Assembly (NCBI RefSeq): GCF_058153355.1
Contig: NZ_CM177019.1
Strand: one strand, 5' to 3'
Length of the DNA: 64,000 bases
Numbering within the stretch: position 1 is the stretch's first letter; the number at the start of each line of letters is the position of its first letter. The notes below the pieces were generated by a model. It was not told the DNA's origin. It made no database searches and saw only the letters and a list, made by a program, of their open reading frames with translations. Position numbers and translations under genes: made by a program. Below, piece by piece: positions 1 to 64,000 of this stretch.

Positions 1-383
1 GGCTGGGTAAAGCCATCTTTCAGAAGTTTAAAAATCAGCTCATCCGGCTGAACTGCCGCAGAACGGCCCATCTCCTGAAAAATCGGCGCATAAATACCCA
101 GATTGTCATCCTCGAAGTCATCACGGGAAATACCCACGGTGCCTTCAAACGTTTTATTGGCGATAGAGTAGCCATGCGCTTCCATTTGCTGAATGGTTCG
201 CTTACCCACCCATTCTTTCAGGGTCGGGAATTTACCCAGCCAGCCATAGGTATTACTGCGGGTGGAAGAGTTCACCACCATTGCAATTTTGCTGTACTGC
301 GACGGGGCGTCTTCAAGACCGCCCTGAAAATCCTTACGCCAGGAGGTCATCAGGGCTTTAATGGATGCCGGGGTGACAATCAT
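1..383 (-). CDS. T: Mu major head subunit T (gp34), N-terminal 127 codons; 3' end outside window
   Basis: Manual minus-strand translation from the ATG at 383 gives MIVTPASIKALMTSWRKDFQGGLEDAPSQYSKIAMVVNSSTRSNTYGWLGKFPTLKEWVGKRTIQQMEAHGYSIANKTF..., open to the window edge. The start overlaps the stop of I as ATGA. It is absent from the ORF track because no stop lies in the window. Confidence 0.85.
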   Translation of the reverse strand, partial: MIVTPASIKALMTSWRKDFQGGLEDAPSQYSKIAMVVNSSTRSNTYGWLGKFPTLKEWVGKRTIQQMEAHGYSIANKTFEGTVGISRDDFEDDNLGIYAPIFQEMGRSAAVQPDELIFKLLKDGFTQ

Positions 384-1465
384 TTTTCTTGTTCCTGTTT
401 CATTTTCAGATACTCAGCCTCAGTAATGCCGAGCGCCTTCACTGCTGCCTGTTCATCAGCAGACAGCACCGCCACTGCCGGTTTTTCCTGTGACAGGTTT
501 TGTACCGTTGTGGTCTGCATGGCAGATAACGCAGCGATGGGCTGTTTTTTCTCAAGCTGTGCCGACAGTGCCGCCACGCCAATCTGACCGCCAAGCTGTT
601 CCAGATAGGTACGTTCGCTTTTGAAAATGCGGCCTTCCTGTTCCGCCTTGTCCAGAACGGCGCTCAGGCTGGCTGTGGCGCTTTGTGCAGTCGCCTGTGC
701 CAGTTCATCACGCAGGGCGTTGTAGCTTTCCACCGGGACGTATTTCGTCAGGTCAACGGCGGCGTTCTGTGCCTTTTCCAGTTCGGCGGATAACGACGCC
801 ACTTTCCCGGCATTACTTTCCAGCGTGTCCAGTGCGGTCAGTGCCGCTGTTGCCTGTTCATCGGTGATGTCTGCATTTTCGGGGACAGTCACCCCAAGAC
901 GCGCAAGCAGCTTGCGCAGCGTTTCATTCATGGGTTTGTTCTCCTGTTGAAGGATGTCGGGAAGGTCTGCCGCCAGTGCGGTCAGCTTTTTCATGCCGGT
1001 GGCACCGGGGTCATTGGTCAGCGCAGCAAGGCGGATTTGCAGCACCGCACCGGTGGCGGTGTCATACGGAAAAACCGCAGAGAGATAACCAAATTCGCCG
1101 TCATCGATGCGCTGCTGGGCCGCCGCCGTCCAGCGTGGGTGGATAAATAACCCTTCACCTTCACGCCACTGCATTTCATCGGCGTTAAACCAGCCAGCCG
1201 CGACGAGTTGTTCCGGGGGTAATCCTTTGTCCTTACGTAGCTGGTTATGCTCGTAATCAATCAGCACGTCCTGGTTGAGCGCGCGAACGCCTTCAACCAG
1301 ACGCCCGGCAATCTCACCGTCGATGAACCACCCCTGACCGTCTGTCACATCAAACGGACGACCATCACGGGCACTGAAATGACCGGCAGGCAATAGCTGG
1401 CACCAGCCGTCATCGTCAATGGACAGCGCACTCAGTGCGGCAATGCCAATCGCGTGTTTTTTCAT
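380..1465 (-). CDS. I: Mu protease/scaffold protein I (gp32; scaffold Z is nested in-frame in its C-terminal part)
   Basis: 361-aa ORF with an N-terminal prohead-protease-like region and an Ala/Gln/Glu-rich coiled C-terminal half. Its position between G and T matches Mu. Confidence 0.9.
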   Translation of the reverse strand: MKKHAIGIAALSALSIDDDGWCQLLPAGHFSARDGRPFDVTDGQGWFIDGEIAGRLVEGVRALNQDVLIDYEHNQLRKDKGLPPEQLVAAGWFNADEMQWREGEGLFIHPRWTAAAQQRIDDGEFGYLSAVFPYDTATGAVLQIRLAALTNDPGATGMKKLTALAADLPDILQQENKPMNETLRKLLARLGVTVPENADITDEQATAALTALDTLESNAGKVASLSAELEKAQNAAVDLTKYVPVESYNALRDELAQATAQSATASLSAVLDKAEQEGRIFKSERTYLEQLGGQIGVAALSAQLEKKQPIAALSAMQTTTVQNLSQEKPAVAVLSADEQAAVKALGITEAEYLKMKQEQEK

Positions 1466-1661
1466 GTCCTGCTGCTCATCATGGTTTGTGAGCAGTCAGT
1501 TTGCGGGTGGTGCGGGAAAATCTGGGGTTATGCTATTTGAGTAATGGAGAAAGAAAGTGGAAGGAAGATAAAACGGGATTCATACACCGTTAAATACCGG
1601 TTTAAAAATCCCCTGGCGCGTTTTAAAAAATCTGTGCGGCTGATTTCATGTCTGATTCAGT
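1466..1661. other. G-I intergenic region, expected location of the Mu central strong gyrase site (SGS)
   Basis: This is the only sizeable non-coding gap (196 bp) in the late-gene block. It lies ~17.8-18.0 kb from the Mu left end at 19506, and the SGS is described near the genome centre between G and I (recall). I did not identify the cleavage site itself. Confidence 0.55.
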
Positions 1662-2132
1662 TTATTGCCTCAGAGCGGCGCTGACGCGTTTTCTGATGGC
1701 ATCAAAAATTTCCTGTTCCCCGGTCTTATCCAGCCCCATATAAGGACGCGCAGGAACGCCTGCCGGGCGGGGTGCCATATCGGGTGTACCTCCCCACTGA
1801 TGAATGGCAGCATAAATTTTTGGCGAACCAATCAGGGCATAATCCTGTCCATAATCGGTGGTAATGCTGCGTGCCAGATCGCCATGCAGGGTAAGGATAC
1901 TGCCCGGAACAAAACCATGATCCTGACGCCATGCCTGCCACGAATCGCTCCACGCTTCCCAGCCTTTCCCTGTATCCGGGTCTGCCTGCCGTTCAAATGC
2001 CTGTTCCGTGGATGACAGCAGCGCCGCAGCCATCACACGGGGAATGGCGCGGTCACGTGTAACGGTTCCCAGTTCATCCAGTGCAAGCTGAATACGTCGC
2101 ACATCCACGGCAACGTTCATATCAAGACTCAC
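1662..2132 (-). CDS. G: Mu virion morphogenesis protein G (gp31)
   Basis: 156-aa ORF. Its GTG start overlaps the F stop (GTGA). Position is as in Mu. Confidence 0.85.
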   Translation of the reverse strand: MSLDMNVAVDVRRIQLALDELGTVTRDRAIPRVMAAALLSSTEQAFERQADPDTGKGWEAWSDSWQAWRQDHGFVPGSILTLHGDLARSITTDYGQDYALIGSPKIYAAIHQWGGTPDMAPRPAGVPARPYMGLDKTGEQEIFDAIRKRVSAALRQ

Positions 2133-3448
2133 TTATTCACCTCCACATGCCCCTCCAGTACGTCAATCATCCCGTCAGCAATCGCGGTTTCAAGCGACTG
2201 TGCAGATACGCGGCTGATACTGACCAGCACATCCGCACGGTCATTCTGCCTGCCGACTGTCTGTGATGTTCTGACCACAATCCGGGCCATGCCGTCACGG
2301 GTTGCCACAACATACAGCAACTGGTGGTTCTCCCTGTCCCACAATACTGCCTGTGGTTTTGCCATCAGCGACGGCAGATGCTGTAAATCCTCCGGTTTCA
2401 GGGCGGCATCAGCAGTGGTCGCCAGACTTTTCCCGTTCATCACAAGCAGACGGGCTGGCATATTCCCGGTGCGCTGATGTACGGCTTCAGCTACCGATTC
2501 CGTCATAAAACCCAGTGCCCGGATTTCATGACCGGTCTGACGTGATCCTGCCAGGCGTTTAAGCCAGAGGGAAAAAGCAAGCTGACGCTCCCGGCTGTTA
2601 TTCAGCGTCTGAACAACCTGCTCACGCAACTGCGCGTCGCGAATTTCCACCAGTTTTCGAATCAGTGCCTGATCCGTACCAAATGCCGCCGAACCGGGGT
2701 TATATGACCAGCCCACATCCGGCGTCATTTTTACCCGACCGTTGTCAAACGTGGTTGACGATGTGCGGAAAATCTCTCCGGTGCTTTCATCCGTACCGGC
2801 ATCCACTTCGCGGGTATTCATGAATGACGCACCATAACTGACCTGTAGCCCCAGTTCTTTCATGCGGGCCGCAGACAGCGCCCGGACGCGACAGCGGCAG
2901 TTCCAGCCATTGGGCGGGTAATGCGTCTGCCAGAAAATGTCGTCATACCGGAAAACCATATTGTGCAGCCGCGCATGTTCCGGGCGTGTTCTGCCATCCA
3001 TAACGGCAACGTACTGCCAGTACGGGTACAAATCGGCGGTATTCATCATCTGCGCATAACGTCCTGCCCCATACGCCGTACGGGTATTGACGTTATAAAT
3101 GGTTGCCAGACGACGCGGACTGCCCAGCTCGATTACCTTCGCGTTTCCGTCTGCATCCACGATGATTTGTTTTCCCCACCATCCGAGTTTTTGCAGCCGG
3201 GGGGCCAGTGTGCGGGTAAATTCCTCACGGGTGATGCCTTCACTGACAGCCCGCTCCACTTCCTCACGGATTGTGGTCAGGACATCCATCCGGGTGGCTT
3301 TGGCAACGGTAAAGGCGCGGGCGTGCGCGTCTGCCAGTTGTTCGTACCAGTTCCAGGTGATGTTGTAGCCTTTGGCGCGGAAATACGCGACAGCCTCCTT
3401 TGGCGGGAGGCGTGCGGCATACGCCAGATCAATGGTCTGCTGCGGCAT
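2129..3448 (-). CDS. F: Mu F (gp30) head morphogenesis protein
   Basis: The ORF track gives 2129..3484 starting at a GTG. I prefer the ATG at 3448 (MPQQTIDLAYAARLPPKEAV...), which has a G-rich SD-like run upstream. It overlaps the portal gene 3' end. Confidence 0.8.
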   Translation of the reverse strand: MPQQTIDLAYAARLPPKEAVAYFRAKGYNITWNWYEQLADAHARAFTVAKATRMDVLTTIREEVERAVSEGITREEFTRTLAPRLQKLGWWGKQIIVDADGNAKVIELGSPRRLATIYNVNTRTAYGAGRYAQMMNTADLYPYWQYVAVMDGRTRPEHARLHNMVFRYDDIFWQTHYPPNGWNCRCRVRALSAARMKELGLQVSYGASFMNTREVDAGTDESTGEIFRTSSTTFDNGRVKMTPDVGWSYNPGSAAFGTDQALIRKLVEIRDAQLREQVVQTLNNSRERQLAFSLWLKRLAGSRQTGHEIRALGFMTESVAEAVHQRTGNMPARLLVMNGKSLATTADAALKPEDLQHLPSLMAKPQAVLWDRENHQLLYVVATRDGMARIVVRTSQTVGRQNDRADVLVSISRVSAQSLETAIADGMIDVLEGHVEVNK

Positions 3449-4967
3449 CCAGACGCCCCCATATATCGGCAACAAAAATGGCACGGGTCAGCATGTCGAT
3501 AAGTTCTGCATCATCCATCTGCGGATATAATGAAGCAGCTTTGTTCATGGCGGCTTCCGGGCCATCTTTCAGCACAGAAAAAATGACGGGTTTCAGCAGG
3601 GGATCAACCGAACGCTGCCAGTCTTCCGGTGAGACGCCCATCCGGTCGATATCATCCTCCTGCGGGATATCTTCAGCGGATAATGCGGCCTCTTTCTGCG
3701 GACCGTTATCCGGGACAACCGGTTGAGCAGTAAACACGGCTTCATCACCGACCGGCTGTGGAATATGAAGTTTTTCCTGTATCCAGGAGACCGGAATACG
3801 CATTCCCGCCGCCAGTTTCGGAATGGCGTCAGACAGTGCCGTAATATCACCCGCTTCACTGGTATCAAACACAATGCCCGGCAGGCGGTTAATATCAATG
3901 GTGCTGTCACTGTTCAGTGCCAGCAGGGGATAAATCAGGTCACGGTTAATACTGCGGGCAAGCTGGCCCACATCCGCGTTACGGATTTCCCGGCGAACCT
4001 CATCATGCACTTCACCCAGCGACCGTGCACCTTTATCGCCAGCCTCTGTGGTCAGGGTGCCGCCCAGAATGGCTTTTGAAATCGCTTTTTCTGCCCAGCC
4101 AATCATCGCCATAAAGGGGTCTGACTGACCATCTGCGGCGCTCTGAAAATCCAGCGTCATCCCCATCGGAATAATGCCGCCGGCACGTCGCCCGATATCC
4201 ATCACGGCCTGCATCAGCGTGGCTTTCTCGCGGTTCGTTGAGCCGGTCGGATATTTACCGACGCGCATGGGGAGTCCGTAAATTTCCAGAAACTCTGCAA
4301 AATCACGCACGGAATAGTTTTTAAAAATAAAAGGCCAGATAAGCGTGCGCACAAGGCCATTGGTGCCGACATACCCGGTGCGGGATTTGGCCCGGTGCAT
4401 AAACCAGCCGAACGGTTGCAGCTCCAGCCCGTGATAAGACGCATCACGCAGGCGTAATTCGTTCAGATTGTCGGGGTTCGCACAGAACAGCGCCGGATCG
4501 CGATGATGCAGCGCCACCGGCACGCGCATTTTGCCCAGCCAGCCCCATTCAATCTCCTGCATGGAATAACCCTTGAGAATGGCATCACCGGCATCAAACA
4601 GGGCATCTTCAAACCACGCCGCATCATGCAGATATTCATTCAGCATGTCGGCGTCTTTTTTCTCCTGTGCGCTGGCATCACGTGCCGGAGCGATGCGCCA
4701 TTCCAGCGCCTGAATGGCAAGGCGGCGCTTGCTCAGTTCGGAAAAAAGGTGGGTGTCCTTTTCTTCCATATCAAAGGCCAGGTCAGCCTGTGCGGTCAGA
4801 TCACCGCGTTCGGCATCACGCAGCATCTGCGCGGCCCGGTTCGGCGTCACACCACTGGAAGGATGCTCCTGCGTACGCTTCATGACCATTGCCAGCTCAT
4901 CGCTGCGGGTCTGCATTTCATCGTCAAAATCAAACGGCTGCCCGGAAATATCCAGAATACGGCCCAT
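3429..4967 (-). CDS. H: Mu portal protein H (gp29)
   Basis: 512-aa ORF whose start overlaps the terminase stop (TAATG). Size and position match the Mu portal. Confidence 0.9.
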   Translation of the reverse strand: MGRILDISGQPFDFDDEMQTRSDELAMVMKRTQEHPSSGVTPNRAAQMLRDAERGDLTAQADLAFDMEEKDTHLFSELSKRRLAIQALEWRIAPARDASAQEKKDADMLNEYLHDAAWFEDALFDAGDAILKGYSMQEIEWGWLGKMRVPVALHHRDPALFCANPDNLNELRLRDASYHGLELQPFGWFMHRAKSRTGYVGTNGLVRTLIWPFIFKNYSVRDFAEFLEIYGLPMRVGKYPTGSTNREKATLMQAVMDIGRRAGGIIPMGMTLDFQSAADGQSDPFMAMIGWAEKAISKAILGGTLTTEAGDKGARSLGEVHDEVRREIRNADVGQLARSINRDLIYPLLALNSDSTIDINRLPGIVFDTSEAGDITALSDAIPKLAAGMRIPVSWIQEKLHIPQPVGDEAVFTAQPVVPDNGPQKEAALSAEDIPQEDDIDRMGVSPEDWQRSVDPLLKPVIFSVLKDGPEAAMNKAASLYPQMDDAELIDMLTRAIFVADIWGRLDAAADH

Positions 4968-6622
4968 TACCAGCCCCCTCGTTCAAACTGGTGATAATCA
5001 TCAAAATCATCGTTATCAACATCATCACCACGGTGGCGTGGTGGCAGCGCCTGTATGCTGTCCTCGTCGATAACAAAACCATTCATATAAGACGCTCTGA
5101 CAGCCATACAGAGCGCCACGGCAAAGTCGCCATGTCGTCGGCCTTTACCACCTTCATCTTTTGTGCGCCCCTTATCAATCTGCGGAATACCTTTGTCCAC
5201 CTTGATGTGGAGCAGGTCATCAAGAGTGGTCTGGTGCCGGGCAATCGTGATGTTCTGCGCTTCAAACTCGCCTTTCAGTTTTGGCATCCACTCCTGATAC
5301 CAGGATGCGGTCAGATTCACACAGTCGATCATCTCCGGGCCATAAATCAGACGGGCGGCTTCTGCCAGATAACCGCCGTTACCGGTGGCATCAAATGCAG
5401 CGCCGGTAAAACGGGGCAAACGGGACAGAATGAATAAAAGGATTTGTCGCTGCTGGTCATAGGTCACATTACGCAGCTCCACGCGGAAACATTCGCGTTT
5501 GCGTAAGTCAGGAGTGATGGCAAGCGGAACAAACACCGTCAGGTCGCCACGGCGTGCAAAGTCTTCGCCCAGTACGTGTTTATTGAGCGGCGACAGCGCA
5601 TCGAGCAACGGGAGCAGCTCCTGTTCACACCAGTCCTGAACGATGCCGTGGCGCATTTGTGGTGTCAGCGATTCAAAATCGTCCGGGGCTTCAAAACGCA
5701 GAATCGGGATATCCCGCGCTGGCGTCATGGCGGCTTCAATCAGCACGCGTGACAGATAAGCGCCCCCGGATTTTTTAGGAATGCAGCCGTATTCCTCGTC
5801 GGCACTCTCTTTATTCGGCGCATTCCGGTACAGGCCATCACGCCAGGCTTTTTCCGCTTCCGGCGACCACGGCTGATTCGTGACGTAACAGATACGTCGG
5901 TACAACCCGTCAGCGATGGCATCATCCAGCGTGATGCGGTGAACGCTGTAATCCTTGCGCCCCTCGCGCGCATCCTGAATGTACTGGTTAAACAGGTTAT
6001 CGACGCCGTTATGTGTCGATATGATCCGCACGCGGGCACCCCACATGGTGAGAGCAAAGGCCGCTTTCAGGAGTTCGTCCAGGGCTTCATGAAATGCCGC
6101 CTCATCAATCACCACGTCCCCCTGCAAACCACGCAGGTTAGACGGACGGCTTGACAGCGCCTGCACCTTAAATCCGCTGTTAGGGAAACGGATCATATAA
6201 GTGAGGATTTCTTCTTTTTTGTCGCTGTCCCAGAAGGTCTGCTCCCAGACATCAGCCTTTGCCAGCTGGTTAAAGGCGCGGGCAAACAGGGCACAGGCGG
6301 CGATATATTCCAGCGCCATTTCCTGACGGGAACCCACATAAAAGACGTTGCGACCGCCACGGCGGCGCGGCTTTGCTGCCGTCATGACATTGCGGCCCGC
6401 TTCGGCCCATGTCAGACCGGTACGACGGGATTTTTCAGCGATGCAAATCTGGCTTTCATCCTCAAACCAGCGGCGCTGATAGCCCAGAAAAACCGGTTCA
6501 TTGCGGGGCTGTGCTTCCCCGATATCGGTCACGATATTCACGCCGAGCAGTTCGGCTTCCTCACGCAGGTTGATTTTTCGGGGGGCATGAAGGGCTTTAA
6601 GGTTGTTTTCTCTGGTGTTCAT
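4967..6622 (-). CDS. Mu terminase large subunit (gp28)
   Basis: The 615-aa track ORF is trimmed to the internal ATG at 6622 (MNTRENNLKALHAPRK...), which lies 8 nt past the gp27 stop. The upstream extension overlaps gp27 out of frame. Confidence 0.85.
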   Translation of the reverse strand: MNTRENNLKALHAPRKINLREEAELLGVNIVTDIGEAQPRNEPVFLGYQRRWFEDESQICIAEKSRRTGLTWAEAGRNVMTAAKPRRRGGRNVFYVGSRQEMALEYIAACALFARAFNQLAKADVWEQTFWDSDKKEEILTYMIRFPNSGFKVQALSSRPSNLRGLQGDVVIDEAAFHEALDELLKAAFALTMWGARVRIISTHNGVDNLFNQYIQDAREGRKDYSVHRITLDDAIADGLYRRICYVTNQPWSPEAEKAWRDGLYRNAPNKESADEEYGCIPKKSGGAYLSRVLIEAAMTPARDIPILRFEAPDDFESLTPQMRHGIVQDWCEQELLPLLDALSPLNKHVLGEDFARRGDLTVFVPLAITPDLRKRECFRVELRNVTYDQQRQILLFILSRLPRFTGAAFDATGNGGYLAEAARLIYGPEMIDCVNLTASWYQEWMPKLKGEFEAQNITIARHQTTLDDLLHIKVDKGIPQIDKGRTKDEGGKGRRHGDFAVALCMAVRASYMNGFVIDEDSIQALPPRHRGDDVDNDDFDDYHQFERGGW

Positions 6623-6629
6623 AACCCTC

Positions 6630-7205
6630 TCATGCCTTACCCAGCAGCACATCACGGATACGCTGCTCCAGCTCTTCGCTGATGCCATCCTGCCCGCGCA
6701 GTTCTTCACTGACGGCGTTTGCCGCTTCTTCTGCGAATGCCTGGCGGATTTCTTTCTCGCGCCGGTGGCTGGACATTGCCGTGGATTCCAGACGCTGTGC
6801 CGCCAGCATGGCATTTTTCAGCAGGTCAATATCCACGTCAGATTCCGGGTTTTCGATTTGCCGCATCATGGCCTTAAAAAGCTGGCTGCGGGCCATTTCC
6901 AGAATCAGCTTTGTGGTTTCTCCCATTGGCTTGTCGCCAAGTTCTGCGGTCAGTGCTGACGTCATTTCACGCATCTGTCGCAGGTTATGGCCTACCTGCT
7001 CGACGTTCGTCGCGTAACGATTCAGACCGGAACGGGAGAGTTTCATCTCATCCGGCAGGCCAGCGTCTTCAATCAGTGCGTTAATTTCTTCCAGAATGCG
7101 GGCCTGTGGGATCGCCTTATCACGCAGCATTTCATGCAGCGTTTTACGTACGTTTTCCGGCAGTAAATCCACTTTTGAAGCCCGGCCCCGTGTTTTCCTG
7201 TCCAT
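6630..7205 (-). CDS. Mu gp27, putative small terminase / DNA-binding packaging protein
   Basis: Start chosen at the ATG at 7205 (MDRKTRGRASKVDLL...) because AGGAGG sits 5 nt upstream. The track start at 7220 lacks an SD. Confidence 0.7.
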   Translation of the reverse strand: MDRKTRGRASKVDLLPENVRKTLHEMLRDKAIPQARILEEINALIEDAGLPDEMKLSRSGLNRYATNVEQVGHNLRQMREMTSALTAELGDKPMGETTKLILEMARSQLFKAMMRQIENPESDVDIDLLKNAMLAAQRLESTAMSSHRREKEIRQAFAEEAANAVSEELRGQDGISEELEQRIRDVLLGKA

Positions 7206-7216
7206 CACGCCTCCTG

Positions 7217-7507
7217 TCATGCACGGGGACGCGGACGCTTGACACCGGCAACGCGGGCGCGGCCTTCCGCCACATCCTGACCTCGGGAGGTCAGCGTTAC
7301 GACATAAAAGCCGCGCAGGTTTTCCACGGTGACCAGTTGCTGCTCTGCCAGCCAGTCAATCTGGCCGCGAACCACATCGCGGGAAACGTTGTGTCCGTAT
7401 GCATCCAGACAGTCCTGAAGGATGGATTCGTTGGCTTCGTTATTGCAGTCCATCAGGGAACGCAGGATGACCAGACGACGGTCTTCAGTCAGAATATCGT
7501 TAATCAT
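7217..7507 (-). CDS. Mu gp26, unknown function
   Basis: 96-aa ORF tightly packed between gp25 and gp27. The helix-rich sequence has a basic tail. Confidence 0.7.
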   Translation of the reverse strand: MINDILTEDRRLVILRSLMDCNNEANESILQDCLDAYGHNVSRDVVRGQIDWLAEQQLVTVENLRGFYVVTLTSRGQDVAEGRARVAGVKRPRPRA

Positions 7508-7803
7508 GAATTACTCCGGTTTACTGCGTTTTCAAGCAGCAGCTCCAGTTGATGGGAAAATGACTGCACCCGCTGGGACAGCACCCGGATATCGCCGGAC
7601 AGCTCTGCAATACGCAGGCGCATTTCGTGTACATCTTCTGTGCCGGGGATGCTGGCGTAGCGGGTTTCCATTTCGGTCATCCGGTTTTCAAGACGCTCCA
7701 CACGCTCAGTGCTGGCAAAACTACGACGCATTGCCCAGACGGCCCCACCGGCCACAACAGGCAACAGGTAAGGCCATAACGCTAAAACTGAAATCAAATC
7801 CAT
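7504..7803 (-). CDS. Mu gp25, small single-pass membrane protein (lysis-associated)
   Basis: Start chosen at the ATG at 7803 (MDLISVLALWPYLLPVVAGGAVWAM...), which overlaps the gp24 stop as TAATG and has GGAG upstream. It has a hydrophobic N-terminal TMD followed by a coiled region. Confidence 0.65.
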   Translation of the reverse strand: MDLISVLALWPYLLPVVAGGAVWAMRRSFASTERVERLENRMTEMETRYASIPGTEDVHEMRLRIAELSGDIRVLSQRVQSFSHQLELLLENAVNRSNS

Positions 7804-7997
7804 TATTCTGCTCCACGGCACCAGTGGCAGTAGTTCGCCATCGGCTGCTGTCTCAGCACATCAGGCCGCAGCTCACGACCGCAACCGGCACACAATACAG
7901 GCGGGTCATACGCCGCCGGGCGGGGAATATCACGGGTATCCCCCTGCCAGAGTTCAGCGAGCAGCAGCGCCACCGCCCGGTTCTGGTCTTCGTTCAT
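7803..7997 (-). CDS. Mu gp24, small Cys-pair (zinc-ribbon-like) protein
   Basis: 64-aa ORF with CAGC...CHWC cysteine pairs, at the position of Mu gp24. Confidence 0.6.
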   Translation of the reverse strand: MNEDQNRAVALLLAELWQGDTRDIPRPAAYDPPVLCAGCGRELRPDVLRQQPMANYCHWCRGAE

Positions 7998-8295
7998 AAA
8001 TTTCTTTCCTTCGGGTCTCCTGTTCCCGGACTGATGCCTTGTCGCGGTTGCACTGCCCGAGCGCCATCAACAGGTCAGCATTCCAGAGAAGGGATGCTCC
8101 CCACGTCAGGGGCTGTGGCATGGGCGGAACGGGCGTTGCTTCCGTCAGTTCTGCATCAGTTTCGGGCAGGATCACCACCGATGGCACGGGTGCGTTTTTC
8201 GAGTTCCCGCAACCTGTCAGCAGCAACGGCAGGCACAGGACGAGTGCTGCAATTGTCACCGGTAATGGCGGTTGTAATTTTTTGTTTTGCATCAT
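7954..8295 (-). CDS. Outer-membrane spanin lipoprotein (Mu gp23.1-like), overlapping the i-spanin gene in another frame
   Basis: An internal start in track ORF 7954..8430 gives MMQNKKLQPPLPVTIAALVLCLPLLLTGCGNSK, a signal peptide plus the lipobox LLTGC. It begins inside gp23 and extends past it (overlapped spanin architecture). The start codon is uncertain (8292, 8295 or 8310). Confidence 0.65.
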   Translation of the reverse strand: MMQNKKLQPPLPVTIAALVLCLPLLLTGCGNSKNAPVPSVVILPETDAELTEATPVPPMPQPLTWGASLLWNADLLMALGQCNRDKASVREQETRRKEIYERRPEPGGGAAAR

Positions 8296-8542
8296 GATGT
8301 TCTGTCTCATCTTCCAGCCGCGCGGCACGATTTGCGGCACGGATAGCGGAAAATACCTGCATCGTCTGTTCCTGACTGTGTAACAACCATTCAGCAGTGT
8401 GGCGGGCCTGTTGCTCCGTCTGTAATTCACGGCGCAGCGTCTGGTTATCGTGGCGGGTGCTGTCCAGCCTGTGCCACAACACCCCGGACAGAACGGCGGT
8501 AAACACGGCTGCCAGCAGTAAACTTTTACTGGCGAAGGTCAT
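8156..8542 (-). CDS. Inner-membrane spanin (Mu gp23)
   Basis: 128-aa ORF with the N-terminal TMD LLLAAVFTAVLSGVLW and a charged coiled periplasmic domain. It lies immediately after lys. Confidence 0.75.
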   Translation of the reverse strand: MTFASKSLLLAAVFTAVLSGVLWHRLDSTRHDNQTLRRELQTEQQARHTAEWLLHSQEQTMQVFSAIRAANRAARLEDETEHHDAKQKITTAITGDNCSTRPVPAVAADRLRELEKRTRAIGGDPARN

Positions 8543-9044
8543 CCGCCCCCCTGATATTCCAGATTGCCATTTCCACTTCGCGACGGTTCATCAGTCCTTT
8601 CCATTTATGGCCTGCGGCAAACACCCAGCGGGCCATCTGGTCACGTGCTCCGGCGTAATCACCGGCATTGAGTTTTTTCAGCAGCGTTGATTTACTGAAT
8701 GCGGTAACACCGGTGTTGAAAATAAACGTTGCCAGCGCCGTTTTCTGATATGGCGTCAGCGGCACCCTGACAAGACGATCGATTGCCGCATAAACCGGTT
8801 TTAAATCACTGTCGAGGAGAGCCATACACTCCGCATGGCTGTAACGGCGCATTTCAATATCCGGCCCGGTATGTCCCACACAGACCGTAAGCACACCGGC
8901 AATATCGCGGTAAGGCAGATAAGCGATATTTTCCAGATGGATCAGAGACTGACGGGTCATTTCCTGATAACCACCCACACCGCCACCGGCAATTGTTACA
9001 GCCAGCAGTGCGGCTTTCAGTTTTTTTGGGATCTCCGCCATCAT
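8526..9044 (-). CDS. lys: Mu endolysin Lys (gp22), SAR-type lysozyme
   Basis: M(M)AEIPKKLKAALLAVTIAGGGVGGYQEM... has a Gly/Ala-rich signal-anchor-release N-terminus and a T4-lysozyme-like body. It matches my recall of Mu Lys. The start may be the second ATG (9041). Confidence 0.9.
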   Translation of the reverse strand: MMAEIPKKLKAALLAVTIAGGGVGGYQEMTRQSLIHLENIAYLPYRDIAGVLTVCVGHTGPDIEMRRYSHAECMALLDSDLKPVYAAIDRLVRVPLTPYQKTALATFIFNTGVTAFSKSTLLKKLNAGDYAGARDQMARWVFAAGHKWKGLMNRREVEMAIWNIRGADDLRQ

Positions 9045-9135
9045 GCTTCCCTGAAAAAATGCGCTGATGGCAGTCTAAAAAATCAGGTGACAGGTGCGGG
9101 ATTATGGTGACAGGAAATAACCGGCAGGATGCCGG
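9045..9135 (-). promoter_or_regulatory. Region expected to hold the C-dependent late promoter Plys
   Basis: 91-bp gap between the C stop and the lys start. In Mu, Plys is located here (recall). I did not confidently delimit the -10 or the C-binding site. Confidence 0.4.
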
Positions 9136-9140
9136 TTATT
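9116..9140 (-). terminator. Perfect 11-bp stem / 3-nt loop hairpin spanning the C stop codon (possible end of the middle transcript)
   Basis: aataaccggca-gga-tgccggttatt is seen directly in the sequence. No U-run follows on the minus strand, so this is not a canonical intrinsic terminator. Confidence 0.35.
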
Positions 9141-9558
9141 TCTGGCTTTCAGGTGAGAACAGGTCAGGCTGATGACGTCGTGTATGCAGCTTTCTCTGGC
9201 GGGCAATAATCTGGTAGATCTGCGGCTGGGACAGGCGATACTGGCGACGCAGTTCTTCCATGTTACGACCATTGAACTGGCAGTAAAGCAAATCGTCGCG
9301 TAACGCGGTCAGGATCGTATCGCCGCAGGGGATGTAAAACTGCCGCCCGCCCAGAAAACAGGACAGGGCAACGGCCTGTTTACGGGCAAGCTCACGGGGA
9401 TTGCTGACGTTCTGGCGTTTCAGTTCGTTTTCCAGAACATCAATCAGATCAACCACCGAACGGGGCCAGCGTGATTCCAGTTCCGGGGCCGGGATGTTAT
9501 CAATATGTCCGATTAACTGGCGAATTGCCGGATCGTGTTCAAATAAATCATGCTGCAT
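9136..9558 (-). CDS. C: Mu late transcription activator C (gp21)
   Basis: The 140-aa ORF MQHDLFEHDPAIRQLIGHIDNIPAPELE... is a paralogue of Mor in the same window (shared ...GG.Q.YIP.G... and FNG.N..EL motifs). It matches my recall of Mu C. Confidence 0.92.
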   Translation of the reverse strand: MQHDLFEHDPAIRQLIGHIDNIPAPELESRWPRSVVDLIDVLENELKRQNVSNPRELARKQAVALSCFLGGRQFYIPCGDTILTALRDDLLYCQFNGRNMEELRRQYRLSQPQIYQIIARQRKLHTRRHQPDLFSPESQK

Positions 9559-9667
9559 ATTTTCCCCCGGTTAACAGACAGAAAGATACACCACGGCACT
9601 GATGGTTATCAGAACCACAAGGGCAATCACTTTTATCGCACTCATCAGCGTGGACGGACCGAAACAT
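9548..9667 (-). CDS. Tiny Cys-rich 39-aa ORF in the middle operon (gp20-like?)
   Basis: Manual translation gives MFRSVHADECDKSDCPCGSDNHQCRGVSFCLLTGGKYAA. The ATG is 3 nt after the preceding ORF stop, and its own stop overlaps the C start. No clear SD is present, and an alternative overlapping 24-aa hydrophobic ORF exists (9571..9645). Confidence 0.3.
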   Translation of the reverse strand: MFRSVHADECDKSDCPCGSDNHQCRGVSFCLLTGGKYAA

Positions 9668-9670
9668 TCA

Positions 9671-9901
9671 TCACTGAATTTTCTGTACACAATATTTTTC
9701 CTTATAACGTTGGCAGTGGTGAAGAATTTCCGGCATATCAACCGACTGCCAGCCTTTCATGTAATAACTTCCGTGGGTGCCATCATGACCGGTATAGTCG
9801 CGGGGCGAAGGCCGTGGCCCACCGGCGACACGGTGTAAAACCTCCTGACGCAGCCGCTCACGTCTGCCAAGATGAAAGGATGCATTCCAGCCTTTACCCA
9901 T
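9671..9901 (-). CDS. Mu middle-operon 76-aa protein of unknown function
   Basis: ORF-track entry preceded by GGGGGA. It lies between the mor terminator and C, as do the small ORFs of the Mu middle transcript. Confidence 0.55.
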   Translation of the reverse strand: MGKGWNASFHLGRRERLRQEVLHRVAGGPRPSPRDYTGHDGTHGSYYMKGWQSVDMPEILHHCQRYKEKYCVQKIQ

Positions 9902-9946
9902 GATGATTTCCCCCGGTACGGTTATTCATCACAGGATATTGAGGAC

Positions 9947-9973
9947 GTAAAAAAAGCCGGATTAACCGGCTTT
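9947..9973 (-). terminator. Rho-independent terminator just downstream of mor (likely end of the Mu early transcript)
   Basis: The minus strand reads AAGCCGG-ttaat-CCGGCTT followed by a T7 run, starting 6 nt after the mor stop. Confidence 0.7.
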
Positions 9974-9978
9974 ACTGT

Positions 9979-10368
9979 TTACAGTAGTGAGGGCTGGTAC
10001 TGGCGGTATTTCAGCCGTCGCATCCGGCGAATGGCCTTGTAAACCGTATTGAAAGTGACACCATAACGGGTGGTCAGTTCGCTGACGTTGCGACCGTTAA
10101 AATCATTCCAGATACGCAAATCCCGAATCAGCGAGTCCAGAACCTGACCGCGTGGAATGTAGACCTGACCGCCGCCCAGATGCTTACAGATAGCCACAAC
10201 AATCTCCAGTGAATGGGCAGGATCAACACCCAGCCGGGACAATTCCCCGCGCAGTAAATCGTTCAGCTCCGCCAGCAGTGCCGGAAAGCGTGACGTATCC
10301 TCGGCGGGATTGTCAAGATGTGCCAGGATGGTGTCATCCTGCAAATCACCAAATAAATCTTCCGTCAT
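9979..10368 (-). CDS. mor: Mu middle operon regulator Mor (gp17)
   Basis: 129-aa ORF MTEDLFGDLQDDTILAHLDNPAEDTSRFPALLAELNDLL... matching my recall of Mor. Confidence 0.92.
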   Translation of the reverse strand: MTEDLFGDLQDDTILAHLDNPAEDTSRFPALLAELNDLLRGELSRLGVDPAHSLEIVVAICKHLGGGQVYIPRGQVLDSLIRDLRIWNDFNGRNVSELTTRYGVTFNTVYKAIRRMRRLKYRQYQPSLL

Positions 10369-10916
10369 TGTGCCATCCTCCGTGTCTTTCTGGCATGGGC
10401 ATAAGCCGCCGTCATGGCATCATAGCCGCGCAGTTCACGCCCGGACGGACTGACCGGCAACGGAAGCTCGTGACGGGAAAAGGCTTCACGAATACAGCGG
10501 ATGTGCCACTGCTTGAGTGTTTCGAGGACTGTCAGCAGCGTGTCGCCATGACACCACGCCAGTGTGGAAACGCCCTGTCCGCCGTTGCGTTTCGCGGTCA
10601 GGCGCTGAACATATTTATCCAGCGCCACATCACCGCCATCGGTAATAAAACCGTCTTCTGCCATCTGCTGCCAGACTTTGTATACCTTCTCGCGGGGCGT
10701 GACATGCCCCTTAAAGCGGCGACGTGGATGTTTATTCTGCTTCTTAAAGCCGCGTTCTTTCATGGCATCAATCACCTGTTCCAGTTGCGTAACCGTCAGC
10801 TCGCGGCAACTGATTTTGCCCGTTTTCTGCATCAGAAAGGCGCGGTAAGTATCGTCGCCGAGTTGTAGCTCCCGACGGGCGACATGGATTAATTTAATCA
10901 GGGATGTGCGATTCAT
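10365..10916 (-). CDS. gemA: Mu GemA (gp16)
   Basis: 183-aa ORF MNRTSLIKLIHVARRELQLGDDTYRAFLMQKTGKISCREL... with GGAGG upstream. Its stop overlaps the mor start. Confidence 0.9.
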   Translation of the reverse strand: MNRTSLIKLIHVARRELQLGDDTYRAFLMQKTGKISCRELTVTQLEQVIDAMKERGFKKQNKHPRRRFKGHVTPREKVYKVWQQMAEDGFITDGGDVALDKYVQRLTAKRNGGQGVSTLAWCHGDTLLTVLETLKQWHIRCIREAFSRHELPLPVSPSGRELRGYDAMTAAYAHARKTRRMAQ

Positions 10917-10985
10917 GATCGTACCTCCGGAAAGAGGCGGTGCTGCAACACCGCCTGAATTTACACATCAATCAGAGAGGATTTT

Positions 10986-11252
10986 ATGGAAAATAATGTA
11001 CAACCTTATGATGTTGCAGGTTATGCGATTGCATCAGCACTGGTGCGCCTTCTGGTGAAGAAGGCGATCATCACCGCAGAAGAGGGCCAAGCCATTTTCA
11101 GCTCTTCAGCAGAGATTTTAAAAGATGCGCCTGCAATAAGAACAAGCCGCCGCGAAAACATGCAACTGTCAAAGATCATGGAAGACATTATCAGTTCGTT
11201 AGACCCAGATGCTGACGGATCTCAAAAGCCTCAAACACATGAGCGTCAGTAA
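10986..11252 (+). CDS. Hypothetical 88-aa protein encoded antisense to the Mu early operon
   Basis: ORF-track entry with the SD GAGAGG 5 nt before the ATG and a plausible helical, balanced amino-acid composition. It fills a 275-bp gap that has no minus-strand ORF of 60 aa or more, and it overlaps the gp15 3' end convergently. A competing 57-aa minus-strand ORF (11015..11188) exists. Confidence 0.4.
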   Translation: MENNVQPYDVAGYAIASALVRLLVKKAIITAEEGQAIFSSSAEILKDAPAIRTSRRENMQLSKIMEDIISSLDPDADGSQKPQTHERQ

Positions 11253-11493
11253 CAATATCCTGGTCTGATAACCCCAGCCTGCGGCGGATGTACTCCTCGC
11301 GGGCTGTTTCATTTTGCAGTGCCACTACTGTTTCCAGACGATTCATTTCGCGGTTGATAATGTCACGGACTTCTCTGGCGGTGAGATTATGCTTAATACC
11401 ATATTCAACGATAGCGCGAACACGTTCCAGCATCCCTTTTTCAGCCATGACGTTATCAATATTAAGGGGAGTAAATTTATCTTCATTGTTCAT
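11191..11493 (-). CDS. Mu early protein gp15, unknown function
   Basis: 100-aa ORF whose start overlaps the gp14 stop, within the semi-essential early region. Confidence 0.7.
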   Translation of the reverse strand: MNNEDKFTPLNIDNVMAEKGMLERVRAIVEYGIKHNLTAREVRDIINREMNRLETVVALQNETAREEYIRRRLGLSDQDIVTDAHVFEAFEIRQHLGLTN

Positions 11494-11798
11494 TTTGCGG
11501 CCCTCAGAATAAATTCAGGATAAAATTTCAGACTCATTTGCCGTAACACATCCAGTGCAGCAACGGCTGCTGATTTATCGTTGCCATCAGCAATAGCGCG
11601 GAGATTTTCAATAATCCAGTGAGGACTCAGTGACTCAGCAACAATACCGAGTCGGTACGCCATGACCTCATCAATTGCACGGTTATAAGACGGGGCGTAT
11701 ACCGCCGCCACAAAGTTACCGATCACATCTTCAGGAAAACCCGCCGCCGTCAACAACGCTGTCAGTTCCTCGGATTTTGTAAATACGCCATTATTCAT
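11490..11798 (-). CDS. Mu early protein gp14, unknown function
   Basis: The track ORF starts at a GTG (11813). I prefer the ATG at 11798 (MNNGVFTKSEEL...), which has AAGGTG 7 nt upstream. Confidence 0.65.
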   Translation of the reverse strand: MNNGVFTKSEELTALLTAAGFPEDVIGNFVAAVYAPSYNRAIDEVMAYRLGIVAESLSPHWIIENLRAIADGNDKSAAVAALDVLRQMSLKFYPEFILRAAK

Positions 11799-11982
11799 TC
11801 TGTTCACCTTCACAATTCATGCACGCCGTGTCATCGCCCATATCGCAGTGGTTGCATTTCTGCCCGCCACAATGGGGACACTCTTTCAGATATTCAGGGG
11901 ATTCATTACCGCAGGTCGGGCATTCCTGTTTCACCGTGGTGAATTTCCCCAGCCACGAATACGATGTTTCATTGTTTTCCAT
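11791..11982 (-). CDS. Mu early protein gp13, small zinc-ribbon protein
   Basis: Start chosen at the ATG at 11982 (GGAGG 6 nt upstream): MENNETSYSWLGKFTTVKQECPTCGNESPEYLKECPHCGGQKCNHCDMGDDTACMNCEGEQNE. It has four CxxC-type pairs. Confidence 0.65.
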   Translation of the reverse strand: MENNETSYSWLGKFTTVKQECPTCGNESPEYLKECPHCGGQKCNHCDMGDDTACMNCEGEQNE

Positions 11983-12520
11983 TGTTTGCCTCCGCCTGCT
12001 CCAGTGCCATAACTGGTGCGTCAGAACAGTCAAGAATGAGATAGCGCAGTACATGGTCGGTGATATTCCATGCGCTTGAGCTGCAAATAAAACGCCCCAG
12101 CCGGATATCGATATAAGCCATCACAAAACGGGGCATTCCCTGTTTGCACATCTCGTCATCCACTTCTGCAACGATGTGAACGGATTCACAGGTCAGTACG
12201 CCTGTCGCAAACTCTTTTGCCAGCGCGGGGATAGTATTACCTTCCACCCAGGGTAATGAGCGACGCCAGTTGCACCACACCGCATCATCAACGGCAGGCT
12301 GCTCAGTTGCGTTTCGTCTTACAGGCGGCGTCGGACGCGGGCGCGGAACGTCATAAAATCCGTTGCATTCGGTGAGCACTCCGGCATCAACCGCATCCCG
12401 CAGGAAATACACCATTGACGAGGGCAGCATCTTCATTTTTTCAGCCAGAACCCCGCAGGTCAGACGCCCGTAAGCCAGTAATAATGTGCTGACCCCATTC
12501 AGAACTTTTGCATCAATCAC
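11969..12520 (-). CDS. Mu early protein gp12, unknown function
   Basis: 183-aa ORF packed between gp11 and gp13. Confidence 0.7.
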   Translation of the reverse strand: MIDAKVLNGVSTLLLAYGRLTCGVLAEKMKMLPSSMVYFLRDAVDAGVLTECNGFYDVPRPRPTPPVRRNATEQPAVDDAVWCNWRRSLPWVEGNTIPALAKEFATGVLTCESVHIVAEVDDEMCKQGMPRFVMAYIDIRLGRFICSSSAWNITDHVLRYLILDCSDAPVMALEQAEANNGKQ

Positions 12521-12523
12521 CGG

Positions 12524-13078
12524 TTATTCCTCCGTCAGTGCCACAAATTCAGAATGTTTAATACGCTGGCATTCGGAGGGAACTGGTCCTTTAACCTCAC
12601 CGTCCAGAAGGCGCACCTCAAACAAAATGCCGAATCCATCACGGGTGTGGTGCATCTCCCAGAGCGATTTGAAATCCCACATATTGGGTATGACATCAAC
12701 CCCAAGTTCATTGCACAGCCAGCCCGGAAAATCCGGGTATTTACCGAGCTGATTTTCATAGCCCCGGATAAGCTCCGCGTGTTCCCGGCCTGCTGGTGTT
12801 GTCATATCCGGCATCGCTGCCCATAACTGAATATCACCAATAAAAAGTGTCCTTGATTTAATCTCCCATCCTTCCGGTGGTAAACGGTTAAACCAGACAC
12901 GCGTAACCCTCTCAGGCCCTTTGTCACCAGACAAAAACACACCGCTTGCTTTCACTGATTGCTGTAATGACGCAATAATCTCACCACGCTTAACAGAAAC
13001 CTCTTTCAGCCAGCGAATCGTATAACCGTTAGCGGCTGCGTCACTCAGTTTAAAATAAGCACATGCTTTCATTTTCAT
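12524..13078 (-). CDS. Mu early protein gp11, unknown function
   Basis: 184-aa ORF downstream of gam. Confidence 0.7.
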   Translation of the reverse strand: MKMKACAYFKLSDAAANGYTIRWLKEVSVKRGEIIASLQQSVKASGVFLSGDKGPERVTRVWFNRLPPEGWEIKSRTLFIGDIQLWAAMPDMTTPAGREHAELIRGYENQLGKYPDFPGWLCNELGVDVIPNMWDFKSLWEMHHTRDGFGILFEVRLLDGEVKGPVPSECQRIKHSEFVALTEE

Positions 13079-13169
13079 TCTCTCCGGTTCTGATTAAGGC
13101 GCGAGTCGTCCCCTGACGCATCGCGCCATAATTAAACGAATGTGAATTAATTAAATATTAATGGTGGTA

Positions 13170-13694
13170 TTAAATACCGGCTTCCTGTTCAAACGGAATA
13201 ATGGAAAAATCTTCAATTCCCGATTTAACTGTAATTCCGGCAACACCTGCGACCGCTTTCGGTTCCAGTAAAATCGCTTCCTTGTTGATTTCCTGCTTCG
13301 TGCGAATAAAGCGTTGCAGGCCAAGACGCTCCAGCGTTTCCATCACTGCATCCATACCACGAATACTTACTGATGGTGGACGGACCCGCCACGATACATC
13401 ACCGGTGACAAGATTTGCCGTTTTCACTTTGCCGCCGTTTGTCAGTTCGTCGCGGTTCGCTTCACACCATCCCTGAACGCCTTTTGAAAGGGTTTCAATA
13501 TCGGTTTTAATCGGTGCAATCCGGGCTGCAAATTTCTCCGTAATTTCCGCGATGGCATCATTCATTTCCGTTTCCAGACGTGATGCTTCGCGCTGTAAGT
13601 CCCCGATGCGTTTAATATCGGTAATCACCGCATCGCGGTTTTGTGGCACATAAGCCGCTGCGGCACTTTTGATACGTTTTGCTGGTTTAGCCAT
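13170..13694 (-). CDS. gam: Mu Gam, DNA-end-binding (Ku-like) nuclease inhibitor
   Basis: 174-aa ORF MAKPAKRIKSAAAAYVPQNRDAVITDIKRIGDLQREASRLETEMNDAIAEI... matching my recall of Mu Gam. Confidence 0.93.
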   Translation of the reverse strand: MAKPAKRIKSAAAAYVPQNRDAVITDIKRIGDLQREASRLETEMNDAIAEITEKFAARIAPIKTDIETLSKGVQGWCEANRDELTNGGKVKTANLVTGDVSWRVRPPSVSIRGMDAVMETLERLGLQRFIRTKQEINKEAILLEPKAVAGVAGITVKSGIEDFSIIPFEQEAGI

Positions 13695-13713
13695 AAATTA
13701 AAGCTCCTGTTAA

Positions 13714-14013
13714 TTAATATCCGCTGTATACAATGCTGGATACAGCTCGATTGCTTAATTCCATCTTTCGGGCAATGACATGAATATCCAGCCCTTCTTT
13801 ATAAAGTTCACGACATAAATATTTGTCGTGTTCACTGATTCGGTATACACACAATGATATTCCGTGCCTTCTGGCATGTGCCCGGAGGGCGGTTGTGGCG
13901 ACTTTCAGTTTTTCCGCCATTTCTTCAACGGTCATTTTCCCGACGTTGGCTTCGATAAATTCCCGGTCTTCGCGTGACCAGCGCTTACGATTACACTTCA
14001 TGTCAGCCACCAT
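13714..14013 (-). CDS. Mu early protein gp9, helix-turn-helix-like small protein
   Basis: 99-aa ORF whose ATG abuts the gp8 stop (TGAATG). It contains the HTH-like segment MTVEEMAEKLKVATTALRAHARRHGI. An alternative start lies at 14001. Confidence 0.65.
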   Translation of the reverse strand: MVADMKCNRKRWSREDREFIEANVGKMTVEEMAEKLKVATTALRAHARRHGISLCVYRISEHDKYLCRELYKEGLDIHVIARKMELSNRAVSSIVYSGY

Positions 14014-14433
14014 TCAGTACAGCAGAGGCTCGCGCAGTGATGCCGGAATATGCCGCAGCGATAACTGAACCGCTTTCAGGGCAAGCGAGGAATAACAGCA
14101 GCGCGCCCGGCCTTTTGCCATTAACCGGTAATCGCGCCAGATACGCTGCCACATTTCACGGGCTTCAGGGTCTGATGCGCAGATGTATTCCCGGTCCATG
14201 ACGTACTCCCATAAATCCACGTTGAACGCACCGCCAAATGCAATGGCGCGGGATATGCTTTCGCCGCAATAACGCGCACAGATGCTGTAATGGTCGAAAG
14301 CAATCAGGTAAGTCTTTTCACCACAATCATCAACTTTCCGGGCGTAAATAAATCCGCGTAATTCACCACCGTTGTTATTGCGTCCCTGAATTCGGATTAA
14401 TGCCTGAATTTCATTTCGGATTTTGACGTTCAT
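14014..14433 (-). CDS. Mu early protein gp8, unknown function
   Basis: 139-aa ORF in the early operon. Confidence 0.65.
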   Translation of the reverse strand: MNVKIRNEIQALIRIQGRNNNGGELRGFIYARKVDDCGEKTYLIAFDHYSICARYCGESISRAIAFGGAFNVDLWEYVMDREYICASDPEAREMWQRIWRDYRLMAKGRARCCYSSLALKAVQLSLRHIPASLREPLLY

Positions 14434-14453
14434 TGTCAGCGCTCCTTTGCGAA

Positions 14454-14723
14454 TTAATGTTTAACCGCATTCACCGGATGTGGTACTAAATCACATTCAG
14501 CCTCCATACCCACTTTCTTCATAGTGGTCAGCATCTCATCTTTGGCCTTTTTAATAATTTCAGGAGCCATAGTCAGGACGATATTTGCCAGTAAATCATG
14601 AGGCCCGGTATTTTCCGTTGGCGAGATATCTGCAAGACATGCTTTTGCATCCAGAACTTCTCTGCGCCCATTGCAACCTTCACAACTTTCCAGCCATGTA
14701 AACTCAAAGATAACTTTTGCCAT
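14454..14723 (-). CDS. Mu early protein gp7, unknown function
   Basis: 89-aa ORF in the early operon. Confidence 0.65.
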   Translation of the reverse strand: MAKVIFEFTWLESCEGCNGRREVLDAKACLADISPTENTGPHDLLANIVLTMAPEIIKKAKDEMLTTMKKVGMEAECDLVPHPVNAVKH

Positions 14724-14734
14724 TTTGTTTCCCC

Positions 14735-14989
14735 TTATTGATTCTGAATAACTGCGCTGGCTTTTACCTTCGCGCCTTTTACCTGCTTAAAGAAAACCGC
14801 GCTGCACCACGGACAACATGCAAAGGAGTCCCATACTTCATTTTCTGGTGAGCATTGCGTCATAATTTGCTCTTTGCACTTGGGGCAATTAAATGCAGTC
14901 AGAGCCACATTGTTATTCTGTACCCGTTTAACCCATTCAATATATTTTCCAGCTTTAGTACACATCGTTATCTCCAGATAATCTGGCAA
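14735..14989 (-). CDS. Mu early protein gp6, Cys-pair zinc-ribbon-like
   Basis: 84-aa ORF with CPKC and CCPWC motifs. Confidence 0.65.
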
Positions 14990-15195
14990 CCATTAAGACG
15001 GGCCGTCCATACAGAACGGGCCACCCCGGACTTATGCTCCATAATTCTGACCGCGTTTTTTACCAGTTCCACCGGTGGGTAAGTGATTTCAAGAATCGGA
15101 CGCGCCACGCCGAGATATGATTCATTTACATGACTCCCGCGCGCCTGTAACCAGTTCTGCGCATCCGTTGCCATTTTTATATTTCGGGCCATCAT
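14968..15195 (-). CDS. kil: Mu Kil (gp5), host-killing / cell-division-affecting protein
   Basis: 75-aa ORF that is the first gene after B, which is the position of kil in Mu (recall). Confidence 0.7.
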
Positions 15196-15210
15196 AATTT
15201 CTTCTCCTTC

Positions 15211-16149
15211 TTAATTACGCAGCAGCGTTAAAATATCAACGTCCAGGTCTAATTCACGGAAAGCCTGACGCAGATAATCTTCGTTAACACGCTCACCTTT
15301 ACCATGAGCCGTCATGGCGGCAAGGCGAAGCGAATGATTCAGAATGCGAAGCGCACCGGGTTTCTGTGCAATTTGCTGTAACAACTCCAGTTCTTTTTCG
15401 CCGTTAATATGCCAGGCATCCGCAATAGCTTTTACATCGGCTTTTTTGGTTTTATTAATTGCAGTGGGCTTTGCAATACGGGAAAACAGACGGGCAAATT
15501 CAACCGTTCTGTTGCCCCCCGTCATATTTGAATAAACGCGGTGATTGCCCATCAGCACAAGGCCAGTGCGGGTTGATTCCTGTAACAGGCGGAGTTCTTC
15601 CAGAGCTTCAGCACCAAGATGATCAGCTTCGTCGATGATAACCAGCCCCTGTGTACCTTCAAGGCGGCGTCGCAGGGCGCGGGAGAGCGGCCCTTTACGG
15701 CGTGGTGCGTCATTCATTCCCAGCTCAAACGCCAGTTCAGTAAGACATTCCAGAACGCTGGCACAGGATGGCGTAATGGTGATCATCCAGACATTGTTAT
15801 TGGTGCGGCGATATTCACGGGCCGCTTCGGTTTTGCCCACACCAGGATTGCCACATACAACAGCAATACTTTCAGTCAGGCTGGCAAAACGCATACTTGT
15901 CCAGATTTGTTTTACCGTCTGCGTTTCCACAAAGCGGGGCGGTTCCGGTAGTTCTGCGACTGCATGATATTTTTCCAACCAGCGTTGCAGTATTTGTGCA
16001 ACACGTTCGTTATCCCCGTTGTACTTATCATTGATAAAACTACTGATAGTCCCGGTAGAAAGTCCGCTCTCAAGGGCAATTTGTTTAAAGGTGGTTTCTT
16101 CATTTTCTACAAGGGTGCGCAGTCCTGCGCGAATATCTGAAATATTCAT
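15211..16149 (-). CDS. B: MuB, AAA+ ATP-dependent target DNA activator
   Basis: 312-aa ORF MNISDIRAGLRTLVENEETTFKQIALESGLSTGTISSFINDKYNGDNERV... with Walker A GNPGVGKT and Walker B VIIDEADHL. It matches my recall of MuB. Confidence 0.95.
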   Translation of the reverse strand: MNISDIRAGLRTLVENEETTFKQIALESGLSTGTISSFINDKYNGDNERVAQILQRWLEKYHAVAELPEPPRFVETQTVKQIWTSMRFASLTESIAVVCGNPGVGKTEAAREYRRTNNNVWMITITPSCASVLECLTELAFELGMNDAPRRKGPLSRALRRRLEGTQGLVIIDEADHLGAEALEELRLLQESTRTGLVLMGNHRVYSNMTGGNRTVEFARLFSRIAKPTAINKTKKADVKAIADAWHINGEKELELLQQIAQKPGALRILNHSLRLAAMTAHGKGERVNEDYLRQAFRELDLDVDILTLLRN

Positions 16150-16187
16150 CTGAATAACCTCGTAATTAAATTTTGTTAAAACGTTAA

Positions 16188-18179
16188 TTAAATGACTTTT
16201 TTACGTCTGTTCTGTTCCAGAATATCCAGCGAATGATTCAGATATTCATCACGCTCAGTTTCGTATTCATCATCACGCTCCTGATTCTTCACCCGTTCCG
16301 TATTACCGGAAGGCCGGAAAATGCTTACAATTCGTGATTCTGGTGCTTCAGGTTCGGCTATCTGCGGCAGCAGCTCTGCCACTTCCAGTGCATCCATTTG
16401 TTTCTGTGCCTTAATCGCTGCTTTCGTCGCAGATTTCAGTTGTTTCTGGCGGCGGCGATATTCACGGCCTGCCGCAGCATCATTAAACGCAACAGGTGCC
16501 AGACATTCCGCTTCACAGATAAACCGACCGTCCAGGGTGTAGCAATAAACCGTGCTGTGTAACTGCTGTGGATCAAATCTGACCACAACTTTTTTCACTC
16601 CGGCATTCATTAACGCCATGTTGTAATAAACGTTTTTCGCGCCTTTAAGGGAGCCGCCAACTTTAAGCGCGAACTCGCCTTTACGTGAAACGTTCACCGC
16701 CTCGGCAGGCAGTAACAGCATCCGTTTTTGCTCTTCGGTAGGCTTACGCACAATCGTTCTGGCGTATTCACGCTCAAAAACGTCATCAAACGAAAGTTTG
16801 CCCCCGCACATTTCTGTTTCTCGGCCTGTTCTGGCATTGAACATCGCCACACCTTCGGCAAGGGTTTTCAGAAACAGCTCTGCATCAACAGCGCGGTCGC
16901 CATAGTTATCAGGTTTTGCCTGCGGATTAGGCCCCGTATATGCGCCAGCCAGTGCCGGATGTTTATCAACGTATTCCTCAAGGCCACCAACACCGAAAGC
17001 ACGTTCTACAGGTTTTGCCTGGCCCCAGCCTTTACCGGCAACAACGCTTGTCCAGTGCATGGTCGCCCCCATCAGTAAAAACAGCCCCTTTGGATCGTCC
17101 TCTTTCACCTTAAAGCGGTAGCGATTGGGCGCGCCCCCCGTCAGCCATTTATTCGCAGCACCACGGGTGTTATCAATGGTGATGTGAAAATCCTCCGGGA
17201 TGCCGTAGCGTGTCACTACATCCATGAACGAGAGGCGAATTGAATCGATGTTCTCGCTAACATCGCAGCGCCAGCCCAGAATTTTTCGGGTTTTCACATC
17301 CTGCCAGAACCATGTTTTCGGGCGGATCACATCACCGTTAAACCAGCGTACAAAGACGTTATGCAGATAACCGTCGCCGTTGATCCACTGCATGGCGTCC
17401 AGGTGTTCCACAGTTCGTTGCTGTGCCGGTATCAGATGCATCAGTGCATGTTCACCTTCACGGCAGGCAACAACCATTGCCCCGTCCAGTTGCTGAATCC
17501 GGCGAAATGCCGTGGCTCGGGAGGGAATACTCCAGCCATGCTCGCGGGCTGCCAGTTCCAGACGCTCATAACATTTGCGGAAGGCGGGTTTTTCCGGTCG
17601 CAGATAATCTGCAATCAGAAACTGCCAGGCATCCTCGTCAAATTCACTTTTGTGAACATTGCGACGGGATGCTCCACGTCCATCAACAAGTGCAGCCGCC
17701 CAGTCAGGCTTCGCAAACTTCTGTACCTGGTAATACTTGTCCCGCAAAGTGGATGCGCTGACCTGGTAATGCCCTGCAACGGTCGCAAAAGCCGTTTTCG
17801 TTGAAATCCCCTGGTTCAGCATTTCGTCTGCAGCCTGAACCGCAGGCAACCATTTTTCAGCAAGTCTGCGCTGGGAATCGCTGGCGTTATCCCATTTGCT
17901 CCACAGTGCCTCACGATCATAATCATGGGCTTCCAGCGTGGGGCGGGCGATTTCAAAATACCCCTGACTTGTTTCAATCTCTCCTTGTCTCAGCAATAAC
18001 GCCGCTTTCGCTTCAACAGGTAAAGAGTTCGCATTGTATTCAATTGCTTTACCACCTTTGACACCTGCTCTAGTGCGGTTTTGCCATCCTTGCTTTTTAG
18101 CAACATAAATCACACCAGCCGATGTTTTCGGCAAACCAGGAAGATTCGCACACTCTTTCGGTGATACCCAAAGTTCCAT
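16188..18179 (-). CDS. A: MuA DDE transposase
   Basis: The track ORF (666 aa) is trimmed to [48 protein letters not shown]... (663 aa, the MuA length I recall). Confidence 0.95.
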
Positions 18180-18180
18180 G

Positions 18181-18408
18181 TTATTCACCTGCTTGATATC
18201 GGCTAGGCCAGATTACTTCCGGTTTAGTTTCTAAGGCGTTAGCAATAATCTGCTCACCCTTTGGCCAGTGTCGTTCTAGCGCATTAGCTAATGTAGTTGG
18301 CGCATAACCGAACTGCCGGGAAAGAGCTGATAAAGAGAGCTTTCTTTTCTTAAGTCCCGCAATCACATCCGCTCGATGCCAATCACGGGCCTTTTCGTTG
18401 GAACACAT
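18181..18408 (-). CDS. ner: Mu Ner, Cro-like negative regulator of early transcription
   Basis: 75-aa [55 protein letters not shown]... matching my recall of Ner. Confidence 0.93.
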
Positions 18409-18577
18409 TTAAAAACCCTCCTAAGTTTTGTAATCTATAAAGTTAGCAATTTAACTAAGTGTAAAAACTTAGCTAGCTTGCTAAAAAGATAATTACTGAA
18501 AAGCTTTTTGTAAAGTTACTTTTTAGTAAATTTCTTTGATTACTGATTAATGCATTGATAAATAAGGGGTTTAAATT
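18409..18577. promoter_or_regulatory. Mu c-ner divergent control region: operators O1-O3 / transposition enhancer (IAS), with Pe and Pc promoters
   Basis: AT-rich 169-bp gap between divergent ner and c. Inverted copies of the repressor-site motif I recall (CTTTT-Py-AGTAA) are seen at 18492-18503 (attactgaaaag) and 18519-18530 (ctttttagtaaa). Confidence 0.8.
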
Positions 18578-19168
18578 TTGAAAAGTAACTTTATAGAAAA
18601 AGACGATACTGAAAAGTCAATTTGGTGTTCGCCGCAAGAAATTATGGCTGCTGATGGTATGCCTGGATCTGTTGCTGGTGTTCACTATCGAGCAAATGTT
18701 CAAGGCTGGACGAAGCGAAAAAAGGAAGGTGTCAAGGGGGGGAAAGCTGTTGAATACGATGTGATGTCTATGCCCACCAAAGAACGAGAGCAAGTTATTG
18801 CGCACTTGGGGTTATCCACACCGGATACTGGTGTTCAAGCCAATGAGAAACAGGATTCTTCGGAACTGATAAACAAATTAACCACAACCTTAATCAATAT
18901 GATTGAAGAGCTGGAACCAGATGAAGCACGCAAGGCACTGAAACTTTTAAGTAAAGGGGGGTTGTTGGCGTTAATGCCTCTTGTATTTAATGAACAGAAA
19001 CTTTACAGCTTTATAGGATTTTCACAGCAAAGTATTCAGACGTTGATGATGTTAGATGCATTACCTGAAGAAAAACGCAAAGAGATTTTGTCAAAGTATG
19101 GGATTCATGAACAGGAAAGTGTTGTAGTACCTTCACAGGAACCACAGGAGGTAAAAAAAGCCGTATAA
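18578..19168 (+). CDS. c: Mu repressor c (Repc)
   Basis: 196-aa ORF with a TTG start: MKSNFIEK..TEKSIWCSPQEIMAADGMPGSVAGVHYRANVQGWTKRKKEGVKGGKAVEYDV... It matches my recall of Repc, and its N-terminus is paralogous to the MuA N-terminus in the same window. Confidence 0.95.
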   Translation: MKSNFIEKDDTEKSIWCSPQEIMAADGMPGSVAGVHYRANVQGWTKRKKEGVKGGKAVEYDVMSMPTKEREQVIAHLGLSTPDTGVQANEKQDSSELINKLTTTLINMIEELEPDEARKALKLLSKGGLLALMPLVFNEQKLYSFIGFSQQSIQTLMMLDALPEEKRKEILSKYGIHEQESVVVPSQEPQEVKKAV

Positions 19169-19332
19169 CAACCATGAACCAGCTAAAACATACTTCACCT
19201 CACATAATCACACATGTAACATACCTAAACGGCATAAGCTGATTTGTGATATGAGTCATTTGGTGACAGCCTGGTTGTTATCGGTTTTGAACGTTTTTTG
19301 AAGCTGTTATTGAAATGATTTGCAGTGTTTTT

Positions 19333-19506
19333 GTTTTTCGTATTTTGAATGAAACAAAAGCAATTTTTTACTATCTTTCGCGTTTCATTGATTAACGACT
19401 AAAATTTGCGCTACAGGCTTGCAAGCCCCACCAAATCTAATCCCATCAGATCCCGAATAATCCAATGTCCTCCCGGTTTTTTTCGTACTTCAAGTGAATC
19501 AATACA
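19333..19506 (-). repeat. Mu attL: MuA end-binding sites L1 (about 19477-19506), L2 (about 19374-19395) and L3 (about 19333-19356)
   Basis: Three copies of a related motif are seen: ttttcgtacttcaagtgaatca (L1), tttcgcgtttcattgattaa (L2) and tttcgtattttgaatgaaaca (L3). The terminal ...TACA at 19506 is the complement of the Mu 5'-TGTA end. Confidence 0.85.
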
Positions 19507-19511
19507 CCGGG
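19507..19511. repeat. Presumed 5-bp Mu target-site duplication copy (CCGGG)
   Basis: These are the first five host bases after the Mu end. The sequence fits the preferred Mu target pentamer C-Y-S-R-G (recall). The second copy would lie at the right end, outside the window, so the duplication is unverified. Confidence 0.5.
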
Positions 19512-19540
19512 TATGTCGTTATTCAATAAAGGTGCCTCGT

Positions 19541-20443
19541 ATGCAAATCACCAACATGCATTGCAGTGGACAAACCGTTTCACTTGCCGCGGGGGATTAT
19601 CACGCGACTATCGTGACGGTTGGTGCTGGTCTGGCTGAATTAACTTTTCAGGGTTGTCATTTAGTCATCCCGCACAAACCCGAAGAGATGCCGCTGGCGC
19701 ATCTGGGTAAAGTGCTTATTCCGTGGCCGAACCGGATCGCCAACGGCTGTTACCGCTATCAGGGACAGGAATATCAGTTACCCATTAATGAACATAGTTC
19801 AAAAGCCGCTATTCACGGGCTGCTTGCCTGGCGAGACTGGCAAATTAGCGAATTAACCGCCACCAGCGTTACCCTGACAGCTTTTCTACCGCCCAGTTAC
19901 GGCTATCCGTTTATGCTGGCTTCGCAGGTTGTTTATTCGCTCAATGCTCGCACGGGCCTTTCCGTTGAGATCGCAAGCCAGAATATTGGTACTGTGACCG
20001 CACCTTATGGTGTGGGTATTCATCCTTATTTAACCTGCAACTTAACATCTGTTGATGACTATCTTTTCCAGCTTCCGGCAGAACAGGTTTATGCCGTCGA
20101 TGAGCACGCAAATCCGACAACGCTTCACCACGTTGATGAGCTGAATTTAAATTTCACGCGGGCGACAAAAATAGCCGCGACAAAAATAGACCATACCTTT
20201 AAAACCGCTAATGATCTGTGGGAAATGACCATTACCCATCCACAGCAGGCGCTGTCGGTGAGTCTTTGTTCCGATCAACCCTGGGTGCAGGTTTATAGCG
20301 GCGAAAAATTACAGCGTCAGGGACTGGCAGTTGAACCTATGAGTTGCCCGCCTAACGCCTTTAATTCAGGTATCGACTTATTATTACTGGAACCAGGAAA
20401 AACGCACCGCCTGTTTTTTAATATTCACGGGCAGCACAATTAA
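19541..20443 (+). CDS. yihR: Aldose-1-epimerase family protein YihR (sulfoquinovose mutarotase)
   Basis: The track ORF 19406..20443 is trimmed to the first ATG in host DNA (MQITNMHCSGQTVSLAAGDYHATIVTVGAGLAELTF...). It has galactose-mutarotase-like motifs and lies next to yihQ. Confidence 0.85.
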   Translation: MQITNMHCSGQTVSLAAGDYHATIVTVGAGLAELTFQGCHLVIPHKPEEMPLAHLGKVLIPWPNRIANGCYRYQGQEYQLPINEHSSKAAIHGLLAWRDWQISELTATSVTLTAFLPPSYGYPFMLASQVVYSLNARTGLSVEIASQNIGTVTAPYGVGIHPYLTCNLTSVDDYLFQLPAEQVYAVDEHANPTTLHHVDELNLNFTRATKIAATKIDHTFKTANDLWEMTITHPQQALSVSLCSDQPWVQVYSGEKLQRQGLAVEPMSCPPNAFNSGIDLLLLEPGKTHRLFFNIHGQHN

Positions 20444-20503
20444 TTTTATTAAGAAAAGAACGAGATTATTGTTTAGGGTTGTATTTACACAACAGGAAAT
20501 ATT

Positions 20504-21379
20504 ATGGACTTTTTTACGTTATTTTCGCCAGATGGGGCCATGCTGGAAACAAACGTGGTATGTATCGTTATCGCGTTGATGTTTCTTTATACCTTTGTGG
20601 GGATATGCGCGGGATTTGGTGGCGGTTTAACCACCATGCCACTCGTCACGTTAATGCTCCCCGTAAAAATGGCAACACCACTTTCGGTAATTGTCGGCAC
20701 CGCAACCGCCTTGTACGCCACCTGGCTATCACGCAAAGAAACGGATTGGCGCTCGGCAATGGTGCTGATTATTTTCTCATTTTTGGGAATACCCGTCGGT
20801 TTATATGCGCTGTCATATTTACCCGACCATTTTATGAAAGTGGGCTTAGGTGGATTTCTTATCCTCTACTCCTTTTACAGCATGTTTATTCCTCGCTTGC
20901 CGATTTATGACCGTAACTGGATCGCCGCACCTATCGGCGCAGTAGCTGGCGCATTAGGCGCGGCGTTCTCAACCAACGGGCCGCCGATGGTTATCTACGG
21001 GATGCTGCGTAACTTAGGTCCGGCGGCATTTCGCGGCACTCTGAACGCTTTCTTCACCGCAAACAACATCGCGGTGATCGGCGGGCTGGCGACCAGCGGA
21101 ATTTTGACTGTTTCTATCTTTAAACTGGTGCTGTTTTGTATTCCCACCATGATCCTCGGTTCACTGATTGGACAATATGTGCATAAACGCATTTCGGTCA
21201 AAGTGTTTCGTGTGATGGTCTTTTTATTGTTGATTGCCTCCGGTTCTATGTTGATAAAAGGTGCGTTGGGAATTCCCGCCGCTGCCGCACTTCTGCCTCC
21301 GTTTACCTTGTTAGTTATACTGCAACTGGCATTTGGTAAAAAAGTGGCGGCAATCCGCCGGGCTGAAGAAAGTAAATAA
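20504..21379 (+). CDS. TSUP (TauE/SafE) family anion permease
   Basis: 291-aa polytopic membrane protein with the Gly-rich motif GICAGFGGGLTTMPL and an internal repeat (second half ...APIGAVAGALGAAFSTNGPPMV). AGGAAA lies upstream of the ATG. Confidence 0.8.
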   Translation: MDFFTLFSPDGAMLETNVVCIVIALMFLYTFVGICAGFGGGLTTMPLVTLMLPVKMATPLSVIVGTATALYATWLSRKETDWRSAMVLIIFSFLGIPVGLYALSYLPDHFMKVGLGGFLILYSFYSMFIPRLPIYDRNWIAAPIGAVAGALGAAFSTNGPPMVIYGMLRNLGPAAFRGTLNAFFTANNIAVIGGLATSGILTVSIFKLVLFCIPTMILGSLIGQYVHKRISVKVFRVMVFLLLIASGSMLIKGALGIPAAAALLPPFTLLVILQLAFGKKVAAIRRAEESK

Positions 21380-21485
21380 TCATTATGCGGGTTTTAATTT
21401 ATACCTTCACACATTCTTTAATTAATGAAACCTGTAATAACAGGATGGCATGAAATATTAGTTTTATACTCTATGGAGATTATTT

Positions 21486-23522
21486 ATGGATACGCCACGC
21501 CCACAGTTATTAGATTTTCAATTTCATCAGAATAACGACAGTTTTACTCTACGTTTTCAAGACCGTCTTATTTTAATCCATAGCAAAGATAATCCTTGCT
21601 TATCGATTGGCTCAGGTATAGCGGATATCGATATGTTCCGCGGTAATTTCAGCATTAAAGATAAATTGCAGGAGAAGATTGCGCTCACCGACGCCATCGT
21701 CAGCCAGTCACCGGATGGCTGGTTAATCCATTTCAGCCGTGGTTCTGACATTAGCGCCACGCTGCGTATCTCTGCCGACGATCAGGGCCGTTTATTGCTG
21801 GAACTACAAAACGACAACCATCACCACAACCGCATCTGGCTGCGTCTTGCCGCACAACCAGAGGACCATATCTACGGCTGCGGCGAACAATTCTCCTACT
21901 TTGATCTGCGCGGCAAACCGTTCCCGCTATGGACCAGTGAACAAGGCGTTGGTCGCAACAAACAAACCTATGTCACCTGGCAGGCCGACTGCAAAGAGAA
22001 CGCGGGCGGCGACTATTACTGGACTTTCTTCCCGCAGCCTACTTTTGTCAGCACGCAGAAGTATTACTGCCATGTCGATAACAGCTGCTATATGAACTTC
22101 GACTTCAGTGCTCCGGAATACCATGAACTGGCATTGTGGGAAGACAATGCCACCCTGCGTTTTGAATGTGCGGACACATACATCTCCCTGTTGGAAAAAT
22201 TAACCGCCCTGCTGGGACGTCAGCCAGAACTGCCCGACTGGATTTATGACGGGGTAACGCTAGGTATTCAGGGCGGGACAGATGTATGCCAGAAGAAACT
22301 GGATACCATGCGTAACGCGGGTGTGAAGGTCAACGGCATCTGGGCGCAGGACTGGTCCGGGATCCGCATGACCTCGTTTGGCAAACGTGTGATGTGGAAC
22401 TGGAAGTGGAACAGTGAAAACTACCCACAGTTAGATTCCCGCATCAAGCAATGGAAAGAAGAAGGCGTGCAGTTCCTCGCCTACATCAACCCGTATGTTG
22501 CCAGCGATAAGGACCTCTGCGCCGAGGCGGCTTCACATGGCTATCTGGCAAAAGATGCCTCTGGCGGTGACTATCTGGTGGAATTTGGGGAGTTTTACGG
22601 CGGCGTTGTCGATTTGACCAATCCTGAAGCATATTCCTGGTTCAAAGAAGTCATCAAGAAAAACATGATCGAATTGGGCTGCGGCGGCTGGATGGCAGAT
22701 TTTGGCGAATACTTGCCGACCGATACGTATCTGCATAACGGCGTTAGCGCCGAAATTATGCATAACGCCTGGCCCGCACTGTGGGCGAAATGTAACTACG
22801 AAGCCCTTGAAGAAACGGGCAAGCTTGGCGAGATCCTTTTCTTTATGCGCGCCGGTTCTACCGGTAGCCAGAAATACTCCACCATGATGTGGGCGGGCGA
22901 CCAGAACGTCGACTGGAGTCTGGACGATGGCCTGGCGTCGGTTGTTCCGGCGGCGCTCTCGCTGGCGATGACCGGGCATGGCCTGCATCACAGTGACATT
23001 GGCGGTTACACCACCCTGTTTGAGATGAAGCGCAGCAAAGAGCTGCTGCTGCGCTGGTGCGATTTCAGCGCCTTCACGCCGATGATGCGCACCCACGAAG
23101 GTAACCGTCCTGGCGACAACTGGCAGTTTGACGGCGACGCGGAAACCATCGCCCATTTTGCCCGTATGACCACCGTCTTCACCACCCTGAAACCTTACCT
23201 CAAAGACGCCGTCGCGCTGAATGCGAAGTCCGGCCTGCCGGTTATGCGCCCGCTGTTCCTGCATTACGAAGACGACGCGCAGACCTACACCCTGAAATAT
23301 CAGTACCTGTTAGGCCGCGACATTCTGGTCGCTCCGGTGCATGAACAAGGCCGTAGCGACTGGACGCTCTATCTGCCGGAGGATAACTGGGTCCACGCCT
23401 GGACAGGTGAAGCGTTCCGGGGCGGGGAAGTTACCGTTAATGCGCCCATCGGTAAACCGCCGGTCTTTTATCGCGCCGATAGCGAATGGGCGGCACTGTT
23501 CGCGTCGTTAAAAAGCATCTAA
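21486..23522 (+). CDS. yihQ: GH31 sulfoquinovosidase YihQ
   Basis: 678-aa ORF with GH31 motifs (GIWAQDWSG, GWMADFGEYLP, WAGDQNVDW). Length and context match E. coli YihQ. Confidence 0.93.
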   Translation: MDTPRPQLLDFQFHQNNDSFTLRFQDRLILIHSKDNPCLSIGSGIADIDMFRGNFSIKDKLQEKIALTDAIVSQSPDGWLIHFSRGSDISATLRISADDQGRLLLELQNDNHHHNRIWLRLAAQPEDHIYGCGEQFSYFDLRGKPFPLWTSEQGVGRNKQTYVTWQADCKENAGGDYYWTFFPQPTFVSTQKYYCHVDNSCYMNFDFSAPEYHELALWEDNATLRFECADTYISLLEKLTALLGRQPELPDWIYDGVTLGIQGGTDVCQKKLDTMRNAGVKVNGIWAQDWSGIRMTSFGKRVMWNWKWNSENYPQLDSRIKQWKEEGVQFLAYINPYVASDKDLCAEAASHGYLAKDASGGDYLVEFGEFYGGVVDLTNPEAYSWFKEVIKKNMIELGCGGWMADFGEYLPTDTYLHNGVSAEIMHNAWPALWAKCNYEALEETGKLGEILFFMRAGSTGSQKYSTMMWAGDQNVDWSLDDGLASVVPAALSLAMTGHGLHHSDIGGYTTLFEMKRSKELLLRWCDFSAFTPMMRTHEGNRPGDNWQFDGDAETIAHFARMTTVFTTLKPYLKDAVALNAKSGLPVMRPLFLHYEDDAQTYTLKYQYLLGRDILVAPVHEQGRSDWTLYLPEDNWVHAWTGEAFRGGEVTVNAPIGKPPVFYRADSEWAALFASLKSI

Positions 23523-23567
23523 TCACGTCCGCCCGTGGGGAAACTCACGGGCAAAGGGAGAACAACG

Positions 23568-24953
23568 ATGAGTCACATCACAACGGAAGATCCGGCTACT
23601 TTACGTCTGCCCTTTAAAGAGAAACTCTCTTACGGTATCGGCGATCTGGCCTCTAACATCCTGCTGGATATCGGCACGCTTTATCTTTTGAAGTTTTATA
23701 CCGACGTTCTGGGGCTGCCCGGTACCTATGGCGGCATTATCTTTTTGATTTCGAAGTTCTTTACTGCGTTTACCGATATGGGTACCGGCATCATGCTCGA
23801 TTCCCGACGCAAGATCGGTCCAAAAGGTAAGTTCCGTCCTTTTATTCTGTATGCGTCATTCCCGGTCACCTTACTGGCGATCGCCAACTTTGTCGGCACA
23901 CCGTTTGATGTCACCGGTAAAACGGTGATGGCCACTATCCTGTTTATGCTCTACGGGCTGTTTTTCAGCATGATGAACTGCTCTTATGGCGCAATGGTCC
24001 CCGCTATTACCAAAAACCCCAACGAACGCGCATCACTGGCGGCATGGCGTCAGGGTGGCGCTACATTGGGCCTGCTGCTTTGTACGGTGGGATTCGTGCC
24101 GGTTATGAATCTTATCGAGGGTAATCAGCAACTTGGCTATATCTTCGCCGCCACGCTGTTTTCACTGTTCGGCCTGCTGTTTATGTGGATCTGCTATTCG
24201 GGCGTGAAAGAGCGTTATGTCGAAACGCAACCTGCAAATCCGGCGCAAAAGCCTGGCTTGTTGCAGTCTTTCCGCGCAATTGCGGGTAACCGCCCACTGT
24301 TCATTCTGTGTATTGCCAACCTCTGCACCTTAGGGGCGTTTAACGTCAAGCTCGCCATCCAGGTCTATTACACCCAGTACGTACTTAACGATCCCATCCT
24401 GTTGTCGTATATGGGATTTTTCAGCATGGGCTGTATTTTCATCGGCGTGTTCCTGATGCCTGGCGCAGTCAGACGTTTTGGTAAGAAGAAGGTCTATATC
24501 GGCGGTCTGCTGATCTGGGTGCTGGGCGATCTGCTCAACTATTTCTTCGGCGGCGGCTCGGTTAGCTTTGTGGCGTTCTCCTGCCTGGCATTCTTCGGCT
24601 CGGCGTTTGTTAACAGCCTGAACTGGGCACTGGTTTCTGACACCGTCGAGTACGGCGAGTGGCGCACCGGTGTGCGTTCGGAAGGTACGGTCTACACCGG
24701 CTTCACCTTCTTTCGCAAAGTTTCTCAGGCGCTGGCAGGCTTCTTCCCTGGCTGGATGCTGACGCAAATCGGCTATGTACCAAACGTCGCCCAGGCTGAC
24801 CACACCATTGAAGGGTTGCGCCAGCTGATCTTCATCTACCCAAGCGCACTGGCGGTAGTCACCATTGTTGCGATGGGTTGCTTCTACAGCCTGAACGAGA
24901 AGATGTACGTCCGCATTGTAGAAGAAATAGAAGCCCGTAAACGCACGGCATAA
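23568..24953 (+). CDS. yihP: GPH-family (glycoside-pentoside-hexuronide) transporter YihP
   Basis: Start chosen at the ATG at 23568 (AGGGAG upstream), giving 461 aa. It is a paralogue of the next gene. Confidence 0.9.
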   Translation: MSHITTEDPATLRLPFKEKLSYGIGDLASNILLDIGTLYLLKFYTDVLGLPGTYGGIIFLISKFFTAFTDMGTGIMLDSRRKIGPKGKFRPFILYASFPVTLLAIANFVGTPFDVTGKTVMATILFMLYGLFFSMMNCSYGAMVPAITKNPNERASLAAWRQGGATLGLLLCTVGFVPVMNLIEGNQQLGYIFAATLFSLFGLLFMWICYSGVKERYVETQPANPAQKPGLLQSFRAIAGNRPLFILCIANLCTLGAFNVKLAIQVYYTQYVLNDPILLSYMGFFSMGCIFIGVFLMPGAVRRFGKKKVYIGGLLIWVLGDLLNYFFGGGSVSFVAFSCLAFFGSAFVNSLNWALVSDTVEYGEWRTGVRSEGTVYTGFTFFRKVSQALAGFFPGWMLTQIGYVPNVAQADHTIEGLRQLIFIYPSALAVVTIVAMGCFYSLNEKMYVRIVEEIEARKRTA

Positions 24954-24993
24954 ATAATAAACAACGCCCTGCGGGGCGTTATAAGGAGTGATT

Positions 24994-26397
24994 ATGTCTG
25001 ACCATAATCCACTGACATTAAAACTGAATCTGCGGGAAAAAATCGCTTATGGCATGGGCGACGTCGGTTCGAATTTAATGCTTAGCATCGGCACTCTGTA
25101 TCTCCTCAAATTTTATACCGATGAATTAGGGATGCCTGCTTACTATGGCGGGATTATCTTTCTGGTGGCGAAATTCTTTACCGCGTTTACCGATATGCTC
25201 ACCGGATTTTTACTCGACTCGCGGAAAAATATTGGGCCTAAAGGCAAATTTCGTCCCTTTATTTTATATGCAGCGGTTCCGGCGGCGTTAATTGCAACGC
25301 TCCAGTTTATCGCCACCACTTTTAGTTTGCCGATTAAAACGACGATTGCCACCGCGCTGTTTATGATGTTTGGACTTTCATACAGTCTGATGAACTGCTC
25401 GTATGGCGCGATGATCCCAGCAATTACCAAAAACCCCAATGAGCGCGCGCAGCTTGCGGCTTACCGCCAGGGTGGTGCAACCATAGGGCTATTGATTTGT
25501 ACCGTAGCATTTATTCCATTGCAGTCGCTTTTTTCTGACTCCACTGTCGGTTATGCCTGCGCGGCACTGATGTTCTCCATTGGTGGCTTTATTTTTATGA
25601 TGCTGTGCTACAGAGGCGTCAAAGAGCATTATGTGGACACGACGCCAACCGGACATAAAGCCAGTATTCTCAAATCTTTTTGCGCGATATTTCGTAATCC
25701 GCCATTGCTGGTTTTATGCATTGCTAACCTGTGTACCCTGGCGGCATTTAATATCAAACTGGCAATTCAGGTCTATTACACCCAGTATGTGCTGAATGAT
25801 ATTAATTTATTGTCGTGGATGGGATTCTTCAGTATGGGATGCATCCTCATCGGCGTATTGCTGGTGCCATTAACTGTAAAATATTTTGGTAAAAAACAGG
25901 TTTATTTAGCTGGCATGGTGCTGTGGGCGGTGGGGGATATCCTGAATTATTTCTGGGGCAGTAACTCTTTCACTTTCGTCATGTTCTCTTGTGTCGCCTT
26001 TTTTGGTACGGCCTTTGTAAACAGCCTGAACTGGGCGCTGGTACCGGATACCGTAGATTATGGTGAATGGAAAACAGGTATACGTGCCGAAGGTTCTGTT
26101 TATACCGGTTATACCTTCTTTCGTAAAATTTCAGCCGCACTTGCTGGCTTCTTGCCAGGCATTATGCTGACGCAAATCGGTTATGTTCCCAACATCGCGC
26201 AAAGCGATGCAACATTACAGGGTTTGCGTCAGCTCATTTTTATTTGGCCTTGTGCGCTGGCGATAATTGCTGCATTGACGATGGGATTCTTTTACACGCT
26301 CAATGAAAAACGTTTTGCGATGATTATTGAGGAAGTTAACCAACGCAAAAATAAAGAAATTAAGACAGAAGAAAAAACGGCTTCCGTAACGTTATAA
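24994..26397 (+). CDS. yihO: GPH-family sulfoquinovose importer YihO
   Basis: Start chosen at the ATG at 24994 (AAGGAG 5 nt upstream), giving 467 aa. It shares long identical blocks with YihP (LYLLKFYTD, GKFRPFILYA, MNCSYGAM.PAITKNPNERA). Confidence 0.9.
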   Translation: MSDHNPLTLKLNLREKIAYGMGDVGSNLMLSIGTLYLLKFYTDELGMPAYYGGIIFLVAKFFTAFTDMLTGFLLDSRKNIGPKGKFRPFILYAAVPAALIATLQFIATTFSLPIKTTIATALFMMFGLSYSLMNCSYGAMIPAITKNPNERAQLAAYRQGGATIGLLICTVAFIPLQSLFSDSTVGYACAALMFSIGGFIFMMLCYRGVKEHYVDTTPTGHKASILKSFCAIFRNPPLLVLCIANLCTLAAFNIKLAIQVYYTQYVLNDINLLSWMGFFSMGCILIGVLLVPLTVKYFGKKQVYLAGMVLWAVGDILNYFWGSNSFTFVMFSCVAFFGTAFVNSLNWALVPDTVDYGEWKTGIRAEGSVYTGYTFFRKISAALAGFLPGIMLTQIGYVPNIAQSDATLQGLRQLIFIWPCALAIIAALTMGFFYTLNEKRFAMIIEEVNQRKNKEIKTEEKTASVTL

Positions 26398-26463
26398 AAA
26401 CAATAGCCGCTATGACCATCTACAGGGATGGCGGCCTTCCTACATATAAAAAATGGATTTAAT

Positions 26464-27156
26464 ATGAAAAAGTTAAATGCAATAATTTTATTATCCTCTC
26501 TGACTTCCGCATCGGTATTCGCAGGCGCATACGTCGAAAACAGGGAGGCATATAATCTCGCCTCCGATCAGGGCGAGGTTATGCTACGTGTGGGTTATAA
26601 CTTCGATATGGGCGCGGGTATCATGTTAACCAATACCTACAACTTTCAGCGAGAAGATGAACTAAAACATGGATATAACGAAATCGAAGGTTGGTATCCT
26701 TTATTTAAACCAACCGATAAATTAACCATCCAGCCCGGTGGCTTAATTAATGATAAGAGCGCCGGTTCCGGTGGTGCTGTTTATCTGGATGTTAACTACA
26801 AATTTGCCCCGTGGTTTAACCTGACGGTACGCAACCGTTTTAACCATAATAACTACAGCACAACCGATTTAAACGGTGATCTGGATAATAATGACAGCTA
26901 CGAGATTGGTAACTACTGGAACTTTATTATTACCGATAAGTTCTCATATACCTTTGAACCGCATTATTTTTATAATATTAATGATTTCAACAGCAGCAAT
27001 GGCACCAAGCATCACTGGGAAATCACTAACACCTTCCGTTACCGAATTAATGAGCACTGGCTGCCCTATATTGAATTGCGCTGGTTAGACCGCAACGTCG
27101 AGCCGTACCACCGCGAGCAAAACCAGATCCGTATCGGGACGAAGTATTTCTTCTGA
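26464..27156 (+). CDS. ompL: Outer membrane porin OmpL
   Basis: Start chosen at MKKLNAIILLSSLTSASVFA (signal peptide), giving 230 aa. It has the terminal aromatic ...GTKYFF typical of a beta-barrel. Confidence 0.9.
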   Translation: MKKLNAIILLSSLTSASVFAGAYVENREAYNLASDQGEVMLRVGYNFDMGAGIMLTNTYNFQREDELKHGYNEIEGWYPLFKPTDKLTIQPGGLINDKSAGSGGAVYLDVNYKFAPWFNLTVRNRFNHNNYSTTDLNGDLDNNDSYEIGNYWNFIITDKFSYTFEPHYFYNINDFNSSNGTKHHWEITNTFRYRINEHWLPYIELRWLDRNVEPYHREQNQIRIGTKYFF

Positions 27157-27165
27157 TGTAAAAAT

Positions 27166-27199
27166 GTAAAAAGCCGCTGATATTTAAGCGGCTTTTTAC
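27166..27199 (+). terminator. Rho-independent terminator after ompL
   Basis: AAAAAGCCGCT-gatattta-AGCGGCTTTTT hairpin with a T-run, seen directly in the sequence. Confidence 0.8.
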
Positions 27200-27336
27200 A
27201 CAGATATTCACAATATAAATAACTCCCCATAATTATATAACCGCGTTGATTATAAAATATTCCTCGTCCTCTCTATCAAAGTCATTGACTACCAGGTAAG
27301 ATCTTTTCCACTGCAACACTCACAAGGAATGAGAAA

Positions 27337-28185
27337 ATGGAAAAGAAATTTTTTATGGATTGGGATAATGAAATCCCGCAAGAAGAGTTTATTAACAATA
27401 TTTTAGCCGATGAAGACCTGCCTAAAATCCGCTCTCTGATTATTGGTCGTTGGGGGGAGTGCTGGGATGAGGAAAGTTGCCAACCAATAATCGACATGTT
27501 TGTTGAACATGCCGAACGCTTTGCTCATCTCGAATCCCTATTTATCGGCGATATGGAAAGCGAAGAGTGTGAAATTTCGTGGATAAAACAAGGGGATTAT
27601 TCTCGTCTGTATGCTGCGCTGCCGAACCTGAAAAAGCTGACAATTAAAGGTACTCAGGGCCTGGAACTGGGAGAAATCGCCCATGACAAACTGGAGCATC
27701 TGGAAATTATCTCTGGCGGTACGCCGTGTGACGTGTTCGCCTCATTGCAAAATGCCCAACTGCCTGCGTTAAAAACACTTATCGTTTATATTGGCGTTGA
27801 GAATTATGGTTTTGATGCATCGCTGGATATCGTAATGAAGCTGGCGTCGAAATCCCTCTTCCCGAGCCTGACGCATCTTGGCCTGGTGAACAGCGAAGAG
27901 CAAAACGAAATCGTCCGCCGCGTGCTGGAAAGCGACATTCTGCCGCAACTGGAAGTGCTGGCACTCTCCTGCGGTACGCTTACCGACGAAGGTGCAGAGC
28001 ATCTTCTCAAACATGCCGATCGCCTTAGCCATCTGAAACTGCTGGATTTGTACCATCATTACCTGACAGAAGAGATGCAGAAAAAACTGCAAAAAACACT
28101 GACATGTACTCTCGAATTATCAGAAGCGCTAACGCCTGAAGTCTATGATGACGAAATTTATATGCATGCGATGTATACCGAATAA
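27337..28185 (+). CDS. Leucine-rich-repeat (RNI-like) protein; STM4015-family-like
   Basis: 282 aa with periodic L..L.L/I units (LESLFIGD, LKKLTIKG, LEHLEIISG, LKTLIVYIG, LTHLGLVNS, LEVLALSCGTLTDEGAEHLL, LKLLDLYHHYL). AAGGAA lies 7 nt upstream. The family name is from memory of NCBI family naming. Confidence 0.75.
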   Translation: MEKKFFMDWDNEIPQEEFINNILADEDLPKIRSLIIGRWGECWDEESCQPIIDMFVEHAERFAHLESLFIGDMESEECEISWIKQGDYSRLYAALPNLKKLTIKGTQGLELGEIAHDKLEHLEIISGGTPCDVFASLQNAQLPALKTLIVYIGVENYGFDASLDIVMKLASKSLFPSLTHLGLVNSEEQNEIVRRVLESDILPQLEVLALSCGTLTDEGAEHLLKHADRLSHLKLLDLYHHYLTEEMQKKLQKTLTCTLELSEALTPEVYDDEIYMHAMYTE

Positions 28186-29232
28186 ATGACATTTATTGGG
28201 AGAGAGTCATCTCTCCCATTATTTATCACAGAAAAGGAATTCTTCGTGATTACGCTAATTGGTCATCCTGAAAGCAAACGCACATTTTATTTTTGCCAGG
28301 CAGCGTCACGCTTACAGGAACATATCAACGTAGTGAGCTATGATCAAGCACTTACCCTGCTCTTAAATAAAGGCATGGTAAAAATCGATCCCCCCTTACA
28401 TCAGGAAACAGATATTCGCTTAATTAATACGGTTAGCCAAAACTATATTACTTTTTTACAAAAAATGGCTACCAGAAGGGAGATCCGTTTTATTAACTCA
28501 CCAGAAGGTATTATTCATCTTCTGGATAAACGCCACTGTAAGCAACGATTAGTCGAACACGCGATCCCGACACCGCCAATATTAGCGGATGATATCCGTA
28601 GCTACGATCAACTGATCGCCTGTATGCGCAGCGAAAAGGTTTATCGCGTGTTTATTAAGCCGAATTTCGGATCAGGGGCCGCCGGGGTGCTGGCTTTGAG
28701 TCTACATCCCGGCGATAACCGTCAGGCGCTTTATTGCGCCATCCAGGTTGCAGGTGACAGGCTGGTGAACAGTAAACATATTATCCGCTATGAAAACAGC
28801 GGTGATATTACGTTGATTGTGAATGCTATTTTACAACAAGACAATATTATCGAACGCTGGCTGGCAAAAGCCAGAGTGGGCAATAAAAGCTACGATTTAC
28901 GCATAGTGTACGTTAATGGTGAAATCGTCTGGCGGGTTGTCAGAACATCATCACAGCCGATCACCAATTTGCATCTGCAAAATGAAGCCATTCGTTTTGC
29001 CGATCTTAATTTACCCGCAGAAAAAGTGGCTGACATTGACACGCTTTGTCTCAACGCCATGAAACTCTACCCGGACGTACACATTGCCGGGCTTGATGTA
29101 TTACTCACGCAAAACTTAACCCCCTATATTATCGAAATTAACGGCCAGGGCGATCTTATTTATCAGGACACCTGCGAACAAAATATGATTTATCAACGCC
29201 AGATTCAGGTAATGAGAGAACACCATGTATAA
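28186..29232 (+). CDS. ATP-grasp (RimK/GshB-like) ligase; STM4014-family-like
   Basis: Motifs VFIKPNFGSGAAGV, YDLRIVYVNGEIV and AGLDVLLTQNLTPYIIEINGQGDL are present. The ATG abuts the upstream stop (TAAATG). An alternative GTG start at 28246 has AAGGAA upstream. Confidence 0.75.
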   Translation: MTFIGRESSLPLFITEKEFFVITLIGHPESKRTFYFCQAASRLQEHINVVSYDQALTLLLNKGMVKIDPPLHQETDIRLINTVSQNYITFLQKMATRREIRFINSPEGIIHLLDKRHCKQRLVEHAIPTPPILADDIRSYDQLIACMRSEKVYRVFIKPNFGSGAAGVLALSLHPGDNRQALYCAIQVAGDRLVNSKHIIRYENSGDITLIVNAILQQDNIIERWLAKARVGNKSYDLRIVYVNGEIVWRVVRTSSQPITNLHLQNEAIRFADLNLPAEKVADIDTLCLNAMKLYPDVHIAGLDVLLTQNLTPYIIEINGQGDLIYQDTCEQNMIYQRQIQVMREHHV

Positions 29233-30097
29233 CGTAACAGACGAAGTCCCGGAAAATACCCGCACGGCAATCCATTCCTGCGATGGCGAAATCAATATGA
29301 ATGATTTGATAGCCAGGGAGGCGAATGTTCTGTTTGTAGTGCTTGATTCCCTGCGTTTTGATATTGCGTTTCAGGAACAAGAGGCGGGCAATACGCCGAA
29401 CATTAACCGCTATGGTCGCTGGATAAAGTGCGAAGCCGCTGGCAATTTTACCTGGCCTTCGCATCATTCGATGTTTTCTGGTTTTATGCCTAAGCCGCTG
29501 GAAGCCGCACCGGGCCATTCAATGCTCTTTTTTCCCAAAGATATTGGCTTAGGGCGTTTAGGGCCAAAAAATGCATTCGCATTCAGCGAAGAGACGTGGA
29601 TTAAAGGGCTGGAAAACAAAGGTTACCGCACTATCTGCGTGGGTGGCATCTCCTTTTTTAATAACCGCTCAGGGATGGGAAAAGTGTTCCCGGCGATGTT
29701 TAAAGAGAGTTACTGGTATCCTAATTTCTCCTGCACGGTGAAAGAGAGCATGGATAATCAGCTCACCTTAATTAACAAAAAGGTGAACGCTGAACAGCCG
29801 CTGATGATGTATATCAATATCGACACCATTCATTATCCGAATCATTTTTATATTGAAAATGCCAAACCTGGCGATACGGTAGAAACTCACGCCGCTGCCC
29901 TGCATTATATTGATGCCAGAATCGAAAAACTTTTCGATATCTTTCGGCAAACCGGGCGGGAAACGTTAGTTATTCTCTGTTCCGATCATGGCACCTGCTA
30001 CGGGGAAGACGGTAAATATTTCCACAGTTTTAACCATCCGATTGTGAATACCGTACCCTATTTTCACTTTGTGTTAGACGGCAAAGACCATGAATAA
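29225..30097 (+). CDS. Alkaline-phosphatase-superfamily hydrolase (nucleotide pyrophosphatase/phosphodiesterase-like); STM4013-family-like
   Basis: VVLDSLRFD, FTWPSHHSMFSG and LCSDHGTCYGEDG resemble the NPP/AlkP metal-ligand and nucleophile motifs. The gene overlaps the upstream gene by 8 nt. Confidence 0.7.
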   Translation: MYNVTDEVPENTRTAIHSCDGEINMNDLIAREANVLFVVLDSLRFDIAFQEQEAGNTPNINRYGRWIKCEAAGNFTWPSHHSMFSGFMPKPLEAAPGHSMLFFPKDIGLGRLGPKNAFAFSEETWIKGLENKGYRTICVGGISFFNNRSGMGKVFPAMFKESYWYPNFSCTVKESMDNQLTLINKKVNAEQPLMMYINIDTIHYPNHFYIENAKPGDTVETHAAALHYIDARIEKLFDIFRQTGRETLVILCSDHGTCYGEDGKYFHSFNHPIVNTVPYFHFVLDGKDHE

Positions 30098-31232
30098 TGA
30101 ATCGATTTATCAGCAATATATGTACAGTTACCCGCATAAGACCGCTTATCGGGAATTAAACAATATTGCTTTTGCGGATGTGAAATCGCGTATTTACGAG
30201 CATAAAACACATCTCTATATTCATATGCCTTTTTGCCAGAGCCGCTGCGGGTTTTGTAATCTCTTTACCTGCACGGGGGCAGACAATGCCTTTATCGACA
30301 ACTACATAGAAGCAATTATTATCCAGGCCCGGCAAATGCAACTTGCGCCTGTAGACTGGGCCAGTTTTACCATTGGCGGCGGTACGCCACTACTGCTTAA
30401 TACCGGGCAACTGTCACGGTTGTTTCGCGGGGTGTTTGACGAATTACAGGTCGATGCGCAGATTTTTAAGGCAATTGAAACATCGCCTTCCGATACCACC
30501 GCCGAAAAGGTCGCGTTATTGCGCCAGCTTGCGGTAAGCCGCGGCAGGGGTAATTTCCCGATAATCAATATTGATATTATTTACGGTATTCCTGGTCAAA
30601 CAGCCGCAAGTTTAATGGCGTCGCTTAATCAGGCATTAGATTATCAGCCTGACGAACTTTTTTTGTACCCGCTGTATAACATGCCGCGCCAGCCGGATAT
30701 GTATAGCCTCTATATTGAAGCCCGCGATCGCTTATTGCATGAAGGTTATACGCAAACGTCAATGCGCCGTTTTGTGCGGGTGAATAATGAGTCGACGGCT
30801 GAAAGTTGTGGCTTTGAAAATTCGCTGGCGCTTGGCGCGGGCGGGCGCAGTTATCTTGGCAATTTACATTACTGCACGCCGTGGTCGCAAAACCAGCCCG
30901 CATCGCGGCAAATTGTCACGGATTTTATCGCCCGGCCAGATAAGACCCAGATTCACCACGGCTATGTACTTTCACAAGCAGAAATGAAGCGGCGTTTTAT
31001 TATCAAGAATCTCTTTTTCTATAAGGGGCTTTCGTTACGGGATTATCAGCATCAGTTCTTCTCTGAGGTATTAAGCGATTTTCCCCTGCTGGGAGATTTC
31101 ATCAAACAAGATTACTGCCACCAGCAGGATAATCGTATTCTGCTCACCGCGCAGGGTTTAGCGCTTTCGGACCAGCTTGGCCCGCTGTTTATCTCCCCGG
31201 AAGTTCGCAGGCTGGAGACGCATAAACGATGA
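30090..31232 (+). CDS. HemN-like radical SAM protein; STM4012-family-like
   Basis: HMPFCQSRCGFCNLF (CxxxCxxC), IGGGTPLLL and NIDIIYGIPGQT parallel the HemN motifs found in the same window. It overlaps the upstream gene by 8 nt. Confidence 0.8.
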   Translation: MNNESIYQQYMYSYPHKTAYRELNNIAFADVKSRIYEHKTHLYIHMPFCQSRCGFCNLFTCTGADNAFIDNYIEAIIIQARQMQLAPVDWASFTIGGGTPLLLNTGQLSRLFRGVFDELQVDAQIFKAIETSPSDTTAEKVALLRQLAVSRGRGNFPIINIDIIYGIPGQTAASLMASLNQALDYQPDELFLYPLYNMPRQPDMYSLYIEARDRLLHEGYTQTSMRRFVRVNNESTAESCGFENSLALGAGGRSYLGNLHYCTPWSQNQPASRQIVTDFIARPDKTQIHHGYVLSQAEMKRRFIIKNLFFYKGLSLRDYQHQFFSEVLSDFPLLGDFIKQDYCHQQDNRILLTAQGLALSDQLGPLFISPEVRRLETHKR

Positions 31233-32086
31233 CGCTCAAGCAGATCCAGACGCTGATTTATCGCGGCGAGATAAAGTCGTGTAATTATCGCTGTGGTTAT
31301 TGCCCTTTTCATAAACAAGACCGCAATGATAAACAGCAGGATGAAGTGGCATTATGGCGCATGGTTGAACATTTACCGGCGCTGGGTTCACCATTAAATG
31401 TATTTATTACGCCCTACGGCGAAGCATTGCGTTATCGTTATTATATGGCGGCGATGGCGGAAATCAGCCGCTATTCCCATGTGCAGGCGGTGGGTATTCA
31501 GACCAACGCCTCTTTTAATTTATCCACCTTAGTCGCGACTTTTCAGCACTCTCAGGGCGATTTAGCAAAGCTGCGGCTGTGGTGTTCGTTTCATCCTTCC
31601 CAGGTCAGTAAAGAAGTTTTCCTTAAACAGTTACTGGCAATTAAGGACACGGGGATTACCTGTTCTGTGGGGGCCGTCGCCAGCGTAGCCGACTATGACG
31701 AATTACAGTGGTTACGCGCGCATCTTCCTCCCGATATCTATTTCTGGCTAAACGCCAATGAGCGCGATAAAAGGCCCACCAGCGACGAAAGAAATAGCCA
31801 GTTTCAGTTGCTGGACCCGCTTTATTATCTGGAAACCAGCCTCTGGCCTGCCAATGTCGAGTTTTGTCTGGGCGGCAAAAAGAGCGTGTTTATGAATGCT
31901 GATGGCGATCTCTTCGCCTGTAATATCAGCAAAATTAAGATTGGCAATTTATATCAACAGCAACTTTCATCTCCGGCTTGTATGTCCAGGCACTGTCACT
32001 GTTATCTGGCTTATCACCTGCGTGAGGATATTCCGGCCCTCTCACAATTTGATGCTGAACGCTGCTTTCGGATCTTCTCGTTATGA
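31229..32086 (+). CDS. Small radical SAM protein; STM4011-family-like
   Basis: N-terminal SCNYRCGYCPF (CxxxCxxC) and a Cys-rich C-terminal region. ATGA overlap with the upstream gene. Confidence 0.75.
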   Translation: MTLKQIQTLIYRGEIKSCNYRCGYCPFHKQDRNDKQQDEVALWRMVEHLPALGSPLNVFITPYGEALRYRYYMAAMAEISRYSHVQAVGIQTNASFNLSTLVATFQHSQGDLAKLRLWCSFHPSQVSKEVFLKQLLAIKDTGITCSVGAVASVADYDELQWLRAHLPPDIYFWLNANERDKRPTSDERNSQFQLLDPLYYLETSLWPANVEFCLGGKKSVFMNADGDLFACNISKIKIGNLYQQQLSSPACMSRHCHCYLAYHLREDIPALSQFDAERCFRIFSL

Positions 32087-32778
32087 TCTGGCGGTTAATC
32101 GCGCTCGATTTAGACGGCACATTGCTGAACAGCAAGAAGATGATTTCCCCTGCGTCTGTTTCGGCACTGCAAAGCGCACAACAGGCAGGTGTGAAGATTA
32201 TCCTTGCCACCGGACGTTCGCACAGCAAAGCCCTGCCTTATTACCAACAATTGCAGTTAACCGAGCCGATGATTTGCTGTAACGGCAGCTATCTTTATCA
32301 TCCGCGCCAGCGGCAAATATTGCGTCCGCTGGCGCTTGATATCCACAAGGTGGAACAACTACGACTCTGGTTTTCACAACAAATATTGCAGCCAAATATT
32401 TATACGTACGATGATTTTGTTTTGCAGATTAGCCTGATACACCGCAAGACTTCGTTATTGCGCCAGACAGAGGAATTTGCCCGGCAAGAATTATCGCTGG
32501 CCTGTAGCTGGTCCTGGCATCATCAACTGGATATTACTCAGGCGGGGTGCGATAAAGGCAAAAGTCTGCTCTGGTATGCCCAGCAGCAAAATATCGCGCT
32601 GGATGAAATTATTGCCTTTGGCGACAACGATAATGATGCGGGGATGCTGCGGATGGTAGGCAAAGGGATTGCGATGGGCAATGGCAGTTCGCTGGCAAAA
32701 GTCAGTGCTGACCGCGTTATTGGTCACAACAACACAGATGCTATTGCGGATTTTCTTGATGCGCAGGGTTTCAGATGA
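32083..32778 (+). CDS. Cof-type HAD-IIB phosphatase
   Basis: Motif I (IALDLDGTLLN), ILATGRS, KGKSL and FGDNDNDAGML are present. ATGA overlap with the upstream gene. Confidence 0.8.
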   Translation: MIWRLIALDLDGTLLNSKKMISPASVSALQSAQQAGVKIILATGRSHSKALPYYQQLQLTEPMICCNGSYLYHPRQRQILRPLALDIHKVEQLRLWFSQQILQPNIYTYDDFVLQISLIHRKTSLLRQTEEFARQELSLACSWSWHHQLDITQAGCDKGKSLLWYAQQQNIALDEIIAFGDNDNDAGMLRMVGKGIAMGNGSSLAKVSADRVIGHNNTDAIADFLDAQGFR

Positions 32779-32779
32779 C

Positions 32780-32816
32780 GCCTGATGCGATGCTGGCGCA
32801 TCTTATCAGGCCTACA
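32780..32816. repeat. REP (repetitive extragenic palindromic) element
   Basis: gcctgatgcgatgctggcgcatcttatcaggcctac is a typical REP palindrome. Confidence 0.8.
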
Positions 32817-32821
32817 AAAGC

Positions 32822-32852
32822 AAAAAACCTGCCATCGCTGGCAGGTTTTTTA
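32822..32852. terminator. Bidirectional rho-independent terminator between the HAD gene and typA
   Basis: AAAAAACCTGCCA-tcgc-TGGCAGGTTTTTT has an A-run and a T-run flanking a 9-bp stem. Confidence 0.85.
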
Positions 32853-32868
32853 TGACTAAAAAACGAAA

Positions 32869-34692
32869 TTAATCGTCTTTCGGTGCGCGGTTGGCGCGAC
32901 GACGATCGTTTTCCGTCAGGTGACGTTTACGAATACGGATAGAGGTCGGAGTCACTTCTACCAGTTCGTCATCATCGATGAACTCCAGAGCTTGTTCCAG
33001 AGTCATGCGGATAGGCGGAACCAGAACAACGGCTTCGTCAGTACCGGAAGCACGCATGTTGGTCAGTTTCTTACCGGTCAGACAGTTTACAGTCAGGTCG
33101 TTAGAGCGGCTATGAATACCGATAATCTGACCTTCGTAAACTTCTGCACCGTGACCGAGGAACAGCTTACCGCGATCCTGCAGACCGAACAGCGCGAACG
33201 CGACCGCTTTACCCTGACCGTTAGAGATCAGTACACCGTTCTGACGCTGTCCCACTTCGCCCGGACGTACGTCGTCGTAGTGGCTGAAGGTGGAGTACAG
33301 CAGACCAGTACCGGAAGTCATGGTCATGAACTCAGAACGGAAGCCAATCAGACCACGGCTTGGGATCACGTAGTCGAGACGTACGCGGCCTTTACCGTCT
33401 GGATTCATGTTTTTCAGGTCGCCTTTACGTTCGCCCAGCGCCTGCATCACAGAACCCTGATGCTGTTCTTCAACGTCCAGAGTCACGTTTTCATACGGCT
33501 CTTGTTTACGACCGTCGATTTCACGGAAGATAACTTTCGGACGGGATACCGCCAGTTCGAAACCTTCACGACGCATGTTTTCGATCAGAACAGACAGGTG
33601 CAGTTCGCCACGACCAGAAACGCGGAACGCATCGGCGTCTTCAGTTTCTTCTACGCGCAGCGCAACGTTGTGTACCAGTTCTTTGTTCAGACGATCCAGG
33701 ATCTGACGAGACGTTACGAACTTACCTTCTTTACCGCAGAACGGCGAGGTGTTAACGCAGAAGAACATAGAAACGGTCGGCTCATCAACGGAGAGTGCCG
33801 GCAGCGCTTCAACGTTTTGCGTGTCGCAAACGGTGTCAGAAATGTTCAGTTCGCCCAGGCCCGTGATCGCCACGATATCGCCAGCTTCCGCCAGATCGGT
33901 TTCGATACGTTCCAGACCGAGGTGGCCCAGCACTTTACCGACTTTCGCGTTGCGGGTTTTGCCTTCGCTATCGATGATAGTAACTTGCTGGTTCGGCTTC
34001 ACTTTACCGCGCTTGATGCGGCCAATGCCGATAACGCCAACATAGCTGTTGTAATCGAGCTGAGAAATCTGCATCTGGAACGGACCGTCAAGGTCAACGT
34101 CCGGCGCAGGAACGTGGTCAACAATTGCCTGATACAGCGGGGTCATGTCTTCCGCCATATCTTCGTGGTCCAGACCGGCGATACCGTTCAGCGCAGAAGC
34201 GTAAACGATCGGGAAGTCCAGCTGCTCGTCGGTCGCGTCGAGGTTAACGAACAGGTCGAATACCTGATCCACAACCCAGTCAGGACGCGCGCCAGGGCGG
34301 TCAACTTTGTTGATAACAACAATCGGCTTCAGGCCATAAGCAAACGCTTTTTTGGTTACGAAGCGCGTTTGCGGCATCGGGCCGTCAAATGCGTCAACCA
34401 CCAGCAGCACTGAGTCTACCATGGACATTACACGTTCAACTTCACCACCGAAGTCGGCGTGCCCCGGGGTATCAACGATGTTGATACGGTAATCATTCCA
34501 TTTGATAGCGGTGTTTTTCGCGAGGATGGTAATCCCACGCTCTTTCTCCAAATCGTTGGAGTCCATCACGCGCTCTTGGGTTTCGGCACGAGAGTCGAAC
34601 GTACCAGATTGTTGGAGCAGCTTGTCTACCAGGGTGGTTTTACCATGGTCTACGTGCGCGATGATGGCGATATTACGCAATTTTTCGATCAC
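32869..34692 (-). CDS. typA: Ribosome-dependent translational GTPase TypA/BipA
   Basis: 607-aa [35 protein letters not shown]... with G1-G4 GTPase motifs, matching E. coli BipA. Confidence 0.97.
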
Positions 34693-34843
34693 AACTTTGC
34701 CTCAGGCATTAGAAATAGCGCGTTATTGTACACGGATTAATCGCACTACAAAACAGGATCACAAACATCCTCCGCAAACAAGTATTGCAGAGTCCCTTTG
34801 TGATCGCTTTCACGGAGCATAAAAAGGGTTATCCAAAGGTCAT

Positions 34844-34925
34844 TGCACCAATATGGTGCTTAATGTTTCCATTGAAGCACTATATTGGTGCAACATTCAC
34901 ATCATGGTGCAGCCCTTTTGCACGA
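34844..34925 (+). promoter_or_regulatory. glnA upstream enhancer: NtrC-binding sites
   Basis: TGCACCAatatGGTGCT (34844-34860) and GCACtatattGGTGC (34877-34891), plus weaker copies, match the NtrC dyad TGCACC-N5-GGTGCA. Confidence 0.85.
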
Positions 34926-34965
34926 TGTTAAGCATGATAACGCCTTTTAGGGGCAATTTAAAAGT

Positions 34966-34981
34966 TGGCACAGTTTTCGCT
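34966..34981 (+). promoter_or_regulatory. glnAp2 sigma-54 promoter (-24/-12)
   Basis: TGGCACagtttTCGCT has the GG and GC elements spaced as in sigma-54 promoters, ~85 bp before the glnA ATG. Confidence 0.85.
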
Positions 34982-35064
34982 TTATCTTTTTTACGGCGAC
35001 ACGGCCAAAATAATTGCAGATTTCGTTACCACGACGACCATGACCAATCCAGGAGAGTTAAAGT

Positions 35065-36474
35065 ATGTCCGCTGAACACGTACTGACGATGCTGAACGAG
35101 CACGAAGTGAAGTTTGTTGATTTGCGCTTCACCGATACCAAAGGTAAAGAACAGCACGTCACTATCCCTGCTCATCAGGTGAATGCTGAATTCTTCGAAG
35201 AAGGCAAAATGTTTGACGGCTCCTCGATTGGCGGCTGGAAAGGCATTAACGAATCCGACATGGTGCTGATGCCAGACGCATCCACCGCAGTGATTGACCC
35301 GTTCTTCGCGGACTCTACCCTGATTATCCGTTGCGATATCCTTGAACCAGGCACCCTGCAAGGCTATGACCGTGACCCGCGTTCCATCGCGAAGCGCGCT
35401 GAAGATTACCTGCGTTCTACTGGCATTGCCGACACCGTACTGTTCGGGCCAGAACCTGAATTCTTCCTGTTCGATGACATCCGTTTCGGCGCGTCTATCT
35501 CCGGTTCTCATGTTGCCATCGACGATATCGAAGGTGCATGGAACTCCTCCACCAAATATGAAGGTGGTAACAAAGGTCACCGTCCGGCAGTGAAAGGCGG
35601 TTACTTCCCGGTTCCGCCGGTAGACTCTGCTCAGGATATCCGTTCTGAAATGTGTCTGGTGATGGAACAGATGGGCCTGGTAGTTGAAGCCCATCACCAC
35701 GAAGTAGCGACTGCTGGTCAGAACGAAGTGGCAACCCGCTTCAATACCATGACCAAAAAAGCTGACGAAATTCAGATCTACAAATATGTTGTGCACAACG
35801 TGGCGCACCGCTTCGGTAAAACCGCGACCTTTATGCCAAAACCGATGTTCGGTGATAACGGCTCCGGTATGCACTGCCACATGTCACTGTCTAAAAACGG
35901 CGTCAACCTGTTCGCGGGCGACAAATATGCAGGTCTGTCTGAGCAGGCGTTGTACTACATTGGCGGCGTAATCAAACACGCTAAAGCAATTAACGCCCTG
36001 GCAAACCCGACCACCAACTCTTACAAGCGTCTGGTCCCGGGCTACGAAGCACCAGTAATGCTGGCTTACTCTGCGCGTAACCGTTCTGCGTCTATCCGTA
36101 TTCCAGTGGTTTCTTCTCCGAAAGCACGTCGTATCGAAGTACGTTTCCCGGATCCGGCGGCTAACCCGTACCTGTGCTTTGCTGCCCTGCTGATGGCCGG
36201 TCTTGATGGTATCAAGAACAAGATCCACCCAGGCGAAGCCATGGACAAAAACCTGTATGACCTGCCGCCAGAAGAAGCGAAAGAGATCCCACAGGTTGCT
36301 GGTTCTCTGGAAGAAGCACTGAACGAACTGGATCTGGACCGCGAGTTCCTGAAAGCCGGTGGTGTGTTCACTGATGAAGCGATCGATGCGTACATCGCTC
36401 TGCGTCGCGAAGAAAATGACCGCGTGCGTATGACTCCGCATCCGGTAGAGTTTGAGCTGTACTACAGCGTCTAA
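35065..36474 (+). CDS. glnA: Glutamine synthetase GlnA
   Basis: 469-aa [38 protein letters not shown]... matching E. coli GlnA, including the adenylylation-site region NLYDLPPEE. Confidence 0.98.
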
Positions 36475-36534
36475 TAGTTGAAGTTGTACTACCCGGTGCA
36501 AAGAAGGCCGGGATTTAGTTGCCGTGGAAACTTT

Positions 36535-36561
36535 CAGCCCATCTCTGCATGGGCTTTTTTC
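36535..36561 (+). terminator. glnA terminator
   Basis: AGCCCAT-ctctgc-ATGGGCT followed by T6. Confidence 0.8.
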
Positions 36562-36604
36562 TCCGTAACTTCTTTGATGCTTCGCGCTTTTTATCCGTAA
36601 AAAG

Positions 36605-36627
36605 CTATAATGCACTAAAATGGTGCA
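36605..36627 (+). promoter_or_regulatory. glnL promoter -10 (TATAAT) overlapped by an NtrC operator
   Basis: tataat at 36605-36610 is immediately followed by TGCACtaaaaTGGTGCA (36611-36627). Confidence 0.75.
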
Positions 36628-36648
36628 ACCTGTTCAGGAGACTGCTTT

Positions 36649-37698
36649 ATGGCAACAGGCACGCAGCCCGATGCTGGGCAGATCCTCAACTCGCTGATTA
36701 ACAGTATTTTGTTAATTGATGACAACCTGGCGATCCATTACGCCAACCCCGCCGCACAACAACTGCTCGCTCAAAGCTCCCGCAAATTGTTTGGTACACC
36801 GTTACCGGAACTGTTGAGCTACTTCTCATTAAATATCGAGCTGATGCAAGAAAGTCTTGAGGCGGGGCAAGGTTTTACCGATAACGAAGTGACGCTGGTC
36901 ATCGACGGGCGCTCGCATATCCTTTCTGTGACGGCCCAGCGTATGCCGGACGGCATGATCCTGCTGGAGATGGCACCGATGGATAACCAGCGCCGCTTAA
37001 GTCAGGAACAGCTACAGCACGCCCAGCAGGTTGCTGCCCGTGATTTAGTGCGCGGCCTGGCACATGAGATTAAAAATCCGCTTGGCGGTTTACGTGGCGC
37101 GGCCCAGTTGCTCAGCAAAGCATTACCTGACCCGTCACTACTCGAATATACCAAAGTGATTATCGAACAGGCGGACCGGCTGCGAAATCTGGTCGACCGT
37201 CTGTTGGGGCCGCAACTGCCCGGTACGCGCGTTACCGAAAGTATTCACAAAGTGGCTGAACGCGTGGTGACGCTGGTGTCGATGGAACTGCCGGACAACG
37301 TGCGGTTGATTCGTGATTACGACCCCAGCCTGCCGGAACTGGCGCACGACCCGGATCAAATTGAACAGGTATTGCTGAATATTGTGCGCAATGCGCTACA
37401 GGCACTGGGGCCGGAAGGTGGTGAAATCATTCTGCGTACCCGCACCGCGTTTCAACTGACCTTACACGGCGAGCGCTATCGGCTGGCGGCGCGGATTGAT
37501 GTGGAAGATAACGGGCCAGGCATTCCGCCTCATTTGCAGGATACGCTGTTTTACCCGATGGTCAGCGGCCGCGAAGGTGGCACCGGGCTTGGCTTATCCA
37601 TCGCCCGTAATTTGATTGATCAGCATTCAGGCAAAATTGAATTTACCAGTTGGCCAGGTCATACCGAGTTCTCGGTTTACCTGCCTATCAGGAAATAA
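36649..37698 (+). CDS. glnL: Nitrogen-regulation sensor kinase NtrB (GlnL)
   Basis: 349 aa with the H-box [11 protein letters not shown] and N/G boxes, matching E. coli NtrB. Confidence 0.97.
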
Positions 37699-37709
37699 AG
37701 GTGACGTTT

Positions 37710-39119
37710 ATGCAACGAGGGATAGTCTGGGTAGTCGATGACGATAGTTCCATCCGTTGGGTGCTTGAACGTGCGCTCGCTGGAGCGGGTTTAACCTGTA
37801 CGACATTTGAGAACGGCGCGGAAGTACTGGAGGCGCTGGCGAGCAAAACGCCGGATGTGCTGCTTTCAGATATCCGTATGCCGGGAATGGACGGGCTTGC
37901 GCTGCTCAAGCAGATTAAACAGCGCCATCCGATGCTTCCGGTCATCATTATGACCGCACATTCCGATCTGGATGCTGCCGTCAGCGCCTATCAACAAGGG
38001 GCGTTTGATTATCTGCCCAAACCGTTTGATATCGACGAAGCCGTGGCGCTGGTTGAGCGCGCCATCAGCCATTATCAGGAACAGCAGCAACCGCGTAATG
38101 TTCAGCTTAACGGCCCGACGACCGATATCATCGGCGAAGCGCCAGCCATGCAGGACGTGTTCCGGATTATCGGTCGGCTTTCACGTTCTTCTATTAGCGT
38201 GCTGATTAACGGCGAATCCGGCACCGGTAAAGAACTGGTCGCTCATGCCCTGCATCGCCACAGTCCTCGAGCCAAAGCGCCGTTTATCGCGCTGAATATG
38301 GCGGCTATCCCGAAGGATTTGATCGAATCAGAACTGTTCGGTCACGAGAAAGGCGCGTTTACCGGCGCGAATACTATTCGTCAGGGGCGTTTTGAACAGG
38401 CCGATGGCGGCACGTTATTCCTCGATGAAATTGGCGATATGCCGCTCGATGTACAGACGCGTTTGCTGCGCGTGCTGGCAGACGGTCAGTTTTATCGCGT
38501 TGGCGGCTATGCGCCGGTGAAAGTGGATGTGCGGATTATCGCTGCAACCCATCAGAATCTCGAACAGCGGGTACAGGAAGGCAAGTTCCGTGAGGATTTG
38601 TTCCACCGCCTGAACGTTATCCGCGTTCATCTGCCGCCGCTGCGTGAGCGTCGGGAAGATATTCCCCGTCTGGCACGCCATTTTTTACAGGTTGCCGCGC
38701 GCGAACTGGGCGTAGAAGCGAAGTTGCTGCATCCGGAAACCGAAGCCGCGCTGACGCGTCTGGCATGGCCGGGTAACGTGCGCCAGCTGGAAAACACCTG
38801 CCGTTGGTTAACGGTGATGGCCGCCGGGCAGGAAGTGTTGATTCAGGATTTGCCTGGCGAACTGTTTGAATCAACGGTTGCGGAGAGTACTCCGCAAATG
38901 CAACCGGACAGTTGGGCAACGCTGTTAGCGCAGTGGGCAGACAGAGCGCTGCGTTCCGGTCATCAAAATTTGCTTTCCGAAGCGCAGCCTGAGCTTGAGC
39001 GGACGTTACTGACGACCGCGTTGCGACATACGCAGGGGCATAAACAGGAAGCGGCGCGGCTACTTGGCTGGGGGCGTAACACCCTGACGCGGAAGTTAAA
39101 AGAGCTGGGGATGGAGTGA
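37710..39119 (+). CDS. glnG: Sigma-54 enhancer-binding response regulator NtrC (GlnG)
   Basis: The track ORF is trimmed to [23 protein letters not shown] (469 aa). It has receiver, AAA+ ([14 protein letters not shown]) and Fis-type HTH domains. Confidence 0.97.
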
Positions 39120-39230
39120 TTCACAGCTTGTGTGTAAAGATTGATTATTGAGCGCAAATTGCTGGTATTTTGCGCTTTACTGTTCCGATAAGTTCAGTAT
39201 GATCTTGCCCGGAAAACGGGGAGAGTCATT

Positions 39231-39341
39231 ATGCTGGAATCAATAATTAATCTGGTATCGAGTGGCGCAGTTGACAGCCACACACCGCAAACTGCCGTTG
39301 CTGCCGTGCTGTGTGCTGCGATGATTGGGCTGTTTAGCTGA
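39231..39341 (+). CDS. yshB: Small membrane protein YshB (36 aa)
   Basis: Manual translation gives MLESIINLVSSGAVDSHTPQTAVAAVLCAAMIGLFS, with GGAG upstream. Its position between glnG and hemN matches my recall of yshB. Confidence 0.7.
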   Translation: MLESIINLVSSGAVDSHTPQTAVAAVLCAAMIGLFS

Positions 39342-39354
39342 AGCTCGTTGTTTA

Positions 39355-39468
39355 TGCCGGATGCGGAGAAAGTCGTAGGCCTGATAAGACGCGACCAGCG
39401 TCGCATCAGGCATCATGCTCAGATGCCGGATGCAGCGTAAACGCCTTATCCGGCCTACAAAAGCAATA
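39355..39468. repeat. BIME / cluster of REP elements
   Basis: gccggatgcgg..., gtaggcctgataagacgcg...cgtcgcatcaggc and gatgccggatgcagcgtaaacgccttatccggcctac are typical REP palindromes. Confidence 0.85.
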
Positions 39469-39569
39469 ATTTCAACAGGTTTTCTTAACCAGCGCATCAA
39501 GCAATCTTGTTCTCAGCACATTGATGGCGCTTTCGTTTTCTACTTTGTAAACGAAGCGCCATTCACCAT

Positions 39570-40943
39570 TTAAATCACCCGTGAGAACTGCTGCATCCGC
39601 GCTTTCTGGCGCAGATAGGTATCAAAGCACATGCAAATGTTGCGGATCAGCAGGCGACCTTTCGCCGTTACCTGAATCCCCTTCTCATCCACATCCACCA
39701 GCCCATCTTTTGCTAACGGGGCAAGCAGCTTGAGATCTTCTGCAAAGTAGTCAGCGAAGAGCAAATCCCACTGTTGCTCAATAGGGGCGTAATCCAGACG
39801 GAAGTTGCAGATGAGCGACTTAATCACATCGCGGCGAATACAGTCATCACGCGTTAGCGCAATACCACGCCACAGCGCATTGCCTTGTTCATCCACTTGC
39901 TGATAGTACTGCTTCAACTCTTTCTGGTTCTGCGCGTAGCAGTCGCCAATCATGCTGATGGCGGAAACGCCCATCCCCAGCAGATCGGTATCGCCCTGAG
40001 TGGTGTAGCCCTGGAAGTTACGATGCAGCACGCCTTCACGCTGGGCCACCGCCAGCTCGTCATCCGGACGGGCAAAGTGATCCATACCGATAAACTGATA
40101 GCCCGATTGTGTCAGGAAGGCGATGGTTTCCTGCAGGATATCCAGTTTTTGCTGTGGACTCGGCAGGTCAGCATCTTTGATTTTTCGCTGAGCAGCAAAA
40201 ATGGTCGGCAGATGCGCATAGTTAAAGACGCTCAGACGATCGGGGTTCAGCTCCGCCACGCGTTTCAGGGTAAAAGCGAAACTCTCCGGCGTCTGTTTCG
40301 GCAGGCCGTAAATCAGGTCGATGTTGGTGGAGGTAAAGCCAATCTCACGCGCATGGTTAAGCAGTGCAAAGATGAACTCTTCATCCTGCTCGCGGTTAAC
40401 CAGACGTTGCACTTCTTTATTGAAGTCCTGCACGCCCATGCTCAGGCGATTAAAGCCTTCGGCGCGTAAATGATCGAGTACATCCAGTTCGATTTCCCGC
40501 GGATCGACTTCGATCGAAATCTCCGCATCGGCATTGAACTGGAAGTTTTCGCGCAGCAGCTTCATCAGGCGGCTGATTTGCGCTTTGTTCAGATACGTCG
40601 GCGTACCACCGCCCCAGTGCAATTGGCTGACGTGACGCCCGGCGAACAGCGGTGCACGATGGACGATTTCTTGCTCCAGTGCGTCCAGATACTGATCGGC
40701 CTTGTGCTGCTGGCGAGTAACAATCTTATTGCAACCGCAGAAGTAACAAAGCTTATGGCAGAACGGGATATGTACGTAGAGAGATAATGGACGCTCAGGA
40801 TAGCGCGCCACGGCTTGTAAAAACGCCTGTTCGCCGAAGTCTTCTGAAAACTCCAGCGCGGTTGGGTACGAGGTGTATCGTGGCCCGGAATAGTTATATT
40901 TCTGGATCAGGGCCAGATCCCAGTCGATTTGCTGTACAGACAT
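39570..40943 (-). CDS. hemN: Oxygen-independent coproporphyrinogen III dehydrogenase HemN (radical SAM)
   Basis: Trimmed to MSVQQIDWDLALIQKYNYSGPRYTSYPTALEF (457 aa). It contains HIPFCHKLCYFCGC. Confidence 0.97.
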   Translation of the reverse strand: MSVQQIDWDLALIQKYNYSGPRYTSYPTALEFSEDFGEQAFLQAVARYPERPLSLYVHIPFCHKLCYFCGCNKIVTRQQHKADQYLDALEQEIVHRAPLFAGRHVSQLHWGGGTPTYLNKAQISRLMKLLRENFQFNADAEISIEVDPREIELDVLDHLRAEGFNRLSMGVQDFNKEVQRLVNREQDEEFIFALLNHAREIGFTSTNIDLIYGLPKQTPESFAFTLKRVAELNPDRLSVFNYAHLPTIFAAQRKIKDADLPSPQQKLDILQETIAFLTQSGYQFIGMDHFARPDDELAVAQREGVLHRNFQGYTTQGDTDLLGMGVSAISMIGDCYAQNQKELKQYYQQVDEQGNALWRGIALTRDDCIRRDVIKSLICNFRLDYAPIEQQWDLLFADYFAEDLKLLAPLAKDGLVDVDEKGIQVTAKGRLLIRNICMCFDTYLRQKARMQQFSRVI

Positions 40944-41131
40944 GCTCACTCCTTCCGATGGCGTCTCTGGCGGCTACGGCGTACCGGCGGATGCCCGTTT
41001 CGAGTCATCAGCCGGTTGCGCAGCCACTTTTGTCGCCGCGACAACCGCTGTAGTTTAACGAATAACCACACCAGATAACATATAACCGGAAGGGTTATCA
41101 GCAGAACGGGAAGGCCCACGGCGGCAATCCG

Positions 41132-41641
41132 TTAGTTGCCCCGCAGCAGACGCATCATGTCTTCTTGCTTCTCGTCTTCTTCCTCTTCTTCGTCATCGTC
41201 ATAAGAGAGGCCGAGTTTCTGCATCAACTCATCAATACGATCCAGTTTGGCATCCACCCAGGATTGCTCTTCGGCGCTCAGGGTTTCGCCTGCCTCCAGA
41301 CGTTCCAGCAGCGCATCCAGACGCTCATCCGTTTCCAGTAACTCCAACTCCGCCTGCGGTGAAAGCATAGGTTTCTCACTCTTCGGTTTGTGCTGTTTGG
41401 TGACTTTTTCAGTCACGCCCAATGGAATAGGGGTTTTACTGCCAATACGTGGATCTTTCGGTGCGTTCTGGCCTTTGCTGCCTGACGTGGTGTTACCGCC
41501 CGCTGCGCGGCTGCCCGGCGCATGACCACGACGTTTTTTCTGACGCTTGCGGTCACGAGCTTCCTGATCCAGCTCCTCGCGTGTTTTTCGACGCGCTTTT
41601 GCATGACCTTTGCTGCGTGAGTTTGAAGATGATGGTTTCAT
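41132..41641 (-). CDS. yihI: Der GTPase-activating protein YihI
   Basis: Trimmed to [40 protein letters not shown]... (169 aa), with an acidic C-terminus. Confidence 0.93.
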
Positions 41642-41705
41642 AATGGTTCGTCTTTTAGCCGTTTTATTCAGTATAGATTTGCGGCGGAATCTAACAGAAA
41701 GCAAG

Positions 41706-41952
41706 CAAAGAAAAAAGGCGACAGATTACTCTGTCGCCTTTTTTCCTGACTCATAACCCTTAACGGGTCTTACAATCCTTGCAGGCCGCCAACACACCCT
41801 GTTTTTCCATTAGCCGGAACAATCCGTGTTGATTCCATTTCCGTTTAATTACGTCTCCGGACGTTTGTCTTCCTGACAATCCTCTGTCTTCGCCTCCTGG
41901 CGCTCCTGACCCTCATCCTGAGTCATTGTTCCTGTTAGCGTCCTCGCTCTAT
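41706..41952 (-). ncRNA. csrC: CsrC small RNA (CsrA-sequestering)
   Basis: The minus strand begins ATAGAGCGAGGACGCTAACAGGAAC, carries many (C)AGGA(N)G CsrA-binding motifs, and ends in the terminator AAAAAAGGCGACAG-agtaat-CTGTCGCCTTTTTT. It lies between engB and yihI, as in K-12 (recall). Confidence 0.88.
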
Positions 41953-42222
41953 GGGTGCTACTTTACGCCTTTGCTTTAAACAAACAATCAACCGCCATCA
42001 GTATTTGCACATTTTCAGAGTTTTATATAAAAGCAATTAACTGATTTATATAGCTTATTTGACATGCATCGCAGAATTTTCTCTGCTATTTCGCATAAAG
42101 ACTATCGGCAATGTCTCACAAAGCGTATGGCTTTTACTTACAACGCTCACGCCGAAAAATCCGCCTTTTATTATGGTTCAGGTATAATCGCCGCAAAGCT
42201 TTGACTGACGGAGACGACCGCT

Positions 42223-42855
42223 TTGACTAATTTGAATTATCAACAGACGCATTTTGTGATGAGTGCGCCTGATATTCGCCACCTACCTTCCGATACCGGA
42301 ATTGAAGTGGCTTTTGCAGGCCGTTCCAACGCAGGTAAATCCAGCGCGCTGAACACGCTGACTAACCAGAAAAGCCTGGCGCGGACCTCAAAAACCCCAG
42401 GGCGCACCCAGCTTATCAACCTGTTTGAAGTGGCTGACGGCAAGCGTCTGGTTGACCTGCCCGGCTATGGCTACGCGGAAGTCCCGGAAGAGATGAAGCG
42501 CAAATGGCAACGCGCGCTCGGCGAGTACCTCGAAAAACGTCAGAGCCTGCAAGGCCTGGTGGTACTCATGGATATTCGCCATCCGTTGAAAGACCTCGAT
42601 CAGCAGATGATTGAGTGGGCGGTAGACAGTAATATCGCCGTACTGGTGCTGCTGACCAAAGCGGACAAACTGGCAAGCGGCGCACGTAAAGCACAATTGA
42701 ATATGGTGCGTGAAGCAGTGCTGGCGTTTAACGGTGATGTGCAGGTTGAAACGTTCTCTTCGCTGAAGAAGCAAGGCGTGGACAAGCTGCGGCAGAAACT
42801 GGATACCTGGTTTAGCGAGATGCAGCCTGTAGAAGAAACGCAGGACGGCGAATAA
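42223..42855 (+). CDS. engB: Ribosome-biogenesis GTPase EngB (YihA)
   Basis: 210 aa with a TTG start: [41 protein letters not shown]... Confidence 0.95.
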
Positions 42856-42875
42856 TTTTCTTGCCTTAATGCTTG

Positions 42876-42956
42876 TGCCGGATGTGGCGTATCCGGCCCG
42901 TAAATTCAATAGATTACACTTCTACCGTTGGCCTGATAATCAGTGCGCATCAGGCA
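42876..42956. repeat. REP-like palindromes downstream of engB
   Basis: tgccggatgtggcgtatccggcc and ggcctgataatcagtgcgcatcaggc. Confidence 0.7.
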
Positions 42957-42980
42957 TTACAGATCTTTTCTTTCGCCCAA

Positions 42981-43089
42981 TAAAAAACGCCCCAGTCATT
43001 ACTGACTGGGGCGGCTAAAATATTCAGCCAAATCCGATTACGTGAAGTAAAAGGTCTGAAAGATAGAACATCTTACCTCTGTACCCTAC
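42981..43089 (-). ncRNA. spf: Spot 42 small RNA
   Basis: The reverse complement reads GTAGGGTACAGAGGTAAGATGTTCTATCTTTCAGACCTTTTACTTCACGTAATCGGATTTGGCTGAATATTTTAGCCGCCCCAGTCAGTAATGACTGGGGCGTTTTTTA (109 nt), the Spot 42 sequence as I recall it. It lies downstream of polA. Confidence 0.95.
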
Positions 43090-43236
43090 GCGACTAACTT
43101 TACTCTTTTTTGTTCAGTTCAGAAAGCATTTTTTGTAATTTTTTTTCAGTTGTTGCATAGGAATTTCTAATAGCCATCACAAAACGTGACAGCTTATGTT
43201 GCTTACTTACGAAAAAAGGGCATGTTCAGGCGAATC

Positions 43237-46023
43237 TTAGTGCGCCTGATCCCAGTTTTCGCCACTCCCCACTTCCACCAGCAACGGCACATCCAGACGG
43301 GTACAGTTTTCCATCAGTTGATGAATCTGTTTCGCGACGGCATCGACATCATCTTTATGAACTTCAAATACCAGTTCATCGTGTACCTGCATAATCATAC
43401 GCACACGCGGTTGCTCAGCTTGTAACCACGCATCAACGGCAATCATCGCTCGTTTGATAATGTCGGCGGCGGTTCCCTGCATTGGCGCGTTAATGGCTGC
43501 ACGTTCAGCCGCTGCACGACGAGCACCATTGCTGGATTTGATATCCGGCAGATACAGACGGCGTCCGTCCAGCGTTTCAACGTAGCCCTGTTCTTTCGCC
43601 TGCGCACGGGTGCGCTCCATATACTCCAGCACGCCTGGGTAGCGTTCGAAGTAAAGGTCCATGTACTTCTGCGCTTCTTTACGTGGAATGTTCAATTGTC
43701 GCGCCAGACCGAAAGCACTCATGCCATAAATCAGACCAAAGTTGATCGCTTTCGCGCTACGACGTTGCTCGCTGGTGACGGTTTCCAGTGGCAAACCAAA
43801 CACTTCTGCCGCCGTAGCCCGGTGGATATCTTTTCCTTCCGCGAATGCGGTCAGCAAGCCTTTGTCACGCGAGAGATGCGCCATAATGCGCAGTTCAATC
43901 TGCGAGTAGTCCGCCGAGACAATCACATAATCCTCTGGCGCAATAAACGCCTGGCGGATACGACGACCTTCTTCGTTACGCACCGGAATGTTTTGCAGGT
44001 TAGGATCGGTTGACGATAAACGTCCCGTTGCGGTTACTGCCTGGTGATAAGAGGTATGTACACGCCCGGTTTTCGGGTTGATCATCAGCGGCAGCTTGTC
44101 GGTGTAGGTCGATTTCAGCTTCGCCAGACCACGATACTCCAGAATCACTTTTGGCAACGGATAGTCCAGCGCCAGTTCTTCCAGTACCTCTTCCGACGTT
44201 GACGGCGCACCACCCGGCGTTTTCTTCAGCGGTTTAATGCCCTGTTTTTCAAACAGAATGGTTTGTAACTGCTTGGTGGAAGAAAGGTTAAATTCTTCAC
44301 CTGCAATTTCATGCGCTTTCTTTTCCAGCTCAGCCAGACGTAGAGTGAGCTCTTCAGAATGATTATGAAGCACTTTCGGATCGATCTTCACACCGTTACG
44401 TTCAATGCGTGAAAGCACCGGCACCAGCGGCATTTCGATGTTCTCGAAGACGTTCAACGGCCCTTTGTGTTTTTGCAGATCCGGCCACATTTTCAGATGC
44501 AGCTGCAAGGTGACATCGGCATCTTCGGCTGCGTAACGTCCGGCCTCTTCGAGGGCAATCTGGTTAAAGGTCAGTTGATTTTTGCCTTTACCGGCAATCT
44601 CTTCAAAAGTGATGGTTTTGTGCTTCAACCAACGTTCCGCGAGGCTGTCCATATCGTGACGCCCGGCAACGCTATTGAGAATGTAGGATTCAAGCATGGT
44701 ATCAAACGCAATCCCACGCAGCTCAATGCCGTAATTCGCCAGAATACCGCGATCGTATTTTAGGTTTTGCCCAACCTTCAGCGCCTTTTCATCTTCCAGC
44801 AGCGGTTTTAGCAACTCGAGTGCACGCCCGCGAGAGATTTGATCGGGCGCATCAAGATAATCATGAGCAACCGGAATATATGCCGCTACGCCTGGCTCGA
44901 TAGCAAAAGAAAGCCCGACCAGGTTGGCAGAGATGTTATCGAGGCTGTCGGTTTCGGTATCAAATGCAAATACCGGCGCTTTTTCCAGCTTCGCAATCCA
45001 CGCTTTCAGTATTTCTTCATCAAGGATGGTGACGTAGTTGTCATAAGAAATCACCGTTGCCGTCACTTCTGGCGCTTCGTCTGCAACACTGGTTTCCTGC
45101 GGCTTCGCGGCTGGTTTTTCCCCTTTAGCCTGTAACCATTTGCCCGCTTCGACATCAGCAGTCCAGCGTTTGAACTCATACTTTTTGAACAGCCCCAACA
45201 ACTCTTCCGCCGCCGGTTGCTGCACTTCCAGTTGTTCACAGGTCAGCTCCAGTTCAACGTCGGTTTTAATCGTCGCCAGCTGGTAAGAGAGATAAGCCAC
45301 TTCTTTGTTTTGCTCGAGCTTCGCTGCCATTGTTTTCGCGCCACGGAAGCTCAACCCAGCAATTTTTTCTGGCTCGGCATACAGCGTATCCAGTCCGCCA
45401 AGACCTTGCAGCAATGCCTGCGCGGTTTTTTCACCAACGCCCGGTACGCCAGGGATGTTATCGGAGGAGTCACCCATCAGCGCCAGGAAATCGATGATCA
45501 GTTCTGGCGGCACGCCGTACTTATTCACCACCTCTTCCGGTCCGAGGATGGTATTCGTCATGGTATTGATAAGCGTAATATTTGGCGTCACCAGCTGCGC
45601 CATATCTTTATCGCCAGTGCTGATCAGCACCGGACGCCCGGCTTTTTCGGCTTCGCGCGCCAGAGTACCGATAACGTCGTCCGCTTCTACGCCAGAAACC
45701 GCCAGCAGCGGCAGTCCCATCGCTTTGACCATCGCGTGCAGAGGTTCGATTTGTGCTCGCAGATCGTCCGGCATTGGCGGGCGATGTGATTTGTAATGTT
45801 CAAACAGTTCATCACGAAAGGTTTTTCCCTTGGCGTCAAAGACCACCGCTGCATGCGTCGGTTTATATTGCATGATTAGACTGCGCAGCATGTTGAGGAC
45901 ACCATACATCGCACCGGTCGGCTCGCCTGCGCTGTTAGTCAGCGGGGGAAACGCGTGATATGCGCGATAAAGATAAGATGAACCATCTACAAGGATAAGT
46001 GGATTTTGGGGGATCTGAACCAT
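43237..46023 (-). CDS. polA: DNA polymerase I
   Basis: 928-aa [44 protein letters not shown]... ending ...[11 protein letters not shown]. Confidence 0.98.
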
Positions 46024-46146
46024 AATGTCCGTGCCTGTTTATCAGATTATGGGTAAAGGATGCCACAGACAGGATGAAAACATGAGTTTTTCACCGCTTT
46101 TCGTGAAAATCTTTTGTAGATCTTCTGGATCGCTCGCAAATCGTCA

Positions 46147-46155
46147 TGTGGATAA
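46147..46155. promoter_or_regulatory. Consensus DnaA box in the polA-yihG divergent promoter region
   Basis: tgtggataa is the complement of TTATCCACA. A near-consensus copy (tgtggatag) lies at 46288-46296. Confidence 0.6.
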
Positions 46156-46386
46156 CTTTGTGCATAAATTATTTACATCACTTTTAATTTATTATCATGC
46201 TTTTTACAGCATGATGTTTGTCTTTGCTTTTCATACAGTTAAATATAAAGCCATCCCTAATAATTGTGATAATGGGATTTTTTCTAATGTGGATAGATAT
46301 GAATTATTTTTCTCCTTAAGGATCATCCGTTATTTGGGGCGTTTTCTGCTAAAATCGGCGCCTTGCGCTTCTTTAGCGCACTGTCT

Positions 46387-47319
46387 ATGGCTAACCTTTT
46401 GAATAAATTCATTATGACGAGAATACTCGCTGCGATAACCCTTTTGCTGAGTATCGTATTGACCATTTTGGTCACTATTTTTTGCTCCGTCCCGATCATC
46501 ATTGCCGGGATTGTAAAACTATTGCTACCTGTGCCAGTCATTTGGCGAAAGGTTTCGCGTTTTTGTGATTTTATGATGTATTGCTGGTGTGAAAGTCTGG
46601 CGGTATTACTGCATCTGAACCCACACCTGCAATGGGAAGTTCACGGGCTGGAAGGGTTAAGTAAGAAGAACTGGTATCTGCTTATTTGTAACCACCGTAG
46701 TTGGGCAGATATTGTCGTACTGTGCGTGCTGTTTCGTAAGCACATTCCGATGAATAAATATTTCCTCAAGCAGCAGCTTGCCTGGGTGCCATTTCTTGGC
46801 CTGGCATGCTGGGCGCTGGATATGCCGTTTATGAAGCGTTATTCCCGCGCTTATTTATTACGTCATCCGGAACGACGTGGTAAAGATGTTGAAACCACCC
46901 GGCGTTCTTGTGAAAAGTTTCGCCTGCACCCCACCACCATTGTCAATTTCGTTGAAGGCTCCCGTTTCACGCAAGAAAAACATCAGCAAACCCACTCCAC
47001 TTTTCAAAACTTGTTGCCACCAAAGGCGGCAGGCATTGCGATGGCGCTAAATGTACTGGGTAAACAATTCGATAAACTGCTTAATGTTACGCTGTGTTAT
47101 CCGGACAATAACCGTCAGCCGTTCTTCGATATGTTAAGCGGTAAACTGACGCGAATTGTCGTACATGTGGATTTGCAGCCTATTTCCGATGAGTTACATG
47201 GCGACTACATCAATGACAAAAGCTTTAAGCGCCATTTTCAGCAATGGCTGAACTCACTGTGGCAGGAAAAAGACCGGCTTCTGACGTCGTTGATGTCATC
47301 ACAGCGGCAGGACAAGTAA
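46387..47319 (+). CDS. yihG: PlsC-family acyltransferase YihG
   Basis: Trimmed to [21 protein letters not shown]... (310 aa), with the acyltransferase HX4D motif (NHRSWAD). Confidence 0.92.
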
Positions 47320-47359
47320 ATTTTGCTCGCCTCTGAATGAGCAGAGGCGAGTGAGTATT

Positions 47360-48790
47360 TTAATGAACAAAACGTCCGGCACGAGACATAAATTCTTCTT
47401 CGCTCATCTCCTGTCCGTTAAAAACAACTTTACCCGGTGTATAACGCAGTTGCAGCGAGGCGGTATTGTTGTCAATCGTGATTAACTGAAACATCTGACC
47501 TAATGTCATCATCCCGCTGATTTGTTTATCAGCCTGCTTTTGCGCTTTTTCCGCATCCATGCCTTCAGATAAATTAAGCTGTTTTGCGGTTTCTGTGACA
47601 ACATTAAGCGGTAACTTCACGTCAAAATTGAGCGATTTAATATCTTTGTTTGTGGATGATGAAGATTTGGCTGGGTCGGCAATACTGATATCCAGATTGG
47701 CATTTAGTTCGCCGAGTGCGTTCTTCCATCTTACCGGTTGTTTAATGGTCGGCTCACTTTTTTGTAATAACGGTAAATACTCTTTGAACAATGCAGCATT
47801 CACTTCTTGCAGAGCAACTTCATCGTTTGCTAACTCAGGGTGTGCAGCAAGCTGCTTCTGCATCGCAATGTTATACTGAATGATAAATTGGCGCACCGCT
47901 GAGGGATCAATAGATTCCGCAATCAAGGACCACTCACCACTACCGAGTTGCTGATTCCCTTTTGTTAACTTATCAAGTTCGTAGGTCAGATTGACATTGA
48001 TATAATCTTTGTCTTTAACGCGATCCAGCCTGGTTTTTGCAACGAAAGCATCGATTTGGGCAACGTCTTCTCCCTGATTGATAATGTTAATCTTGTTAAA
48101 TTTCGACTCGCTTTCGCCAACCGGAAATTTCTTTTCTTCTAATCGCGTCAGAGAATCAATGGTAAAACTTTTCGCTGTTACTTTGTTCAATGGCGATAAT
48201 TCCAGAACAAGATCTTCGACTTTGCCTTCAATATCCAGATTAAACAATGAACTACCATCACCATTAAAAGTAAACTGGCCTTCACCAAAAGAAAAATTTC
48301 CATATTTTGCAGGGGCAACATCTAATGTCGTGGAGAATGAGCCACCAAACGCGAATCGCAATGTCGCTTCCACGGGCGATTTATTTTTTGCGGCGATAAA
48401 TAGCGGTTGTGTCAGTTCATTATTCACTAAGTTCACTTTTGCCGCTGCCAGTACGGGGATGACATTACCACGCATTAACATTGTGATGGGCAACGGACCG
48501 TGCTCAACATCCACATCAAATGCAACTTTCTGGCCTGGCTTGATATTGAGATCGGGTGCACCGTTATCAAATGTCATTTGCATTTGAAAATGAGAATTAA
48601 AAAAGCCTTTGTCAAAGTTTTTATAACTTAACGTCATATCGTAGGCATGTTCACCTTTCTTTTTAGCATCGTTAAAATCTTTAATAAACTTTTCGACACC
48701 AGGCTGAATTTGCGTACCTGTGTACCATGTGCCACCACCCCAGATTACGGCTAACGCAACAATAACACCTGTAGCTGACTTACGTATCAT
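47360..48790 (-). CDS. yihF: DUF945-family protein YihF
   Basis: Trimmed to MIRKSATGVIVALAVIWGGGTWYTG... (476 aa), with an N-terminal signal/anchor. Confidence 0.9.
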   Translation of the reverse strand: MIRKSATGVIVALAVIWGGGTWYTGTQIQPGVEKFIKDFNDAKKKGEHAYDMTLSYKNFDKGFFNSHFQMQMTFDNGAPDLNIKPGQKVAFDVDVEHGPLPITMLMRGNVIPVLAAAKVNLVNNELTQPLFIAAKNKSPVEATLRFAFGGSFSTTLDVAPAKYGNFSFGEGQFTFNGDGSSLFNLDIEGKVEDLVLELSPLNKVTAKSFTIDSLTRLEEKKFPVGESESKFNKINIINQGEDVAQIDAFVAKTRLDRVKDKDYINVNLTYELDKLTKGNQQLGSGEWSLIAESIDPSAVRQFIIQYNIAMQKQLAAHPELANDEVALQEVNAALFKEYLPLLQKSEPTIKQPVRWKNALGELNANLDISIADPAKSSSSTNKDIKSLNFDVKLPLNVVTETAKQLNLSEGMDAEKAQKQADKQISGMMTLGQMFQLITIDNNTASLQLRYTPGKVVFNGQEMSEEEFMSRAGRFVH

Positions 48791-48944
48791 ATAAATATTC
48801 CCTGATAAAACAGCAAAACTTTGAATATCCACTTATGCTGAAATAATGTCCAGCGGCAGGACGCATTATCAGAATGTATTTATATTTATTAAATAATAAA
48901 AAAAGCCCGTGAATATTCACGGGCTTTATGTAATTTACATTGAA

Positions 48945-49571
48945 TTATTTTTTCTCGGACAGATATTTCACAGTATCAGCATACTGCTGAACAAAAACAT
49001 CCATATTGCTGGTATCCATACCCTGCGGATTCAGCTGATATTTACCGTTAACAAACATCGCCGGAACGCCACGCAATTGCACGTCAGCTGCAGCTTTTTC
49101 CTGCTGAGCGACCAGGGATTTCACCACGAAGCTGTTCCACGCCGCGTCGTACTCTTCACCTTTAATACCTGCGTTGATAAATACATCGCGGATATCAGAT
49201 GCTGAACGAATGGTCTGGGTTTTCTGTACGCCTTCAAACAGCGGAACAGTGACTTTGTCTTCCACGCCCAGTGCCATCGCCACTGCCCATGCCTGAGTCA
49301 GATCTTTGCCCAGGTCACCCCCCATGAAGTTGACGTGGTATTTAGTCATCTTCACGCCTTCCGGCAGTTTTTTCTTCACGTTATCAGAAATATGCAGAAC
49401 TTCTTCAAACTGATAGCAGTGCGGGCAGAAGAAAGAGAAAAACTCCAGCACTTGCGGCGCGCCAGCTACCGGTTTTTCCAGGGTAGTGTACTGTTTACCA
49501 TCTTCATACTGCGCCGCCGATGCGCTAAACGCTAAAACTAAACCAGCCAGCGCCAGCCAAATCTTTTTCAT
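48945..49571 (-). CDS. dsbA: Periplasmic thiol:disulfide oxidoreductase DsbA
   Basis: 208 aa with a signal peptide and the active site FFCPHCYQF. Confidence 0.98.
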
Positions 49572-49587
49572 GATCTACTCTCTCCGA

Positions 49588-50574
49588 TTAATACATAGGT
49601 GTTAATTGCAAAGGGGGTTCTTGTAGAACTTTTGCCTGTTCTATAAAAGTCGCCGTCTGTCGCAGCCAGTAATCTTCCCCGGTTAACCACGGGAAATTTT
49701 TCGGGAACGCGGGATCAGCCCAACGCCGCATTAGCCAGGCAAGATAATAAACCAAACGCATGGCGCGTAAAGGTTCAATCAGTCCGATTTCAGCGGTGTC
49801 GAACTCGCTAAATTCTTCATAAGCCTCAATAATAGTTTCCAGTTGCATCCGCTGCTCGGCTTTATCGCCATTGAGCAACATCCACAAATCCTGAATAGCC
49901 GGACCATTACGTGCATCATCCAGATCAACAAACATTGGACCATCGCGCCAGAGGATATTCCCGGCGTGGCAGTCTCCATGTAGCCGCAGAACGGTGAAAT
50001 CTTCCCGCCAATGTGCTGTAACGGCGGCGATCAGCTCATCTGTCGCTTTCAGGAATGCCGCTTTCAACCCGGAAGGTATCAGTGTAGCGTCCTCAAACAG
50101 CTTGCGTGGCTCAATGAGATATTCATTCAGACCGATGGTCGGGCGATGGATAAAAAGCTGTTTGCGCCCCGTCTGGTGCATACGCCCTAAATAACGCCCA
50201 ACAGCTTCCATCTGATCGATATTATCAGCTTCGAACTGGCGACCACCGACGCTTGGAAAAACAGCGAAATAAAATCCCTGATGATTCAATAAAGTCTGAC
50301 CGTTAAAGGCCACAGGCGCTGCGACCGGAACTTCATCGTTAACCAGCTGCAACGCAAATTGATGTTCTTCGAGGATTTGATCGGCTGTCCAACGTTCAGG
50401 GCGATAAAATTTGACGACAAAACGTCGACGATCTTCGTCCTGAAATTGATAGACACGGTTTTCATAGCTGTTAAGCGGGGTAAGACCGGAATCCACCCGG
50501 ATCCCATGCTCAAACAGAGCGTCCATGATGGTATCCGGGTGTAGTGTCTGGAAAGTAAAAGCGCTGTTGTTCAT
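49588..50574 (-). CDS. srkA: Stress-response Ser/Thr kinase SrkA (YihE)
   Basis: 328 aa with the kinase-like motifs LHGDCHAGNILW and VDLDD. Confidence 0.95.
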   Translation of the reverse strand: MNNSAFTFQTLHPDTIMDALFEHGIRVDSGLTPLNSYENRVYQFQDEDRRRFVVKFYRPERWTADQILEEHQFALQLVNDEVPVAAPVAFNGQTLLNHQGFYFAVFPSVGGRQFEADNIDQMEAVGRYLGRMHQTGRKQLFIHRPTIGLNEYLIEPRKLFEDATLIPSGLKAAFLKATDELIAAVTAHWREDFTVLRLHGDCHAGNILWRDGPMFVDLDDARNGPAIQDLWMLLNGDKAEQRMQLETIIEAYEEFSEFDTAEIGLIEPLRAMRLVYYLAWLMRRWADPAFPKNFPWLTGEDYWLRQTATFIEQAKVLQEPPLQLTPMY

Positions 50575-50650
50575 CCCATCATCCGGAAAACATTACGAAT
50601 GATGAAGGATATCATTTCACGATGATTTTGGTGGCACCGCTTACAAGCTT

Positions 50651-50920
50651 TTACTCTTTAATTACGCCGCGAGCGCGTAACAGCGCCGTTTTGAAATCTT
50701 CTTCATAATCTTTCTGCAAACCCGGGATCACCGCATCTTTCGCGGAATCACGCATTTTCAGGTGATAGATCAGAATGTCATCCGTCAAATCCGCCAGTTC
50801 GCCGTCAAAACCTGACTCTTTCGCCAGTTTCTGCAAAAATTGCAGCAGGTTAAGGTCTGGCTCTTTTTGCCAGGCTGGCTGGAGGAGTTCAATAACTTCA
50901 TTCAGACGTTTACATTTCAT
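50651..50920 (-). CDS. yihD: YihD (DUF1040)
   Basis: Trimmed to [33 protein letters not shown]... (89 aa). Confidence 0.9.
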
Positions 50921-50989
50921 AGTAATGCTCCTTACTCTTGAGACAGACACGTTAGCAGGGTCAATCCCACAATAAAAGAGGCGATATCG

Positions 50990-51574
50990 GTGAATCTGAT
51001 GACGACGATAACAGGCGTTGTGCTGGCGGGCGGTAAAGCCAGACGAATGGGCGGCGTAGATAAAGGATTGCTTGAATTAAACGGCAAACCATTATGGCAA
51101 CATGTCGCTGACGCGCTTATGACGCAGCTCTCTCACGTCATGGTTAATGCTAATCGTCATCAGGAAATCTATCAGGCAAGCGGTCTGAAAGTGATTGAAG
51201 ATACACTGGCGGATTACCCAGGCCCTCTGGCAGGAATGCTTTCAGTAATGCAGCAGGAAGCGGGGGAGTGGTTTTTGTTTTGCCCATGCGATACGCCTTA
51301 CATTCCCCCTGATTTAGCTGCCCGGCTTAATCATCAGCGCAAAGATGCGCCTGTCGTGTGGGTCCACGACGGTGAACGCGATCACCCGACTATTGCTCTG
51401 GTAAACCGCGCAATTGAGCCTTTATTACTGGAATATCTGCAAGCAGGAGAACGCCGGGTAATGGCATTTATGCGTCTGGCTGGCGGTCACGCGGTCGATT
51501 TCAGCGATCATAAAGATGCATTTGTAAACGTGAATACGCCAGAGGAGCTTGCCCGATGGCAGGAAAAACGATGA
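50990..51574 (+). CDS. mobA: Molybdenum cofactor guanylyltransferase MobA
   Basis: 194 aa with a GTG start and the motif [16 protein letters not shown]. Confidence 0.95.
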
Positions 51575-52083
51575 TACCGTTACTCGCCTTTGCCGCGTGG
51601 AGCGGCACTGGAAAAACTACGCTGCTGAAAAAACTGATCCCGGCATTATGCGCCAGAGGGATCCGTCCAGGGCTGATTAAGCATACGCACCATGATATGG
51701 ATGTTGATAAACCGGGCAAAGATAGCTATGAGCTGCGCAAGGCTGGCGCGGCACAAACCATCGTTGCCAGCCAGCAGCGATGGGCCTTGATGACGGAAAC
51801 ACCAGACGAAGAAGAGCTGGATCTACATTTTCTCGCAAGTCGAATGGATACCTCAAAACTGGATTTGATTCTGGTCGAAGGGTTTAAGCATGAAGAGATC
51901 GCAAAGATTGTGCTGTTTCGCGATGGAGCCGGACATCGACCGGAAGAATTAGTGATAGACAGACATGTTATTGCTGTAGCCAGTGATGTGCCGCTTAATC
52001 TTGATGTCGCGTTACTGGATATTAATGATGTTGAGGGGCTGGCTGATTTTGTGGTGGAGTGGATGCAAAATCAGGACGGATAA
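51556..52083 (+). CDS. mobB: Molybdopterin-guanine dinucleotide biosynthesis adapter MobB
   Basis: 175 aa with the P-loop GTGKTT. It overlaps the mobA 3' end. An alternative start lies at 51571 (MIPLLAF). Confidence 0.93.
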
Positions 52084-52141
52084 GCAAGAGTAGGCTGGAT
52101 AAAACGCGCCATGCGTCGCACCCGGCATTTTTTTCTGCACC

Positions 52142-52173
52142 AACGCAAAAAGGCCATCCGTCAGGATGGCCTT
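52142..52173 (-). terminator. rrnA terminator T1
   Basis: The minus strand reads AAGGCCATCC-tgac-GGATGGCCTT followed by a T-run, immediately downstream of the 5S gene. Confidence 0.85.
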
Positions 52174-52185
52174 CTGCTTGATTTG

Positions 52186-52305
52186 ATGCCTGGCAGTTCC
52201 CTACTCTCGCATGGGGAGACCCCACACTACCATCGGCGCTACGGCGTTTCACTTCTGAGTTCGGCATGGGGTCAGGTGGGACCACCGCGCTAAGGCCGCC
52301 AGGCA
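52186..52305 (-). rRNA. rrfA: 5S ribosomal RNA (rrnA operon)
   Basis: The reverse complement reads TGCCTGGCGGCCTTAGCGCGGTGGTCCCACCTGACCCCATGCCGAACTCAGAAGTGAAACGCCGTAGCGCCGATGGTAGTGTGGGGTCTCCCCATGCGAGAGTAGGGAACTGCCAGGCAT (120 nt). Confidence 0.97.
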
Positions 52306-52398
52306 AATTCTGTTTCATCAGACCGCTTCTGCGTTCTGATTTAATCTGTATCAGGCTGAAAATCTTCTCTCAATCCGCCAAAACACCTTCGGCGTTGT

Positions 52399-55303
<2,905 letters not shown>

Positions 55304-55486
55304 TCACAACCCGAAGATGTTTCTTGCGATTCATCATCGTGTTGCGAAAATTTGAGAGACTCACGAACAACTTTCGTTGTTCAGTGTTTCAATTTTCAGC
55401 TTGATCCAGATTTTTAAAGAGCAAAACTTCGCAGTGAACCTTTGCAGGTACACTCTGAAGTATTTTTTATTTAATCACTACAGAGA

Positions 55487-55562
55487 TGGTGGAGCTATGC
55501 GGGATCGAACCGCAGACCTCCTGCGTGCAAAGCAGGCGCTCTCCCAGCTGAGCTATAGCCCC
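55487..55562 (-). tRNA. alaT: tRNA-Ala (UGC), spacer tRNA
   Basis: The reverse complement reads GGGGCTATAGCTCAGCTGGGAGAGCGCCTGCTTTGCACGCAGGAGGTCTGCGGTTCGATCCCGCATAGCTCCACCA (76 nt). Confidence 0.97.
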
Positions 55563-55604
55563 ATAACATGTAGTTAAAACCTCTTCAAATTTGCGGTGCA
55601 AATT

Positions 55605-55681
<77 letters not shown>

Positions 55682-55749
55682 GTAGAGGTTTTACTGCTCA
55701 TTTTCATCAGACAATCTGTGTGAGCACTGCAAAGCACAGTTCTTTAAGG

Positions 55750-57291
<1,542 letters not shown>

Positions 57292-57469
57292 AAAAGTTTG
57301 ATGCTCAAAGAATTAAACTTCGTAATGAATTACGTGTTCACTCTTGAGACTTGGTATTCATTTTTCGTCTTGCGACGTTAAGAATCCGTATCTTCGAGTG
57401 CCCACACAGATTGTCTGATAAATTGTTAAAGAGCAGTGCCGCTTCGCTTTTTCTCAGCGGCGCGGGGTG

Positions 57470-57502
57470 TGCATAATACGCTTTCCCGCTACAGAGTCAA
57501 GC
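57470..57502 (-). promoter_or_regulatory. rrnA P2 promoter
   Basis: The minus strand reads TTGACT-N17-TATTAT (gcttgactctgtagcgggaaagcgtattatgcacaccccgcg) with a GC-rich discriminator. Confidence 0.8.
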
Positions 57503-57587
57503 ATTTTTTGCTTTTCTCTGTCGAGATTCTCAGGAGAATCTCGCTGACCCGGCGGCGTGTTTGCCGTTGTTCCGTGTCAGTGGTGGC

Positions 57588-57645
57588 GCATTATAGGGAG
57601 TTATTCCGGCCTGACAAGAGGAAATTTAAAATAATTTTCCGACCG
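57588..57645 (-). promoter_or_regulatory. rrnA P1 promoter with UP element
   Basis: The minus strand reads ggaaaattattttaaatttcct-CTTGTCA-ggccggaataactccc-TATAAT-gcgccacca: an A/T-rich UP element, -35, -10 and a GC discriminator. Confidence 0.88.
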
Positions 57646-57666
57646 CGCATTTTTTACTCTTTATGC

Positions 57667-58212
57667 TTATTTCAGCGTCGGTTTGTCGGTTAAATGGGCG
57701 ATTTCTCGGGCGAAATTCGCCACCTGCTGCCAATCGGTATAGACAACTTCTTTGCGCGTATCCGTTTCACCGCCTGACATCTTCATAATCAGCTTGATCA
57801 TAAAGCGGTCGTACCAGCGGTAACGTGGATAACGTAGCGCCCCGGCAATGACGGCACAGCGATCGGGACGCCATTGTGAACTCATCAGAAACTTCCGCGC
57901 GTAGCTGTTGGTCTGTGGAGTACGCTTCTCCGGTTTACGCGCCACCAGGTTTACGGAGTAAAAGGCGCTCGGCATCGAATTCAGCCGCGTCGCATGCTTT
58001 TTGACAAATTCCTGGAACGCAGAGTGGTAGTGACCATAGCGAATAGAAGCACCAATGACCACGCGATCGTAGTTTTCCCACTGGGGTTCTTCAATGCGAT
58101 GCACATTAGCGACATCTGCCTGGATCCCCAGTTCTTTCAGTTCCGAAGCCAGGTAGGCGGCAATCTCGCGCGTTTGTCCGTCCCTTGTTGAGAAAAGAAT
58201 TAATGTTTTCAC
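57667..58212 (-). CDS. hemG: Protoporphyrinogen IX dehydrogenase HemG (flavodoxin-like)
   Basis: 181-aa [37 protein letters not shown]... Confidence 0.96.
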
Positions 58213-58223
58213 GTATTACTCCA

Positions 58224-59675
58224 TCATTCACGCCAGAAAGTCGGGGTAAAGAGCACCAGCAATGTAAAGACCTCGAGACGACCAAACAGCATATTGGCAA
58301 TCAGGATCCATTTAGCCACCGGGTTCATACTGGTAAAGTTATCAGCAACCACGCCAAGCCCTGGCCCCAGGTTATTCAATGTCGCAACAACCGAGGCAAA
58401 GGCAGAAAAGTCATCCACACCCGTGGCGATAATCGCCAGCATACTGACAATAAACACCAATGCATAGGCAGAGAAAAATCCCCAAACAGCTTCGAGGATA
58501 CGTTCCGGCAGTGCGCGATTCCCCAGCTTAATGCTGTAAACGGCGTTCGGATGCACCAGTCGTTTCAGCTCACGGTTCCCCTGCTTAAACAGCAGCAGAA
58601 TGCGGATCACTTTCAGGCCACCGCCCGTAGACCCGGCGCAACCGCCAATAAATGCTGAACATAAAAGCAGTACCGGCAAAAAGAGCGGCCAGCGGGCAAT
58701 GCTGTCAGTCGTAAACCCGGCGGTTGTCGCCATCGACACCACCTGGAAAAACGCCTGGTTAATTGTCATCAGCGCCGAACTATAGACATTATGAAACCAC
58801 AGCACGAGGGTACAAATAACCACCAGCGTAAACTGTACGCCGATAAACATGCGAAATTCCGGATCGCGCCAATAAACCTTCAGACTACGCCCACTTAACA
58901 GCGAAAAGTGCAGACCGTAGTTACAGCCGGAGATCAGCAGGAAGATAGCAATGATAGTGTTAATAGTCGGGCTGTCGAAATAACCGATACTGGCATCATG
59001 TGTCGAGAAGCCGCCAATAGCGATAGTCGCAAAGCTATGGCCGATGGCATCAAAGGCATCCATTCCGGCAAACCACAACGCCAGCGCACAGGCGACGGTC
59101 AGCAAGACATAAATCAACCACAGGGTTTTCGCCGTTTCCGCAATTCGCGGGCGCATTTTGTTATCTTTCAGCGGGCCGGGCATTTCCGCGCGATAGAGCT
59201 GCATCCCACCCACGCCGAGGATAGGCAGTATCGCAACCGCCAAAACGATGATCCCCATCCCGCCAAACCATTGCAGCATCTGGCGATAAAAGAGGATTGC
59301 GTGAGGAAGTGTATCCAGTCCCACCAGCGTAGTGGCCCCCGTGGTAGTCAGACCGGAGAAAGATTCAAAAAACGCATCGGTAATCGTGAGGTTTGGGCTT
59401 TCCGAAAAGATAAAAGGGAGCGCACCGACGCTACCCAACACGGTCCAGAACAGCACCACTATCAGAAACCCTTCACGGGATTTCAGTTCGCCCTTTTCTT
59501 TACGGTTCGGCCACCACAGCATAGAACCAATGGCAAGGGCGACAAAAAAGGTCTGGGTAAAGGCGCGGCCCGCACCATCCCGGTAGATGAGTGCTACCAG
59601 CCCAGGGATAATCATGGTCCCTGAAAATAAGATGACCAGTAGTCCAACAATTCGGGTAATGGCGCGAAAATGCAT
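58224..59675 (-). CDS. trkH: Trk-system potassium uptake protein TrkH
   Basis: 483-aa polytopic membrane protein MHFRAITRIVGLLVILFSGTMIIPGLVALIYRDG... Confidence 0.96.
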   Translation of the reverse strand: MHFRAITRIVGLLVILFSGTMIIPGLVALIYRDGAGRAFTQTFFVALAIGSMLWWPNRKEKGELKSREGFLIVVLFWTVLGSVGALPFIFSESPNLTITDAFFESFSGLTTTGATTLVGLDTLPHAILFYRQMLQWFGGMGIIVLAVAILPILGVGGMQLYRAEMPGPLKDNKMRPRIAETAKTLWLIYVLLTVACALALWFAGMDAFDAIGHSFATIAIGGFSTHDASIGYFDSPTINTIIAIFLLISGCNYGLHFSLLSGRSLKVYWRDPEFRMFIGVQFTLVVICTLVLWFHNVYSSALMTINQAFFQVVSMATTAGFTTDSIARWPLFLPVLLLCSAFIGGCAGSTGGGLKVIRILLLFKQGNRELKRLVHPNAVYSIKLGNRALPERILEAVWGFFSAYALVFIVSMLAIIATGVDDFSAFASVVATLNNLGPGLGVVADNFTSMNPVAKWILIANMLFGRLEVFTLLVLFTPTFWRE

Positions 59676-59713
59676 CTCTGCCGCTTCCTTAGTTCTGCAA
59701 AATGAAGTGGGGA

Positions 59714-60328
59714 TTATTCTTCAATCGCTAACAATTGCAATGAACCACGGCTAAAATCCGCCAGTTTTGCGGAAAATTCAGCCACTTTCGCCGCCGGAAG
59801 CGCCACCCGCAGCAGAACGAATGCCTGATAATCACTGTTGATAATTTTGCCGCCACACTGCCCCAGCAACGCTTCAATGCCGGTTAACTGACTATATTCA
59901 CATTGCAAAGTATATTCGGTTAATGGCGTCTTGCGTTGGGTCGTTAGCTGGCGCAGTGCCTGATTCACGCCGCCGCCATACGCTTTCACTAACCCACCGG
60001 TGCCCAGCAATATGCCGCCGTAGTAGCGCACCACCACGGCGGTAATTTCCCCGACGCCGCTGCCCATAAGTTGGGCGAGCATCGGTTTACCTGCCGTTCC
60101 CGCCGGTTCCCCGTCATCAGAGAAACCCAGTTGTTGAGAATCATCCGGTGCGCCAGCTACCCACGCCACACAATGGTGGCGAGCATCGGGATGCTCTGCC
60201 CGCACCGATTCAACAAACGCTTTCGCCGCCTCAACGCCATCGGTATGCGCCAACAGCGTAATGAAGCGGCTCTTTTTGATCTCTTCAACGACCGTGACCG
60301 GTGCCGCAGGGATTAACCAGCTTTCCAT
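59714..60328 (-). CDS. yigZ: IMPACT-family protein YigZ
   Basis: Trimmed to the ATG at 60328 ([22 protein letters not shown]..., 204 aa), which overlaps the pepQ stop by 1 nt. Confidence 0.93.
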   Translation of the reverse strand: MESWLIPAAPVTVVEEIKKSRFITLLAHTDGVEAAKAFVESVRAEHPDARHHCVAWVAGAPDDSQQLGFSDDGEPAGTAGKPMLAQLMGSGVGEITAVVVRYYGGILLGTGGLVKAYGGGVNQALRQLTTQRKTPLTEYTLQCEYSQLTGIEALLGQCGGKIINSDYQAFVLLRVALPAAKVAEFSAKLADFSRGSLQLLAIEE

Positions 60329-61659
60329 CACGCCAGTTTCAGATCCCGGGTCATGTTTTCCACGTTGTTTTCGTGGATCACCACGTTGTCTTCGATACGA
60401 ATGCCACCAAACGGTTTCAGTGCTTCAATTTTCTGCCAGTTGAAGTGTTTGCTGAACTGCCCTTCACGCCACGGCGCCAGCAGCGATTCGATGAAGTAGA
60501 TACCCGGTTCGATGGTTAACACCATGCCCGGCTGGAGAATACGAGTGCAGCGCAGGTACGGATATTTTGCCGGTGCCGCGAGGTGCGTACCGCTATCATC
60601 CTGCATAAAACCAGCGACGTCATGCACCTGCAGGCCCAGCGGATGGCCGATACCATGCGGCATAAACGGTCCGGTAAGATCATTTTCGACCATCGCCTCT
60701 TCACTCATATCGGTGATGATTTGATGTTTACGCAGCAGTTTGGCGATACGCTGATGGAACTGGATGTGGTAATCCACATAGCTGACGCCTGCTTTCATGG
60801 TAGCGATCAGCGCCAGTTGTTCATCATTTACGTCTTTCACCAGCTGTGCGTAGTCGTTGTCGCTTTTTGCCGACCAGGTACGGGTCAAGTCAGCCGCATA
60901 GCCGTTATATTCTGCCCCGGCATCCAGCAGGAAGCTGCGCATCTCTTCCGGAGCCTGATGGTCCAGTTTGGTGTAATGCAGTACCGCAGCGTGTTCGTTG
61001 AGCGCCACAATGTTGCTGTAAGGCACGTCGGTATCACGATGACCGGTCGCGGTCAGATAGGCAATGTTGATATCGAACTCGCTCATGCCAGAACGGAACG
61101 CTTCTTCTGCCGCGCGATGACCGTTGACCGCCATTTTCTGCGCTTCACGCATACAGGCCAGTTCGTACTCGGTTTTGAAGGAGCGATAGTAATGCAGGTA
61201 GTCGATCACCCCTTTCGGGTTGATATTGCTGGCCTCAATGCCCAGTTGCAGCGCTCGTTCCGGCACCGGGCCGATATACCCGATATTGCCGCGCGCAGCA
61301 GGCAACAGACTACCAATACCATCGGCTTTCGGCAGCGCGATCACTTCTACATCTTCAGTCCAGAAGGAGGTCGGCAGTGGTTCGACGTTGTGCCAGTAAT
61401 CAACCGGCAGATAAAACCACAGTTTCGGCTTGTTCACGCCATCTACCAGCAGCCAGCAGTTTGGCACCTGAGTTACCGGCACCCACGCTTTGAATTGCGG
61501 GTTCACTTTAAACGGATAGGGATGATCGTCGAGAAAAACGTTGAACAGTTCGCCGGAGTGAATAAGTAACGCATCCAGCTTGAAGCGCGCCAGCGCATCG
61601 CGAGTCCGTTCCTGTAAGGTAGCTATATGATTTTTATAGAGCGAGGCCAGTGATTCCAT
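60328..61659 (-). CDS. pepQ: Xaa-Pro dipeptidase PepQ
   Basis: 443-aa [39 protein letters not shown]... with prolidase metal-ligand motifs. Confidence 0.97.
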
Positions 61660-61805
61660 TTTTTACCCTTCTGTTTTTTGACCTTAAGTCTCCGCATCTT
61701 AGCACAACGTTAATACAGAGCGTGATTTCTGCCGAGCGTGATCAGATTGGCATTTCTTTAATCTTTTATTTGCATATTTTTAACACAAAATACACACTTC
61801 GTTTC

Positions 61806-61822
61806 ATCTGGTACGACCAGAT
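61806..61822. promoter_or_regulatory. FadR operator in the fadBA promoter
   Basis: The perfect palindrome ATCTGGTACGACCAGAT lies 26 bp upstream of the fadB ATG and matches the FadR site of fadB as I recall it. Confidence 0.8.
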
Positions 61823-61847
61823 CACCTTGCGGATTCAGGAGACTGAC

Positions 61848-64000
61848 ATGCTTTACAAAGGCGACACCCTGTACCTTGACTGGCTGGAAGATGGCATTGC
61901 CGAACTGGTATTTGATGCCCCAGGTTCAGTTAATAAACTCGACACTGCGACCGTCGCCAGCCTCGGCGAGGCCATCGGCGTGCTGGAACAGCAATCAGAT
62001 TTAAAAGGGCTGCTGCTGCGTTCGAATAAAGCAGCCTTTATCGTCGGTGCTGATATCACCGAATTCTTGTCCCTGTTCCTCGTTCCTGAAGAACAGTTAA
62101 GCCAGTGGCTGCATTTTGCCAATAGCGTGTTTAATCGCCTGGAAGATCTGCCGGTGCCGACCATTGCTGCCGTCAACGGCTATGCGCTGGGCGGTGGCTG
62201 CGAATGTGTGCTGGCGACCGATTATCGTCTGGCGACGCCAGATCTGCGCATCGGTCTACCGGAAACCAAACTGGGCATCATGCCGGGCTTTGGCGGTTCT
62301 GTACGTATGCCACGTATGCTCGGTGCTGATAGTGCGCTGGAAATCATTGCCGCCGGTAAAGATGTCGGCGCGGATCAGGCGCTGAAAATCGGTCTGGTGG
62401 ATGGCGTAGTCAAAGCAGAAAAACTGGTTGAAGGCGCGAAGGCAATTTTACGTCAGGCCATTAACGGCGACCTCGACTGGAAAGCGAAACGTCAGCCGAA
62501 GCTGGAACCGCTAAAACTGAGCAAGATTGAAGCCACCATGAGCTTCACCATCGCTAAAGGAATGGTCGCACAAACAGCAGGGAAACATTACCCCGCACCC
62601 ATCACCGCAGTAAAAACCATTGAAGCGGCTGCCCGTTTTGGTCGTGAAGAAGCATTAAATCTGGAAAACAAAAGTTTTGTCCCGCTGGCGCATACCAACG
62701 AAGCTCGCGCACTGGTCGGCATTTTCCTTAACGATCAATATGTAAAAGGTAAAGCGAAGAAACTCACCAAAGATGTTGAAACCCCGAAACAGGCCGCTGT
62801 GCTGGGCGCAGGCATTATGGGCGGCGGCATCGCTTACCAGTCTGCGTGGAAAGGCGTGCCGGTTGTCATGAAAGATATCAACGACAAGTCGTTAACCCTC
62901 GGCATGACCGAAGCCGCGAAACTGCTGAACAAGCAGCTTGAGCGCGGCAAGATCGACGGTCTGAAACTGGCTGGCGTGATCTCCACGATTCATCCAACGC
63001 TCGACTACGCCGGGTTTGATCGCGTGGACGTTGTGGTAGAAGCGGTTGTCGAAAACCCGAAAGTGAAAAAAGCCGTGCTGGCAGAAACCGAGCAGAAAGT
63101 ACGCCCGGATACCGTGCTGGCTTCCAATACTTCAACCATTCCTATCAGCGAACTGGCCAACGCGCTGGAACGCCCGGAAAACTTCTGCGGGATGCATTTC
63201 TTTAACCCAGTGCACCGGATGCCGTTGGTGGAAATTATTCGCGGTGAGAAAAGCTCCGACGAAACCATCGCGAAAGTTGTCGCATGGGCGAGCAAGATGG
63301 GTAAAACGCCAATTGTGGTTAATGACTGCCCCGGCTTCTTTGTTAACCGCGTGCTGTTCCCCTATTTCGCCGGTTTCAGTCAGCTGCTGCGCGACGGCGC
63401 GGATTTTCGCAAGATCGACAAAGTGATGGAAAAACAGTTCGGCTGGCCGATGGGTCCGGCATACCTGCTGGATGTCGTGGGCATTGATACCGCGCATCAC
63501 GCCCAGGCAGTGATGGCAGCAGGTTTCCCGCAGCGGATGCAGAAAGATTATCGCGATGCCATCGACGCACTGTTTGATGCCAACCGTTTTGGTCAGAAGA
63601 ACGGCCTCGGTTTCTGGCGTTATAAAGAAGACAGCAAAGGTAAGCCGAAGAAAGAAGAAGACGCCGCCGTTGACGACCTGCTGGCAGAAGTCAGCCAGCC
63701 GAAGCGCGATTTCAGCGAAGAAGAGATTATCGCCCGCATGATGATCCCGATGGTCAACGAAGTGGTGCGTTGTCTGGAGGAAGGCATTATCGCCACTCCG
63801 GCAGAAGCCGATATGGCGCTGGTCTACGGCCTGGGCTTCCCTCCGTTCCACGGCGGCGCGTTCCGCTGGCTGGACACCCTCGGTAGCGCAAAATACCTCG
63901 ATATGGCACAACAATATCAGCACCTCGGCCCGCTGTATGAAGTGCCGGAAGGTCTGCGTAATAAAGCGCGTCATAACGAACCGTACTATCCCCCGGTTGA
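61848..64000 (+). CDS. fadB: Fatty-acid oxidation complex alpha subunit FadB (enoyl-CoA hydratase / 3-hydroxyacyl-CoA dehydrogenase), 3' end cut by the window
   Basis: Manual translation from the ATG at 61848 gives [73 protein letters not shown]..., open to position 64000. It is missing from the ORF track because no stop lies in the window. Confidence 0.95.

What the first reader, a model, noticed from the sequence alone, without database searches (positions are those of the whole stretch)
27337..32778. Six-gene translationally coupled cassette of unknown function: LRR protein, ATP-grasp ligase, AlkP/NPP-like hydrolase, two radical SAM enzymes and a HAD phosphatase
Seen in sequence:
- Six same-strand ORFs have abutting or overlapping stops and starts: TAAATG at 28183-28188, 8-nt overlaps at 29225 and 30090, and ATGA overlaps at 31229 and 32083. 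This indicates a single operon with coupled translation.
- The block is bounded by the ompL terminator upstream and by a REP element plus a bidirectional terminator downstream.
- Domain motifs are unambiguous for each protein (see the feature evidence), but together they match no pathway I know.

From memory, these correspond to the Salmonella LT2 STM4010-STM4015 genes. Their families are named only after the locus tags (STM4011 and STM4012 radical SAM, STM4013 hydrolase, STM4014, STM4015), meaning they are conserved but functionally undescribed.

Inference: two radical SAM enzymes, an ATP-dependent carboxylate-amine ligase and two phospho-ester hydrolases suggest synthesis or remodelling of a phosphorylated small molecule, such as a nucleotide or sugar-phosphate derivative. 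The LRR protein could act as a binding or sensor/scaffold partner. An LRR protein within a bacterial enzyme operon is unusual in itself. I found no precursor-peptide ORF, transporter or regulator inside the block.
Basis: partly seen in the sequence, partly recalled or inferred. Interest (0 to 1): 0.85.

Follow-up and report, generated by a model that had tools for sequence, protein, structure and literature searches.

The report
Uncharacterised LRR-protein tail modification cassette
This is a real, widely conserved six-gene operon of unknown function, probably enzymes that build something on the invariant C-terminal glutamate of its own leucine-rich-repeat protein; this strain's copy carries a likely inactivating deletion in one enzyme.

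Summary
Six same-strand genes at 27337-32778 match the NCBIfam STM4015, STM4014, STM4013, STM4012 and STM4011 families plus a Cof-type HAD phosphatase, between the ompL and typA terminators. I found no paper on their function.

Two corrections:
- The first junction is not TAAATG coupling. STM4014 starts at GTG 28246, after a 60-nt spacer that holds a stem-loop.
- The STM4012 (HemN-like radical SAM) gene has a 96-nt in-frame deletion. It removes 13 family-invariant residues and is seen in no complete E. coli genome searched, so this copy is probably defective.

Comparative genomics:
- At least 571 species carry the cassette, mostly gut Clostridia.
- 55 of 67 informative loci have all five core genes in the same order. 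Seven have only STM4015 plus STM4014.
- The phosphatase is usually fused to STM4011, and once replaced by a PHP phosphoesterase.

New lead: all 82 STM4015 proteins from the genome loci end in ...TE-stop, and 141 of 147 distant representatives end in Glu. All detected extra domains lie on the N-terminal side.

I infer that the LRR protein is the substrate or scaffold of the RimK/LysX-like ATP-grasp ligase, with radical SAM and phosphoesterase tailoring. That step is inferred, not shown.

The parts
27164..27201 (.). ompL terminator hairpin; upstream boundary of the cassette
   Evidence: Terminator-like stem of 15 pairs followed by a T-run; sequence read.
27337..28185 (+). STM4015-family protein (282 aa), an RNase-inhibitor-like LRR solenoid; proposed substrate or scaffold
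   Evidence: NF038076 323 bits against a cut-off of 275. AF2 model pLDDT 95.5. Foldseek best hit is PDB 2RA8 (42% identity, TM 0.90), followed by COI1, TIR1, NLR and RNase-inhibitor LRRs. About 50% identical to Firmicutes homologues.
28162..28182 (+). Codons for the C-terminal tail MHAMYTE, ending in the invariant Thr-Glu-stop
   Evidence: T281 and E282 are invariant in 80 aligned homologues. All 82 ORFs from 80 species loci end in TE. 141 of 147 distant representatives end in Glu.
28197..28218 (+). Intercistronic stem-loop between the STM4015 stop and the STM4014 start
   Evidence: 9-bp stem, folding at -18.3 kcal/mol for the spacer. The spacer differs at one base outside the stem in E. coli L002 and is identical in L001. 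Superficieibacter has a hairpin of different sequence at the same place. Its function is inferred: possibly differential expression of the first gene.
28246..29232 (+). STM4014-family ATP-grasp ligase (328 aa from GTG 28246; AAGGA Shine-Dalgarno 7 nt upstream)
   Evidence: NF038074 335 bits. Weak matches to MptN, RimK, LysX and CofF. Pfam ATPgrasp_ST and YheCD. Start position supported. Conserved K138, GSGAAG, D217-x-R219, TNLH, D284, E297 and N299. hhalign against E. coli RimK gives E=0.002 over 211 columns.
29225..30097 (+). STM4013/SEN3800-family alkaline-phosphatase-superfamily hydrolase or transferase (290 aa) with a Thr nucleophile
   Evidence: NF038075 350 bits. Pfam Sulfatase and Phosphodiest. 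Conserved (>=95%) D41, T76 within GNFTxPSH (the sulfatase CxPSR position), and D254-H255 in SDHGTCYGEDG.
30090..31232 (+). STM4012-family HemN-like radical SAM gene carrying a 96-nt in-frame deletion (380 aa instead of 412); junction near 30543/30544
   Evidence: NF006067 matches in two stretches. Alignment to E. coli L001 and L002 shows the loss of VSIGIQSFNDLELATLHRRHSAENAHRALELL. The lost segment equals HemN residues 166-197. It contains 13 residues that are at least 95% conserved in 59 family members. No complete E. coli genome shares the deletion.
31229..32086 (+). STM4011-family radical SAM enzyme (285 aa) with a C-terminal Cys-rich SPASM/twitch-like domain
32083..32778 (+). Cof-type HAD-IIB phosphatase (231 aa, DLDGT motif intact)
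   Evidence: TIGR00099 183 bits against a cut-off of 137. The same domain is fused to STM4011 in 44 of 56 loci. It is replaced by a PHP phosphoesterase in L092.
32745..32812 (+). REP-like element after the last gene
   Evidence: Weak naRNA4/REP match, 32.1 bits.
32821..32852 (.). Bidirectional terminator shared with typA; downstream boundary of the cassette
   Evidence: 14-pair stem with T-runs.

Best explanation
**Proposed mechanism (inferred).** The cassette is a self-contained maturation system that works on the C-terminus of its own first gene product.
- STM4015 is an about 31 kDa LRR solenoid that always ends in a free ...[S/T/G/A]-Glu. I propose it is the substrate or scaffold.
- STM4014 is an ATP-grasp ligase whose nearest characterised relatives are the RimK, LysX, MptN and CofF glutamate-directed ligases. 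I propose it activates a carboxylate of the terminal Glu as an acyl-phosphate and ligates an amine to it, either an amino acid or a phosphorylated amine.
- The appended or terminal residue is then remodelled by the HemN-like radical SAM enzyme STM4012 and the SPASM/twitch radical SAM enzyme STM4011.
- Phosphoryl groups are handled by the Thr-nucleophile alkaline-phosphatase-type enzyme STM4013 and by the HAD (or PHP) phosphatase that is usually fused to STM4011.
- The end product is either a permanently modified LRR protein or a small molecule assembled on the protein, as with LysW or pearlin scaffolds.

**Shown.** Gene content, co-inheritance, the invariant terminal Glu, intact catalytic motifs and the fusions.

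**Inferred.** That the tail is the ligation site, and all of the chemistry.

**Separate claim about this window.** The STM4012 step is very probably dead because of a 32-aa in-frame deletion (my estimate about 0.8). If so, the pathway is incomplete in this strain.
For: 1. Terminal Glu.
 - T281 and E282 are invariant in 80 homologues.
 - 82 of 82 ORFs from 80 species loci end in TE-stop.
 - 141 of 147 representatives at 50% clustering end in Glu, with tails YPM[LI]TE or RY[VI]AV[SGA]E. The exceptions look like fragments.
2. Extra domains (WGR, TPR, Sel1, LRR, KOW) were found only on the N-terminal side, which leaves the C-terminus free.
3. STM4014 lies immediately downstream of STM4015 in nearly all loci, often overlapping it. 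Seven species keep only the STM4015 plus STM4014 pair among housekeeping genes.
4. Among characterised families, STM4014 matches MptN, RimK, LysX and CofF best. It aligns with E. coli RimK over the whole catalytic region and shares the DxR and NLH motifs. From established knowledge, RimK extends the C-terminal Glu of ribosomal protein S6, and LysX ligates to the C-terminal Glu of LysW.
5. One locus has three tandem STM4015 paralogues, all ending in ITE. This resembles multi-precursor clusters.
6. Both radical SAM enzymes have close structural or sequence relatives that act on peptides or proteins: NocN for STM4012, and SkfB, SuiB, anSME, EpeE and PqqE for STM4011.
7. Among the 80 genome loci, no gene family other than the five core ones recurs in more than 15 loci, so there is no conserved transporter, regulator or peptidase. 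That fits an intracellular protein-centred system.
8. A stem-loop follows the first gene in enterobacteria. This is consistent with higher expression of a stoichiometric substrate.
9. For the defect in this copy.
Against: - There is no direct evidence that the tail is modified.
- The AF2 model predicts the last 25 residues to be ordered (pLDDT 75-94, short strands) rather than a floppy tail. The conserved terminus could therefore be structural, or a ligand or metal contact.
- STM4014 is far below the RimK and LysX family cut-offs (38 against 143 bits). A family profile finds only weak Ddl hits in the PDB. Its best Pfam hit is a 'sugar-transfer associated' ATP-grasp.
- Two phosphoesterases are not obviously needed for a pure protein modification.
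- Some family members sit alone without the cassette (L091).
Confidence: 0.45

Rival explanations
1. This is a free small-molecule pathway. The five enzymes would make or remodel a phosphorylated metabolite such as a nucleotide, sugar phosphate or phosphonate-like compound. The LRR protein would be a non-substrate partner (chaperone, scaffold or regulator) that merely binds the enzymes or the product.
For: - There are two phosphoesterases. The HAD can be swapped for a PHP phosphoesterase, which indicates that a phosphomonoester step is integral.
- The best Pfam match of the ATP-grasp is 'sugar-transfer associated'.
- The tail is predicted ordered in the AF2 model.
Against: - It does not explain why the protein must end exactly in Glu in nearly every family member across phyla.
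- It does not explain why all detected fusions are N-terminal.
- It does not explain why STM4015 plus STM4014 persist as a pair without the other enzymes.
- It does not explain why STM4015 is as conserved as the most conserved enzyme of the set (about 50% identity between Proteobacteria and Firmicutes).
- No transporter or regulator is conserved nearby.
Confidence: 0.3
2. This is an anti-phage or conflict system. The LRR protein would sense an invader, as NLR receptors do, and the radical SAM and phosphatase enzymes would produce a toxic or chain-terminating nucleotide, as viperin does.
For: - Distribution in E. coli is patchy: 157 of 5426 complete genomes. The cassette sits at a variable site that K-12 fills with yihLMN.
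- The LRR fold resembles NLR and RNase-inhibitor LRRs.
- STM4011 resembles viperins.
- An nSTAND NTPase plus TPR gene lies next to the cassette in L003-L005.
Against: - None of the six proteins hits PADLOC.
- No effector or other conserved neighbour is found. The flanks are mostly housekeeping genes.
- The LRR is very conserved, with many invariant polar residues. That is unlike fast-evolving sensors.
- The Salmonella protein clusters hold 925 to 2701 member sequences, so the cassette appears widespread there.
- The nSTAND neighbour occurs only in one set of near-identical contigs.
Confidence: 0.08
3. This is a sulfatase-maturation pair. STM4011, an anSME-like SPASM radical SAM enzyme, would oxidise the active-site residue of the sulfatase-like STM4013, and the rest would be accessory.
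For: - STM4013 hits Pfam Sulfatase at 2e-16.
Against: - The nucleophile position is a conserved Thr (at least 95% of 64 sequences), in T-x-P-S-H rather than C/S-x-P-x-R. From established knowledge, this is typical of phosphoryl-transfer members of the superfamily, which need no formylglycine.
- No anSME family HMM is hit.
- It does not explain the LRR protein, the ATP-grasp ligase, the HemN-like enzyme or the fused phosphatase.
Confidence: 0.05

Closest known systems
LysW/LysX amino-group carrier-protein pathways (lysine and arginine biosynthesis in Thermus and archaea, and AmCP-dependent secondary metabolism in Streptomyces)
   Same: - An ATP-grasp ligase is encoded next to a protein whose conserved C-terminal Glu is the attachment point.
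- Further enzymes then work on the tethered group.
- LysX is among the best characterised-family matches of STM4014.
   Different: - The carrier here is a 282-aa LRR solenoid, not a roughly 55-aa zinc-ribbon protein ending in EDWGE.
- The tailoring enzymes are two radical SAM enzymes and two phosphoesterases, not a kinase, reductase and aminotransferase.
- STM4014 is far below the LysX cut-off (31 against 276 bits).
- No release hydrolase is evident.
RimK and ribosomal protein S6 (C-terminal poly-glutamylation)
   Same: - The ATP-grasp ligase has shared DxR and NLH motifs and aligns over the whole catalytic region.
- The target would be a protein ending in Glu that is preceded by an acidic stretch.
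   Different: - STM4014 scores 38 bits against the 143-bit cut-off, so it is not a family member.
- The partner is a dedicated, co-encoded LRR protein.
- Four more enzymes are co-inherited.
RiPP and scaffold-peptide ('pearlin') biosynthesis, mycofactocin (MftA/MftC) and PQQ (PqqA/PqqE)
   Same: - The substrate is gene-encoded, with a conserved C-terminal motif, and is placed first in the operon.
- A SPASM/twitch radical SAM enzyme is structurally close to SkfB, SuiB, EpeE and PqqE.
- A HemN-like enzyme is related to the thiopeptide methyltransferase NocN.
- One locus has tandem substrate paralogues.
   Different: - The 'precursor' is a large, highly conserved folded protein.
- No RRE domain, leader peptidase or exporter is conserved.
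- The appended chemistry, if any, would be installed by an ATP-grasp enzyme rather than by a tRNA-dependent PEARL.
HemN, the oxygen-independent coproporphyrinogen III oxidase
   Same: STM4012 shares the CxxxCxxC, GGGTP and RxSxGxQxF core and a HemN_C-like tail.
   Different: - It scores 82 bits against the 325-bit cut-off for HemN.
- The true hemN lies 7 kb away at 39570-40949 on the minus strand, scoring 805 bits.
- The copy in this window also lacks the GxQSF...R segment.
PDB 2RA8 (Bacteroides fragilis Q64V53, a structural-genomics entry)
   Same: It is a true family member: E=1.6e-71 and 42% identity, TM 0.90, and it ends in ...YPMITE.
   Different: - It has an about 80-aa N-terminal extension; same-length family members carry a WGR domain there, but I did not scan 2RA8 itself.
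- Eight residues follow the native ...MITE end in the deposited chain, which I take to be a purification tag.
- The deposited name is 'uncharacterized protein', and I found no paper on its function.

Membership tests
NCBIfam NF038076 STM4015 family | Whole-protein HMM score above the curated cut-off (275 bits) | tested here: met
   323.1 bits over residues 4-281.
NCBIfam NF038076 STM4015 family | LRR solenoid fold ending in a conserved C-terminal ...x-Glu (a feature I derived here, not NCBI's definition) | tested here: met
   AF2 pLDDT 95.5; TM 0.90 to 2RA8. The window protein ends in ...MYTE. 82 of 82 and 141 of 147 relatives end in Glu.
NCBIfam NF038074 STM4014 family (ATP-grasp) | HMM score above the cut-off (175 bits) and intact ATP-grasp motifs | tested here: met
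   335.5 bits. K138, GSGAAG, D284, E297 and N299 are conserved.
NCBIfam NF038075 STM4013/SEN3800 hydrolase | HMM score above the cut-off (250 bits); alkaline-phosphatase-superfamily metal ligands and nucleophile | tested here: met
   349.8 bits. D41, T76 and D254-H255 are present and conserved (>=95%).
NCBIfam NF006067 STM4012 family radical SAM | HMM score above the cut-off (380 bits) | tested here: met
   424.8 bits, but in two stretches with a gap in the model.
NCBIfam NF006067 STM4012 family radical SAM | Complete radical SAM core, including the conserved R-x-S-x-G-x-Q-S-F ... R-x-H segment | tested here: not met
   32 aa are deleted relative to the 412-aa E. coli orthologues. 13 residues at least 95% conserved in 59 members are lost. 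The segment corresponds to HemN 166-197.
NCBIfam NF038073 STM4011 family radical SAM | HMM score above the cut-off (200 bits); CX3CX2C motif plus a C-terminal Cys cluster | tested here: met
   299 bits. C18, C22, C25, C213, C231, C256 and C258 are invariant.
Cof-type HAD-IIB phosphatase (TIGR00099) | HMM score above the cut-off (137 bits); DxDGT motif I | tested here: met
   182.6 bits; DLDGT at residues 9-13. It is below the cut-off of the pyridoxal-phosphatase equivalog (210 against 274).
RimK family (TIGR00768) | HMM score above the cut-off (143.4 bits) | tested here: not met
   38.2 bits. hhalign against E. coli RimK gives E=0.002, probability 14%. It works like RimK at best and is not a member.
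LysX/LysW amino-group carrier system | LysX equivalog score (275.6 bits), and a small zinc-ribbon carrier ending in EDWGE | tested here: not met
   LysX scores 31 bits. The partner is a 282-aa LRR protein ending in MYTE. Only the terminal Glu is shared.
HemN (TIGR00538) | HMM score above the cut-off (325 bits) | tested here: not met
   81.9 bits. The real hemN, at 39570-40949 on the minus strand, scores 804.6.
Canonical RiPP gene cluster | Short leader/core precursor peptide, an RRE-containing recognition domain, and a leader peptidase and/or exporter | tested here: not met
   No conserved neighbour beyond the five or six domains in 80 loci. The candidate substrate is a folded 282-aa protein.
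Anaerobic sulfatase-maturing enzyme plus sulfatase | C/S-x-P-x-R motif in the sulfatase; anSME family HMM | tested here: not met
   The motif is T-W-P-S-H with a conserved Thr (>=95%). No anSME HMM hit.
Known or candidate anti-phage defence systems (PADLOC-DB 2.0) | Any component matching a defence-system HMM | tested here: not met
   Zero hits for all six proteins at E<=0.01.
Protein C-terminal ligation by STM4014 | Covalent modification of Glu282 of STM4015 | not testable with these tools
   This needs mass spectrometry or in vitro reconstitution. No multimer prediction was available.

The most novel reading that the evidence does not exclude
This would be a new class of protein-templated biochemistry. 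A dedicated LRR protein would present its invariant C-terminal Glu to an ATP-grasp ligase, and two radical SAM enzymes plus two phosphoesterases would then build a new C-terminal prosthetic group or a releasable metabolite. The system is widespread in gut Clostridia, Bacteroidales, Salmonella and a minority of E. coli.
Probability: 0.35. Interest if true: 0.85.

Novelty: new variant of a known kind. Interest (0 to 1): 0.72.

Why it matters
- The cassette is common. At least 571 species genomes in GTDB carry it, and the family profile hits thousands of protein clusters. Hosts include many human and mouse gut Lachnospiraceae and Salmonella enterica. I found no experiment addressing it.
- It contains two radical SAM enzymes of unknown chemistry.
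- It also contains an LRR protein whose exact C-terminus is conserved across phyla. That gives a sharp, cheap experiment: mass spectrometry of STM4015 with and without STM4014.
- If the tail hypothesis is right, carrier-protein or C-terminal-tail biosynthesis (LysW, RimK, pearlins, mycofactocin) would extend to a new scaffold type. It would also assign a role to a solved but unexplained structure, 2RA8.
- For this particular genome the practical message is different. The cassette is probably crippled by a strain-specific deletion, so functional work should use an intact allele.

Tried and rejected
- **Literature.** I searched for STM4010-15, SEN3798-3802, 2RA8/Q64V53 and several domain combinations. 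The only mentions are in expression, ChIP or selection tables. The Iyer et al. 2009 amidoligase paper is not held.
- **Defence annotation.** PADLOC gave no hits.
- **Extra conserved neighbours.** Clustering all ORFs of 80 loci found none present in more than 15 loci. The genes beside the STM4015 plus STM4014 pairs are housekeeping: 2-oxoacid:ferredoxin oxidoreductase, LysR, pyruvate kinase and an exonuclease.
- **PDB sequence searches.** STM4014 and STM4011 gave nothing as single sequences. An STM4014 family profile gave only marginal Ddl hits.
- **Fold searches for STM4011.** The neighbours mix peptide-acting and nucleotide- or sugar-acting radical SAM enzymes, so they do not settle the substrate class.
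- **Sulfatase-maturase idea.** Rejected because the nucleophile position is a conserved Thr (>=95%).
- **TAAATG coupling of genes 1 and 2.** Rejected.
- **HAD as pseudogene.** I considered whether the 231-aa HAD is truncated. It has the same length in all E. coli relatives examined and keeps its motifs, so I do not treat this as a lesion.
- **Not done.** A complex prediction of STM4015 with STM4014 was not possible with the tools available.

Full report
**1. What is in the window**

The window is an E. coli-type chromosome segment. Its gene order is the sulfoquinovose genes yihQ/yihP/yihO, then ompL (26428-27156), the cassette, typA/bipA (32869-34692, minus strand) and glnA. Six plus-strand ORFs fill 27337-32778.

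HMM searches place five of them above the curated cut-offs of NCBIfam families that are named only after Salmonella locus tags:
- STM4015: 323 bits
- STM4014: 335 bits
- STM4013/SEN3800: 350 bits
- STM4012: 425 bits
- STM4011: 299 bits

The sixth is a Cof-type HAD-IIB phosphatase at 183 bits.

Pfam adds weak LRR, ATP-grasp (ST and YheCD types), Sulfatase/Phosphodiest, Radical_SAM plus HemN_C, Radical_SAM plus SPASM, and Hydrolase_3.

Four junctions are true overlaps (29225, 30090, 31229, 32083).

**2. Two corrections to the observation**

(a) The TAAATG junction is not a real coupling.
- The STM4014 model aligns only from ORF residue 23.
- RefSeq annotation in two E. coli relatives starts the gene at the GTG that corresponds to window 28246.
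- The Superficieibacter orthologue has an ATG aligned to that GTG.
- An AAGGA box lies 7 nt upstream of the GTG.
- The 60-nt spacer holds a 9-bp stem-loop at 28197-28218. The E. coli relatives keep the same stem, and Superficieibacter has a hairpin of different sequence at the same place.

(b) The STM4012 gene is 380 aa here but 412 aa in the closest E. coli relatives.
- A 96-nt in-frame deletion, with its junction near 30543/30544, removes VSIGIQSFNDLELATLHRRHSAENAHRALELL.
- Aligned to HemN (PDB 1OLT), this is residues 166-197. The segment includes the GxQxF motif and an Arg that I recall as SAM-binding residues Q172 and R184. That recollection is from the HemN structure paper and I did not check it here.
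- Independently of that recollection, 13 residues that are at least 95% conserved in 59 family members fall inside the deletion.
- A 120-nt probe across the junction matched every E. coli carrier only as two pieces 96 nt apart. No complete genome in the collection shares the deletion.
- The other five genes are intact and 96.5-100% identical in protein to the nearest E. coli cassette.

So this copy is very probably defective at one step, but the lesion is private to this strain.

**3. Distribution and co-inheritance**

- In E. coli, 157 of 5426 complete genomes carry at least 80% of the cassette. K-12 has yihL-yihM-yihN at the same ompL-bipA site.
They are mostly Lachnospiraceae and other Clostridia, with some Bacteroidales, Bacillales and Superficieibacter.
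- Of the best 80 loci, 67 have enough flanking DNA to judge. Of these, 55 contain STM4015, 4014, 4013, 4012 and 4011, almost always in that order. The Bacteroidales loci have a different order but the same gene set.
- In 44 of 56 loci the STM4011 ORF is at least 478 aa, because a Cof-type HAD domain is fused to its C-terminus. In one distant locus a PHP-family phosphoesterase takes the place of the HAD. The phosphatase step is therefore integral to the system.
- Clustering all ORFs of the 80 loci found no other family in more than 15 loci. There is no conserved transporter, regulator, peptidase or RRE protein.
- Seven related Eubacterium loci keep only STM4015 plus STM4014, set among housekeeping genes.
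- PADLOC gives no hit.

**4. The LRR protein**

The AF2 model has pLDDT 95.5 and shows a short RNase-inhibitor-type LRR solenoid.

- The best PDB match is 2RA8, an uncharacterised Bacteroides fragilis structural-genomics protein (42% identity, TM 0.90, E=1.6e-71). After it come COI1, TIR1, NLR and RNase-inhibitor LRRs.
- The protein is unusually conserved, at about 50% identity between E. coli and Firmicutes. It has many invariant polar residues, including E79, S81, W82, Q85, H116 and E120.
- T281 and E282 are invariant in 80 homologues.
- All 82 ORFs from the 80 species loci end in [AP]-[MLV]-x-T-E-stop.
- A full profile search hit 5115 clusters, 963 of them at E<=1e-30. Of the 147 best representatives, 141 end in Glu, with two tail types...YPM[LIFY]TE and ...RY[VI]AV[SGA]E. 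The few exceptions look like fragments.
- A member of the second tail type (L088) is still within the NCBIfam cut-off and sits in the same five-gene cassette.
- All extra domains detected (WGR, TPR, Sel1, further LRRs, KOW) lie on the N-terminal side.
- One locus encodes three tandem paralogues, all ending in ITE.

**5. The enzymes**

- **STM4014.** It keeps the ATP-grasp Lys, the Gly-rich loop and the Mg ligands. Its best characterised-family matches are MptN, RimK, LysX and CofF, all well below cut-off. Against E. coli RimK it aligns over 211 columns (E=0.002) and shares the DxR and NLH motifs. PDB sequence searches give only marginal Ddl hits.
- **STM4013.** It has the alkaline-phosphatase-superfamily core. 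Conserved (>=95%) residues include D41, D254-H255 and a Thr (T76) at the position of the sulfatase Cys/Ser, in the motif GNFT-x-PSH. From established knowledge, a Thr nucleophile is the signature of phosphoryl-transfer members such as NPP, EptA/MCR-1 and LtaS.
- **STM4012.** It is a HemN paralogue (1OLT E=1e-26; NocN E=7e-23). The true hemN lies at 39570-40949 on the minus strand.
- **STM4011.** The AF2 model has pLDDT 95.1. It is a SPASM/twitch-type radical SAM enzyme. Its neighbours mix peptide- or protein-modifying enzymes (SkfB, SuiB, anSME, EpeE, PqqE) with nucleotide- or sugar-modifying ones (BlsE, MoaA, viperin, DesII).
- **Fused HAD domains.** The nucleophile Asp is kept, but the second Asp of motif I varies among D, E, Q and M.

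**6. Interpretation**

The pattern is a protein that must end in a free Glu, tightly paired with a RimK/LysX-like ATP-grasp ligase, with the pair able to stand alone. This is best explained if STM4015 is the substrate or scaffold and its terminal Glu is the ligation site. RimK/S6 and LysX/LysW work this way (established knowledge).

The radical SAM enzymes and the two phosphoesterases would then tailor whatever is attached. The product would be either a modified protein or a released metabolite. This is an inference, and I put it at about 0.45.

Points that weaken it:
- the tail is predicted ordered rather than floppy;
- the ATP-grasp enzyme is only remotely RimK-like;
- the phosphoesterases hint at a phosphorylated small molecule.

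The main rival, at about 0.3, is a free small-molecule pathway with the LRR protein as a non-substrate partner. It does not account for the terminal-Glu rule. A defence role (about 0.08) and sulfatase maturation (about 0.05) are poorly supported.

**7. Novelty**

The families are already catalogued by name, and one member has a deposited structure. My literature searches found only incidental mentions.

If the scaffold model holds, the system is a new variant of carrier-protein or C-terminal-tail biosynthesis. It could also turn out to be something further afield.

Noticed in passing
window 28197-28218: A stem-loop sits in the 60-nt spacer after the STM4015 stop. The two E. coli relatives keep the same stem. 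Superficieibacter (L008 10828-10880) has a hairpin of different sequence at the same place. It may set the ratio of the first gene product to the enzymes.
   Followed up: partly
window 39570-40949 (-): The genuine hemN (TIGR00538, 805 bits) lies only 7 kb from the HemN-like STM4012 gene. The cassette enzyme is therefore a paralogue, not the housekeeping oxidase.
   Followed up: yes
L077 1116-3756: A Defluviitaleaceae contig has three tandem STM4015 paralogues, all ending in ...MITE. They are followed directly by STM4013 and STM4012, and no STM4014 is visible on the short contig.
   Followed up: partly
L092 6587-7336: A PHP-family phosphoesterase follows STM4011 where the HAD phosphatase usually is. 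In this locus STM4015 is fused to N-terminal TPR repeats.
   Followed up: partly
L043 1157-3064: A single 635-aa ORF spans both STM4014 and STM4013 in frame in a Hungatella MAG. It is either a real ligase-hydrolase fusion or an assembly artefact.
   Followed up: no
fused HAD domains of STM4011 in L009-L087: Motif I reads FLD[IV]-[D/E/Q/M]-GTL. The nucleophile Asp is kept, but the general acid/base Asp at position +2 is often replaced. The fused domain may not be an ordinary phosphatase.
   Followed up: partly
L031 8680-10263: A gene for an AAA-ATPase-like plus PD-(D/E)XK protein is inserted between STM4015 and STM4014 in one Lachnospiraceae MAG.
   Followed up: no
L003-L005 15960-18980: An nSTAND-type NTPase and a TPR protein (fused in L004) lie directly downstream of the cassette in one set of near-identical gut contigs. 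This is not conserved elsewhere.
   Followed up: partly
L091 1547-2482: A distant STM4015-family protein ending in ...RYIAVGE sits without the cassette. It is next to another LRR protein and two large sulfatases.
   Followed up: no
window 32816-32884 (-) and 34774-34881 (-): An STnc370-like sRNA match (53.2 bits, just under the gathering score of 54) overlaps the typA terminator. An ES222 sRNA match (133 bits) lies upstream of typA.
   Followed up: no
window 41699-41952, 42981-43099, 52188-57291 (all -): CsrC, Spot 42 and a complete rRNA operon (5S, 23S, two tRNAs, 16S) are present downstream. This is ordinary E. coli context.
   Followed up: no
L089 (E. coli K-12 4060447-4063512): K-12 carries yihL-yihM-yihN between bipA and ompL where this window has the cassette. 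The site holds alternative gene sets within the species.
   Followed up: partly

What the first reader, a model, noticed from the sequence alone, without database searches (positions are those of the whole stretch)
30537..30566. The HemN-like radical SAM protein lacks ~30 residues of the conserved core, compared with HemN in the same window
I aligned the cassette protein by eye to HemN (39570..40943). Both share CxxxCxxC, GGGTP and NID(L/I)IYG(L/I)P.QT.

Between the ...(F)NR / ...(V)SR position and NIDxIYG, HemN has about 40 residues (LSMGVQDFNKEVQRLVNREQDEEFIFALLNHAREIGFTST). The cassette protein has only 8 (GRGNFPII). The missing stretch includes the LS.GVQ(S/D)F strand motif that is typical of HemN-family TIM-barrel cores.

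Two explanations are possible. The gap may be a defining trait of this family, implying a different SAM or substrate geometry. Alternatively it may be a strain-specific in-frame deletion that inactivates the enzyme and possibly the whole cassette.
Basis: seen in the sequence. Interest (0 to 1): 0.5.

Follow-up and report, generated by a model that had tools for sequence, protein, structure and literature searches.

The report
Clone-specific deletion in STM4012 radical SAM gene
One E. coli lineage has lost 96 bases from the middle of an uncharacterised HemN-like radical SAM gene, removing a conserved piece of its cofactor-binding core and probably inactivating it; this is an ordinary strain-level lesion, not a new enzyme design.

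Summary
The 380-aa HemN-like protein (30090..31232) lacks 32 residues that HemN has between "NR" and "NIDxIYG".

The gap is not a family trait. It is an in-frame 96-bp deletion with its junction at 30543|30544. Codons V152 to R184 are replaced by a single Gly codon.

- All 157 complete E. coli genomes with the gene have 1239 bp (412 aa), including the 99%-identical closest relative.
- All 119 full-length homologues checked, down to 40% identity in Lachnospiraceae, have exactly 32 residues at this position.
- The lost piece is strand β4, helix α4a and most of α4 of the radical SAM partial barrel. It holds seven family-invariant residues, including Q157 and R169, which align with HemN Q172 and R184.
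- The Pfam Radical_SAM score falls from 62.8 to 27.2 bits, below the 29.5 cutoff.
- The AlphaFold model has five core strands instead of six, with a linker at the scar that dips below pLDDT 50.

The allele is real. The identical protein occurs in at least two isolates (GCA_015332025.1/SRR8656992 and SRR31441161).

The other five cassette genes are full length, which fits a recent loss-of-function lesion. Inactivation is inferred, not shown. Interest is low.

The parts
30090..31232 (+). STM4012-family HemN-like radical SAM gene, deletion allele (380 aa instead of 412)
   Evidence: NF006067 scores 424.8 bits in two stretches, against 489.1 bits in one stretch for the intact orthologue. The exact protein is EGO8352860.1 / HFG3509778.1.
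30543..30545 (+). Deletion scar: a hybrid Gly codon, GGC. Its G comes from V152 (GTC) and its GC from R184 (CGC). The junction lies between 30543 and 30544, and 96 nt are missing.
   Evidence: DNA alignment A1 with two intact E. coli alleles; junction codons read. There is no microhomology at the exact junction. An in-register CAG lies 1 nt inside it.
30537..30566 (+). The flagged stretch. It encodes S150-I159 (SRGRGNFPII), the linker that now joins helix α3 directly to strand β5.
   Evidence: In the model, pLDDT is below 50 at residues 152-154 and the mean for residues 151-160 is 57.
27337..28185 (+). STM4015 family protein (cassette gene 1), full length
   Evidence: NF038076 scores 323.1 bits. 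Similar length to the orthologues: 282 aa here, 286 aa in L001 and 281 aa in L002.
28246..29232 (+). STM4014 family ATP-grasp protein (cassette gene 2), full length. The ORF could start at 28186; RefSeq orthologues start at the position equivalent to 28246.
   Evidence: NF038074 scores 335.5 bits. Annotated as 987 bp in L001 and L002.
29225..30097 (+). STM4013/SEN3800 family sulfatase-like hydrolase (cassette gene 3), full length. Its stop overlaps the STM4012 start.
   Evidence: NF038075 scores 349.8 bits. It is 873 bp, as in L001 and L002. Overlap seen.
31229..32086 (+). STM4011 family radical SAM/SPASM protein (cassette gene 5), full length. Its start overlaps the STM4012 stop (ATGA), so the in-frame deletion leaves translational coupling intact.
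   Evidence: NF038073 scores 299 bits. It is 858 bp, as in the orthologues. Overlap seen.
32083..32778 (+). Cof-type HAD-IIB hydrolase (cassette gene 6), full length for this lineage
   Evidence: TIGR00099 scores 182.6 bits. It is 696 bp in strains with an intact cassette. It is fused to STM4011 in Lachnospiraceae.
39570..40943 (-).
   Evidence: TIGR00538 scores 804.6 bits. Canonical numbering was verified: Q172 lies in GVQD and R184 in VNR.

Best explanation
The gene at 30090..31232 is a deletion allele of the STM4012-family HemN-like radical SAM enzyme. A single 96-bp in-frame deletion occurred in one E. coli lineage. It removed residues 152-183 and changed R184 to Gly.

The lost segment is strand β4 (RVSIGVQ, ending in the 'ribose-motif' Gln), the short helix α4a, the conserved Arg-x-His that follows it, and nearly all of helix α4. 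That amounts to one whole β/α unit of the six-unit partial TIM barrel that holds the [4Fe-4S] cluster and SAM.

The cluster cysteines, the GGGTP motif, the β5 NIDIIYG motif and the C-terminal domain remain. The reading frame and translational coupling to the downstream gene are also preserved, so a protein is probably still made. It most likely cannot bind or position SAM, and may not fold stably, which would make it a null or severely crippled enzyme.

The other five genes of the conserved cassette are still full length, so the lesion is probably recent. The pathway the cassette encodes, whose product is unknown, is probably broken at this step.

Shown: the deletion, its exact junction, its restriction to one lineage, and the conservation of the lost residues. 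Inferred: loss of activity and loss of cassette function.
For: Restriction to one lineage:
- All 157 of 5426 complete E. coli genomes carrying the gene span 1239 bp in two BLAST pieces against the window's 1143 bp. This includes the closest allele at 99% identity.
- The DNA alignment shows one clean 96-nt gap.
- The best 120 of 4872 database homologues are 405-492 aa long, apart from one partial sequence.
- All 119 full-length homologues carry exactly 32 residues in the gap.

Conservation of the lost segment:
- It contains invariant S153, G155, Q157, S158, L164, R169 and H171, and nearly invariant F159, E163, L167 and A179, across 88 family members at 43-71% identity.
- The intact orthologue aligns without gaps to HemN 1OLT across this region, so Q157 corresponds to HemN Q172 and R169 to HemN R184. 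NocN (9p2u) has the same RVSxGVQSF...RRH motif.
- PMC9204698 describes the ribose motif (a Gln in TokK) and a polar residue of, or following, the short α4a helix between β4 and α4 as classic SAM-binding elements.

Structure predictions:
- The intact model has core strands at 40-46, 90-97, 126-131, 151-157, 190-197 and 221-226, with helices at 161-166 and 173-186.
- The window model has no strand between helix 138-146 and strand 160-165, and pLDDT is below 50 at residues 152-154.
- In Foldseek against the PDB, the intact model gives 119 hits at E<=1e-3 and matches 1OLT with rmsd 3.7 Å. The deleted model gives 2 hits and rmsd 5.5 Å.
- Pfam Radical_SAM scores 62.8 bits for the intact protein and 27.2 bits, below the cutoff, for the window protein.

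The allele is real:
- The exact protein is found on 5 contigs from NCBI and Logan assemblies.
- L005 (SRR31441161) is identical to the window. L003 and L004 (GCA_015332025.1 and SRR8656992) differ at the same 2 SNPs, so there are at least two isolates.

The cassette is a conserved unit:
- The same gene order occurs in Lachnospiraceae.
Against: No experiment bears on activity. AlphaFold still models the rest of the protein confidently (mean pLDDT 89.7), and the protein still passes the NF006067 cutoff (424.8 against 380), so a folded product with some residual or altered function cannot be excluded.

The HemN contacts of Q172 and R184 with SAM are recalled from Layer et al. 2003 (EMBO J 22:6214). 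That paper was not available here.

Only 90 of the 157 E. coli rows were inspected individually.

The cassette may already be dispensable in E. coli. One strain has an IS1 insertion in this gene, and many truncated fragments exist. If so, the lesion might have no phenotypic consequence.
Confidence: 0.87

Rival explanations
1. The short segment is a defining trait of the STM4012 family, which would then have a remodelled five-stranded core with a different SAM or substrate geometry.
For: Only the within-window comparison with HemN. The protein still scores above the family cutoff.
Against: Every other family member has the segment, at exactly 32 residues and with seven invariant positions. Intact E. 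coli orthologues at 95-99% identity are 412 aa. The family profile itself contains these positions, because the window protein skips roughly profile positions 155-187.
Confidence: 0.01
2. The gap is an assembly or sequencing artefact, and the real genome has the full 1239-bp gene.
For: Nothing specific. No complete RefSeq genome carries the gap.
Against: The identical 380-aa product was called on 5 contigs from NCBI assemblies and from independently assembled Logan contigs of two different runs. The two isolates differ by 2 SNPs in 10.7 kb. The region is not repetitive, the gap is exactly in frame, and it has a single clean junction.
Confidence: 0.03
3. The deletion is real, but the shortened protein retains a function. 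Examples would be a SAM-independent scaffold or chaperone, or a protein working with the second radical SAM enzyme STM4011. The allele would then be neutral or adaptive rather than null.
For: The deletion is in frame. The cluster cysteines, GGGTP, the β5 motif and the C-terminal domain are kept. AlphaFold models the remainder with confidence. The allele persists in at least two isolates separated by some divergence. NCBIfam lists a HemN-related 'non-iron pseudo-SAM protein PsgB' family (TIGR04419, seen), so degenerate HemN-like proteins can have roles.
Against: A whole β/α unit from the middle of the barrel, with seven invariant residues, is lost. No other member among thousands shows such a form. 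Structural similarity to radical SAM enzymes collapses from 119 to 2 significant PDB hits. AlphaFold is known to be insensitive to destabilising deletions. The two differences between the deletion-bearing isolates are both derived nonsynonymous changes in cassette genes, which fits relaxed constraint, although with only two changes this is anecdotal.
Confidence: 0.07

Closest known systems
STM4012 family radical SAM protein (NCBIfam NF006067 / PRK08208), e.g. WP_039021156.1 in E. coli 2017-02-2CC
   Same: 98% identical outside the gap. It sits at the same position in the same STM4015-4014-4013-4012-4011-Cof cassette between ompL and typA. It has the same CxxxCxxC, GGGTP and NIDIIYGIPGQT motifs and the same C-terminal domain.
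   Different: The window allele lacks residues 152-183 and carries R184G, so strand β4, helix α4a and helix α4 are missing. It is 380 aa rather than 412 aa. The profile match is split in two and 64 bits lower.
E. coli HemN, oxygen-independent coproporphyrinogen III oxidase (PDB 1OLT; TIGR00538), present in this window at 39570..40943
   Same: The overall fold is the same: the intact orthologue model has TM-score 0.81 normalised to the model (0.77 to 1OLT) and rmsd 3.7 Å. It shares the cluster motif, the GGGTP motif, the GVQxF strand in intact members, the NIDxIYG motif and the HemN_C domain.
   Different: Only 24% identical. It scores 81.9 bits against a cutoff of 325 on the hemN model. It lacks HemN's fourth cysteine (CxxxCxxCxC), reading CQSRCGFCNLF. 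It belongs to a different, uncharacterised pathway cassette. The window allele additionally lacks the equivalent of HemN residues 167-198.
Class C (HemN-like) radical SAM methyltransferases and relatives: NocN (PDB 9p2u), ChuW/HutW, HemW
   Same: These are HemN-like radical SAM proteins. NocN shares the RVSxGVQSF...RRH segment with intact STM4012 proteins. Intact STM4012 scores 130 bits on the HemW model and 114 bits on the HutW model.
   Different: All those scores are below the family cutoffs (205 and 400), so this is a separate family. Its substrate and its chemistry (methylation, decarboxylation or another reaction) are unknown.

Membership tests
STM4012 family radical SAM protein (NF006067) | Whole-protein HMM score above the curated cutoff of 380 bits | tested here: met
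   424.8 bits, but in two stretches that skip about 32 profile positions. The intact orthologue scores 489.1 bits in one stretch.
STM4012 family radical SAM protein (NF006067) | Genomic context: flanked by STM4013 upstream and STM4011 downstream, within the STM4015-to-Cof cassette | tested here: met
   All five neighbours score above their NCBIfam cutoffs. The order is the same in intact E. coli strains and in Lachnospiraceae.
STM4012 family radical SAM protein (NF006067) | Invariant β4/α4a segment S-x-G-V-Q-S-F...E-L..L-x-R-x-H (residues 153-171 of the 412-aa form) | tested here: not met
   Deleted in the window allele. The residues are invariant across 88 members. The gene belongs to the family by descent, but the allele lacks a conserved core element.
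Radical SAM superfamily (Pfam PF04055) | CxxxCxxC cluster-binding motif | tested here: met
   C49, C53 and C56 are invariant in alignment A3.
Radical SAM superfamily (Pfam PF04055) | Domain score above the gathering threshold (29.5 bits), covering the β1-β6 core | tested here: not met
   27.2 bits, covering profile positions 1-103 of 166 only. The intact orthologue scores 62.8 bits over positions 1-163.
Radical SAM superfamily (Pfam PF04055) | Six-stranded partial (β/α)6 barrel with the GGE, ribose, GxIxGxxE and β6 SAM-binding motifs (PMC9204698) | tested here: not met
   The model has five core strands. The β4 strand with its ribose-motif Gln, and the Arg after α4a, are absent. This comes from a structure prediction, not an experiment.
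HemN, oxygen-independent coproporphyrinogen III oxidase (TIGR00538) | Equivalog HMM score of at least 324.95 bits | tested here: not met
   81.9 bits for the window allele and 114.3 bits for the intact orthologue. The true HemN in the window scores 804.6 bits.
HemN, oxygen-independent coproporphyrinogen III oxidase (TIGR00538) | Fourth conserved cysteine, CxxxCxxCxC (from my own knowledge of HemN) | tested here: not met
   The sequence reads CQSRCGFCNLF, against CHKLCYFCGC in HemN.
STM4012 family radical SAM protein (NF006067) | Catalytic activity: reductive SAM cleavage and the substrate reaction | not testable with these tools
   No biochemical data exist for any family member. The literature search found only incidental mentions of the cassette genes.

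The most novel reading that the evidence does not exclude
The 380-aa protein may still fold as a five-stranded radical SAM core and still work, either with altered SAM geometry or as a non-catalytic partner of STM4011. That would be a natural example of a radical SAM barrel tolerating the loss of a whole β/α unit.

Separately, and more usefully, this lineage is a natural in-frame and probably non-polar knock-out of one step in a six-gene cassette with two radical SAM enzymes. The cassette is conserved from Enterobacteria to Lachnospiraceae and its product is entirely unknown. Comparing the deletion strain with a near-isogenic intact strain could help to reveal that product.
Probability: 0.05. 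Interest if true: 0.55.

Novelty: already known. Interest (0 to 1): 0.12.

Why it matters
It matters little in itself. It is a lineage-restricted loss-of-function-type lesion in an accessory gene, of the kind found in any bacterial pangenome.

There are three practical points:
- The public protein records (EGO8352860.1, HFG3509778.1) carry an ordinary family name. Nothing seen here flags the missing core, so the protein should not be treated as a normal family representative.
- The comparison shows that the STM4012 family has a fully canonical HemN-type core, so no unusual SAM geometry needs to be invoked.
- The deletion is in frame and leaves the overlapping start of the downstream gene intact. 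It is therefore a ready-made, probably non-polar mutant for anyone trying to assign a function to the uncharacterised STM4011-STM4015 cassette.

Tried and rejected
- **Family-trait reading.** Rejected after the alignments.
- **Artefact reading.** Considered and largely rejected, because the allele recurs in independently assembled runs from two isolates.
- **Microhomology or slipped-strand origin.** The exact junction has no shared bases. A GCG repeat would give a 97-bp out-of-frame deletion. An in-register CAG lies 1 nt inside the junction but would leave a T where the window has a G. No clean mechanism follows and my reading of alignment A1.
- **Link to sulfoquinovose metabolism.** The cassette lies beside the yihOPQ sulfoquinovose genes in E. 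coli and beside a GH31 gene in Lachnospiraceae. That GH31 is an alpha-xylosidase (NF007940, 1217 bits), not a YihQ type, so I treat the shared neighbourhood as coincidence.
- **Literature on HemN SAM contacts.** Layer et al. 2003 is not held, and two text searches for the residue names found nothing relevant. The Q172 and R184 contact roles therefore rest on my memory plus the general motif description in PMC9204698.
- **Literature on the cassette.** Only incidental table entries were found: STM4011 slightly up-regulated in a regulator study, and a σ54 ChIP-chip site within STM4013.
- **Not run.** The search of protein representatives and the metagenome and genome scans, because the question was already settled.

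Full report
**Setting.** The window is E. coli chromosome covering yihQ-yihP-yihO-ompL, then a six-gene cassette, then typA(bipA)-glnA-glnL-glnG-hemN. In K-12 the space between ompL and bipA holds yihLMN instead.

The cassette genes all pass NCBIfam cutoffs:
- STM4015 family protein, 27337..28185
- STM4014 ATP-grasp protein, 28246..29232
- STM4013/SEN3800 sulfatase-like hydrolase, 29225..30097
- STM4012 HemN-like radical SAM protein, 30090..31232
- STM4011 radical SAM/SPASM protein, 31229..32086
- Cof-type HAD hydrolase, 32083..32778

Only 157 of 5426 complete E. coli genomes carry the STM4012 gene.

**Checking the observation.** The flagged bases 30537..30566 encode SRGRGNFPII, residues 150-159 of the 380-aa STM4012 protein. 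BLASTP against the window's own HemN gives 24% identity and E=1e-22, with gaps exactly between 'SR' and 'NID'. MAFFT shows one clean 32-column gap, with 40 residues in HemN against 8 in the cassette protein. Pfam's Radical_SAM match ends at profile position 103 of 166 and scores 27.2 bits, below the 29.5 gathering score. The STM4012 family model matches in two stretches, and the second resumes at profile position 187.

**Family trait or lesion.** All 157 E. coli genomes match the 1143-bp query in two pieces spanning 1239 bp, including the closest allele at 99% identity. RefSeq annotates those genes as 412-aa STM4012 proteins.

A DNA alignment with two intact alleles shows a single 96-nt gap in the window. 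The junction lies between 30543 and 30544. Codons V152 to R184 are replaced by one hybrid Gly codon, GGC. In protein terms, residues 152-183 are deleted and R184 becomes Gly.

In the 5.8-billion-protein collection, the 120 best of 4872 hits are 405-492 aa long, apart from one partial sequence. All 119 full-length homologues, down to about 40% identity in Lachnospiraceae, have exactly 32 residues in the gap.

Within the lost segment, S153, G155, Q157, S158, L164, R169 and H171 are invariant across 88 family members. F159, E163, L167 and A179 are nearly invariant.

**Is the allele real?** The exact 380-aa sequence is in public data as EGO8352860.1 and HFG3509778.1. It is encoded on 5 contigs.
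- L005 (Logan assembly of SRR31441161) is identical to the window over 10.7 kb.
- L003 (GCA_015332025.1) and L004 (Logan assembly of SRR8656992) share the same two SNPs relative to the window.

At least two isolates of one lineage carry the allele, assembled by different pipelines. An assembly artefact is unlikely.

**What was lost.** The intact orthologue aligns without gaps to HemN (PDB 1OLT) through this region. Q157 therefore corresponds to HemN Q172 (in GVQD) and R169 to HemN R184. The class C methyltransferase NocN (9p2u) carries the same RVSxGVQSF...RRH motif.

From my memory of Layer et al. 2003 (EMBO J 22:6214), Q172 and R184 contact the cluster-bound SAM. That paper was not available here. 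The general rule is stated in PMC9204698: SAM is positioned by the GGE, ribose, GxIxGxxE and β6 motifs plus a polar residue of the α4a helix, the short helix that connects β4 to α4. In TokK the ribose-motif residue is a Gln, and an Arg that follows α4a also contacts SAM.

The AlphaFold model of the intact protein has mean pLDDT 92.1. Its core strands are at 40-46, 90-97, 126-131, 151-157, 190-197 and 221-226, with helices at 161-166 (α4a) and 173-186 (α4). The deletion therefore removes β4, α4a, the Arg-x-His that follows it, and nearly all of α4, which is one complete β/α unit.

In the model of the window protein, no strand lies between helix 138-146 and strand 160-165. The linker has pLDDT below 50 at residues 152-154, and the mean for residues 151-160 is 57.

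Foldseek against the PDB shows the effect on fold recognition:

| Model | Hits at E<=1e-3 | Match to 1OLT |
|---|---|---|
| Intact | 119, almost all radical SAM enzymes | rmsd 3.7 Å, TMt 0.77 |
| Deleted | 2 | rmsd 5.5 Å, TMt 0.70 |

Pfam Radical_SAM scores 62.8 bits for the intact protein and 27.2 bits for the window protein.

**Likely consequence (inferred).** The cluster cysteines (C49, C53, C56), the GGGTP motif, the β5 NIDIIYG motif and the C-terminal domain survive. The frame is kept, and the ATGA overlap with STM4011 is intact. A protein is therefore probably made, without polar effects on downstream genes.

A radical SAM core lacking a central strand and two SAM-contacting residues is very unlikely to bind and cleave SAM productively, and it may not fold stably. 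AlphaFold's confident modelling of the remainder does not argue against this, because the method is insensitive to destabilising deletions.

The other five cassette genes have the same or nearly the same lengths as in intact strains, which points to a recent lesion. The two SNPs that separate the two deletion-bearing isolates both lie in cassette genes. Both are nonsynonymous and both are derived in the window: STM4013 V142I and HAD E49K. This fits relaxed constraint, but two changes are too few to establish it.

**The cassette as a unit.** In Lachnospiraceae metagenome contigs the same order recurs: STM4015, STM4014, STM4013, STM4012, STM4011. There STM4011 is fused to the HAD hydrolase as one 497-aa protein. 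This is a conserved six-function module, and losing one enzyme plausibly breaks the pathway.

The cassette's function is unknown. The literature search found only incidental table entries for STM4011 and STM4013. The GH31 gene next to the Lachnospiraceae cassette is an alpha-xylosidase, not a YihQ-type sulfoquinovosidase. The apparent shared neighbourhood with the E. coli sulfoquinovose genes is therefore probably coincidental.

**How the deletion arose.** There is no microhomology at the exact junction, and nearby short repeats (GCG, CAG) do not reproduce the observed sequence. The mechanism remains open.

**Comparison with known families.** By descent and context the gene is a member of the STM4012 family (NF006067). 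The allele lacks a conserved core element of that family and falls below Pfam's radical SAM threshold. It is not HemN: it scores 81.9 bits against a 325-bit cutoff, it lacks the fourth cysteine, and the true hemN is elsewhere in the window. HemW, ChuW/HutW and NocN are related HemN-like proteins, but all score below their family cutoffs.

**Verdict.** This is an ordinary loss-of-function-type lesion in an accessory gene of a known but uncharacterised family. Interest is low. Its only wider use is as a natural, probably non-polar mutant for studying the unknown STM4011-4015 pathway.

Noticed in passing
window 27337..32778; L007 5198..10779: The cassette STM4015-4014-4013-4012-4011-Cof HAD keeps the same gene order in Lachnospiraceae metagenome contigs. 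There STM4011 and the HAD hydrolase are fused into one 497-aa protein. This is Rosetta-stone evidence that the HAD belongs to the pathway. The product of this module, which has two radical SAM enzymes, is unknown.
   Followed up: partly
window 26428..32869; L006 (K-12) 6448..9513: The cassette occupies the ompL-typA interval, where K-12 has yihL-yihM-yihN. The cassette's STM4012 gene is found in only 157 of 5426 complete E. coli genomes, so this is an alternative accessory island at a fixed chromosomal site.
   Followed up: partly
window 29648 and 32227: The only two differences between the window and the other deletion-bearing isolate (GCA_015332025.1 / SRR8656992) across 17 kb both lie in cassette genes. 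Both are nonsynonymous and derived in the window: STM4013 V142I and Cof HAD E49K. This fits relaxed selection after the STM4012 lesion, but two changes are too few to establish it.
   Followed up: partly
NZ_OZ546938.1 (hit H30); proteins P0122-P0135: STM4012 is disrupted independently in other strains. One complete genome has an IS1 insertion in the gene. C-terminal fragments of 82-235 aa are called in E. coli and E. fergusonii, some on large contigs; for example, a 205-aa fragment occurs on 10 contigs, the longest 1.26 Mb. The gene may be decaying repeatedly in Escherichia.
   Followed up: partly
window 32083..32778: The Cof-type HAD hydrolase is only 231 aa and matches the 256-aa Cof profile in two stretches, so part of the profile is unmatched. 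It has the same 696-bp length in strains with an intact cassette. Unlike the STM4012 gap, this shortness is therefore not specific to this lineage.
   Followed up: yes
window 26287..29537 and 31542..32741, compared with L001 and L002: Identity to the closest intact strain is mosaic. It is 99-100% over yihO and STM4012, but 77-96% over ompL to STM4013 and 92-95% over STM4011 and the HAD gene. The cassette has been shuffled by recombination between E. coli lineages.
   Followed up: partly
window 30234..30257 (residues C49 to C56): STM4012 proteins have CxxxCxxC followed by N-L-F, so they lack the fourth cysteine of HemN's CxxxCxxCxC motif. This is one more sign that the family is not a coproporphyrinogen oxidase, despite older 'coproporphyrinogen III oxidase family' annotations.
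   Followed up: no
L007 10832..13165; window 21486..23522: A GH31 glycosidase lies near the cassette in both Lachnospiraceae and E. coli. The Lachnospiraceae enzyme is a YicI-type alpha-xylosidase (NF007940, 1217 bits). The E. coli gene is the 678-aa GH31 gene, taken to be yihQ (sulfoquinovosidase) from its position and its Pfam GH31 domains; it was not scored directly. The shared neighbourhood is probably coincidental.
   Followed up: yes
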